Position numbers and translations under genes: made by a program
In this document: piece after piece, positions 1-64,000 of the stretch
How positions within the stretch are numbered: the first letter of the stretch is position 1
How the letters are laid out: each line of letters begins with the position of its first letter
Notes under the pieces: generated by a model
Told to the model about the DNA's origin: nothing
The model's input: the letters and a program-made list of their open reading frames with translations, nothing else
The model's database searches: none
DNA from: Squalus acanthias
Taxonomy: Eukaryota
NCBI GenBank assembly: GCA_030390025.1
Contig: CM059438.1
Location: 19,530,001-19,594,000, forward strand
DNA: 64,000 nucleotides
Reading direction: 5' to 3'

Positions 1-749
1 ATGGCCTACTCCTGCTCCTATCTGCTATGTTTCTATTACTAACTGTCTAGGCCAACAATATGGACCTTATCCCTTTAAGAGGTGTGTTTGGTATAGGCTG
101 CCAGCTCAAGCCTCTTCACCACTTAAACCCCATTGTCTTTCCTGTCATGTCAATCACCTTCTGGAAAAAATAGATTAATTTTACTCAACAATGTGCAATA
201 AAAATCTACTGCAGTAATAATCTTACTGATTACTCATTTTATCCCGGATATGGCACATGTTTAAGCGACAGGTTTAGGCACTTCTTACCAAAATAAAAAA
301 AGTCAGTTCAATCTCTCTTTCTAGAAATAAAATGGCAAGGAGGCAGAAAAACTATCCAAGAACTTATTTGTTTCCAGAGTTCTAGTAAAAATCTGGAATT
401 CTGAAGCAAAAGAAAGAAAATCTGAATCTCCCGCCAAATCTAGGGATGATTTAGAATTAAAATGTTTAGGTAGTTCAAAGCTGGATGCCAACGAAAGGAA
501 CTGCCAAAAAATAATAAATTGAGGCCTTAGCAAAAAAAAACCTGTCAGGCTTTATTTTTTCATTTTGCACCAACAATTTTGATTCAAATTATTTGGTAAT
601 TTTACAACCCAAGTTTTAATTTTTAATTACTTTTCATTTTTAAGGTTTCTCCACATTCTGTACTATTTCTTGGCCAAGACACCTACTCCCAGATGCCTCC
701 GTCAATTCTGCTTTTGAGCTGGCTGGTAAAGAGATGTGTGAAAGCAGCA

Positions 750-905
750 GGGGGTAATTCGTCCTCATTCTCTAGATATATCTAGGGTTCTGGTTTGTAG
801 TGTTTATATTTTATGGGGAGTCAATGGAAATTAAAATTGGGGCCGGCGGGGGGTGTAAAATGGCAGTCGATCTGATCGCAGGGCGGGTTAGGTCAAAATT
901 ACCCA
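750..905. mobile_element. Short degenerate MITE
   Basis: Termini ggggtaatt/aattaccc and a central gtcaatggaaa motif shared with the 11906 element. Confidence 0.45.
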
Positions 906-1231
906 AGTGTCAGCATTTACTTTTCACTTGCACAATTAAAAAAGTATAAACGGAGTAAAATAAAGTGAAAACCACAACCCTATTTATCAGCCGCCCATTC
1001 TACATCCTCGAGGAGCAGGGGCTTCAAACACAGAGGGCTGTGGAGGAGTCAGGAATCCCATGGGCTGGAACTAGAATTCTATTTTTAAGTTGACTTAACT
1101 TTTATTTGCTGAATCAGCTGTTATTCTGCTCATCCCTCATATCAGAATGAAAAATCTATGACAATGTATTAATAATGCAAGAATTACATGCAATATTGGA
1201 GTTAGTCTTTTACTGTTAATGAAGAAACATT

Positions 1232-1387
1232 GGAGTATAAATTCAGTTTGAGCGGTGGTGCAAAATGGGTGACAGCAAATTGGCAGCCTGTTTCACTCTC
1301 CACCCAATTTTCATTTCCATTGGAAAGACGGGCTGCCAATTCACTATCACCCATTTACCGCTACCGTACAAGGTGAATTTATACCCT
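1232..1387. mobile_element. Short hairpin MITE
   Basis: Termini ggagtataaattca/tgaatttataccct, internal inverted aattggcagcc/ggctgccaatt, TSD ATT. Confidence 0.65.
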
Positions 1388-4289
1388 ATTTCTTTTTTAA
1401 ATGGGGGTGGGGGGAATGATTGATCACTTTAACCCAAACACTAGAAACATAAATGCATGATATAACAGGTGGTAAAGTTCGGAGTTCACATGCTGTCATT
1501 TTTTGGCTTTTGCCTGTTCTAGGCTGGCTGGCAATGCACAGCACTGGTCTGGTACAATCAGTCTGATGTGAAGGAAGTACACCTCTTAATGACTAATCTT
1601 TGAGCAGGTGGCAGGCAAGGAGAAGTTAATGGCCCAATCCTATTGCTGAGGGAGGAAGTGTAAAGAGGGTTTCAATAATAAAAAATGATGGATACCACAT
1701 TTTAGAGATTCATGTCGGCTTGAAGATCATTTTGAGACACCATTAAGGTCAAGCTGACCTGACTAACGTTATATTCAGACATCATTAGAGAGTCTGGAAC
1801 GTCTGTGGTCACACTAACCTGTACATGACTAATATTTGTGGTCATTTTAGTCATAAATAAAAATACAGTTCTGCATCTTAACCAGCATTCTCAAGTGCTT
1901 TCAGTCTGTACAACTGTAACTAGTTAAACAACATGCAATAAATTATTTTACTTTTGTAATGTAACGTTCTAACTTCTGACATCTTAATTTCTCTTGAGTA
2001 TAATTTTTTTTGTTAATAAATTTAATAAAGATTTTAGGGCAAGATACCCACAATGGAGCCATTACTATGGCTGTCCTTGTTCCACATAGCGCTGAAAAAA
2101 GCTCAGCCTCAGAATTAGGAGAGTGCAGCTTGCTGACATGTTAGAACAAAATGATGGAACTGGTAGAGTAGCAGCTTTCCTTTGTTTTTTTTTAGAAAAT
2201 ATATAAATAAAAGCACAAAAAAAACCTTCATTTCTTTTCACCCTGTGGTAAAATCAGAATAGTAATTTTACTGCAAACAAACTCATCTTAGCAGAATGAC
2301 CAATTTAAATTGGTCTTTTAAAATGAAGAGGTATAAAAAAAGTCTCCTCTCTATCTGTACAATCTGCACTCTAGATAAGCTATATACTAATGTATATTTC
2401 TACTTTTCATCAAAAAGCGCACTGTATAGCAAAAACATTCCAGAGAAGTAAACCAAGCTGAATGCAAATAATCAATGTGACTTCAGATTAAATTCACAAA
2501 GGCAGTGTGGAATGAAGTTTATCCTCACAGTGTAAAGCCTAAGGCTTCAAAACAGGTATAAGGAAAGGAGCAAAAGATGAGGTTAGATATTGTAAATCAG
2601 TGAGGTTAAAAATAATAAGCTGAATTTTCATCAAAATGTGTCAACTCCCCTGCCTGCATCTTCAAATTACTATCTGGATATTAGAGCAAGGCCCTTGTCA
2701 GAGAACATTAAAGTAGAAGAGCGCTCTGCAAGTCAATTTGCATAATTATTGCTTATAGCTATGCAACCGCAGGCAGTGCCAGGTGTAAATCACATACCTT
2801 CAGTTGTCAGTGGATTTAATAAAGACTCTTTATTCACCTCCCAACAAACTGGCTGAGAGCAAGTTGTGGTGTAGATTCCTTTGTGCTTTGGTCCTAGTCT
2901 CTTCTTGTTTTAGGCCCCATGCTCTGAGGTAAATACGTCAAACTCAGGCTCATTACTGTCAGGATTTAGTCAACAACTATATATTGGCCTGTCAAAACTG
3001 CATGTTGGGGCCACTCAGCAGTGCGCCATTTAGAAATTCCCAGACACTAGCAACGTATAAGTACAGGTATGTACATTTGCCTAAGAGAGTGCCATTTTTC
3101 CCCAATCCCCAAGGGCTAAATTTTAAGTATTTGCATAACAAAGTTAAGGTACTGCTAAAATAATTACTATCAGTACTAAGCTCAAATGGGACTGATATAC
3201 ATTTTCAGTGGAAAAAGGTGAACCAACTATCTAGAAGAGCAAACTCAGTTTAAAAGCAAAACTTTGCCTTATGGGATTAACTATATAATAGGGTGAAGTA
3301 AAACAAGAGCTGACCCGAAAGGGGTTTTACACAAAAGTCTGCGCAATGTGTAGTGCCTTGACTACTCATGTACATCAGCCTTTAATTAAAAAGGCCTTTG
3401 CGAATATAAACTCTGCTTAATGCTATGGCAGATACATGTTTTTTTGAACTCACCCAATAAATGTGACAATTTAACATTTTAATGAAAAAGCAAAAAAAAA
3501 TTTATACTTAGAAGGAAAATGCTTGGATTAAAGTTTTACTGGCTTCAGCGTTAAATTGCAAATAGAATTTCGAAGTATAAAGACACTGGTCTGATAATAC
3601 TTCGCAAAGCTCAAAGTATATGGTTTGGTCTTGGACTGGTGGCTAAAAAACGATAAATTATTTTCCCTCTTATCAAAATTTCTTATAATCTACCATGCCA
3701 TGAACTGCTCATGGCTAAATTTCCTATTCATCAAGAGCTAAATTACCACTTCTTCCAGAGGTGAAGCCGAGCTAAAAACCTGTAAGTGAGACAGTCGACA
3801 GCAGTCCTTCAGCTTCCCACTCTAATGGCCTCCAAATGACTCATCACACATTATGGAGAAAAAGGACAGAGAAACAATCTCTGTTGTTTTCACGGTGCTT
3901 TAGTGCCAGGGACCTACTGAGAACTACATTACAATCTCAGGGACTAGGATAATTATTTTAATTTTAATTATGCAGTCATTTTTTCACCAAACAATACACA
4001 CTGCTCTGGAATCTCATCCAACAAGTTAACAAAATAGTTTATACTTAATACATCTCATATGTCAGACCTGCTAGGCAATTTCTTGGTTGACACTGGATGC
4101 TTACAATTATTCTCTATCAAAACAGAATAGCTAGATTTCTGCACCAGCCTGTTCATTCTGCCAAGCTATCTGACATTTTTGAAAAGTGTATGTGGTGAAA
4201 ACATTATGCATCACAAGTATACCACAAATGGAGGACAAAGACTTTAAAGGGAGTGACAGACTCATCGCTTACAATATCTGGAAAATGTA

Positions 4290-4850
4290 GCCAAGCAATT
4301 ATGAGAGCAAGCAGAGTGCGGGGATATATAGATAGAAATTAGAGCACAAGCCTCCAGAGGTTACGCTGCTGTTTTACAAAGCACAGGTCAGCTCACAACT
4401 GCAGTACTCAAACCTGGTCCCCCATCCAGGAAACATATACAAACATCGGAGGGTCAGAGGAAGAGAATAGCAACAAGACTGATCTCAAGTGTAGAGGGAC
4501 AGAGTTATGAGGAAACATTAGAGAAACTCAAATTTGTCAGTAAAGGCAGAATATGGCTCAAGGTATATAAAATATTAAAGAGTACAGGTTAAGTAAACTG
4601 AATGTTATTTCAAATTAAGGCAGGGAAGTAGGACCAAAGAATTTAAATGAAATTAGAGAGAAATACGCTTAAAATAGATATTAGGAAACATTTTTACTTG
4701 AAGGGCGCTAACATTTTGGAATAATCTTCAAAAACATGATGCGCAAAATGTGAGTGATTGCTGTAATGGAAGAGCTAGGGTGTTATAGGGATGAGTTTTG
4801 ATGGCCGAATGGCCTATTAACATCCATGACTTTTCTTATGTTTATGTTTT
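4290..4850 (+). mobile_element. Old degenerate CR1 3' end
   Basis: Decayed RT C-terminal sequence (cagagttatgaggaa, attaggaaacattttt) and a CR1-type tail atggccgaatggcct...ttcttatgtttatg. Confidence 0.6.
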
Positions 4851-7800
4851 CCTCCATTTTAAAAAGTGTTAATTGTACAATGGCCTAGCAGCTTCTGTGG
4901 TAGAGAACTGGAGCAGATGTTTAAATCCCAGCCTCCAATGACCTATGAAATCATCTGCTCTAATTGGGCATATTATACCAGTTCATGCCACGGTTACTAG
5001 ATACAGAAACTGAACAGGAAGGAGTTCTGGAAATTCTTAAATGGTGCACCAGCATCTGAAATGTATTCAAACATTGTTAAACAAATGTAAACAATTAACT
5101 CACCCCTCCCTTCAACACAACCTGAAATGTCACCGAGGAATAATTAGTTCTACAGCTATACATTGCATCACTTTCTAATTAAAAAGTTGAGTTATGAAAT
5201 TCACATCAAAACTGAAGAACTTATTAATAACTATCATACCGAGGAGCATGTGATCGCTACATTTCATTTGGCTGAGCCTTTGGAATCTAGATTTTAACCT
5301 ACAGTTGACATCTTCAATTTCCAATAAGTACTTTTGGTGCCAGCATTGTGCCTGGAATTTTTTTTTTTTTTAATTTTTAATGTAAAACAATGACCATCAA
5401 ATTAAAATCTCTATCAAAACAACCAAACTGGTTCAATTTTTTAGATGGTGATTAGTAAAAAAAAAATTGACTTTTCTGCCCTTGTAGCTAGCAGTTCAAA
5501 AGTGATGTATGTATGAAGAATCATTGCTCATTAAGTATTACGTCATCTAATCAAGATTTGATCAGTACTTGATTTGCTGCCAAAGACAACTTAAAATTTG
5601 GAATTTTAATAATTATGCCAACAGTGAACATTAAATCAAAAATGACAAGGCAGCCAAAACAGCTTCAGGGGAAGGAGTGAAATGAGATTGAACTTCTTTG
5701 ACCAGATACCAGAACTATTAGAATCTCAATAGATTTCTCTACTATTCCCTACTTTTAATGCTCCCTGGATTTGCTCTCCAACTTTGCTGCTCAATAGCCA
5801 CACAAGTCTTTCACCAAAGGCAGCCAGTTTCCAATCTGTAGACTTCTCCCTGGCTATTACCAACACCACTTTGTAATCCAGCACGTTAACCTGCACCAAA
5901 TCTATAATGCCCCTCATCCCAGCAACCCCCCGCACCGCTTTCTCACATTAAGAGTGGCTCTCCTCCAGATTGGCATTCCATTAGCAGCCTGGAAAGAAGT
6001 ACCAGAATTCACCCAAGCAGAGAAACTGTTGGGAGTGATGGTGAACTTGTAACCTGGTTGAGAACTGAAATCATCTCCCTCTTAAGCTACTGGACAGGCT
6101 TGTTCCTCAACTTTGAACAATGTGCATTCCTATATATGCTGCTATTTATAAGAGCGAGAGAGAGAGAGAGATTTAAATATGCAGTCCATCTCCATTACAC
6201 TGATGTAAGCTGCTTGGAACACCAGCATATCTCTACCAGTTCACTCATTCAAGAGCCTTTATGGTACAGGAAAGCTGGCTGAACCATTGAGTTAATTGTC
6301 AATTCTGGTTAATTGTTCCACTTATCTGAATTGCCATACAAATGCGGGGTTCTTAGTTAAACATTTACATTATACGTTTGGTGGTATATCACATATTAAA
6401 ATATCACAAAGCTTGTAGATCTATTTGAAACGAATTTAACTTCGAATCAAAAATACGCTGAACCACAACCAGGACAGTTTCCAAGGACCCAAAAATGAGC
6501 GCATGTGAAAAACAAGAAAACAAATGAATAAAAGTTCATTTGAAGGCCAATAATGCTGTTGCACATGGATTGTTTTGCCTGACGATTGATGGGTGTGCAC
6601 TAGTTCAGAATGCCAACACCATGTTTTACAGTAATATTCAACTGGCAAATGTTCAGTGGTCAATCAGGCAGAAACAAAACTCGACAGATTCAATTAATAT
6701 CTCCAGACTACTGTTTTAGCAATTTCACAGCCTGCCGTGTTAATTCTGAAAACTTGCACAATGTCACGCACTTGTCTGTTTTTGCGAATCAAAGTGATTC
6801 GTACCTAGTTGAATAGGTTTAAGCGCTTGCAGTCTTGCAATCTACTGAACATGGCTCCTGGACTGAAGAAAAATACTTAACGTAATATCTCAGTTTAAGT
6901 CACTTTCGTTATTTTAAAGAATGGGCACAAAACATAAAAGGAGTTAGGAGATGAACGTGAACTTTAGATAAGATAGCTGATTGAGACCGTTACAATAGAA
7001 AAGGCCACCTAATCAAAAGTATTAAAAAAAAACTAATTTGGAATAATGGTCCACAAAGTATGCTTTATTTACCTTTGCACTCTAGTTGCAACTCTTCATG
7101 CAGATTTTTTTAATAAAAACACCCACAACATCTCATTCTATGTAGCAACATTTCAGTACGTATATATAAAATATATTTTAAAAATATTTCAATATAAATT
7201 TATATAATATGTAAGTATGTGTATAATATAGCAAAAGCAATCAAGTTTAATTTATTTGCAATGAAATCCTGATCATGATAAAGGATTTGATTGTCCAGGT
7301 TTCATGTTGCAGTACTCCTGAATAAGCTGGCCAAAGGCAAGCTGTATCATACAGTGCCATTGAAAATATGACTTATTTCAGCTCAGAACTATTCTTTTTA
7401 TGGTTTCTCTACCTTGGACGAATGCACATTGTGAAGTCATTTTTGGCAGAGCGACAACTGTTTACATATCTCACAAAGGTGTCTCAGAACAGTAATTGTT
7501 GAACCCAGAATTATGCTTTGGAAAAAAAGAAAAAGGTTATTGTTTGGTTGCTTTGTGCAAAGCCACTATAAATCTGTGCTTGTGATAATCTTTTTGTTTA
7601 AACTGTGCAATTTTCCAGCACGAGGTAACCGCCTATGCACTTCACTCCCTTTTCTGCTGAGTGATGCATTCCTTTTTCCTTTCTAAATGGACCGTATACA
7701 ACATGGAGAAACACAGCTGAAAACATGGCAACTAATTGAATGACTAAAAAACTTAGCGCTGGTGATTTTTTTCCAAGAGAAAAACAGCTGTAATGTGGAT

Positions 7801-8153
7801 CCAATAGCATTTATTGGTCAGTCAGGCCTTTACAATTTCTTGTAAAAAAAAACCTGCACACAAAATAAAATCCAAAATTTTCTACCAATCACAACAATCA
7901 AAAAATAAAATCAGGCATTGTGCAGACTGTATCTGTTGCAAACAAAAAATGTTTTAGATTTTATCGGGCTCTTGTATAATCAGAAGTAGTAGAGCTAACA
8001 GGTATTCTGCTGTCAGGTTTCAACTTTGAACCCTGTGCTGAATAATTATTTCATATGCTATATTGACAAAACAATTTTACTTTTGCATCAAAACTGCCAC
8101 AGATTCTCATGTTCCACATCATCTCCATGTCTGGTGATTAAATGTCAACTTAC

Positions 8154-8277
8154 CTACTACATCTAGGTGATATGTATGATTTATGGACCCGTAGGGATTT
8201 TCTATCACACATGTATAGTTCCCCTTATCGGATGGTACAGCACTTTCCATAATAAGGCTCCAGTGCTGAGGCCGAAT
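8154..8277 (-). CDS. FGFR2: FGFR2 Ig-like domain II exon (second half); not in the ORF track
   Basis: Hand translation gives [41 protein letters not shown]. Acceptor ttttccaacag, donor GTAG|gtaagt, 124 nt, in frame with the preceding exon. Confidence 0.96.
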
Positions 8278-11052
8278 CTGTTGGAAAACAGAATGAGTTG
8301 TGTTTCAGAGAGCCTTAATCACAGAGAATTTTAACCCAACAAAATGTCTGCGTTTTATTCAGACTTTAAGTAGCTGTAAACTAAATTTCAGACGTTATCA
8401 GAGTGTACTCTTGCCTCAACTTATACCGTAGCTTGGCCTCCGGGAATACATTGTTGGAGGTATTGGATGCATGGATAACACTAGAATCTAATTTTTCCAA
8501 TCGCAAGTAATTTTGAGCCCAATGGGCTATAACAGAAGATGATGCAATAGAGCAGAGTACCCATCATGTACTGGTGCTGCTGTGCTTCAGTTACTCATTA
8601 GTCCTTAGGGTCTCGTAGCATATAAACTCAATATTAGGTAATTTTTCAGTATGGTTAGAAATTATCACCCTCATCTTACTCCCCTCCTTTTGCTTTGAAC
8701 TGACTGAAATACCTACATATAGCAGAGAAGGCCAGGACTATTTTTGTTTTATCTTAGAGTTATATAAACTCTCCATTTCTCCCATACAAACTAGTTACAT
8801 ATCTCCTGTGTGTGTCTCAAGTACAATGTACACAATTTAAATTCTCACAACATTGTATCCAAAGTTGTACAATGGTCAAAATAGAAAGTGTTGATGTGTA
8901 ACGGGGGGGGCGGGGGGTTAGGCATGCTGATTATTTTGGCATGCTATTAAAATTTTGGATTGGCAATCAAAGATTACCAGCGTCAACAGCCAAGTCTTTA
9001 GCCACAAACATCAAATATTATAGAAATCTTGTGTGCATTTATTCTTATAAAAGGTCCTGCACTATGAAGATGTGACTGGGCAGAACAGTGGTCATTTCTC
9101 CATGATACTAACTGTGTCAGTACAGTACTGTGTACTGGTGCAAGCTGGGAGGGTGGCTGGAGTGCCTGATGGCTGAGCAGTGTAAACACATACACGATTT
9201 ATAAAGCAAAATAAGCACTTGCATTTCTGCTATTATGGGAATATACTTCTAACAGTTTCAAGTGCACAGATTCAGGAGCTGGTCTTGAGATGACTGTAAG
9301 TGGAATACCTTATAGTAGCAAAGCAGGTCATGCGTGTGGGTAGAAAGCACTGACAGACCAGTGCATCTATGTGTGGGCAGAATGCTTCATTGTAGAGCAG
9401 AGCATCGTGCATGTGGGTAGAATACCCCATGCTATAGCAGCACATTGTGTGTGTTCATGCACGCAAGAGGACGGAAATGTGACAAAATAGGCAGGTATCT
9501 GCGTTTTATTTCATAAAGTTTTCAAATAAACGCAGTTAAAATGGAAGCCGTCTTTTCTGACCAATTTTCAAAATGAAAGATGGGAGATGAGTTGTCAATG
9601 GGACCAGGCTAGATTGATTGATCTGGAAATTAGTAAGGATATGGAGGCTTCGTTCTAGATGCAAATTGAATTGCACAGTCAAGGCATTAATAGGCACTCA
9701 GAACTCAGATTAGCATATATTAATGAGGCTCGCACCTGAGTCAGGCAGGAGCCTCAGCCACCTAAAGAAAGGCCCAGTCAAGATAGCGGTGGGTGGAAAT
9801 TGAGCAGGAACGGGGTGGATATCTTTGCACAGTATTTTAACTGTGTGCCCAGCCATTTCCACGGGGCAGGGTGGGTTAAAATTCCTCTTCACAAGAGCAA
9901 AGTGTTGGGGAAAGGCCCAAACTGTAATGCATAGCAGTGATGTTTGCACAATAAACCACCCTCTCTCTCAAATGTGACATGTGAGCATCATGAGGAAGGG
10001 GGGAAGTGGGGCATGAATAAACTAGAAATCTATTATGATACAGCATATAAAGTATGCAGTTTTGCTCATTTCAGATATTGCGTCAGCCTCAGTGAAAGAA
10101 ATTATCAAACAATTGTTCTGAATCCTATATCAGACTTTAAGTTCAAGACCACATGGCAACATCAACAACTGTACCTTTTTTCCCTGCCATTTCGCATTTT
10201 GTTGATAAACTTTATGGTAAAAACATCAGTAGGAGGAGAAAAGGCTGAACTTTGTGTTTTCCGCACAATGTCTCATTCATAGTGTGAGGTCCATTCTGTC
10301 AGCTTCTCATTATGTGAAAACAATTTTCAAAGTGTTGAGAGATAGGGACCAAACTGCCACAACTACTCTGCGATATCCCCAGAAATGAAAGGTTCCTTTT
10401 CATCTTGAATGATTTACTACGTGTGAGTTTTAGATACCAAATTCCAATTTAGATTCAAATCCATAGGGACTTTAAGAACCAAACACCCTTCACACACAGT
10501 TTGTAAAAGAAATACTTCACACCACTGTTCTCTTCTAACAAAACAGACCAATTTTAACTTGTACAGACCAGACTAAACATCTTCTGTAGTTGTCTCACGT
10601 ATAGTAGTTTGACACCTAGTGCCCTCCTTTATGTGATTTACGACTGACTTGACACTTGCTGTTGAGTGACTGACTCCATCTTGCACACGGAACACTCGGC
10701 AGATGCTATGCCCTGTACTCCAGCAGTTTAAAACTTAATGTACTGAAATGCAAATAACCTCCATCTGCTTTTGTAAATAAAGTTTCTTATTTTGTCGTGT
10801 TTACAGTACATTGGTGACATGTGAAAATCTCAAGTGCTGTATTGTTTCCGGGAATCCATCTTAATCCAAACAATTCCGGCACACATACAAATGTGGCATA
10901 GATCATGAATTCTAATGCTAACACGTCCACATCATACAAACAGTATAGTCTGGAAACTTCACTAAAAGGTACTGGTAGTATCATAACTACAGCAAACCCC
11001 ACTTTATAAGACTCAATTATAATTAACAGTGACTCTTCATATCGTACATATT

Positions 11053-11815
11053 GGCCCAGAAATTTGGCGCTTGTCGGGTGAGTACGCGCTGTGTACTCAC
11101 CCGTAAGGCCACTTGAAGTGCCTCTTTCCTGCATGCACTGTGCATGCGCGGGAAACAGGAACTTCCCGTCTCGTGAAGGGAGGGGTTGAGAGGTGAACCA
11201 CGTGCGCGGGAGAGGCTGCACGCACGCAGCGAACTTCGTTTTTTTTTCAGGTTTCTTCGGGAAGGTAAGTATGGAAGAAGCTGCGCTTTTAAAAAGGAGG
11301 CGCAAGACCAGTTTTTAACAAGGTAAGTGGTTAATTAATTACAATTTAAATTTTTTTTCAAGAGGTTTATCTTTTTTAGATACTTTAAAGAAAGGTAAGT
11401 TTATTTTTAGCACCGTTAAAAAGTATTTTAATTTTTTCAAATATTTAAATTTTTGTTTAAAGTAGTTAATTTATTTAACTTATAGTTATTTTAAAAATGT
11501 GATTTAAAAAAAAATGTATTTGAAGTTTAAGTGTGGTTTTGGGGCCGATTTCAATTCATAGATTTGATAGGTCTTCCTGTCAAATCTATGAATGAAAATG
11601 CCCTGCTAGGATTGGCTCTCCATGGCCCACGTGATCCCAGGATACGCTTCGAACTAACTGCGCCCCTGGGACACGCAAGCACTGCCCGCCGGCAGCTGGA
11701 GGAGGCCCAGGACCCGAAGTTCTCGTGGGCCCAAAACACAACGGCAGGCGCGGTAGGTAAGTACGCGCGCGATGCTTGCACCCGCAGGAAGCCGGAAATC
11801 CGAATTTCTGGCCCC
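11053..11815. mobile_element. Non-autonomous TIR element (Harbinger-like MITE)
   Basis: TIRs ggcccagaaatttgg/ccgaatttctggcccc, TSD ATT, GC/CpG-rich ends around an AT-rich core. Confidence 0.75.
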
Positions 11816-11905
11816 ATTGTTTATTGCAGCCCTACTAACAGAAATACTATATAAAATATCACCTGTGATTCCCATAATTGAGGACTGCTAAAGTTAGAAA
11901 CACTT

Positions 11906-12090
11906 GGGGGGACAATTTTCAACTTTGGCAGGGCCTGAAAACAGGCGGTAGTGGATCGGCTGCCCGTTATAAACCCTCTGCCTAACTTTCCTTTCCATTG
12001 AAGTCAATGGGAAATTGGGCAAGGTGTATAACAGGCAGCTGTTCCACTACCGCCAGTTTTCTGCCCCTGCCAAAGTTGAAAGTGAGCTCC
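11906..12090. mobile_element. Short hairpin MITE with arms of about 65 bp
   Basis: tttcaactttggcaggg...ggcggtagtgga...gttata pairs with tataac...tccactaccgcc...ccctgccaaagttgaaa around a central palindrome ccattgaagtcaatgg. Confidence 0.7.
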
Positions 12091-12489
12091 ACTATCTTGC
12101 AGTTGAAGCGTTACTTAGAGGCCAGTTATACTTAGTTGCGTGTCGCAGGATGGTACCTGTAGCGTGTGATGTGTAGCGGTCAAATCTGCGGCTATATTTC
12201 AGCCCAGGGTGGCTATAGGAGCCTTACATTTGGCTTCAATATCCTGACACTGGGGAGGGTTAAAAACAAAAATCAGACTCAATGGGAATGATCTTCGATT
12301 TCCGCCCGAAACGGGCACAAAGTCGGCAAAGCAGCTGAGCCACCCGGCCATTCTTGCCAGTTTCAGTTAAATGCCTCAGATGGGCTGTCACACGACTGGC
12401 CTTTTTTTGTGGTAAGAGTTGGAACACTCCGATTCTCATTTGCCGTAGCCAATTTTTCAAGTGAGAAATGGGCGGCTAGCTGTAACAAG

Positions 12490-13005
12490 GGCTCCTGATT
12501 ATTCCAATGCTCTCCCATCCTCCACCCTCCATAAACTTCAGCTCATCCAAAGTTCTGCTGTCCGTATCCTATCATGTCTCGTCACACTTGCGCTTGCCAT
12601 CCTACATTGGCTCCTATTTCTCCCCCCCCCCTACCTCATATTTAATATTTTCATCCTTGTGTTCTAATCCCTCTGTGGCCTGGCCCCTCCCTACCTCTAT
12701 AACCTTCTCCAGCAATACAACTCCCATCAACTTCTCCATTCCTCAGGCCACTTGTGCAGCCTCTCTGCTTTCACCACATTAGTGGCAGCCATGCTTTCAG
12801 CCGCCTACACTCTCTGAAACATCCCCTCCAGAACTCTCCTCCTCCCTCTCCGCCTTTAAGGCCCTCCTTGAAACCCATCTCTTTGTCCAAGCTTTTGGTC
12901 ACCCCCTCCTAATTCCTCCCGCTTTGGCTTATTTTTGTTACGCTCAGTAAAGCAACTTGGGATTTTTTTCCACACTAAAGGCACTTTTTAACTGCAAGTT
13001 GTTGC
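12490..13005 (+). mobile_element. L2 LINE 3' end
   Basis: DYSNAL...KLQLIQ...LHWL motif and an L2-type tail gtaaagcaacttgggat...aaatgcaagttgttg-like sequence. Confidence 0.75.
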
Positions 13006-13365
13006 TGTACATGGGCAAAATACATTTGTCTACTTGGCAAAGAGCTGTGAGTACAAGCGTAAACCTGCACTGTCCCACTGCTTCTGCCAAGTGCAACAAC
13101 CACCGCACTGAATCCAGCCAAGTCACATACACTACAAACCTGCACCAACATACTGGTTTCCCAGATGGTTTGTGACAATGTGTAATAAGTTGCTGTAGTA
13201 ATTTTCAAGATTTTCTTTTGCCCACTGAACTGCATTGGATGCCAGGTTACAAAGATCCTTCAGGGAAATTGAAGGCTGGTACTCATTTTTCAATTTGGTG
13301 CTTGCTGTATATTTATACAGGTTGTGTTATTATAAATCAAGAGAAATGGAGAAATAAGCCCTTAC

Positions 13366-13535
13366 CTTATATGAACCCATTCGATATTCTGGTTTGAACT
13401 CACGGCCATTTTTTAACCATTGCATGGTTGGCTTCGGGTTCCCTGCTGCTGGACAGCGGAACTTTACAGTGTTGGCTGCTGGCACAGCATGCAACTTCTT
13501 TTCCATCTTATTAGGTTGAGTCCAGTATGGGGGAC
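13366..13535 (-). CDS. FGFR2: FGFR2 Ig-like domain II exon (first half)
   Basis: [57 protein letters not shown]. Acceptor gaaacag, donor AAG|gtaagg, 170 nt. Confidence 0.96.
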
Positions 13536-16085
13536 CTGTTTCAAACAAGCACCAACGTATCTTTAATACTGCATAAACCAAATCTTTTTGTAGTTAATAA
13601 CACATCATTCAAACACAGTGGGCGGTGGAGAAAGAGAGATATTCAAGCGGGCCCAAAACAAGTGTGATATTGGCAGGCCCCACAAGCCAGAGGCTAGAAT
13701 CGGGAAGCTATAACCATATTCAGGTGCAGGCTTCATTTAAATGTTATTAGCGAGCTGCAGGTACCAAAACAGGTTCCTGCTGTAGCTCAATCGTCCAGCC
13801 TCTACACAGAGCTGGGCGACAGATAGGGCTTGGAGGGAGTGGGCGAGAATGGGTCGAAGATTTGTGCGAGGCCAGGAGGAGCATGAATAATTGTGTCCCC
13901 ACAAAAATCTTGATTCAAAAAAAAAGGATCACTGGTTAGGCTCCATACCTCTGGAAAAACAGACTAGCGCGCACTCTGCATGCTTCGCCCATTTGTACAC
14001 AAGACCTCAATTTGCCTGTTTTGGGCAGGAGTGCTGAGTGCCCATTTAAAGGCCTGCTTGAAAACTGAATCAGGCGGGAAAATGGGTGTCCAAGATCTCT
14101 GCCGGTTGCCTGTTCTTCCGGCGAGAAAGGGGCAGTTGAAAATCCAACACCCCCCCCCCCACAAAAAGGTATCAGAATCAACAGGGTGTGACTTTAATAC
14201 ACTTAGGGTATTACAAAGTTTGCTGAAATCAACTTACTAAACTACAATAGCTGCATTTCCTGAAGTAAATTTAGCAAGTAAAAGTACCACAGTACGTTTA
14301 TAATTAGCATTTTGCAATAAGGGATGATGTGGTAGAGCCAAAGAAGAATTAATGAAGAAGTAATTTACTGATTAGATTTAAACAAAAGCCAGGTAAGTAT
14401 TTTTCCCTCTCCCAGAAATTGAGGCAGCAGATTACTACTTGTTTCAAGTCTATTTTTCCCCTCTACATCTGTGGGAATTAAGGATATAAAAAAAGATACT
14501 TCAGTTTTTACTAGGAGAAGCAAACCTCAAGGTACAGAACTGTATTAATGTTCTTTTGGAAGAAAACTATTTTCCATTGATGTGCACATTTCAAGCAGCT
14601 TGAAGCGAGATTCTACAGATGTGCCAGGACTGCATATGCTCCAGAGTAATGAGGAATGCATTCAAAACACAGACCTGGAAACTGGCTGCAAATTCAATAC
14701 CTCCAAACACACAGATGAATGAACTCCTAACACTAGAAGACCTTACACATCTAGACATCTTTTGTAAAAGTAATGCAAGTCACATTTTACTTATACTCAC
14801 TTTACCTTCTGAACTCCCTGTAAATTACTGGGTTTTAGTGATCCCTTTTTGTTGCAATACATATGTTGCACAGCCAACTAATCCATTTTTTATTCAGGAA
14901 CTTCAGTGGAACTCTCCATCTCTAACCCCGCACAAAAAAAACCTCCCTCATTTTTATTCATGATTTGCAAAACTGTATTACTAAGTAAAGAATCAGAAGA
15001 GAACTCAAATATGTCCTTATAAATGGAAAATATAGTTTGTTTGTACATTTGTTTTAATTTATGTGAAATCCCATTTCTAACTGCAACCTGAACTTCCTGA
15101 AATAAATCAAACTAATGTGGAATTAAAAAAAAATAATTGGCTTAAGCTTGACCTTATTCCATTTCCTTTTTGGGCCTCTTCCTACACTCCCTTATAATAA
15201 TGAAGGTTTCCATTCTACAGTATTTTCAGCACTGGCAATGAATACAGACTAGACCGTCATCATAAATGGCCCAAAATTGTGACTATTTCTGATTTATACT
15301 TTCCATGGCTTTTGTTTTACTCTGGGGGAACTTTGCAAAAAGCCTACAAGCACAGCACTAACGCAAGGCAAAATTAGTTATTCATTTTGAAGACAACTCA
15401 AACACCAATCTCTCCTTAATATTCTTGTAATTGTTTGAAGTACAGAAAAGCTGACAAACAATTTAAACCAACGTGATTACAGGCCATCCAGTTTCAACAG
15501 AGGCTAATGGGGAAAATGGTAACCATCAGTACCCGTGTTCCTGTAATATGTTAGTAAGACAGATGCTGAACTCCTCACTGTAGGAAATAACCTGAATGAC
15601 TGCACTTGAGAAACTTACTTTTGTTTACATACAGATTGGAATGTTTAATTCTATGACCATTTTGACTTTCCAACTTCAGCACAGCTCAACAGAATTTCTG
15701 CACTAATGCTTTCCTCAACCAAAAGTTTTCTACCTTGTAAGTGACTCATGGCGTTTACTCAACACAAGCTAAAACCAGGTTACATTATGCACTCTGGACC
15801 AAGTGAATGTACACAAGCTTTTGAAACTGTGCTGAATCCAACTATTGTACATATATTAAATATAAATTTTTGTTCTCCCTTCTTCACAGACACAGATTTA
15901 CCATTGAAATGCTTTGTTCGCATTAGCTTTAGGCAAATGAATGTTTAATGACATTCTTAAATAATAAAATTCAACAAAGCTAGTAAGTGCATCCAATTTT
16001 TAATTGTTAACTGATGAATAATTCATCTGAAACTACTTGACATTCCTTCTACTTTTTTTTAGCTTCCCCCTTGAAACATTTTGCC

Positions 16086-17005
16086 ATATAGTCATAGAGA
16101 CACAGAAGGAGGCCATTCGGCCCATCTAGTCTGTGCTTGTTCTCTGCAGAGCAATCCAGTCAGTCCCATTCCCCTGCTCTAGCCCCGTAGTCCTGCAAGT
16201 GCTTATCCAGTCTCCCCTTGAAAACATCGAGTGTCTCCGCTTCCACCACTTCCGTCGGCAGCGAGTTCCAGGTTCTCACTACTCGCTGCGTAAAAAAGTT
16301 TTTCCTCACATCCCCCCTGTACCTCTTGCCCAAAACCTTAGATCGGTGTCCCCTAGTCCTTGTACCATCAACTAGTGGGAACAGCCTTTCCCCGTCTAGC
16401 CTATCCAAACCCGTCATAATCATGTACACCTCTATCAAATCACCCCTCAACCTCCTTTGCTCTAATGAAAACAAATCCAGCTTCTCCAACCTGTCCTTGT
16501 AGCTAAGATCTCCCATCCCCGGAACCATTCTGGTAAATCTCCTCTGCACCCTCTCAAGGCCCTTCACATCCTTCCTAAAGTGTGGTGACCAGAACTGGAC
16601 GCAAAACTCCAGTTTTGGCCTAACCAGCGCTTTATAAAGGTTCAGCATAACTTCTCTACTTTTGTACTCAATACCTCTAGTTATGAAGCCCCAAGATCCC
16701 ATATGCTTTGCTAACCACTCTCTCAATATGTCCTGCCACTTTCAGGGACCTATGCATATTAACTCCCAGATCCCTCTGTCCCTGTACACTCTTTAAAACT
16801 GTGCCATTAAGTGTATATTGCCTCTCCCTGTTGCTTCTGCCAAAATGCATCACCTCACATCTCTCTGTATTAAATTCCATCTGCCACTTGTCTGCCCATT
16901 CTGCTAGCCTTTCTATGTCCTGTTGCAGTCAATTGGCATCATCCTTACTGTTTGCCACACCCCCAAGTTTGGTGTCATCGGCAAATTTAGAAAATCTACT
17001 CTGTA
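16086..17005 (-). mobile_element. CR1 LINE 3' end
   Basis: ORFs 16677-16880 and 16160-16726 (LVRPKLEFCVQFWSPH...FFTQRVVRTWNSLP). Confidence 0.92.
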
Positions 17006-19267
17006 TTTCAGAAATTATTATTCTATTTAATAATTACTACAGGCTTCTCTAAATAATGCTGTTGAAACCAAATGATGAAATAAGGAATATATTCATTTAA
17101 AAAATAGAGATGAAACTTTCAAATTAATTCCTGCTCCCCCATCTAACACTTGATTTTTCTCCCCCTTTTCTTTTGGTCTTTCCCCACTTTGCCTCCCGTG
17201 CAAGCCTAAGTGGCAGGCCAGCAACATATTCCCATATGACTGCCAATACCATTCACGTAATGACCAAAACCGCACAAGTTGTGAAAAAGCACCATGCAAA
17301 GACTGGCTCTTGGATTTCCCCATCATCCTTATGGTGGTGATTTGGGGGGTGGAAGAGTATCTTGCCTCCACTCAGTGCCTCGCCAGTTGTAACTGGAATT
17401 TCTATGAGTGGGGAACTGTGGGTGTGAACCCATGTTATCCCATGCAGCGGTGCAGTGTTTAATTAGCAGACCAAGACCACGCTGTCCCTTCCACCTAACA
17501 ATCAAAGAGTTATGGTTATCAAAAGGAAATAGTTTATAATTTATGTTATAGAATTAGGACCATAAACTGAAATTAAATAGCCTATCTTAAAGGTCATAGC
17601 AGCCTTGCAGAAAAAAATCCATTTTTTTCAAGACAAAACTAATAAAACATATTTTTAATTGAAGAACTTTAGTGGAACTCTCCTATATGAGAAATGGGTG
17701 TTAACTGGTGAGTAACTACAACACACAGGCTAAGTCATTTAGAGCCCACCATGGCTCCAATTTTCTTTCACTATATTAAAGATAACAGCTCTTTACAGGC
17801 CATATCACAACTATCACTTAATACTTCAAAGTGACAGTTCACCATTTTGGAGCCTGAACACTAAACTTGCAAACTATTTTTCCCAAATATGAAATGTTAT
17901 ATGACTGAGCATTAAATCATCAGGACTGAATACAATAACACTGGAACATCGAACTCTAATTATCCTCTCCAACAGTATTGGCATTAGACACTTAGATGAA
18001 TGATGTAAACAGTTCTGTAGCTACCTGACATATCTTTAAGTTAACTGGAAAATCTCTGCAAGACAACTTTGAAGATTAAACATGCCACTGGTCCATCGCT
18101 TTCAAATTGCTTCATTTGAAACCCTGCAGGCATCCCTTTCCATTCTTTGCAGCCACCAGCTGCTGACTGTCAGGTGCCTTTTAGTTGCACTTGTGACTCT
18201 ATCAGCACTAATTACATCAACAGATGGCACAGAAAACCTATTGTTCGACAGTGGGATCCTTTTAATGTTACATATTGTATTTCCCCATCTTGATTTGATT
18301 ACCTTTTACATCCTAAAATGATGTATTTGACAACAGTGCTGTATCAGAACTTTTGTCATTCAGTGGCTACCTATTTGACTCAATGGTTAACTACAGAAGG
18401 GTGCATATTCAACAAAGAGTGGAACAGTGGCGCCCCACTGCATTCCTTCAATTGAAATCTGAAGATATATTTTTAGGAAAAGGCATGCCATGAATTTGTT
18501 TCAAATGATATCTTACTGGGTACAATAGCTAAAAGTATGTGTACTCGTACTTAATGGTTAAATTAAATTATACAAACTTGTATTCCAGAGACTGGAACTG
18601 CATTTTTACTTTGGGTATCCAATTTTGGATCTAGCTCAAAAAACAGGTTGGGGTAATCCAGTTCCCAATGTATGGACTCGATAACAGAAAACTGATACAA
18701 AATTCATAATTACACTAAATTAAATTTTAAAAAAAATTTCACAGAAGTTTGTTTCCACTAAAATTCTGAAAGTAGAGCCTTTGAAAAATAGTATGGTTAC
18801 TAATAGTGTTTATTATCACTGATCTGCCTTTCTGGTGTTGGTGGAATATGCATGGACAGTACCAGTTGATTCTCTCAGATTTCTCCTCTTCCCTTAAACA
18901 AACTGATGATGCTGGGAATCATTGGCATGAAACGGTATATCTATCAAAAAAGGTCAGAGTACTAACCCACTGTGTCACCAGCCTGCTCCTTGCAATTTGT
19001 TCCTTTAATACAAAAGTGTCATAGGCGCTTACAATTCCATTCTTGGTCAAACCAGTCTGTTTAAACTCGTATGACTAACATAATGGTAATAGCTGTGTTC
19101 AGCAACCACAACCTCATGCTCGATCCCACAATCTGAGGACAAACAACTTCTTTCAAGAACTTGATTTAAATACTTTGCGTATTCTTTCCTTTCAAAACTA
19201 AATAAACCGACGTAGCGGATAGGTGACTCTACCACAGTTGCAATAGTTCAGCTCCAATTTCAAACTA

Positions 19268-19979
19268 ATGGGCGTCCTTGTGCAAGAAACACAGAAAGAT
19301 TGCATGCAGGTACAGCAAGCATTAAGGAAGGCAAATAGCAAGTTGGCCTTTACTGCAAAGGGGTTGGAGTATAAAAGTAAGGAAGTCTTGCTACAATTGT
19401 ACAGGGCCTTGGTGAGACCACACCTGGAGTACTGTGCACAGTTTTGGTCTCCTTATCTAAGGAAGGATATACTTGCCTTGGAGGCAGTGCAACGAAGGTT
19501 CACTAGATTGATTCCTGGGTTGAGAGGGCTGTCCTATGATGAGAGATTGTGTAGAATGGGCCTATACTCTCTGGAGTTTAGAAGAATGAGAGGTGCTCTC
19601 ATTGAAACATACAAGATTCTGAAGGGGATTGACAGGGTAAATGCTGAGAGGTTGTTTCCCCTGGCTGGAGTGTCCAGAACTAGGGGGCATAGTCTCAGGA
19701 TAAGGAGTAGGCCATTTAAGAACGAGATGAGGAGGAATTTCTTCACTCAGAGGGTTGTGAATCTTTGGAATTCTCTGCCCCAGAGGGCTGTGAATGCTGA
19801 GTCTTTGAGTATATTCAAGGCTGAGATCGATAGATTTTTGGACTCTAGGGGAATCGAGGGATATGGAGATCGGGCGGGAAAGTGGAGTTGATGTCGATGA
19901 TCAGCCATGATCTTATTGAATGGTAAAGCAGGCTCAAGGGGCCATAGGCCTACTCCTGCTCTTATTTCTTATGTTCTTA
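19268..19979 (+). mobile_element. CR1 LINE 3' end
   Basis: 207-aa ORF with LYRALVRPHLEYCAQFWSP...FFTQRVVNLWNSLP and a ttcttatgttctta tail. Confidence 0.92.
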
Positions 19980-21742
19980 ATGACATTCATATTCCAATTA
20001 TTGTGCTTCTAGAAAGACACATCTGCTAAATGACTTGCTGCATACTGCTTATTATTATTTTAGGTTAAACTTAGATATTTCTCTTTTATTAAAATGAGTA
20101 ATAGAAGATTGTGCGGCAATGCATTATGTTCAAACACCAAAGCATTGTACCATTGAATGGGGGCTAAGTACCTGACACCACATGGGGAGAGAGGGAAAAT
20201 TCAAAAAACACTGGGCTGCACGTGTGTATCACATAGCAGCTGGATGGCTAAGCAAGGAGCGCAGTAGCCCACCCCGCCAAGATCTGTAGTCTGGCAAGGC
20301 CTGTTTGGGAGAAAAAGATTGGCCGGGGTGGGGGGGGGGGGAGGGGTGGCAGGAATATAGGACTATCTGTTTTTTAAAATGTAGGGTATGAGAAAAATAC
20401 ATATGAAAATATTACCTCCGTGATAGTTTACCTATCGAATTTATAGTACTTCCTGTACAGTAAACTTAATGCAGCCGTGATGGTAGTAACTTATGCTGCC
20501 AGGCTGAGTGGTATGTTTGAATTCTGGTCCCCAGAGGTCAAACACTTTTTTGAAGATGGAGATTGTACTGGGTCCTAAATTCTATCAGTTGTCTAGGCAA
20601 ACAGATGTACGGATATCAGAAGGAATATTTTATGTACTTACAAAGTTGTAATGTGAAGGTAAGGCAGGGATATGTACAGTTAAACGGTTGTCAGCTTTAC
20701 AGTTGACTGTTCCCAGACACCGTCTCAGTAGTTGATTAATGTGCACTGTCTCCTTTGAGCAATACTATAATCTACAGATCAACAACATACTGTTTTCAGG
20801 TGTTTTTTGTTACACAGCTGTTACTAGCACAATGTTCTCTAATAGAACCATTTCCTGGCAAAGTAATTTTGAAGTTTTAGTGTTTAAAAGTTATTCATCA
20901 AAACTCAAAGTTCAAACATAATCCATTGCCACTGCATATAGTAGAGATCAATTTGTAACTAACCAGCTAAGGGAACGATCATCTTAACTACCAAAATTTT
21001 AAGATATTTCTAAAAGGGATGCCGTTTTAAATTTGAGTTTTGGTGAGTAATATCAATTAATATTAAAGTTTTAAGATTTAGTGGCAAAGACCTGTTTAGT
21101 GTGCCTGTATTACACCCTAAAATATTACTTTTAATTTTTTTTAAACGCTTACCTATTTTTCTTCTCAACCCTCTTTTCCCAACGCACACTTGAATACGTG
21201 TGCGAACGCCTCCATACACACATACATGTGCGCTCTGTGCCCTTAGGTTATCTCATGATACTCATCATTCGCTGCTGAAAATATGCAGATAACCTACACT
21301 GAGCTGTGCCGGTGCTGCTTTTAAACAAACCTCAAGATTAGGGTTATGGTGGCTGAGGATGACCCATCCTTCAATGTCCATTCCATCATTAGAAGGAAGG
21401 CAAAGCAGTTAAAACCAGATATTGATTATGTGGGAATCATGGTGTATTAACTCTGAACTATAAAAAGCATGTTCCATCGGCCTATACTACATTTTCAAAA
21501 TGTTCTTCAGTGTTTAGCACCAGTTTTCACCTCCAAAATGTCATTAAATGCAAGATCTATGACGGAAAACATTAGCTGCTTAAAACTTTAATGATTTCTT
21601 TATTCCTTAAAGAATAGTCAATTCTTTCTTTATATAACATGTTTCTTAAAACATGGGTCAGGGCACACACTGGGCTCTTGTCTCATGAACTACTTTAAAT
21701 CAGAGACAATGGCTCCCTTTAAGTGCTGAAGGCCAACGCTTA

Positions 21743-22250
21743 CAACAACAACAACTTGTATTTATATCGTGCCTTTATGTGGTCAGGAGCTCATTTCATG
21801 GTCAAATATGACACCAAGGTTGCAAACAGCGTGGTTCAGCCTCAGACAGATGTTAGGGAGAGGGATGGAGTCTGCGGCTAGGGAATGGAGTTTGTGGCGG
21901 GGACCGAAAACAATGGCTTCCCAATATTTAATTGGAGAAAATTTCTGTTCATCCAGAACTGGATGTCAGACAAGCAGTCTGACAATTTAGAGACCGTGGA
22001 GGGGTCGAGAGAAGTGGTAGTGAGGTAGAGCTGGGTGTTGTCAGCGTACATGTGGAAACTAACTGTGTTTTCGGATGATGTCGCCAAGGGGTAACGTGTA
22101 GATGAGAAATAGGAGGGGGCCAAGGATAGATCCTTGGGGGACACCAGGGCTAACGATGCAGGAGCGGGAGGCGAAGCTGTTGCAGGTGATTCTCTGGCTA
22201 CGGTTAGATAGATAGGAATGGAACCAGGCGAATGCAGTCCCACCCAGCTG
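21743..22250 (-). mobile_element. L2-clade LINE fragment with 3' tail joined directly to RT core (internal deletion)
   Basis: [13 protein letters not shown] and YADNTQLY...CLSDIQFWMNRNFLQLN, with tail caacaacaacttgtatttatat at about 21743-21777. Confidence 0.85.
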
Positions 22251-22296
22251 AACAATTGTAAAAATTAAGGACACAACAAAGATTTATGGCAAATAG

Positions 22297-22728
22297 TTTT
22301 TTTAAATTTGTTTATGGGATGTGGGCATCGCTGGTAAGGCCAGCATTTATTGCCCATCCCTAATTGCCCTTGAGAAGGTGGTGGTGAGCCGCCTTCTTAA
22401 ACCGCTGCAGTCCGTGTGGTGAAGGTACTCCCACAGTGCTGTTAGGGAGGGAATTCCAGGATTTTGACCCAGCGACGATGAAGGATCGGCGATATATTTC
22501 TAAGTCAGGTTGGTGAGTGACTTGGAGGGGAACTTGGAGGTGGTGGTGTTCCCATGCACCTGCTGTCCTTGTCTTTCTAGGTGGAAGAGGTTGCGGGTTT
22601 GGGAGGTGCTGCCGAAGAAGCCTTGGTGAGTTGCTGCAGTGCATCTTGTAGATGGTACACACTGCAGCCACGGTACGCCGGTGGTGGAGGGACTGAATGT
22701 TTAAGGTGGTGGATGGGGTGCCAATCAA
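22297..22728 (-). mobile_element. LINE 3' end (CR1/L2 group)
   Basis: LNIQSLHHRRTVAAVCTIYKMHC...SFIVAGSKSWNSLP...FKKAAHHHLLKGN* followed by AATAAA and a short tail. Confidence 0.8.
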
Positions 22729-24209
22729 GTTTATATAAAATAGAACTAGGAAAAATACTTAAATGCATAAAACAGGGAGAATGATTCGGGTAGAGCAAAG
22801 TAACTTAGTATACTACACCATTAATATACACTTTTTGTTGCAGTAATCACCAAAAGAAAATGCATTATTACAGCTCCTGTGGGTTGCGGTTAACAGCGGC
22901 AATTTTTCACTGAGCTGCAGGTACATTAAAACTTACATCTTTTCTTAAGACATAAAATCAATTGATTACCAGTTTCCAGGCAGTTATGTGTGACTGACAT
23001 TTCTGATACTGTCACTCTACGCAGTTACTAAGATGTTGCTTCTGTTTTAAGATAATTCAAAATGTTCCTATGTTAAGGTAAACCTAGATGCTGTAATGTA
23101 AAACAGAACATGCCACAAATGTACTCAACAGTAATAAACCGCAGACAGTACTACTGAGTTTAATATTGTTGCAATTTTATTTTAAAATAGCTTCTAATAA
23201 ATTCAAATTTTTTAGATATAGAGAATTATTGTTCGAACACTTCACTTCCCTTCTACAAAACCAGTTTAACTGCCAAGTTAGACCATGTCCTTCTGCATTA
23301 CATGTATGTTGAGCTTGGTTACTGTTTCCTGTCATTGCTGGTTATAGCATTTCAATATGGAAACCCAGAGACAGATTTAAATTGCTCTTTACTTAAACAA
23401 TGTCACTATTCATGCACACCAGATCCATAGTACCACACATTAATTCTGGATACACTCAAAAAAAATCTTGCATGAATAACTACAAAACTAAAATAGGACT
23501 CTATAATGGTTTTCTTTACCTTAACACAAGACATCAGTTTATTATACCTATATCAAACAAATTTCACACATTTATATTCTAAATTACCTATAACGTCAAA
23601 TCCATAAAATGCAAACCATTTCCCTACCCTTTCAATACAGTTGTTCTATCATGTCAAAATGGTTCAATAAAACGTAAAAATATCTCAGTTAGCCATGACC
23701 AACTTGAATTTAAAACACAAAGGATACCCATTTCCACACTAACATCAAGACTACTCCACCATAAGCTAATATAAAACATTAATATATGAAGGGGATATTA
23801 CATTCAGTCAATACTTTAATCCCTTACATCCAATCAGCAACTTTGATGATACAAATCCCTAGAATTTCTCCCTAGCCCCTAATCTTCATGGGCCATATAT
23901 TCTCTGTAGCCAAGATGACAGGTCGGCAATCCGTTCCCAGACTTCCATCAATGCTGAGTTAACCACAAGGAGGTCTGCAAAGTGACCTGGGGTTGACTTT
24001 TCTTGCCCTGTTCCCCATGTTGAGCTGCCTGGTCTGCACTCAGTACTTACCCACAGCAATATGGATGGGGAATGGAGTGCAGCAGCATGAGGAAATTGAA
24101 ATTAGACATTGTCATTCCCCAGAGTACAAATCATTTTACTTTATTTTATTTTAATAAACTGTGCAATTTTTCATTCTATAAGTTATTTATTTATTACAAC
24201 AAAGCACCT

Positions 24210-24720
24210 CACACAAGGAATTATTTCCTACATTACAACAGTGACTACACTTCAAAAGTACTTCATTGGCTGTAAAGCACTTTGGGATGTGCGGTGGTTG
24301 TGAAAGGCGCTATATAAATGCAAGTCTTTCTATTTTTGAATTGCAGTGACTGCTGTATTTGCCTACATAAAAACAGCCACTTTTGGTCAACAATAAACAG
24401 CCAGGAGGTGGACAATCTGGTTTTAAATGGTATTGGTCGATGGTGGTATTGGTTGAAGGAGGAATGTTTCTCCAGATACTGGAAGAATTTTCTGTTGTTC
24501 TTCCAATAGTGTGATGGATCTTTACCATCTACCTGAACCACTGTAACAGACAGATGGGACCATGGTTTAACATCTCATCCAAAGGCCAACACCTCCCATA
24601 AAACAGTGTTCTTTCAGTACTGCACTGCAATGTCATCTCAAATTGCGTGCTCATAATCTGGTGTAAGGCTCGAATTCCCAACTCTGACCCAGAAGTGAGA
24701 ATGCTACGAAGTGAGCAAAG
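24210..24720. mobile_element. Two Deu-type SINE pieces tail to tail (plus-strand 3' end about 24210-24332; minus-strand copy about 24335-24720)
   Basis: tacattacaacagtgactacacttcaaaag...gctatataaatgcaagt, then ggtttaacatctcatccaaagg...agtactgcactg matching 62250-62682. Confidence 0.65.
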
Positions 24721-25262
24721 CTTACAGTGCTCGGCCTGCTCTCGTTTTCTTTCAGCTCTTTTTCATATCTGTGTCTACATTAAATGGCTTCTGTAAGCCC
24801 ACTTAATGTCAGCATCAGCCTAGTATCATGAGTTTTGCTGACAAATTGGACAAGATAAAGGGACTCCACAGAGTGTGCAATTACTGGATAGAACAAGTGC
24901 ATTCCGGAGTAATTCATTTTGAAATTATCTTCATAAATGAGATTTGCAATGCAATCTCCAGAGGGCATTTCCTAAAATCAACTTAACAAGAATACTCCTC
25001 AGAGAATAAAATAAATCATTACCATACTTGAAATTAAACATACCCAGACCAGGTGTAATAATAGCTGCATAAAGAAAACATTGTGTGCAGATGAAAGAAA
25101 ACAAGTAAATCTCTTTCCAACATTATCATTTTTATTTCCCCATCTTTAGAGTTTACAAACTCTTAATTTTGCATATACACTATCAGATCCTCTTATAGGA
25201 CCTGATGTTCTTGTTGACTTCATTACATCAACCACCAGACTGGCTCATCACCCTGTACTTAC

Positions 25263-25337
25263 TTATCTTGTTACCATCATTGGCTGTCTCTTCTGCCCCA
25301 TCACTGTCCTCTTCATTGTCCCCTGATGAAATGGCAT
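25263..25337 (-). CDS. FGFR2: FGFR2 acid-box exon
   Basis: DAISSGDNEEDSDGAEETANDGNKI, compared with FGFR2 DAISSGDDEDD. Acceptor ttttcttccag, donor ATAA|gtaagt, 75 nt, phase 1-1. Confidence 0.93.
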   Translation of the reverse strand: MPFHQGTMKRTVMGQKRQPMMVTR

Positions 25338-25419
25338 CTGGAAGAAAACCATATTCTGTAATCTCCCCAAGATTATGAAAATTTGATATTTGCAAAATGT
25401 TTCTAAAGCATTTCTCCCT

Positions 25420-25442
25420 CCCCCCCCCCCCCCCCCCCCCCC
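25420..25442. repeat. C23 homopolymer (G23 in FGFR2 pre-mRNA)
   Basis: Seen directly, about 80 nt upstream of the acid-box exon acceptor. Confidence 0.9.
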
Positions 25443-26242
25443 TGCAGATGGTCAAAGGGCATTAACCCTATTCCCAATTGATTTGTAACAGTAAAATAAT
25501 TAAAATATCACAATATCCATAATTGGCACCAGTACATAATTAATCTTTTTCGGCTTTGGTGGTTTAAATTGTCCCCTCCCAGGCCAAACACCATTCTAAG
25601 CAGCTCCAACACTGCCTACTGGAAGGATCATGGGAGATGCTTGGCATGACTTGCCCGCAGTTCAACTCCTCCCTTTGATGACTCAGCCAAAATAAGGAAC
25701 TCACTTTGTGGGGCAATCATGGCTACAGTGGTGCCTTAAATTTTAATCAGGAAGTGTACTAAAATCAATCGCTACACTGAAAAGATACTTACAAAACACA
25801 CAAGATAATTACTCACATTTGAGTAGCCCTTCCAGATGCAAACTAAAAGAGCAAGGCGTATATTTTTCTCTAAAAACTGATAAATGAGACCAGCTTAATT
25901 AAAATGCATCCAAACAGAATGATCTGATGTGTGGCAAGCCTTATACTCGTTATTACTGCGGCATATACTATTACAGAAAGTGTACAGGTATTGAAATAGA
26001 ACAACTCTCGAGTCCGAGGACAACCTGCATCACCCTTTTTGAAAACTGCCATATTCCTGACAGCCAGCCCTGCCACACAGTCTGCCAGTTTGGGTTTCAG
26101 TTTCGATTTGTCCACAATGCCAAGTAAAGTTAATTAGATTTTTTTCCCAAGCCTTAAATAAATTCTGTCTGGAGAGGCAACTAGGTCAGCATAAATGTTA
26201 AGCTTTATTGAATTTCTAGGATCCAGTTCAAATGTTACTCAC

Positions 26243-26512
26243 CTGTAATATTTACAACGAAGTACACTGTATCACTGCCTATTGGTCTAATTGCAGTACA
26301 AGCATAGAGGCCCGAATCCTCATGCGTGGCATCACTAATCTGCAAGTACTCTCTGATTATGTAAGTCTTATTGCTGTACCCCAATTGTTCCCCATCTTTA
26401 GTCCAACTGATGCTCTGTACATCCTCTTTCAATGGACATTGCAACTGAAGCAAATCTCCTGGATGCGCTGTGTGCACTTCAGGCTGAGAGATTTGGTAGT
26501 TTGATGGAGGTT
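26243..26512 (-). CDS. FGFR2: FGFR2 Ig-like domain I exon
   Basis: [13 protein letters not shown]...LQCPLKE...ISWTKDG...[19 protein letters not shown]...YFVVNIT matches FGFR2 EPPTKYQISQPE...DSGLYACTA. Acceptor ctttgcag, donor ACAG|gtgagt, 270 nt, phase 1-1. Confidence 0.95.
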
Positions 26513-26677
26513 CTGCAAAGCAAGAAAAGGAAGGAAGGTATGGGAAGGAAAAGGAAAGTTGCAATATAGGTCAGAAAATCTGACTTCAGTTGATGCCCCA
26601 TTTTGCCTTAAAAATAAGCAGTGGTAAGCCAAAGTTTAACATTAGAAATTAAACCACATCTGCCACTTAGACTCATT

Positions 26678-26812
26678 GGGGGTAATTTTTAACTTTTTGC
26701 AATCGTGTAAAACGGATGATACAAGGAAGGGAGAATCAGTAGAAAGCATATGACGGGTGGCCGATCTGCTATCACCCGTTTTACACTATTGCCAAAAGAT
26801 AAAATTACCCCT
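26678..26812. mobile_element. Short hairpin MITE
   Basis: ggggtaatttt...gtgtaaaacggatgata pairs with tatcacccgttttacac...aaaattacccc, TSD ATT. Confidence 0.7.
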
Positions 26813-28618
26813 ATTGACTTTGCTTACTTACACAAGTAAGGAGCAGCATGCAGCAGATATCTAGTACATCTATTTAGAAATAAAAACCCAAACCACAACA
26901 AAATTTAAAACAAAATCAATTACAAGTTCCCAGCAAAGCTTTTTGTTGAGTGTTCCCAGCAAACTGAAAACATGGTAGCACATTGAAATACATCTACCAG
27001 CATTGCCTTAATATGCAACAGATATGGTTTTTCATATTTGTCTGACTATTTTCCATTTCTTGTAGCTATAAAAAGATATTTTTTTTTAAACTGAGATATT
27101 AAATAAACATGATATTGCAAAAGCTTACAGAACATGAAGATAATCTCAAGACAAAGGAATTAACAGCATTATTTGGTGCATTATTTTGCAAAACCAGTAG
27201 TTCTGCACAAGATAACAAAATGCGAAGCAGAAGAAAAACAACTGCCCTGAAATTCCTGGGGCTGGAGGGGGCGCAAGGAGGAGTTAGAAAATGGGCCGCA
27301 TTTTGGCTCCTTTGAATTCCACCACTTTTCAACTAGTAATTCCAGATATGGGAGCCATGGGTGGATCTTCCGTCGCCCTGCTCACGTCAAAGTGGCATGT
27401 GGGGGCGGGGGGGAGAAATATGAGAGTTCCTGGGCTTTCCCGGAAATTCTTCCCTTTATGCCCTTGAAAGGTTTCAGCGGAACTCACACCAGTGGAATCG
27501 TGGTCCAAGCTCCCTTTGAGATCTTGTCGGAAGTGGATCGAGTACCTTCCCTCATCAGAATGGCTCCAGTGCATTAAAAATTAAAAATACATTTCTTTGG
27601 CGAATTTGGCCTCCTTGCCTTGGAAGGGCAGATCAGCTCAAGTACTGATTGCACTCTTGCAGAAGCCAGCGGCATGCCCCAACTGTGCAAGTGACCCGGG
27701 AATGTGGGAATAGGAGGTACATGGAGAAACCCCAAAATGGAAATAAACAAAAAGATCAAATTAATAGACCATTCATATACTTTCCAGGCCATGCAGTACA
27801 GATAACAAATATATTATCTTGATCTTGAGGGGTCATTTTTCTTTTAAGTTTAGTCTTTTATATCTTACTAAATTATAAAATTGCATAAGAAACAGAAGTC
27901 ATTTTCCAACAGAATGACATATGTTAAGAGAAACCTGTCTTAGACATGTCTCTTTAATTAAGCTGTAATTATGTTAAGAAAATTACTCCTGGGCTTTCTT
28001 GTTTCGACAAGGAACTGCTATAATGAATCACCAAGTATTTCTTGCACTACACTACACCAAGACTGCGAGAGGCAATTTGATATGACTGGCGTCTACATTC
28101 CCAGATGACAAAGTGACTGCAAAATTACTTTTAATTGTGCTCTGGGTGAAAAAGCCTTGAAGGAACAACATTTCATAAGGCGAGGTTCTTCAGAGACATA
28201 AAAACAATAATTACTCATTTGCAGACTCCCGAAGCAATGAGCTCCATCTCCCTTCTGTCAATTCTTTGTTGCAAGTTAGTAAGCTGCATTTCTGACTGGT
28301 TCTATATAGAACCATTCATACTTTAATTGAGATACCACCCCCACCCAACCCCACCCCAGCCCGCCCATACAAAGAAACACAATCAATTATGTATTTACAA
28401 CCTCCTTGGGATCCGCTCAACCTCACCTTCCCTCATTCTGCTCGGGGTTAAAGTTTTATCAGAAACATAAAATACAACAAAACTTCTATATTAAGGACAC
28501 AAATGCTATGTTCATAAACCCTGTGCTAATATTTTACACTAAAGGAAATAAAAAACAGTTTTTACATTACAAGAATATGAACTACATGCAGCACACTCCA
28601 ATGACATCACATGGGGAA

Positions 28619-28825
28619 AAAAATGAGAAGTCGCACAACACCAGGTTATAGTCCAATAGTTTTATTTGAAATTACGAGCTTTCGGAGCGCTGCTCCTTCA
28701 CCCGACGAAGGGGCAGCAGCTCCGAAAGCTCGTAATTTCAAATAAAACTGTTGGACTATAAACTGGTGTTGTGCGACTTCTCATTTTTGTCCACCCCAGT
28801 CCAACACCGGCATCTCCGCATCATG
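28619..28825 (+). mobile_element. Penelope-like fold-back element (family A), hammerhead core mutated (CCGACGA)
   Basis: Inverted arms of about 80 bp spanning 28619-28788, a tail gtccaccccagtccaacaccggcatctcc and a 13-bp TSD atcacatggggaa (28606-28618, 28826-28838). Confidence 0.85.
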
Positions 28826-29489
28826 ATCACATGGGGAAGAATTGCCAGATTGCAAGCCAAATTTGTAGACACGTTCTTTTCAAATGTGTTCATGGTGTTC
28901 CACATAGTGAAAAGGCAATTATTCTCTCCACAAGAACCCTACATATGCTGCCTACCTTCTACATAGGAAAAAAAAATTGCATTTAACAAAAACAATGAAA
29001 TCTTGTCATTATAAAGCCCAGTACTGTCTACAGAATGGAGTATAGCATAGGCAGTGAAGCATTAATTAGGTTATATCACACAGGAGAAAGAACTCAATTA
29101 CCTTACACTCAAATTATTTCTCATCTAAGCAATATTTCCAAATATAATACCTTATGTGGATGATGTGTTATATTTATTGAAGAAATCATAAAATTAAGGA
29201 GTTTTTTTTTTTATTATGCACAAGCCTGATCTGCTCCCTTAATGATCCAAGGTAATCATACTCCAATGGTCTGAAATCCTCAGTGACGGATTAAGAAATC
29301 TTGGGGCTCGGGCACTAAAAACATTCGGGCTCCTCTGGCCATTAAAACACAAATGGGTGGTAAAATGGATAAAGAAATATGCCCATACATACTGCATTAA
29401 TAAATTAAAATCATATCACATATACTACGCTTAAATTAACCTCCCCTCTGGTATGGCCCCATAGACCCATGCATTATTGCGCAATTGGA

Positions 29490-29663
29490 ATCCTCTCTAT
29501 CACCCTCTCCGCCTTTAAAATCTACCTCTTTGATCAAGCTTTAGGTAACCCCTCCTAATAGCTTCTTCTTTGGTTCAGTGTCCATTTTTTCCTTATGCCT
29601 CTGTGAAGCATCCTGAGATGTTTTCTATGTTAAAGCCGCTATATAAATGCAAATTGTTGTTGC
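29490..29663 (+). mobile_element. L2 or L2-tailed SINE 3' end
   Basis: ctgtgaagcatcctgagatg...gctatataaatgcaaattgttgttg, similar to 12840-13005. Confidence 0.65.
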
Positions 29664-29751
29664 GTTTATATATGCTTAGAAAAAAGAGTAGACTCTTCAG
29701 AAAACACACTTTCAATTATTAAATTCCACCCAAATTCAGTTTTGGACTAAA

Positions 29752-30483
29752 GAGCCCTAAATTTGCGGTCGGACTCCCCGCAGGCGGACGCTTCTGACCA
29801 GCAAAAAATCTATGAACTTACCTGATAGTCCTGGAGGTTCGGACACTTGCGCTTCTGGTCCTCTATGCGTAGAGGCCCACGTAACCCGGGGCACATGCGG
29901 TTCGCAAGCGCCCTTGGGATCACGTGGGCCGGCCCAGCCAATGAAAGAAAGGGATCCCCATTCATGCTTATCGGGATTCTGTATGTATGGAACTCCTAGA
30001 AGTATGAATGGGAATACCCCCAAAAATACACGTACACTTCAAATAATTTTTTTAAAATCACATTTAAAATGAATCAAAATGGCATTTAATTAAATATTTA
30101 AAACAAAAATTTAATTTTTTGAAAAATAAATTTACATATTTTAAAGGGGCTAAAGTTAAACTTACCTTATTTCACAGGTTTTTAAATGTATAAATTATTG
30201 ATTAACATTTTATTTTTATGTTTTGTAAAACTCTTACACTGGTAAAAGCAGGCCTTACGTTATGCCTGCTTTTACCAGACGTAAGAATTTCACGGGCATT
30301 CGCTGGGCAGAAGTTCTCTGCCCGTGGAGGCCCTTTTCCCGGGGATGCGGAGGATCTGTCAAGAAGATACTTGACAGATTGCAAGTTCCGGGTTTTCACG
30401 CATGCGCCTCACATGCCTAAACCCAGAACTTGCGCGGCCCCTATGGGCACGTGTGCACCCGTAGGGGCCGCAAATTATGACCC
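29752..30483. mobile_element. Non-autonomous TIR element related to 11053-11815, opposite orientation
   Basis: TIRs gagccctaaatttgcgg/ccgcaaattatgaccc. The reverse complement of about 29815-29945 (attggctgggccggcccacgtgatcccaagggcgcttgcgaac...caggtaagt) resembles about 11610-11765. Confidence 0.72.
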
Positions 30484-31744
30484 AAGATTTCTTATAATTG
30501 CTTGTATACTAGAAACCCATTTTGAAATTCTACATTTTTTTTTTTGAGTAGAGCTACCTACATTCCTTACTGTATTATTTTAGACTTAAAGAGAACTTCA
30601 AGCCATTTCTTCATATCTTTCTGAAACTGTGTACTTTACAAAAACACTGCCTAGTGTTTGTTTGACCCAACCATCAGATGTTCACATCTTCATAAATGAT
30701 AGTCCTGGGTAACTTGACCTAGTGTCAGTAGTGATTTGACCGCTTGTACATTCTTCCTTTAGCATGGTTGTCTTTTAGCTTTAATGTACTGTGGTTGAAC
30801 TCCATTATCTGCTACATTCTTAATTCTACATGGGAAACAATTGCTTTTTTTCTTCTGAATAGGGATTGACGTTTCAGACTTCTTTACTGTTAGAATTAAT
30901 TTTGGGCTTCAAGTTATGTAAAGCAGAGTACAGTGGATTTTTGTTGTCACTTTAGTGACCAGCAAACTAAAAGTAGCAATAGGTGCAAGGTGAAAAAATA
31001 AGGAATTCGGTATAATATGGTATAACTTTCACAGAAAAATATTGATGTTTTGCAACAAAAATCATTATGTCAGTTGCTTTGGTCACAACATTTTATGGAA
31101 AATGATGTTGTTTCGAGTACCTGCAATATTTGACTGGGACTTGAAAAATGATAATCAAGAGGTGGTGTTGGTGTACTGAAACAGGACAACAAGATGTCAC
31201 GGATTGGGAAGAGACAGCTTCCCTCCAACCTTCCCTTGGGAATTTAGGCTCTCCAGGAGAAGCACGAAACACGGAGGGGTGGGGCAGGCATAATCAATAA
31301 AAAATATAATTGCACAAATAAATGTATCTATTCAAAAGAACTGCAAACAAAAAGACAGTAAGTATAGTCCACTCTGCTCTTAACTGAAAGTTTGGAAGAA
31401 CTGTAAAGCTTTCTGTGATTCTGCTTGTAGAAGTTCTACATGCCACTAAAAGAAAATAGGATGACAGGCTCTTAAAAGATTTCCTCCTTGGCAGGACTTC
31501 TAGCATCAAGCAGCTGGCGCAACCGGTCACACTTACTATAGACAGGAAGGAGCAAACGATCCAACCTAACTCAAACAACCTACAACCACAGAGACAGGAG
31601 GCAAGTGCCAAACACTACACCACAGGTCCACTGTGCACAAGCAACATTTATAGCTTTTTTTTTCTTTAATGGAATTATATAATTTTGTTAACTTTCTAAC
31701 TCTTCCATATGTTAAGACTATCCCACTGTTGGTCTAAAACTGAG

Positions 31745-31798
31745 GAACTGAGGATTGCTTTTTGGATAAGCTGAACTGAGGATTGCTTTTTGGATAAG
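31745..31798. repeat. 28-bp period tandem duplication
   Basis: gaactgaggattgctttttggataag occurs at 31745 and 31773. Confidence 0.9.
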
Positions 31799-34700
31799 AT
31801 GGCCAAGTGATATTCTGTAGGATAATGGTCTGCATAAAAGACCAAGATGCCCTTTCAGGAGAATAGGTTGCACTGGAGTCAATGTGGTAATCTTAACACA
31901 CTTCAAAGTTAGGGGTAAAGGAATTAACAAAGGCTTACATTTTATTTTATTCCCTGCAGAAGAATACATTTAATTGCCCATCCTCTTTTCCTCCAATATC
32001 TCTTTTATTAACATTTTATTTTATTTACACTTCATAATTATGCCTCAGTAAAACCAAGTTAACATCAACTGAAGGCTGTCCTAGATGATACAAAAGCTAT
32101 TGTCTTACTGAGGACAGAATAAACCAACACCTTTTGAAGCTGCTCTTTGAACTGTTCAAACTGAAGTTAACAATTTAAAACTATGAAATAGGCACACAAA
32201 ACTCAGTTTAAAAAATAGGTTATGACCTCTGAATCTAACAGGTGGTTGGAAGGTTAGCAACCTTGACTCATTCAAGGCCTACACAGGGAATGGCAAGGAG
32301 GGAGGGAACATTTCAGCCTGGTACACACAGCATTTAGGTTTCAACTATTTTAATTTTACCATGAAATTGAAAACAAAGATATTACATTCTATTAATGAAG
32401 TACACTGAAATTGTCAATCTTACTTAGAGAGGTCAGAGGTATGGCTCATTTAAGAAATTAAACATTGTGCTGTTGTAACAGGGCATACTCTTCTGACACT
32501 GAAGCTAGGATACATTGCTGGGCATCTGGCCAGGCTAGCTTGTCCTACCTGATATGAGAGTGCTTAATGTAGGGTTTTAAATGGGAAAAAGTGCTCTATC
32601 GTTTGATCATTGCCTTAAACCATCCCCATATCTGAAAGAAATTGTGGAATCAGTGCACTAGAACACAACTCAGTGACATAACTTATAGCAAACACAATGA
32701 ACTACTAAAGTCATTATAGTCGCAAGTACAATTTTCAATTGGCCCCAGTTCAGGCCACTGTAAGCTCCTAGTTCAACCTCTGCACCTTGAAGATGAAGCT
32801 GGCAAAGCACTACTTTTTGAAAATGTGTCCCCATATGTTTATTCCCCTGTTTTAGATAGAAATCCTTAAAACAATCAAATAAATGTTCTAAAAGAAAATG
32901 TTTTTTTCCCATTGCTGTTAACCACTCACTGAAATAACAATGTCAAAACACTTTGAAAAGCAGACTGTAAATAACACTCTTGTTAAAACAGGTTCAAAAT
33001 CTAACCACTTTAAAAGAGAAAAATAAGCCTCGATATGTCTTGTCGTAATCTTTACAATGAGTTGTAGCATGTTGCGATTGACTACTTCTGCTTTGCACCA
33101 TTCTATAAGCGCAGGGAGGCAATTGGGGGATGATTGGAGTTTGTTCAAGCCCAACCCAAACTAGGTCACCTTCAGCCTCCTGTGTAAGAGACCCATCAAG
33201 AACTCTTTTTATTAAATAGAGTCATACCAGCGCTCAGAGGGGTGTCGGGTCCTGGCTGAGCCAGAAAAACAGAGGCTCCCGGCATGAGGTGCTCTTGCCC
33301 CCAACTCCGCCTGCTGATTGCATTTGCCTTGCAAGGGATGGGCAGAGACTTTGCACCTTACAAGGCATGTTAGAAATGGTGGAGACCTGGTACAATCAGG
33401 TCCCAGCTGTCAGCATTCCGCTGAAGTTACAGCAGGAGACTAGCAAAACCTCGGTGGATTTTTGGGGCCAGTCATCTGAGGAGGTGTTGCATTCTCCAAA
33501 ATCCACAAAACATATCCCAGATGGCAGGTTTGTAGTATTTACAATTCTGTTAAACTCCCCCTAACGCATTGAGTACTGTGACAGAATTTCAGTTAAATAA
33601 TACAATCGTATCCAGTGTACATTTCCGATTTCATTCTTGATATTTCTATACTGGAATACAGCAGTTCTCTGTGAATCCCTAGGATCTTTTAATTCTACCC
33701 ACAGAATTAATTATTTTTTTGAAAACGCGACATAGTAAAGCAAGTGCATATTTTGAAACATACCACAAAAATTTATATATAAAAACTAAACTTCCCCTCA
33801 AAAGACGTATTATAAAATCTCAATGTCAGCTTCTGGAGACTAGAATATGGTCTATAAATACTGGGTTGACGTTTAGCGGGGTATGCGCGCCCAGACAGAG
33901 TGATCACTGGCTCAGTATTCCCACCTCTAAGTCAGAAAGGTTTGGTTCAGGCCCCACTCCAGCCAGCCCCAGTGAGTGGAGACCGGAGCAACGGCTCTGA
34001 ATACTGGACTGACTGGATACTTGCATCCGATGGGTGCAGGCTCCCCTCACCCCTCAATTGTAAAGGGTAGGCGGGACTCTTTCGCCTTCGTTGCAGCTCC
34101 CCTCCCTCAGGTGAAAGTATTCTGAAGGTAAAAGTCGTGACGGCGGCTACGGGAAACCACCTCAGCTACTTTTCCCCCAGTAAATGGCTGAAGAATCTCA
34201 TGTGTGAAACTTGAGTTAGCTCTTGCCCTGGAACACAACTGCCGGATGGACGGAACTGTCTGATAGCAAGCAAACATTATGCAAGGAGTCTCCAAATCAG
34301 ACAGTTTTTTGTATACTGATCAGGTGATTTCCAAAACTAGTGTCAATGGGCATTCAGGAAAAAAATGCTTTCCCTTACTAGCTCCTTATGAGTATCAGCA
34401 GAAGTTGTAAATACTTCACAACAGCATGAAGCACCAAGATTACAACAGGTCAGGTTTCAAAACAGACATGTTTCCCCAGTCTCCACAGTATACAGTTCCC
34501 CCTTTTCTGTTGTTCATGGATAGAGAATGGAGTTTTACTTTAATTTATATATTTTTTTTGATAGACCTTAAATGTACACATTGTGCTTACCCGCAACATC
34601 CATACCAGAACACGCATGTGTAGAAGGATAAATACACTTTTAAAAGTAGTCAGGAATCTCTGCTGCCCTCCATTTACAGAAGCCTTTGAGGAAACTAAGA

Positions 34701-36459
34701 CCTTATTTGCATTTTTATGAAATGGACATAGTTTTCCACCATCTATTTTTCCTGATGAATTTATACTAAAAGCTGCAAATTGTACACTGCAATGGGAAAT
34801 AGAACATTTCTACTTACAGCCCACACTGACAAAACTAAAGTTATGTCACCATTTATTAATTTTGGACAGGGACACCAACGGAACTCAAACGTCTAATTAA
34901 AAACAATGGGTGGCAAGACAGTTGCTCTTCTTATTGACTGTGATCATTCTAATTAACAGAAAATGAAAATGATATGTAAAGTAACCTGGCTGTTCAAAAC
35001 ACGACCCATTTCATCTGTGAACGCTATTTGTGAAATTGCCAGGGAAAAGATATAAATAAGGAAATGAGAAAAACAAGCCCAGCATTAACATGCTATACAA
35101 TGACTTTACCATACACTCGAGGAAGCTTGGAACACCTGTCTTCTGCATTAGACATTGGACCAGGTCAGTTTCTTAAATGATTCAAAACATGAACTTGGCT
35201 CAGATTGTCTTCAAACAGGACTAAAGCTTAATTCATTAAAATCTGAAGGATGAATACAACAGATTTCGATAGATCTTGTTATAAGTATTTGTTCTCATTT
35301 GTAAAACCAAGTAACAAAAATTATCACTAATCTTAATATTCTTTGCTTGATTTTTATGTTGCTGCTGTTTGTACGAGATTTGTCTAGATATGAATGTTGA
35401 CAATATTGTATGGAACTGATTTGAAGCAGTTACTGAGACTGATGGTGTGAGGGAGAAGCATTAATACACACAGTTGATTGCATGTCTACACAGCCCCTTG
35501 TACTACCAGGCTCAGAAACTCCTCCAACCCAATTCCTCCTATGAAGACACCAGCATTCATTTAAACAAAAATAACAGAAAAATAAAAACAAAGTGAGTTA
35601 TGAAAGTTTTTGTACTTGTTTGGTTTTCTTAAAAAGTGGTCCTAATGGTGACACTCACTGGTAGAATATTTTTAAACCGGAATCAACATTCATTCTCTGC
35701 TCCAGCTGTCTATACCACTGCAGAATGAAGGATGATATTCCACTAATTTATCTTCAAGCTACCATAGAGAAACTGATAAATGACCTAACCACAAATAAAT
35801 AAAACACCTCAAACTTCATCTGTACTTCTAACCACCATGGCAGGTGCTTCTAATGTGATGCCACCAGGTGAGGTCTGGTGATTGATCAGTAACGCACCTC
35901 AAAAGCCACAGCCAGGTGTTGCCATGGGTTTACAAAAACTCATTCTTCAACATCCCAGTAAATAAGGATCTGTCAGTGAATCGAAGAGTGTGAAGGAGTC
36001 ATCATTCAGAAGTTGTGCAGGCGCCTTGGAATTATGACAGTCCTTTGTAGGAGTGAAAGAATACCTGACCCCCCACTACTGAGGTAATCTGCTTATTCTA
36101 TAGATACACAGGATTGGATCTTCCAATAATGATCCAGATTAATAACAGTGAAAACGGAGATCAATATAATGTTATTTACACTATATATTTAAAGCTGCAC
36201 GGCCCATATTACCTCCATGTACAAATGCAGCCAAAGAAGCCAATCTATGAAAACATCTTCTTTGACACTGTCCATTCTAAAAATATTCCAATCTTCATAG
36301 CAGAGGCTGGTGTAGCTGCTCTGCTAACCCCTCTCTCCAGTCCTCATTCTGGTTCTATGATTGCCTGGAACCCAGATGAAGTGCACAGTTCAGGTGGGTA
36401 GATATGCAAAGCACATATTCCTGAAGTTGACCTCATAATTGAATGAAACATATAACACT

Positions 36460-36700
36460 ACTCAAAGAACAGCAAGGAAGTTCTCTCGTTGTCCTTGCAA
36501 ACATTTATCCCTTAGCCAACACCAACAAGAACTGATTAACTGGCCATTCATCTCACTGCTGTTTGTGGCACCTTGCTATGCACAAATTGGCTGATGCATT
36601 TACCTACAAAACAATGACCATACTTCAAAAATAATTCATTGGCTGTGAGCACTTTGGGATGCCCATGAAAGGTATTATATAAATGTAAGTTATTTTTTTT
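36460..36700 (+). mobile_element. Deu-type SINE 3' half
   Basis: Reverse-complement similarity to 62260-62490, with tail attggctgtgagcactttgggat...tatataaatgtaagtt. Confidence 0.6.
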
Positions 36701-36893
36701 CTTTCACTAGGCTTCTATAACTGCTAACTATATCAGCAACATAGATCTAAACAATCCCAGGTTTGATTCCAGGTCTGTGCTGTTAACTGATCTCACTTTA
36801 ATTGGCTATATTGCCCCCAGACTAGCAAAGGGAAAAAAGAAAATTCAGTCATTGCTGGTGTTCCTAGACACCTCAGTTTGACGAAGAGTGAAA

Positions 36894-38636
36894 ATAAGAA
36901 CATAAGAAATAGGGGAAGTAGGCCATTCGGCCCCTCAAGCCTGCTCCGCCATTCAATAAGATCATGGCTGATCTTCTACATCAATTCTAATTTCCCGCTC
37001 TATCCCCATATCCCTTGATTCCCTTAGTGCCCAAAAAAATCTAGCGATCTCAGTCTTGAATACACTCAACGACTGAGCATCCACAACCCTCTGGGGTAGA
37101 GAATGAAAAAGATTCACAACCCTCTGAGTGAAGAAATTTCTTATCTCAGTCCTAAATGGCTGACCTCCTTATCCGGAGACCCCTGGTTCTAGACTCTCCA
37201 GCCAGGGGAAACAGCCTCTCAGCATCCATCCTATCAAGCCCTGTAATAATTTTGTATGCTTCAATGAGATCCCCTCTCATTCTTCTGAATTCAAGAGAAT
37301 ACAGGCCTAGTTTACTCAATCTCTTCTCATACGACAGTCCCGCCATCCCAGGAATCAATCTCGTGAACCTTCGTTGCACTCCCTCTATGGCAAGTATATC
37401 CTTCCTTAGGTAAGGAGACCAAAACTGTACACAGTACTCCAGGTGTGGTCTCACCAAGGCCCTATATAATTGGAGTAAGACTTCTTTACTCCTGTACTCA
37501 AATCCTCTTGTAATAAAGGCCAGCATACCATTTGCCTTCCTAATGGCTTGCTGCACCTGCACATTCACTTTCAGTGACTCATGTACAAGGACACCCAGGT
37601 CCCTTTGAGCATCTGCATTCCCCAATCTTTCACCATTTAGGAAATACTCTGCCTTTCTGTTTTTTCTACCAAAGTGGATAATTTCACATTTATCCACATT
37701 ATATTCCATCTGCCATGTTCTCGCCCACTCACTGAGCCTGTCGAGATCCCCTTGAAGCCTCTTCACATCCTCTTCACAACTGACACTGCCACCTAGCTTT
37801 GTATCATCAGCAAATTTGGAAATGTTACATTTAGTCCCCTCATCCAAATCATTGATATAGATTGTGAATAGCTGGGGCCCAAGCACCGATCCTTGCAGTA
37901 CCCCACTAGTCACAGCCTGCCATCCTGAAAAAGACACATTTATCCCGACTCTTTGTTTTCTGTCAGTTAACCAATTCTCAATCCATGCTAGTATATTACC
38001 CCTAATTTTTTTCACCAACCTCTTGTGTGGGACCTTATCGAAAGCCTTCTGAAAATCCAAATACACCACATCTACCGGTTCCCCTTTGTCTACTCCACTA
38101 GTTACATATTTAAAGAACTCCAAGGAGGTTTGTTAAACAGGATTTCCCTTTCCTAAATCCATGTTGACTCTGCCCAATCTTACTATTAATTTCTAAGTGC
38201 CCAGTTATTGCATCCTTTATAATAGATTCCAGCATTTTCCCAACTACTGATGTGAGGCTAACAGGTCTGTAGTTCCCAGTTTTCTCTCTCCCTCCCTTCT
38301 TAAATAGCGGGGTTACATTTGCTATCCTCCAATCTGCAGGAACCGTTCCAGAATCTATAGAATTTTGGAAGATGACAACCAATGCATCCACTATCCCAAT
38401 GGCCACCTCTTTCAAAACCCTAGGATGTAAGTCATCATGTCCTTGGGATTTATCGACTTTTAGTCTCATTAATTTTGCTAGTACTTTTTTTTACTAATAA
38501 TAATTTCTTTAAGTTCCTCATTCTTGCCACACCTTTGGTTTTCTTGTATTTCTGGAAGGTTTTTTGTGTCTTCCTCCGTGAAGACAGAAACAAAGTATTT
38601 ATTTCATTTCTCTGCCATTTCCTCATTCCCCATTAT
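36894..38636 (-). mobile_element. CR1 LINE 3' portion (RT domain)
   Basis: ORFs 38110-38469 and 37152-38123 (YLDFQKAFDKVPH, QGSVLGP, FADDTK, LVRPHLEYC), frameshifted, with a cataagaa tail. Confidence 0.93.
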
Positions 38637-41600
38637 GTTACCCTCTTTCTACCTTGATTTCTCCTTATGCCCATTATTCCCAGGCCAAGCAATTCCCACA
38701 GCCAAGGGGAAGGTGCAAGCAATTCACAGCCAATACCATTCTTAGCCAACCACCAGGAGTCAAGTGTGAATAGACTACTAGGTCACTTCTATCCAAATTT
38801 CACTCTCTTCTGCTGGGAGTGCTCTTTTAATATCCCTTTAACATATCCTGGACAATCAAATGTTCCTAACCAGTCATGTCGCACGAGTAATAATCTTGTA
38901 ACATTGTCAATCATAACTAGAGAATACACAGTTGTATATGCAAAGTTTATACTGTATTGGAAATACAGCAAAAGAACTGTTCCACTACAGATGCCATGCC
39001 AACCAAACTGATGTAATTTAATATGCCACTCTCAAACAAAAAACCTGATCCAGAGGGAATTCTAACAATTTAACATGTGCCAGTGGAGTGGAGAGCAAGC
39101 AAAACATTAAATTGCGACAAATAGTACACTGAAATATCATCTCAGTGCCAGAACAGTACTAGTTTAGGATACATTGCATTTATTGTTTTGAGACACTGCG
39201 GTAATGTTATGTTCTCAGTGTAGGTTTGACCAATTCAAATATGCAGCGTTGAAAAGCTATTGCTATAGTGCTTTTTTTGTAAATCCTTCCTGACATGATT
39301 AATACATCTAGTTTATAAGGCTCTGGTCCATATGCTATTAAAAACTGAAAAATTATTTTTGTTTCTTTGAATATAGAATTGATAATCATTAGTGAGCCCT
39401 GTATCTTGGTGTTATTAATTTTTATCATCCTTAATAGTTGACAAACATTTTTACATCAGACTGCAGCACAGTATTTGAAAGTGTGAACAGTTTTCTTTTC
39501 ACTTCACCACACTTTTTAAAAGCTATTTTTAGTCCCAGTGTGTCCCTTCACAACACAACTCCAATGCGAGCCATCTGTCCCAAAGTTGACTTCTTTAGAA
39601 CACTGTGTAATAGAAGTTACACTTCTAGGAGTCCGTGCTGTCAATGCCAACTCCCTCCTCTTCTCTCAATGAATGGAGTAACTGCCCATAGGGCACTCCA
39701 TCCAGTCGCCCAGCCAAGACGGCTGCTCCCTGGAAACAACCTGGAGTGAATGATGGGCAGTCCTGGAATTTGAACCTGCAACAATCTGATTGGGAGATAT
39801 GCAATCTACCACTTCTATATTAGGTGCCCCATCCCTTGCATGTTTTAATGTAAATATTAGTTTACATTTGCTTTGTGCCCAAATCCCATTATCATGCTGG
39901 GATCTGTAGACAGATCCCAGAATGAACTCTGTATTTACAATGTGAGACTTTGCTACTATGCTCAAACTGGTGAACAGCAAAATCCACCTGGCTGCTCTTC
40001 TTTTACACACCACTGATTTGACACCATCAACTTCACAGCTGCCAAAATGAAGACCAGAGAGGCTTTTACCCACTTGGTTTATGTTTTAAACAGCCTACTT
40101 AGCATTTTTAGTAGCTGTGTTCAGCATCCACTAATATCATAAATAATGTATAATATTCCCTTATTTGGTACTAACTTACCTCGAGAGCAAAAAAAAACAC
40201 TAGATAAAGCTCTGAATTTTTAATCTGTTTAATGATAAAAAATGATTTGAAGCTGCCAGCAGAATTTGTATTTCCGGTGACCTTGATAATTGGACCTAGG
40301 TTAAATCAACTAATTCTTTGCCAAGCAGACACTACCCAGAGTAAATGTCAGATGGCTCAATCATATCTAGTTTTTCAGAAAACATCTAATGTTTGTCAGT
40401 AAAGTGCTACAAATCCCTGGGATAGCAGTGTATTATCCTTGGACACATCAAGCTTTAGCCAAAGATTTATAAATTTGCCTTTAAATGCAAGACCAAAAAG
40501 TTATAATGGAAGAAAAGTTCCTTATGGTTTGGAATACAAGATATCTCCACATCTGCTGAACAGTTCTGAATTTTGATAATTAATGTTTCACAGCTCTCTG
40601 CTTAATTCACTTTCGGAGTTCCAGAGTAGCACCATAGGAAGATAGGGAGCAATCAGCTGTTCTTTTTATTCTTGGTTACAAAAAAACATTGTAGTACAAC
40701 ATCCAAAAAGCAATAAAAAAATGTAATTGATCTTTCCTTATTTCACAATCTAAACAGGTTTCTTGCTAAAGCTCTGCCTTACCTTGGAAAAACCTGCAGT
40801 GGTTGAGTACATGTCAGCCAGATGCCTGTTTCAAGTCCCTTGGACGGGAGCATAACCCAAAGGACCAGAGAGTCAAAAACTCCTGAAAGACCAGGCTGAC
40901 TCTGGTTTTTCATTTCATTTCTACAAAGACCTGGTTCTGTGCTCTAAGCTCAGTTTATGGAAATGAAAGAGGGAGGTTAGTGCAGGGCAGTTACACTTGT
41001 GCTCAACACCTAATTTAATGTCAAGGTGGCGTGGAGTCTGGTTCACACTGCGTGTCGATTCAGCACTCGTGGTTCAGGTGTGTAAAACTGCCTGACATAA
41101 GTCAGGTTGCAGTCACTGTCAGAGCAAATCCAAACCTCGGACGTGCAGCATATCCAGGGTATCATTTTGACTCAGCTGGAGAGGGGGAAATACCAAAGCT
41201 CAGTCTTTAAACAGGCCAAGTAGAAAGAAGTGCATAAACGGACAATTGTGTTTCAAACATGCTGTTTTCTTTTCAACTTCAGAAATGATAAAGGATAAAA
41301 GCCACCAGCAACAGAGCTTGTTTTGCATGTGCACTTTGTATTTTTACACAGCAAATTTTGAAAACACAAGGCAGAGCAGCATATGGGTTAAACAGACCTA
41401 CTGTAAAAGGTCAGTGCTTTCACAAACCTTTCTGTTAGGGGACACAATCCCAAACAGTATCTTACTGTGAGGCCACTCTCTGGAATGTGCCAACATGCTA
41501 CACCATACAGTCATAAGACATGGGCCTGCACCCGCAGTTCCTCACATGGTGAGCTTGTGATTTCAAATGTTTGGATTTGGGCAGCTGCCAAGTGGAGGCC

Positions 41601-41790
41601 AGGCACTTCCCCAAAGGAAGGGAAGGAAAAAATCAAACTACAGGACTGATAGTCCCATTAAAACTATAGCTCTCTTGTTTTCACCCGGTCTTTTAATTTG
41701 CTGTATGAATACTTCTCAATAGCATTCCTTTCCTTTATCTCACTAGACAGCAGAGTAGGACCAGCACTACATGGACATGAACTTTTGCAC

Positions 41791-42019
41791 AAAATAACAA
41801 CAGAAAACGCTGGAAAAACTCAGCAGGCCAGGCAGCATCCGTGGAGAGAGAAAGAGAGTTAACGTTTCAGGTCGATGACCTTTCATCTGATGAAAGGTCA
41901 TCGGCCTGAAACGTTAACTCTCTTTCTCTCTCCACGGATGCTGCCTGGCCTGCTGAGTTTTTCCAGCGTTTTCTGTTGTTATTTCGGATTTCCAGCATCC
42001 GCAGTATTTTGCTATCGTA
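41791..42019 (+). mobile_element. Penelope-like fold-back element (family B) with minimal hammerhead core
   Basis: 96-bp inverted arms 41792-41887 and 41889-41984 (1 mismatch), a 35-nt unpaired tail and a perfect 14-bp TSD atgaacttttgcac (41777-41790, 42020-42033). Core reads CTGATGA-A-AGGTC atc GGCCT-GAAA-CGTT at 41887-41915. Confidence 0.85.
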
Positions 42020-43531
42020 ATGAACTTTTGCACTCTCAGCTTTCAATATTTCACCATTAGCTGCAATGTATAGCTGAAACAAATGCAAAATGAAAAGCAG
42101 CCATTTTAGCACATGAAAGATTCCCTCATCCAAAGGGGACTTACTTAATGAGTTGAAAGATTCTCACTATTTGTAAAATTCATCTTACCCTAGGAATCAC
42201 AAAAACTGAAAACTCTAAAACTGGAGATGCGATTCTGCACTGAACTAACTTTCACTCTCCTCACCTGCCTTACCAGGTCCCTTACATTCCTGCTTATATA
42301 AACCAAATGACCATGACAGCTTCCCAGACCAATTGTATCCAGCAGGCTGTCACTAAAATGTCCCTAACAAAATGCTTGTGTCACCAGCAGGAGGAAAATA
42401 ATACATGACTCATTAAATGGTGATGAGAACCTAACTGCTCTCTCTATATTCTCAGATTACCTTCAAGCGAAAACACCGACTGCAATTTCCCTCGACTGTC
42501 GACAGACCCACAGGCATAAGCCTTCATTCATTTATCTTTCCATCAGTTAAGAAAACCTCATTTAGGTAAACCACGGAGTGATTTTAAGTTCTATCTGCAT
42601 CCTTGGTAACAACCACCATTAAGGTATGGGAGGCTGCTTTGAAACTGCTGATGGTAATGAATTTCAAAACCCACCAAGATCAATATTGAAATAAAAGACG
42701 AGTGACAGAAGTCTCGATATTCCTTTACCATTTTAAAAATAGGCTACGCTGTAATTTAGGGAACTTTGACATCTACTTAACAGGTGGTGAATCTTCACTT
42801 AAAACAAAAAAAATCTGATGGAGATAATCAAATTCAGCTACGACGCTTTATTGGCACAGTGCATGTCACTGTACGACACCACACCAGAGTCCTGCTTTGA
42901 CTGAGCCTTTCCAGAGCAATAGTATCTGCTACTGACATCCTGGAGCCGCCACATGGATTCTCTAGATTACTGGCAAAATAACTAGCAATTCAAGTAAACC
43001 TTGTAGATAATGCTACATCAGAGTGGGTTCTCAATCACTGGAAGCCACACAGCAAAAACGGCTGAATGTGAGTCACAATTAAATGCGCTGCTTCGTGCAG
43101 GTTTTGAAGTAAGAATGCAATCTCCCCTTTTAAGTATTTAAATGATTGTTTGTGGTTTCTGACTTGTGGGGAAATTAGGAACTAAATAAAGGTTTACAAA
43201 AAACAAGAAAAACTAACTTGAAAATAGGAAACTTTTTAAGACATGGGCCTTACAAAAATAAACCAGTGTTAGAAAGTGCACATTAAACAGATACAAAAGA
43301 CAGTCCAACAATCTGTCACTCTAGTAAAAACCTTTGCAAATAACTTCAGTTGTCCCATTGTAAAGTATGCAAGCTACCATCGAAGTTTAATTATTGGTCA
43401 GTCCAGTTAAACACAAATTTGCATGAGAAAGGTTAGAAGCACTTAAATGTTCAATTAGATAACAGCCGCTTTTATTTTCCCTTGATATAATAACTGCCAT
43501 TTAACATTACAATCAATGCAATTTAACATAC

Positions 43532-43697
43532 CTTCTGTTTCCGATGCACCATCATCAGCAGGCTTAAGCTGTGGCCTTGCTACAGCTAGTGCTGCCATGG
43601 TTAACATGGCCCAGCAGACCAAGTAACAGCAACTAGGCATCCTATTAGTGAAGATCCTTAGACCGCTGCTGGAACTCCATCTGGACTCTAATCCCAT
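43532..43697 (-). CDS. FGFR2: FGFR2 first coding exon (19-aa N-terminal extension plus signal peptide); whole exon about 43532-43767
   Basis: Translates MGLESRWSSSSGLRIFTNR-MPSCCYLVCWAMLTMAALAVARPQLKPADDGASETE, resembling FGFR2 [23 protein letters not shown]. Acceptor tttttctttctgcag has its AG at 43769-43768, donor is GAAG|gtatgt, phase 1. There are 109 coding nt from the second ATG (43640), as recalled for mammalian FGFR2. Confidence 0.9.
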
Positions 43698-43719
43698 CTG
43701 AATTCTTGTGTATAGGCAT
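43645..43719 (-). promoter_or_regulatory. 24-aa upstream ORF overlapping the first in-frame FGFR2 AUG
   Basis: ATG at 43719 reads MPIHKNSDGIRVQMEFQQRSKDLH* with TAA at 43647-43645, followed by TAG. It is out of frame with the CDS and ends 4 nt before the second AUG. Confidence 0.6.
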
Positions 43720-44248
43720 GAAAGACCAGTGTCCTCTTCCTTACTGTGTGGCTCCTCACTTGAAAGGCTGCAGAAAGAAAAATTAGCCTGTCAGTGGAAC
43801 GATTGTGGAAGCTTATTTCAATCCAGAGGGGAATATTTGCAGTTCCAAATGTGAAAATCATGTTATTTTTCAACTGTCACAGCAACTGCTCATTAGAACA
43901 AAAATGATCTTTGTTTAACAGTTATTTCTGTGAAAATTTGCAGAAAAGCAACTTATTAAAGGATCTACCTTCAAAAAGTAACTTCAAACAGTCCTGTATG
44001 CTTTTAAAAATATTACTTTAAATTTTGGGGAAACTATTAGTTTCTAATTTTTCCATAGTATCACACTTAGAAAGCACGAACCCACATACCGTATACGACA
44101 GTGAAATGAATCGCAGAAGATTAAAGAGTATAAAGAATTCATAAGCAGTACTTATGTTTTCTTGATTCAGTTTTCCCTCTTACGTTCTTTCTGCAATGGG
44201 GACTTAAAAAAAAATCTTACTGAAAAGCAAGCTGCACTAAACACAAAA

Positions 44249-44416
44249 GTGTTTCCTAGGAATTATACTGGTAAAATGAATGCATACATTTGCAATTTTT
44301 CCAGTTGGTATTACAACTGCGAATCCAAAGGGGTGTTTCCTAGGAATTATACTGGTAAAATGAATGCATACATTTGCAATTTTTCCAGTTGGTATTACAA
44401 CTGCGAATCCAAAGGG
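44249..44416. repeat. Perfect 84-bp direct tandem duplication
   Basis: 44249-44332 is identical to 44333-44416 (gtgtttcctagg...gaatccaaaggg). Confidence 0.95.
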
Positions 44417-46360
44417 ACCCAGTTTCAGTCAATGAGCAGGTCTGTCCTCCAGTACAAGCACAAGGCATGTGGGATTGCGACAGCAAACAAAGCTGCACAA
44501 CCTGAGGAATACACATTCTGACCTGAGTCAACACATGGGTCAAAATACATCAACACAGCAGCTCTACATAATAGGAAAAACAACTGATGAAAATAAAAGC
44601 AATGTTTGAGAATAAACGTCTGCGATCCGAGATATCTGGCTCCAATCTCTACCGTAAAAAAAAAGCTCCACTTAAACCCAATTTAACCCTTTCACTGACA
44701 CAAAATATCATCTATGTTTGATTATAGAGTTTGAATGAAACACAATTCCAAAACTGGCTATTCTCTAAAGTGACCTGACAGTATCAGCTTACATGAGTGT
44801 AACATTTAATTTGTTCATACTGCACAATTCTGTCCATGAAAGTTCCGTTGGTGATCAAGAACAAATTACTCTCAGCTCTAATGTAATGCCTTTCACTTCA
44901 GTGGATTCTAATATCCCCAAACACATTTTACTTGCGTGATGATGACCACACAGAGCAGATGATCCAGAATTCAATCAATATACTATTAAAGTGGCACCTG
45001 ACCATAACACTTTTGATATTCCATGATTTTGGATGGAACACACACTGCTGATGGATCGTACTCTTAACAAGAGAAATCTCTCTCCATAACACAACTTTTG
45101 TATTCCTGCCAATAAACGTTGTGAAAAAAAGAGATGTTCTACTCTACATGATTATCATACAAAATGGTATCGGTTTTTGAAAATGTTTTCTCAAATATCC
45201 CTGTTCATTTTGCATTTAATGTATTTAAGTACAAAACCAAAATTTTTCACAGGTATAGAACGTCTTCACATAATTAAGTTGTAAACGGCATAATTTTGGT
45301 GATAGAAATGACATGAATTCTAATCTTTGCATTTATGCCCAATGATATTGGCTGCAAAATACCATTTGATAGTTTGTCAGTTGGTCCTTTCCTGCAACCT
45401 AGAATTCATTTCACACTGATCTAACTTCTCACCCAAATGCACCGTCAGCAGACTTTGGATTATAGCTAACTACAGATCCCGCTTTCCTCATCTTAGAAGT
45501 AACAACTTGTATCTATTCTATTTATTGCCTTTCCATTGAAGGTGACATGAAAGTGTGGTGATAAACAATACTAGATCACATCTCCAATTCACAATTGTAT
45601 AAATATTTCAATACCGTAAAAACTACTACTTCAGGCTGTAAAAAATGCATGTGCTTTTTTTCTACTTAAGAAACAAACAGATAAATATATGGAGTAATCT
45701 TAAAGATGCTACACATTGTGGCAAGTTTTAAAAAATCACGTTTAGAAAAAGTACTGTACGAGTCTTAAGAAGTACCTGAAGTTGATTACAGCATTAGACA
45801 TGCAATTTTTCTCCAGAATGTTCACATATTGGCTCCTTGCAGTAATACAGAAATACACAGCAATCCTTAGCGGAGTTCCTGACACAGTGAAAGCTAGACT
45901 TTTTTTGAAAGGGAACTTTGTCTCCCTCCACAGACTACATTGGGGAGGAGCTGTCAAGCTAATCTGATTGATGGCCTCAATGCCACCCGCTCTTCAAGCC
46001 ATTTTCACCTCATCACATACCTGCCCAAATTATTCTAAACATGGGAAAGGCAGCTAGGTTGAGAGAAGTACTGCATTCCTTCAAGCCAAAAAAAAAAACT
46101 CTCCACGTACAGTTTGCAAGTGAGCACTTGTTCTACAGTGACTAATGTAATTTAACTTCATAAAGGTTATCAAAGTCATTTTATTATTTTTCAGCCTCAG
46201 CTAATTTTTCTTTTCTGTCCCTTACGGCCACCACAATGTAACATTCAAACAAAACATGAAATAAAAAGATACCACATTTTTGATTTCAAAGAGATTACAT
46301 TTAAATGCAATTTTGGCATACAATAATTGTCTGCAATCCAACACTGCTTGGTAGAATTAC

Positions 46361-46910
46361 CTTTACTACCACAGCAAGAATATGACCCACGTTCCCCGCA
46401 GCAGGCGTGTGCACAGGATGAATTAAAGTAAGGAATGTGGGCTCCCCTGGGTAGTCTTCTAGAAACAGAGTTGTGCCTGGACTACTTAGATCCAACTGCC
46501 ATAGGTCTCTGAGGAAAACTCGACTATTCAGAATCAGTGAAAACATGACCCAAACACACATATCCAACATGCGGCTCTCGCAGAATGAAAAAGGGTGTCC
46601 ATTTCTCCAAATAACTTTTTCTTATTAAAAAAAAGAGGAAAAGTAAATCACAAGAGATTACTATCGTCCTGATGGTATCTCTGTGAGAAAACAAAGACGG
46701 CAACAATACAGAATAAAAGCAGATACTGCAGCCCTAGTTCTGGATTCACTTCATTCACAAGCTCGGTGCAATCTCAAAAGCCTTGTGGTGTCTGTAAATC
46801 TTTTCTCCCCCTCTCTCCCCTCTTTGGTCACTCCCCCTGTTTGTAATCTGAACCTGTTCCTGAACCGCGCTTCATCATCAAACAAGCAGAGCAAACTGCC
46901 TCTGCCAATC
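46361..46910 (-). promoter_or_regulatory. Candidate FGFR2 non-coding 5' exon or promoter region
   Basis: Donor AAG|gtaatt at 46360, candidate acceptor ttgttttctcacag at 46682, a purine-rich tract and a CCAAT near 46906, about 2.6 kb upstream of the first coding exon. No CpG island and no transcript evidence. Confidence 0.25.
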
Positions 46911-48479
46911 AAATCAGTTTTCAGTAATGTTTAACTCTGGGGGCCTGGCTGTAACTCCTCTACTTCACAGCATGTAGAACTTGGCACACAGTTTGCTGGC
47001 ATGTCCCCCAACTCAGTTTAGTCCCAACACATGAACAAACATTTGCAAGACTAGTAGCTGCTGCATTCATATAGCAAAATGAATGCAGTAACAGGAAGCA
47101 ATGAAACACTGGGGCATTCACTAACATCTACCTATTAGTACTTCAGAAAGCAGCATTTTGGTTGCACAATGACGAGACAGACAGCATTTTTCCTTTAACA
47201 GCAATTCAGGGAGTTTACTCCTTTAGACTGAAAGGACAGCAATCAATCAACAGCAGCTCACTTGGCTAAATGACTTACCATTAAAGTAAAGCCTGGCAAT
47301 TCTTAAAGCGATAGCAATTGCACAATGTGAAAAAAAGCAAAAGGAGTGTTCGGAATAAAGAAAAGAATAAAAACAATAACGATCATAGTAAACAATTCCA
47401 TCATGAGATATTTTGGGGGAAAAAGCTTATCACAGCAAGCTTGAGGAATCTTTCACAGCAGTTATGTTTTTGAATAGAACCATAATCTATTCACTGATTT
47501 TGTATAGTGATTGGCTGCTTTGGAACTCCTTCAAGGTCCTATTGAATGCGAATGGTATAGCTAATAAGCCTATTATTGAGCCCCCCAGTGGAGTGTGAAT
47601 GGACAAATAGACACTACTCAGCAGACTTGGGACCAAGGGCAGTAAAGCCATCAGAGGCTCAAGGTGACAGTTCAGCCTGCAAAAGAGAACAATAGCTTTA
47701 AGTCTTAACCAAGAGCAGGGACTGACAAGGACCCCATTCAGTATATTTTCACCCCTACAGGGATCCATTTTATTTTGTCTTTCTCCAACAAAATATCTCA
47801 AGTAGCCTAAACTCTTGAAAGGCCCCAGAGACTACCTTTTAAAAAAAAATGCCTTTTATAAATTTTGTACTGAAACATCAATAAGTAGCCAGGACATTAA
47901 GGAGAGGTGGTAGATTGAACATTCTCCGATAATAAAGTGCAGATATATGCTGGAAGTGCAGGCTATCAATTTACCATTTAATTGGGATGCAAATGCATTT
48001 GTCATACTATTTCGAAAGCATGAGTAGTGTCTCAATACAAGGAAAATGTTATATTAGTTACCCTGATATTTTAACACTCCAACATCTCTTTTACTGAGAC
48101 AGGAGAACTCAATTCATCTTTCAGCTCCTATTAGGATTGCATTTACAAATGCTCTTTATCAAGATACTAAGGCATGTATGCATGACTACTGATGCGATCA
48201 TATACAACATTTAGCCAGAAACACAACACAATTTTACCCTCCAAATTTTCTCACCTCCTCTGCTGAAAACTCTGGCTCTCCCTGGGTGATGCTTCAAAGA
48301 GCATTGCCCCTCTTCCCCATTACTCTGCCCAATGTATCACTTTTTATCGTGAACATAGACAGTGAGCACGGGCACACTATTCAACCATCAGAAACATCAC
48401 AGTTCAACCTGATTCTATCCTCACCAAACGTTCACATGTCTGCGTTATCTGGTAGGACTCACTGAATCAAGAACATGAG

Positions 48480-48600
48480 CATTAGCCGATTACTTTCCCT
48501 TCCATAACCCAGAGATGTGGAGGTCAATTGGTACAGTCCCCACCAGCACCTGGTTAAGGTCAGTTATCTCAACACAGATAGGGTATCGAATCTGGGACCA
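48480..48600 (-). mobile_element. tRNA-derived SINE fragment (related copy at about 36760-36845 on +)
   Basis: B-box-like ccagattcgataccct followed by tctgtgttgagataactgacct, similar to ccaggtttgattccaggtctgtgctgttaactgatct near 36765. Confidence 0.45.
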
Positions 48601-50802
48601 GACTGGATCATTTTACAATAAAATTATTAAAAGCATTTAAAGCAAAAACACTCATTTTCAAACTAAAATCCTACATGTCTAATGTAATACCAAAAAACAC
48701 AGATTCACTATTGTCTGAACCAAAAATTCAGGTTACAAAGTGCTTCAAGAAGCATAATGGCATTTTATAGTACCTTGTATTACTCTCAGAAGGACTAATT
48801 TAGGCAGGCTTTAGTATGCTGTAAAGAACGGAGCTCATTTTCCCCTCAGCTTCAAGCCTACAGTGGCAGAATCTGCCACTACATTATCCAAACAGTCAAG
48901 TTACTTTAAAATACCCAGCCAATGGTGCCAGAACGTCTGAGCCGGAGCCTGTTCTCACACAGAATAAATACTGTGCCTTTTAAACTGTAATTAATTACTT
49001 CAAAGTACATTTTGACAGTATGGGAGTTTGAGGAGAAGTGAAAAAGGGAGGAGCCTTCAAAATGTAAACTATTTCTAAATATTGCTAGTTTGTATTGAGC
49101 ACTGTATGGTTTTGGAGCCGTTACAAAGGGGGCCTGTGGTCTCAAGATCCTTTGGAGCTATCCTAGTCCAAAACCAATCAGCAGCTATATATATATTTGA
49201 AACAATTCTAAGAGTTACTGAAATGCAGTGTAACTGTCATAATAAGCAAGTTAGCAGTGACAGTGTTTATAACTTAAAAAGTAAATTACAGGATGCAAGT
49301 TATAGGTTTATATGATAGCACATTCCAACCTCAGACAGTAAACATTAGTTATTTTTAATAAAACAGCACATAAAATATGTTGTACATCTACCTCAGAGGC
49401 TGGAACTAGGGATGTGCTCTGTTCAAACTCAGACTGAGGGATGAAGGAGAGCAGTTTAGGGTGAACTGCCTGCCTATTTTCCTTCCTTTCATCTCTGCTT
49501 GGAAGGAGTTAGCTTCGACTCACTATTTTCCCAACAACATAAATAAGATCTTGAGCTTGCATTGGAATCACATATGCACTTAAGAAATTTAACATACCGG
49601 CAAGCAGGTATGAAATGATTGGCAGTCACATTTTTCTAGGCTCACGGTTGAAGAATCTGTCATTATAAGCTATAATAAACCAATGGAAAATGTAAATTGT
49701 CCTGCTGCTGTACTCAATTTCTGCCATTAGAGGCTGCTTCTCCATTGCTCAATTAGAACTCAAGGCAATCCACTGCTCGTGTTAACAGCGCAAAATTTAA
49801 CAGATCTGCTGGATTTGTCTTGGGACCTGCACATCTGGACATGCTCAGTCCCTGAGTCAGCAATCTCACAATAGTTCCCAACCATGGTCTCACCAGTTAC
49901 CTGAAAAAATGCCCAGGGTAATTTTCTGACTTTGCACTCCCGGCAGTGACCCTTGCCCACTGACCGTGCTTAGTGCAAATTCAGGCATGGGCTGCACAGG
50001 ATTTTCTTACCGTCAGAAAATAGTGCACAGTGCATGTACCTGAATTTCTAATGTGCGCTTCCAGTGAGCATGGCTCCCCACCAGAAGCACAAAGTTAGAG
50101 AATTATCCCTCAAGTCTAAATATACTGAATATTTAGGGACAGTAGCTAAAGTATTTTATAAATTAATTCACAGAAAACACTGAAAAGAGAATACAACACT
50201 TTTTAATTCCAGTCATTTACATTTGACACATTTTTCTTTTTTGAAAACAAAAATCACATAAACCAGAAATGACTACACTGGAGCTGTCCCAAAATGTATT
50301 ACTGGTTCATAGCTGGCTGCTCAGTGGTTGTTCCGCTTGATTTATCTCTCACTCTCAAAACTCGTCCATCTTTTTGACTGACAACCCAGGTGGAATGGAA
50401 TGGAGGTTTTTTTTTCCTCCTGTGCAGCTATGAAACAATTCCATATACACCTACAAAAACATCACTGAAACCACAAAAATGTTGACTCTGTCCTTACATA
50501 TTAAAACAGATAGCTCACTCTGTGGTAGATGTCAGAAGGAGGAGCTAGATTATCTGGTTAGCTTGATGCAATCATTTTAAAATCACCACACCTCAAGAGG
50601 CGCCTAATTTACAGTTGATAAATAGATAGTTGCATGCATACATCATTACGCAATTCCATACATTTTTCTGAACTTATCAGAATTGGGAGCAATATGCATG
50701 ATTGTTGTGCTCATTTTACTGCACTACCGTACAGAATAAACAGCACAGAAGCAGGCCATTCAGCCCAACCAGTCCATACCATAAACATGTAAAAGAGTCA
50801 TA

Positions 50803-51633
50803 GGGCAGAATTTTCATTGACCCGTGGAGGCGGGTTTGGAGGCGTGTGGGGTGGGAAAATAGCAGATTCGGGGGTCCCGAACCCATCCCGCCCCCAACCC
50901 GCCTCCATGCCAGTTTCACAGGAGGCGGGTTCCCGACCTGTGCTGGGACCCGCCTCCCTGAGGCGGGAAGGGGATTAGTGGCAATAAACTGCCTGTTAAC
51001 AGGCAGTTTTTTGCCTAATCCCTATTTTTGGCCCTGAAGTGTGGGCTTCCCGACAGGTCCGAACCACGCCGATTTAGCGAGGCGGACCGTCGGTCTGGAG
51101 GGCTTGGAGGGGTTGAGATGTGCGGTGTGCAGGTGAGTGATCGGTGCATGAGTGCAGAGGTAAGTGTGTTTGGTGTGTGTAGTGTTTTAAGAACTTGTAC
51201 TTACCTTAACTTTGTCCTGCAGGCTTCCTTCCTTCAGGTCTCGTGAGTCCCTCAGCTCACCGGCACAGAAAGCAGAATGGCCGCGGAGCTGTCAAAAGCT
51301 GCAGTCTCTGCTTTCTGTGCTGGACTGATTTCTAACTTAGTCTAAGTACAGGGACTCACGTTAGAAATCATATTGTCAGTGTTTGACAGCTTCACAGAGC
51401 TGTCAAACGCTGAAATTTCATCTATCAAAAGCTCTTGACAGATGAAATTTCAATGGCTGACGTCACCTGTATCCAAGGGACCCTTGATTGGCCTGCTAAG
51501 CCCGCTGGGCGGGCTTAACAAGGTCAATCAAGGGAAAATACAGTGGGTTGGCCACAAGTCGATGGAGGCGGGACTACAACCCAAAAAGTGGGAGTCCCGC
51601 CTCCATCACGTCCCCATTGACAAAATCCAGCCC
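50803..51633. mobile_element. Non-autonomous TIR element (PIF/Harbinger-like MITE) inserted in the CR1 3' tail
   Basis: TIRs gggcagaatttt/aaaatccagccc, subterminal tggaggcggg/cccgcctcca repeats and a 3-bp TSD ATA. The flanks rejoin as agagtcatagagtcagag. Confidence 0.75.
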
Positions 51634-54600
51634 ATAGAGTCAGAGTTATACAGCACAGATAGAGGCCCTTCGGCCCATCGTGTCCGCGCCGGCCATCAAG
51701 CCCTGTCTACTCTAATCCCATTTTCCAGCACTTGGTCCGTAGCTTTGTATGCTATGGTGTTTCAAGTGTTCATCTAAATGCTTCTTGAATGTTTTGAGGG
51801 TTCCTGCCTCTACCACCATTTCAGGCAGAGAGTTCCAGATTCCAACCACCCTCTGGGTGAAAAAGTTTTTCCTCAAATCCCCTCTAAATCTCCTGCCCCT
51901 TACCTTGAAACTATGCCCCCTGGTTATTGACCCCTCTACTAAGGGGAAAAGTTCCTTTCTATCTACCCTATCTATGCCCCTCATAATTTTGTACACCTCA
52001 ATCAGGTCCCCCCTCAGCCTTCTCTGCTCTAAGGAAAACAACCCCAGCCTGTCCAATCTCTCTTCATAGCTGAAGCGCTGCAGCCCAGGTAACATCCTGG
52101 TGAATCTCCTCTGCAGCCTCTCCAATGCAATCACATCCTTTCTATAGTGTGGCGGCCAGAACTGCACACAGTATTCCAGCTATGGCCTAACTAGCGTTTT
52201 GTACAGCTCCATCATAACCTCCCTGCTCTTATATTCTATGCCTCGGCTAATGAAGGCAAGTATCCCATATGCCTTTTTAACCACCTTATCTACCTGTCCT
52301 GCTGCCTTCAGGGAGGTACATGCACACCAAGGTCCCTCTGATCTTCTGTCCTTCCTAGGGTCCTACCATTCATTGTGTATTCCCTTGCCTTGTTAGTCCT
52401 CCCAAAATGCATCACCTCACACTTTTCAGGGTTAAAAATTCCATTTGCCACTGTTCTGCCCATCTGACCAACCCGTTATATCATCCTGTAGCCTGAGGCT
52501 TCCCTCCTCGCTATTTATCACCCCACCAATTTTCGTGTCATCTGCGAACTTACTGATCATACCTCCTACATTCATATCTAAATCATTAATGTACACTACA
52601 AACAGCAAAGGACCCAGCACCGATCCCTGCGGTACACCACTGGACACAGGCTTCCAGTCACAAAAACAACCTTCGACCATCACCCTCTGCCTCCTGCCAC
52701 TAAGCCAATTTTGGATCCAATGTGCCAAATTGCCCTGGATCCCATGGGCTCTTACCTTCTTGACCAGTCTCCCATGCGGGACTTTGTCAAAAGCCTTACT
52801 GAAGTCCATGTAGACCACATCAACTGCGCTACCCTCATCCACATACCTAGTCACCCCCTCGAAAAATTCAATCAAATTGGTTAGACATGATCTCCCCCTG
52901 ACAAAGCCATGCTGACTATCTGTAAAATTCGCAAATTATCACGATTCAAAAATAACGAGAGGTACAGTTTCGTTCAAGTAGTTTTATTTCAGCGAAATGC
53001 TGTCATGTTTCAAAACGGACACAAGAAGCCTGTAAAATGGCCGCCGCGCCTCGTGGCAGAAGTTTCCAGAATTTTCAGTTGGCAGACAAAATGGCGTTCG
53101 AATAAACATTTCAGTAAAGATTGGCTAATACGCAGCAAACACTGATAAAGACAGGATGCAATCTGTCTGCATCCGACACAATAGCAAAGATATAAGTGCT
53201 GGAATCGTTTTCCTTGCACAAGTAAGGACCATTGTAATGGGCAATCGAAGGCCCATCCAGATACATCAATACGCAAATTCCCCACGGCTCTACAATGAGA
53301 GAGCCATTCACGGGTGATTAAGTCAGTATTCGAGAAGGCCCCAAAACCAGTCAGGGAGACTCCTAGCCGGTTCGACAATGGGGAAAGCATTAACGGGTAG
53401 TTGGCCAGTTTAAGGTGCTACCGAAACCCATTACAAACAAGAATCACTCCATACTGGGAATTTTGAGCGCCAAGATTTTACAAAGGATGAACATTAAGAT
53501 TTGGGCGGGAGATAAGGGAACACAGCACTATAACTATAGTGAACAAATGTCCATGGCTCTCTTGGCTCTTATCTTGCTGCTGGCTGCTGAACTCTCTTAT
53601 TCCTCTGATCCTCCCGGGGCTGATTCGTTTGACCGGGTGCACCATCCCGAGGGTCGGTAAACGGTGTTCTGGACCCGAAGGCCCGAAGAGATGAGACGAG
53701 ACGAGACGAGATGAGAAGAGAAGAAGAATCCACGTGCCGCCGCGGTCAGTAAACCCCGACCGCGCCCGTAAATATAAAGACCATTTTTGAACTCTATCAG
53801 GTTACTGCATGAACTGGTCAAAGACTTTTCTTCGAATGCTATCGACAACCGGTGTCAATACAGGAAGACTCTTCTTTGAATTTTACCGGCTAACTGGTGT
53901 CGGTCCAGAAAGACTTTTCTTTGAGTTCTACAGTCGGGCCCGAGCACTGTCGAGTTCTTCATGACAACGGGGAGCCCAGCCTGCTAGCCGGAGCAGGGAA
54001 GATAAACAAGTGGGGTACAGAGACCCTTTCCAACACGTGACGGTCAGGTGTTGCAGCGAAACAAGCCGAGTGCCTTACTTTAAAATTCTCCGAGGTATCA
54101 CGAGTGGTGAGCATGTTTCCTCGATCCTACAAATCTAGATTAGTGTAGGTATTGATAGGGGAGGGTGATTTTATTAAGGATAAATATAATGTGTTCCCCT
54201 TTTTACGATGTGCCGTGCGTTCCTAATTACCCTAGACCAAGTTTTATGAATATGTATACTTGTACTGTCATTAATTTGTGCCTATGAAATGCACTTTATG
54301 ATTTTGGACGTTATGCAATAAAGATTTCCATTTCGTACTATTCAACCGGGTCTATCTGAGTTTTTCTCTGCATTACTGCTCTCGCATCTAAGTCCAGTGT
54401 TAGAACCGTAAGGGCAAGTGGGTCGAACCACTCACAGGTGCTTATTGCAACAAGGCTGGCCGGAGACCAGAGCAAGCAATAGTATTAGGCAACGAAGGCC
54501 TAACCCCGCACAAGCACCCTGAACCGAAACCCCTTACAGATCCTTGATTAATCCTTGCCTCTCCAAGTGGAGACTAATTCTGTCCCTCGAATTTTTTCCA

Positions 54601-54836
54601 ATAATTTCCCTACCACTGATGTTAGGCTCACTGGCCTATAATTCCCTGGTTTATCCCTACTACCCTTGAATAATGGTACTACGTTAGCTGTTCTCCAGTC
54701 CTCTGGCACCTCCCCTGTGGCCAGAGAGGTTCTGAAAATTTGTGTCAGAGCCCCTGCAATCTCCTCCCTTGCCTCACACAGCAGCCTGGGATACATCTCG
54801 TCTGGGCCTGGGGATTTATCCACTTTTAAGCCCACT
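51634..54836 (-). mobile_element. CR1-clade LINE 3' portion (RT), split by the solo LTR
   Basis: ORFs 54548-54835, 52432-52875 (YMDFSKAFDKVPH...GVPQGSVLGP...FADDTK) and 51712-52167, plus an agagtcat-type 3' tail. Confidence 0.92.
52921..54538 (+). mobile_element. Solo LTR, 1618 bp (retrovirus or Gypsy-like)
   Basis: TGTAA...TTACA termini and a 4-bp TSD tatc/gatc (1 mismatch). It interrupts a CR1 whose sequence resumes on the far side (gctgactatc|cttgattaatcc). TATA-like aatataaa near 53771 and AATAAA near 54318, with relatively high CpG content. Confidence 0.75.
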
Positions 54837-55924
54837 AAAAAGAAGTCCTACATTATAAAACTTCAATTCATGCAGTTGAGTTGGTTGACTGACAAAACCA
54901 GCCCGAAGTTGTATGTGACCCTACAAACAAGCTCCGGGATTTATTATTCTCCTAATGATCTGAAATATCCTGAAGGAGATTAAGGATCATTCACACTGAC
55001 AGAAGTGAACAGTCCAGTTCAGGAACATTGTCAGCTTCTGTTGGACTACATGAGGCTGCAGATAGCCCCCTCAAGTTCAACTGTTTGCACTTTGGAACCA
55101 ATTTCCGCATAGAAGCGCAGGCTTCTGTACTGAGATCACTCACATTTCTGATCCCAAGTTGATATGCTGCTTAAGCAAGTACATCAAGAAGGCAAATGAT
55201 GATGCGATACATTAACACACATCTGTTTCACAAGGTCATGATGCAGGGATGCTGCATTCAGCTCTGCATTGCTGGCAGTTATTTACTGCAGGTTCATAAG
55301 CACTGTCTTTAGTAACCTCCAATACATCTTCCCCTTTAGACTGTTACCTCTCAAACCACATTTCCTCCTCCAATTGGTGTCATGATCAGACTTTGTCTAC
55401 ATACACTATTCAAGACCTTGAACACACACCCATCAGAAAAGGTATGGAGGGAACAAAGTTCGTATGATGTTTTGCTGAACAGAATCTGAAAACTAACTGC
55501 TGAACTTAAGTAAACGCATGATGTCATGGGCGAGTGGATGCAACTCACGAGTCTCATTTTTAAATTTGGGTACACATGGCAGCCATTTTGCAATCGGACA
55601 AAATCAACCAAAGAAACACCTGAATACAAAAAAAAAGAAACACCTGAAGACAAAAGCTCAGCTGACACAATGCTTTTCTCAATTTACTCCCTATGTCCAA
55701 GTTGGGCACACTTTCCTGCATACATCAATATCTGCACATACGAAAAGACCATCAGGCCCTTCAACGCTCACTCTATCCTTTAGATGCCGCAATCGTGTGC
55801 ACCTAATGCTAACTCCCAGAGGAGGCAAAAGAGAAAAAAAAACTGGCTGTCAAGAAAAACTCTGGAAAATTCTTAATACCTAATCTCCATCGTCCCGTAC
55901 AGTACATCCCCAATGCCCTTAGGA

Positions 55925-56745
55925 GCATTAAGACTATACAGGACTGTAAAATACTATTTTCATCCATCGGGCCAGTTCCTACTGGACTTTCTCTCTCATA
56001 CCCTTCAACAGCACTGTCTAAAGAAAAATGTAATCAATTGCCCTCTTCAAATTTATAACATTCTCCACTTACACTGTTTCCCTGGGTAGACTATCCAACA
56101 GATTCACTATCTTTTACATATTTACCCTTTCTCAACTAGTCCAATTTATTTCTCAATGAGTCCATGTCCTCTTGTCTAGAACATGTATTAATACTGAACA
56201 TAGTTCTGAGATCCAATTTAGGATCTTAATACCTCAATAAGATCACCTCGGAGTCTCCTCTTTTCCAACGTAAACATCCCTACTACCCACAGTCTTTCTG
56301 CATGGCCCAATCCGATTTATCAACTTAGTTGCCGCTCTGTGTACTCCCTCCAAGGCATGATTGCCCCCAGTGGTACTGTGCCCTTGTCTGTACATAATAC
56401 TCATTGTTGGATAAACTACTGCTTTGTAGAAACTATTTTGCATTTTCTGGGACATGTGTCATATCCCTTGAGCTGTACATCCCAAGTTCCAGTTTTCTGT
56501 GGTGTAAAAGGTGTTTCCACTAAAGCCCCAGATCCCGCTCCTATAGACTGTTCCCATTTATTTTCTACTTTTGCTGTTTGTTTTCCTTTCCCGTCCCAGC
56601 TTCATGACATTCCATTTCCCTACATTAAATGGTATGTCCCAATTTTTGCTCAGTATCTCAACCTTTCTGGATCTCTATGCAACTGGTCTGCTTGCTCTAC
56701 TATTTATGACACCTCACAATTTAGCATTATCAACAAAACTAAAAC
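55925..56745 (-). mobile_element. Old degenerate CR1 3' portion
   Basis: Antisense remnants encoding ALEGVHRAATKLI, plus aataagatcacctc and tttagcattatcaacaaa (the FADD region). Confidence 0.6.
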
Positions 56746-57910
56746 TGTAGATGTAAGAACATTGTTCAGTCAAAATTTTGGGCAAATCGGGAATACAGCC
56801 TTTTCCTTTGCTGTCACCAACACCGTTCCACAATCAACCAATAGGAAGCATCATTCTATGGGGCAGGACTGGTTCTTCCAGTCTTAGCACCATTTACTGG
56901 AGTGCTCCATCCGGTGGCCCGGCCAAGAATGACAGCTAAGTACAGTATGCAAACTCAAGAGTCTTAAATGTTAGCTACAACAATTAAGGTTTTGACATCA
57001 GGTGGGCCCAGGTGCAGCAAAAACTCAAAAGACTGATACAATTGGTTCCCATCTGAAAAGGAGTTACCATTTTCAGGGAAGTCAATCTCAGCATATAGTA
57101 ATTCTAGGCAGAGAGTCTGAATGCACTGAATATAAATTCAAACTACAAGTATCATTTTTACTGCAACATACCACAGCTTCTGGTACGCTCTAATATGCAG
57201 TATTTATAGATCTTTCATTCATAGAGAAAACCTATCACACCCTGCGCTTGCAACACTTTCTCACTGTAATGGGCTTTTTGCACAATTTTCAAAAGATTAC
57301 AAAATGGTTTACTGTATTATAAGAACACAAGAAATAGGAGCAGGAGTAGGCCATACGGCCTATCAAGCCTGCTCTGCCATTGAATAAGATCATGGCTGAA
57401 CTTCTATATCAACTCCGCTTTCCCGCCATATCTTTATATCCCTTGATTCCCTTAGTGCCCAAAAATCTATCGATCTCAGACTTGAATATACTCATCGACT
57501 AGGCATCTACACCCCTCTGGAGTAGAGATGTCTGAAGATTCAAAACCCTTTGAGTGAAGAAATTTCTCCTCATCTCACTCCTAAATGACTCTAGTTCTAG
57601 ACTCTCCAGCCAGGGGAAACAGCCTCTCAGCATCTACCCTGTCAAGCCCTCGTTTCAATGTGATCACCTCTAATTCTTCTCAACTCCAGAGAATATAGGC
57701 CCATTCTATTCAATCCCTCCTCATAGGACAGCCCTCTCATCCCAGGAATCAATCTAGGGAACCTTCGTTGCACCCCCTCTAAGGCAAGTATATCCTTTCT
57801 TAGGTAAAGAGACCAAAACTGTACACAGTACTCCAGGCATGGTTTCACCAAAGCCCTATATAATTGCAGCAAGACTTCCTTACTCTTATACTCCAACTCC
57901 CTTATAATAA

Positions 57911-58102
57911 TGAGAAGTCGCACAACACCAGGTTATAGTCCAACAGTTTTATTTGAAATCACAAGCTTTCGGAGCGCTGCTCCTTCGTCAGGTGAGCAGC
58001 GCTCCGAAAGCTTGTGATTTCAAATAAAACTGTTGGACTATAACCTGGTGTTGTGCGACTTCTCACATTTGTCCACCCCAGTCCAACACTGGCATCTCCA
58101 CA
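57911..58102 (+). mobile_element. Penelope-like fold-back element (family A) nested in a CR1 LINE
   Basis: Same arms and tail as 28619-28825. Imperfect 12-bp TSD cccttataataa/cccttgcaataa. It interrupts the CR1 RT C-terminus. Confidence 0.85.
57960..57994 (-). ncRNA. Minimal type I hammerhead ribozyme motif
   Basis: Minus strand reads CAC-CUGACGA-A-GGAGC AGC GCUCC-GAAA-GCUU-GUG: stem I CAC/GUG, conserved core, 5-bp stem II, palindromic AAGCUU stem III and an NUH site. This is the architecture described for Penelope-element hammerheads. Confidence 0.7.
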
Positions 58103-58811
58103 CCCTTGCAATAAAGGCCAACATACCATTTGCCTTCCTAATTGCTTGCTGTACCTGCATGTTAACTTTGTGGTTTGTGTACAAGAACTCCCAAATCTCT
58201 CTGAATACCAATATTTAGTAGTCTCTCACCTTTTAAAAACTATTCTGCTTTTTCATTCTTCCTAACAAAGTGGAAAATTTCACACTTCCCCACATTATCT
58301 CCTTTTTGCCCAATCACTTAACCAGTCTATATCGCTTTACAGCCTCTGTGTCCTCCTCACAGCTTACTGTCCCACCTAGCTTTGTATCGTCAACAAACTT
58401 GGATATATTATACTCAGTCCCTTCAGCTAAGTCATTGATATAGATTGTAAATAGCTGAGGCCCAAGCACTAATCCTTGAGTTACATCCTGCCAGTCTGAA
58501 AATGACCCATTTATCCCTACTCTCTGTTTTATGTCCGTTAACCAATCCTCAATCCATGCTAATATATTATCCCCAATCTCATGAGCCCTTATCTTATGTA
58601 ACAACCTCTTGTGCGGCATCTTATCGAATGCCTTCTGAAAATCCAAATATACTACATCCACTGGTTCCCCTTTATCTACCCTGCTAGTTACACCCTCAAA
58701 AAACACTAATAGATTTGTCAAACACTATTTCCCTTTCATAAAACCGTCTTGACTCTGCCTAATCAGTGATTTTCCAAGTGCCCTGTTACAACGCCCTTAA
58801 TAATGGATTCC

Positions 58812-59296
58812 GCTGCCTCCGCAAGATCCTGCAAATCCATTGGCAGGATAGGCACACCAACGTCAGAGTCCTCGCTCAGCCCAGCATCAAAGATTTGACC
58901 ATGCTCGATCAACTCCGATGGACGGGTCACATCGTCCGCATGCCCGATACGAGACTCCCAAAAGAAGCGCTCTACTCGGAGATCCGACACGACAGGAGAG
59001 CCCCAGGTGGGCAGAGGAAGCGCTTCAAGGACACCCTCAAAGCCTCCTTGAAAAAGTGCAACATCCCCACCGACACTATGAAAAGAGTTGTGAGTAATGA
59101 TGCAGTAGTGGACTGCGACCGGTTGGTAGCGCTGTGGAGCGGGCGAGCCAAATTTCTCTTTTGAAGCCACTTTGAATCTGTAAAAATCATAGTCATCACC
59201 TGATCTTGGACGACGTTAGAGGCCACTTCCTAGCTCTGTCACTAACATTTTAAGTTATTTTTTTCCGGTTCCGAGGGACTGCCTAAGAAGAAGAAG
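58812..59296 (+). mobile_element. RTE-clade LINE 3' fragment carrying a non-RTE-looking insert
   Basis: RCLRKILQIHWQDR...LRWTGHIVRMPDTRLPK...GGQRKRFKDTLK, a (GAA)n tail and a 10-bp TSD aatggattcc (58802-58811, 59297-59306). Confidence 0.85.
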
Positions 59297-62249
59297 AATG
59301 GATTCCAGCATTTTCCCTACTACTAATGTCAGGCTAACTAACCAAAAGTTCCCTGTTTTCTCTCTCTCCCCTTTCTTGAACAGCAGGGTTACATTTGCTA
59401 CCTTCCAATCCACGGGGACCATTCTAGAGTGAAGAGAATTCTGGAAGATCAAAACCAATGCATCCACTATCTCTGCAGCCACCTCTTTTAAAACCCTAGG
59501 GTGTAGGCAATCAGGTCCAGGGGATATCAGCTTTTAGTCCCCTTAATTTATCCAGTATTTGCTTTACTAATATTAATTACTTTAAGTTCCTCACTCTCAT
59601 TAGACCCTTGGTTCCCCACAATTTCCAGTATGTTCTGTGTCTTCTACTGTGAAGACAGACACAAAATATTTGTTTAATGTCTCTGCCATTTCCTTATACA
59701 CCATTATAATTTCACCTCTCTCTGCCTGTAAGGGACCCACGTTTACTTTTGCAAATCTCTTCCTTTTTACGTACTTGTAGAAGCTCTTACAATCTGTTTT
59801 TATATTTCTTGCTAGTTAACTCTCATATTCTATTTTCTCCCTCTTTATCAATTTCTTGGTCATTCTTTGCTGATTTTTATAACCCTCCCAATCCTCAGGC
59901 TTACTATTTTTTTGGGCAATATTGTAAGCATCTTCTTTTAATCTAATACTATCCTTAACTTCCCTAGTTAGCCATGGCTATATCACTTTTCCAGTGGAGT
60001 TTTTGTTCGTCAAAAGGAGTGTATAATCGTTGAGAATTATGAATTATTTCTTTACATGTTTGCTATTGCTTATCTATCATCATATCTTTTAATCTAATTT
60101 CCCAATCTACCTCAGCCAACTCGTCCCTTATACCGCCATAATTGGCTTTGTTTAAAGTTAAGACCCTAGTTTTGGACTTAACCATATCACTCTCAAACTT
60201 AATATGAATTTCTATCATATTATGATATCTCTTCCCCAGAGGATCCTTTACTATAAGATTACTAATTAACCCTGTCTCATTGCACAATACTAGATCCAAA
60301 ATAGCCTGTTTCCTAGTTGATTCCTTGACATATTGTTCTAGATAACTGTTTCAAATGCATTCCATGCACTCGTCCTCCAAGCAACTTTTGCCAATTTGGT
60401 TTGCCCAATCTATTTGAAGATTAAAGTCCCCCAGGATTATTGCAGTACCCTTGTTAAATGCTCCTCTAAATTTATTGATTTATACTCTGTCTAACACTGT
60501 GATTACTGTTAAGGTGCCTAGAAACTACTCCCACCAGTGTTTTCTGCCCTTTGTTATTTCTTAGTTCCACCCATACAGATTCTATATCCTGATTTTCTGG
60601 GCTAAGATTGTTTCTCCCTACTGCCTTTATCGCATCAAACAGCCTTCGGGACTCCCGGTTGCGGTTTGAGAGAACAGCATCTATCCCCCTGACTATACTA
60701 TCCCCTACCACTATCACATTCCTTTTTGCTCCCCCCACTTGAATGGCCTCCTGTACCACGGTGCCGTGCTCAATTTGCCCATCCTTCCTGCAGTCTTTGT
60801 TCTCATCCACACCGGTAGCAAGTACCTCATACCTGTTGGACAATGGCAATGGCTGAGGCTCCTCCACCACTGCATCTGCAGTCTCCTTACGTGCCTGAGT
60901 CACAGTCACATCGACCTGTCCCTGACCACTAACCAAATCTAACCCACTCCTTAACGTAAGGGGTGCGACTACCTCCTGGGTCAGGATGTCCAGGTAACTC
61001 TCCCCCTCCCCAATACATTGCAATGTCTGCACCTCAGACACCAGCTCAAAAACTCTGAACTGAAGTTCCTCAAGTTGTAGACACATACTGCAGATGTGGT
61101 TGCCTGGGATCATGCTGCTCTCCACAAACTCCCACATACTGCAGGTCCGGCACAGCTCCTACACTGCCATCTCGATGTAACCTTGTTTTATATAGTTAAT
61201 TAATTAAAAGGTTAATGTGATTAATTCACTCGGTTTATTTTTAGGTTTTTTTAAACCAATAAATGATTACTTTAATAAAGTATTAATTATAGGTTCCTAG
61301 TTTTAAATACTTACTGCCTCAAGCTTCTACAAACCACTACAAGAGTTAAAGGCACATCCTTCTCCCTCTGCACCGAATTCCGCTCACATTGCGATCTGTG
61401 GTTACATGAAATCTACTAGAACCTGATTGAGAAAACAGAGCATCGGCCAAAACATTTCTGTTCATATCATCAAGAATGAAGACCTGCTTTAAAAGGAAAT
61501 GTAACTAATTGGCAACTTTATATCAGAATACTGCCCTTCTAGTGCTAGCTCTGGGCAGTATCTCCAGACAGCTACGACAGGGCCTGGCTGCCATCTGGAG
61601 CCACAAACTTAGATCAGTCCAGTCCACCCTCTTATCTCCTAAAATCTTTGGGTAGAATGCTGCAGACATTTTCTCAGTCTGGTGTTAGACATTTGAAGAA
61701 AAGAAAGAAGTGATTCTTGCTGGATGCAATTCATTTGAATTAAACTGAATCCGCCTGATATAATGATAAGGTTATTAATTTAAATTTACTCATCATTAAG
61801 CGCACAGTCCCCCAGACCCATTTTACACTTTTGAAATAATCTGTCTACTACCCAAATTTTGAATAGTAGCTATGACTATTTGTGAGTCTTAGTGAATTAA
61901 ATTATAACCACTATTATGTCTTGTATAAGCAATGCCTTCACAAATGGATTTACATTTTTCTCTCTGTGCTCAAGGGTACATTTGCATCATGATAGACACG
62001 GCCAGAAACTCAAATTTATACCCATTTCCAGAATTAACTTTTGCCTTTATGTGCTGCCTTGTCTTTAGACAATGAATTCCTCCTAATGCGCCATATTTTC
62101 CCCTCCCATCATACACCATACCCTAGACCTGGCTGAGGGGACGGGTAGGGACTGACATCTGTAACTGACCACCTGGAGGGCCATAAGAGTGGGGACACAC
62201 CCAGTCTATGCGCAACACCTCCTTGTCAAGTACCGCCTATGTGAAAGAA

Positions 62250-62682
62250 AAAAAATAGACTTGCTTTTATATAGCAGTTTTCACAACCTCAGGACGCCCC
62301 AGAGTACGACAGCCAATGAAATACTTCTGAAGTGTAGCCACTGTTGCAATGTAGGAAACACACAGCCAATTTACACACAGCAAGATCCCATAAACAGCAA
62401 TGAGATAAATGACCAGATAATCTGTTTTAGGTGTTGGTTAAGGGACAAATATTGGCCAGGACACCGGGGAGAACTCCCACGCTCTTCTTCAAAATAGTGC
62501 TGTGGGATCTTTTACGTCCACCTGAGGGGCCTCGGTTTAATGTCTCATCTGAAAGACGGCGCCTCCAACAGCGCAGCACTCCCTCAGTACTGCACTGAAA
62601 TGATTATGTGCTCAAGTTTCTGGAATGGGACTTGAACCCACAACCTTCTGATTCAGAGGCAAGAGTGCTACTACTGAGCCAA
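62250..62682 (-). mobile_element. tRNA-derived Deu-domain SINE (SacSINE1/AmnSINE-like), near full length
   Basis: The minus-strand head tggctcagtagtagc...ggttcaagtccc carries A and B boxes. Central ggtttaatgtctcatctgaaagacggc (Deu-like) and an L2-like tail. Confidence 0.75.
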
Positions 62683-64000
62683 GAAAAACACAAGTACACC
62701 CACTCTGATGTGCCTAATGTTACACAGCAAACCAGTGCACCAGGTGGCTTTGAAATGGTGCAACTTGAATATTTAAGCTGAAATATTTGAAAACAGGCAG
62801 TAAATGCAAACCTCTTCAATATTTCATGTGATCTATACCTATTGCCTATGTGAATAACATACTACAAGTCTGAAAAAAAAAATCAGGCAGGCTCTGCACC
62901 CACACACCTGGAGAAATGTCAGCTGCAAGTAACAAGGCGGACTGTTAACTTGCTGACATTCCATGCGCATTTCCACGCAGTGGAAAATATTGCCCCACTT
63001 CTTTATTATTCCACAGTTCCTATTAGCAATCCAACATTAGTATAAAACTGGAATAGAGCAGTGATTAGCTTTGAAACCAGAGTATTCATTCCATACACCT
63101 GGGAAACTGAAATTTAATTAAAAAAAACTAAATTGCAGTATCATTTAAGCACTCACCATTCCCTTGATACACAGCATATTATAAAGCGACGTAAAGGCTT
63201 GCAAAAACGAGTCAAATTAAAAGCAGGAGTACCTTGTTAGACAACAGACTGCAGCAGCACTTCGTAACCACCTGCTCACATCTAGACAGAGATATGCATT
63301 CCCTATTTTATATAACAATTTTGTGCATGAATATTACATGGTTTGTTTAGGAGTCAAATTTGGTGAAAATAAAATACTTGTATTTCCATTAACACTTTTG
63401 GAAAGGAGAAGGTTTTCAAATGCATTCCTACATTCAGGCAGCTATATGTAATGTCTGCAGTGATAACAGATTAGTAATTTTAAAGGCAGCTCACGTGACC
63501 CCGTCTGGAATTCAAAGCTGCATGTACTTTTAGGTATTAAAGGTACAACACAAATAATACTCACACACATTCAAACCTAATTGCGAACCAAACCTAACTA
63601 TGGAGTAATCCCTAATTATTACAGACACTGTAAGCTCAACTGCAGAGTCTTTTACAACAACAGGATATGATTTCTGGGCCAATGAGCTTCTAATTATTTC
63701 ATGATATTTACAGCGGCACACAGCTTCTGTCACGAAAACAGAAAATATTTTTTGTACGATTTACAAATTCTCAAACAGAGAACACTAGCGAACATTCTGT
63801 AGTTACCATTTCCCATTCTGTTTGATCTTCGTGATGATTAAGGGTCACTTATCCGAACCTCTATACTGAAGTGAGGTAATAGGCTTCAACGTGGTATTTC
63901 AAACTGTTGTGAGCCTTCCCAACAATTCGATTAATGTCCATTAGATTCTCATTTTTCACTACAAAGCTAGTTGAAAGGAGGGGCTAGAAAAGAAAAGCTA

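Follow-up and report, generated by a model that had tools for sequence, protein, structure and literature searches.

A probable Penelope-like insertion whose inverted arms meet at a minimal hammerhead core in an fgfr2 intron of Squalus acanthias

An intron of the Squalus acanthias gene fgfr2 holds a palindromic insertion, bordered on each side by target-site duplications (TSDs), with a minimal hammerhead ribozyme core at its centre. This insertion, element A, lies at 41777..42033 on the plus strand of the window, the whole 64-kb stretch of contig CM059438.1 that was analysed. We think it likely that element A is a young, 5′-truncated insertion of the 3′ terminus (pseudo-LTR, pLTR) of a Penelope-like element (PLE) and that its palindrome was created during integration; the PLE identity, taken by itself, we regard as highly probable. 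Taken as an object, element A is unremarkable, a piece of PLE debris left in an intron of a shark. Its two inverted copies are joined at the hammerhead's 5′ edge, and the positional link between junction and ribozyme edge looks real, albeit in a tiny sample.

The two TSDs of element A (41777..41790 and 42020..42033, both plus strand) are 14 bp long and identical at 14/14 positions; when the same test was applied to 3000 random positions, none reached at least 12 bp, and the maximum was 11. A single extra A (41791) separates the left TSD from the short inverted arm (41792..41887, minus strand, 96 nt), a tail-less, 5′-truncated copy of the PLE 3′ terminus that extends, in element sense, to +2/+3 of the hammerhead core (C3 = 0). 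After a loop of one nucleotide, T41888, comes the direct, or sense, arm (41889..41984, plus strand, 96 nt), and the arms are identical at 95 of 96 positions, the sole mismatch being T41872 opposite G41904. The head-to-head junction (41887..41888, plus strand) has 0–1 nt of shared sequence, with C41887 doubling as the final base of the left arm and as C3 of the right-arm core. A 35-nt PLE tail (41985..42019, plus strand), which opens with a 5-bp stem-loop (41985-42001), completes the 229-nt insert, and there is no tandem repeat at the locus. An earlier note on this DNA had described the same geometry of 96-bp arms, 1-nt loop, tail and 14-bp TSD, all of which we reproduced from the sequence. The CpG observed/expected ratio is 0.91 in the insert (41791-42019) and 0.35 across the window, a difference consistent with a young insertion. 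Additionally, an ATG within the hammerhead core opens a 43-codon frame that spans arm and tail (41890-42018); this frame could be the start of a parent ORF or could be chance.

The core itself is of the minimal type I kind (41887..41915, plus strand; predicted cut after 41915). CTGATGA (41887-41893) is followed by an unpaired A41894, a stem II of five pairs, one of them G:U, GAAA at 41908-41911 and, on the 3′ side, a palindromic CG, U16.1 and U17, such that the whole minimal type I motif set (CUGANGA, stem II, GAAA, a palindromic NN and UH) is present. The earlier note had placed the symmetry centre on a hammerhead core on the grounds of CTGATGA, stem II and GAAA, and both a descriptor search and inspection of the core bear it out. 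A strict minimal-hammerhead descriptor gave two matches in all over both strands of the 64 kb, one in element A and one in element C (see below), with a mean of 0.023 matches per window in 300 dinucleotide shuffles; allowing one core mismatch gave four matches, every one of them inside three palindromes (A and the two described below), in a relaxed scan to which the shuffle control does not extend. Rfam, on the other hand, returned no hammerhead for the whole window at gathering score and none for 41700-42100 at E ≤ 10, where the 10 matches were all to miRNA and snoRNA models below gathering; these we rejected as structure-only and below threshold. A further argument, that the arm mismatch supports stem II by keeping a G:U pair, we also rejected; little can be learned from one transition that happens to leave a G:U, and the same position reads as a C-A mismatch on the fgfr2-transcribed strand.

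Is the element A ribozyme alive? Folding predictions suggest that it is probably dead, because its stem I is only 1 bp and its core is buried in a hairpin. Where at least 2 bp of stem I were required, element C has 4; on the core side, element A closes its stem II with an A-U pair in place of the conserved G10.1-C11.1, where element C has G-C. On the minus strand, the sequence that spans the junction is CAGATGA, the broken core of the short arm. The full element A RNA is predicted to form a single hairpin (−190.8 kcal/mol, z −26), with a stem II pair probability of 0.0 as compared with ~0.47 for the sense arm alone, and the target energy of a double hammerhead is +0.3 kcal/mol for element A versus −20.7 for element C, the target being the MFE for neither. 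The earlier suspicion that stem I is truncated and that this copy may be inactive agrees with these predictions. Within 41887-41904, the core CTGATGA has an alternative partner in the loop region of stem II, with which it can form a 7-bp hairpin that has its foot exactly at C3 and competes with the ribozyme fold.

The case for a Penelope-like origin rests on the combination of a head-to-head inverted, 5′-truncated copy, a one-sided tail of 30–40 bp, a TSD of variable length and a hammerhead near the 3′ end, and in this combination the origin that the earlier note had proposed agrees with the published PLE layout. PLE insertions typically consist of an inverted 5′-truncated copy with a 30–40-bp tail on one side (PMC8557442); for example, Pen2a_Av has an inverted pLTR, a 31-bp tail and a 9-bp TSD (PMC3846280). 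Element A shares its layout with EN+ PLEs (Penelope/Poseidon and Neptune; PMC8557442 Fig. 2, PMC3846280 and PMC2377424 Fig. 1C) and differs from them in that both copies are reduced to 80–135 nt here, so that there is no ORF or direct pLTR pair; with an insert of 229 nt and a frame that matches no protein family, it is not itself an autonomous EN+ PLE. Metazoan PLE hammerheads likewise show CUGANGA, an unpaired base before stem II, GAAA, a two-base palindrome and UH (PMC4209133), and U17 is frequent among the 56 rows of Fig. S3 of that paper; element A departs from these ribozymes in its 1-bp stem I and in the A-U at 10.1-11.1, although a few of those rows have this pair too. Dual minimal hammerheads on opposite strands 100–700 bp apart, as well as single motifs from truncated PLEs, have been reported (PMC4209133), whereas the two cores of element A overlap at the junction; neither Table S1 nor Fig. 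S3 of that source lists a shark. In PAc (Poseidon of Anolis carolinensis), the hammerhead lies ~100–130 nt upstream of the 3′ ends, and an ATG close to stem II starts a reading frame that runs on through the tail (PMC11167929), both much as in element A, although the shark frame is a prediction with no match to a protein family. Animal non-LTR retrozymes (PMC7229834; bioRxiv 10.64898/2026.07.22.740005) are, like element A, non-coding, hammerhead-bearing and derived from PLE pLTRs, and tandem retrozymes have been reported in one chondrichthyan (bioRxiv 10.64898/2026.07.22.740005); retrozymes, however, form head-to-tail tandem arrays with active hammerheads, whereas element A is a single head-to-head insertion. 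Palindromic copies of this kind are easily mislabelled as MITEs or miRNA precursors.

Two more insertions in the window, elements B and C, were discovered by self-BLAST and not by the hammerhead motif. Among the 14 short centre-spanning inverted repeats that self-BLAST revealed, the three most perfect long ones are A, B and C (98, 92 and 94%), and these contain all descriptor matches. Element B (28606..28838, plus strand) represents a second PLE family and has the same layout as A, with TSD copies at 28606-28618 and 28826-28838, arms that reach to about 28792 and a hammerhead core at 28702 in which U4 is replaced by C. Element C (57899..58114, plus strand; arms 57911-58065) belongs to the family of B and is inserted in a CR1-like LINE; its TSD copies match at 10/12 positions, and the TSD 12-mer is present in single copy in both of the two closest uninterrupted CR1 paralogues, which provides an empty-site check. 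Its complete minimal hammerhead is on the minus strand, in the inverted arm (C3 at 57991), and would be on the fgfr2-transcribed strand if transcription starts upstream of C. A one-sided tail is found in all three hammerhead-bearing palindromes (35 nt in A, 33 in B and 37 in C), and TSD length varies (14, 13 and 12 bp, respectively). Elements B and C have a common family sequence yet differ in junction, short-arm end and tail end, and at both sites that distinguish them the variant is present in both arms of each element. The tail of element C folds to a 5-bp stem-loop and that of element B does not; the A+C content is 66–67% in the family-2 tail regions, which in this respect resemble the AC-rich initiation loop of PAc, but only 42% in the element A tail region. 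An exact 17-mer match to family 2 at 41552-41568 was treated as chance, there being no further similarity, and an exact 18-mer match to the element C left junction at 15186-15203, also with no further similarity, is probably chance as well.

The other 11 of the 14 palindromic repeats (1216-1400, 11548-11599, 11917-12081, 26673-26817, 28293-28318, 30225-30293, 39892-39925, 49916-50108, 50971-51022, 51411-51452 and 51481-51534) have no hammerhead core and are probably old MITE-like DNA elements. LINE fragments with RVT_1 lie at 16160-16989, 19247-19979, 36894-38490, 51712-52935 and 57319-59727, and we take them to be CR1; one LINE is interrupted by element C, and there is a second LINE-like piece near 58763-59215. 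At 44249-44416 is a perfect 84-bp tandem duplication (two copies, 100% identical), either a recent duplication or an assembly feature. ARAGORN predicts 0 tRNA genes in the window and thus no tRNA-derived SINE head, although a degenerate head could be missed.

Beyond the window, the family-1 motif has 0 matches in GTDB and the family-1 arm none in plasmids, and family 1 is represented here by one DNA copy, element A. A generic head-to-head pattern found three loci in GTDB (L001, L002 and L003), one of which, L002, was rejected as chance, having neither arms nor a descriptor match. The other two lie on one contig, CBDBZY010000051.1, which is filed under a bacterial MAG and is eukaryote-like in its microsatellites and CpG observed/expected ratio (0.17–0.42), and which carries what is presumably a CAP-Gly-like exon (L003, 997-1275, minus strand); its place in a bacterial MAG is probably contamination. 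Four hammerhead-type palindromes, D to G, were examined within 2.5 kb of this contig, G being degraded. Because elements D and E were selected by pattern, all they show is that another eukaryote has this layout; selection played no part in F and G, each of which has one arm that ends well downstream of the core. Relative to C3, both arms of D end at −6, those of E at −5 or further and at +16, and those of F at +5 and about +22; a search of D to F revealed neither a clear TSD nor a clear tail.

At the protein level, the 43-codon sense frame had six matches in a representative protein library, of which four are short spurious repeat ORFs and two are unrelated. Two of the four translated family-1 relatives, P0002 and P0005, cease to match at the short-arm boundary; the other two, P0003 and P0007, continue through the tail. 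In all three that have upstream sequence (P0002, P0005 and P0007) similarity sets in near the core, and the residues before that point resemble neither one another nor the inverted arm; since frameshifts could hide an arm from a protein comparison, this start at the core would be a weak guide to upstream structure. None of 8 candidates passed when the sense frame was compared with longer proteins, none of 12 passed for the antisense frame, and the ESM Atlas had no usable match for the element A frame. Of 800 stop-free stretches, the 284 with a length of at least 58 aa were compared with Pfam; they matched RVT_1, Ig domains and, below cut-offs, two weak models, with no GIY-YIG. The autonomous Penelope (RT plus GIY-YIG) for which the earlier note advised a search was therefore found neither in window ORFs nor in protein searches, no eukaryotic genome being among the material searched; mobilisation in trans, by a protein encoded elsewhere, is supported.

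Where do the arms end relative to the ribozyme? Counted from C3, the ends fall at 0..+1 and +2..+3 in A, at −2..−5 and +5 in B, and at +9..+11 and −2..−4 in C, such that 6/6 arm ends in the window lie within −5..+11 nt of C3, and the A–C junctions allow 0–3 nt of shared sequence. Under a uniform-ends model, B and C alone (n = 2) give p = 0.044 for a template that reaches 5 nt upstream and p = 0.0009 for one that reaches 500 nt, values that are only indicative, as the interval was chosen once the data had been seen. The earlier note had tied the fold-back point to the ribozyme; the position holds, with a junction at the 5′ edge that recurs in B and C, but the causal tie is unproven, and we consider it doubtful, because PLEs that lack canonical hammerheads, the Naiads, also form inverted copies with tails (PMC8557442) and because hammerhead cleavage is dispensable in vitro. 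A more mundane cause is plausible, namely that a transcript end, a splice junction or an RT release point coincides with the ribozyme edge. In Drosophila virilis, for example, the 5′ end of helix I is where an intron terminates (PMC4209133), and the start site is followed by 46 nt of exon (PMC2377424). In the published minimal-hammerhead consensus, a U-rich tract lies a short way upstream of the ribozyme (PMC4209133). In the literature covered, which takes in few subscription papers, we found no statement that the inversion junction maps to the hammerhead edge; the available part of the PAc paper is silent on where inverted copies are joined, and its Fig. S2, on genomic PAc ends, may show it (PMC11167929).

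We propose that such insertions could arise by priming from two strands, a route that we somewhat favour. A PLE RT/GIY-YIG protein encoded elsewhere would cut both strands of the target with the 14-nt stagger that the TSD records. Uncleaved element RNA would then be reverse-transcribed from each cut strand as primer, beginning at one or the other of two internal start sites that are separated by 35 nt, so that one of the copies has a tail and the other lacks it; the asymmetry of the tail would follow from two primed strands joined head-to-head. The PAc protein provides a precedent in vitro, in that it cleaves and extends both strands, with unprocessed RNA as its main substrate and a tail length equal to the distance between two RT start sites; it is a predicted dimer, and hammerhead catalytic mutants still insert (PMC11167929). 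Element A keeps its predicted cut site intact, and the junction lies ~25–30 nt upstream of it, both of which point to an uncleaved template. The two cDNAs would end at about the hammerhead 5′ edge, where their ends are seen, most simply because short templates start there or because the RT releases there, and would be joined head-to-head through 0–3 nt of microhomology, as the junction sequences would allow, and filled in. The product would be a dead-on-arrival passenger.

The closest competitor to two-strand priming is a U-turn, following the self-priming proposal of PMC3846280, in which one cDNA or antisense template turns at the hammerhead 5′ edge and copies back to the start of the tail. 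A single RT U-turn gives identical junction letters, and the near-zero loop of element A, the palindromes at inverted junctions in rotifer PLEs (PMC3846280) and the element-specific variants shared by the arms of B and C are all in its favour, although these variants fit a single template or arm conversion as well as they fit two templates derived from one master. At the turn, however, the bottom strand of element A reads CAT-CAG-ATG and offers no priming stem, and the sole natural snap-back, in which the core pairs with the loop of stem II, would put the centre of the palindrome at another position, on which ground simple snap-back priming was rejected for element A. Arm ends that are 13–21 or more nt apart in C, E and F also speak against a turn, as does the stop of the copied-back strand exactly at the tail boundary, which a U-turn leaves unexplained and two RT start sites explain. 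We therefore consider the U-turn unlikely, though still a serious contender. Less probable again is the discrete, protein-free hairpin retro-unit of the earlier note, which would be transcribed and retrotransposed as a hairpin and have a family history of its own. All three hammerhead-bearing remnants in the window are indeed short hairpins, none reaching past the hammerhead 5′ edge, and non-autonomous PLE derivatives exist, both as tandem retrozymes (bioRxiv 10.64898/2026.07.22.740005) and through trans-mobilisation by pLTRs (PMC3846280). B and C, however, are of one family and still differ in where they are joined and in where their short arms and tails end, a pattern that speaks for hairpins formed afresh with every insertion; for element A, such inversion de novo would hold by analogy with family 2. 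P0002, P0005 and P0007 show no inverted arm before the core, within the limits that frameshifts set at the protein level, and the RNA of a whole element would bury stem II. That element A is instead a MITE or a fold-back DNA transposon, with only a chance likeness to a hammerhead at its centre, is scarcely credible and largely refuted: the 11 other palindromic repeats lend it some plausibility, but the inverted repeat ends 35 nt before the right TSD, so that terminal inverted repeats do not abut the TSD, TSD length varies among the three elements, and the chance expectation of the strict descriptor is low.

The host gene, fgfr2, is on the minus strand, and five of its coding exons map to 8149-43697. 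Elements A and B share the intron between the signal-peptide coding exon (43533..43697), the splice donor of which is ~1.5 kb from element A, and the Ig1 exon (26244..26513); these two exons and a third (25261-25338), all of them minus-strand, match Squalus acanthias FGFR (P0010) with 100% identity, and two more fgfr2 exons show 93–95% identity to FGFR. At 46344-46570, similarity to the N-terminal extension found in a Mustelus isoform marks a conserved stretch, which may be an upstream fgfr2 exon or a conserved element. In fgfr2 pre-mRNA, element A would likely fold to a ~95-bp hairpin and serve as an ADAR substrate; massive A-to-I editing of Penelope has been reported in a lizard (PMC5625713).

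What might the ribozyme contribute if not cleavage? Both the role of the hammerhead in PLEs and the origin of inverted copies are described as unresolved (PMC8557442). We tentatively raise the possibility, as a long shot, that across hammerhead-bearing PLEs the uncleaved minimal hammerhead acts as a dimerisation and termination module that sets the junction, and not as a nuclease. Two template RNAs would pair through the palindromic helix III and a swapped stem I, and a PLE protein acting as a dimer would copy them from the two start sites with its two subunits until the cDNA ends met at the 5′ edge of the core. Every insertion of this kind puts a near-perfect ~95-bp dsRNA into host pre-mRNA. 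If junctions cluster at the ribozyme 5′ edge across families, a genome-wide table of junctions would test models of PLE integration; and if the dimerisation idea is true, the minimal hammerhead would have a role in integration that does not require cleavage, which would explain the mass of ~200-bp near-perfect hairpins in shark introns.
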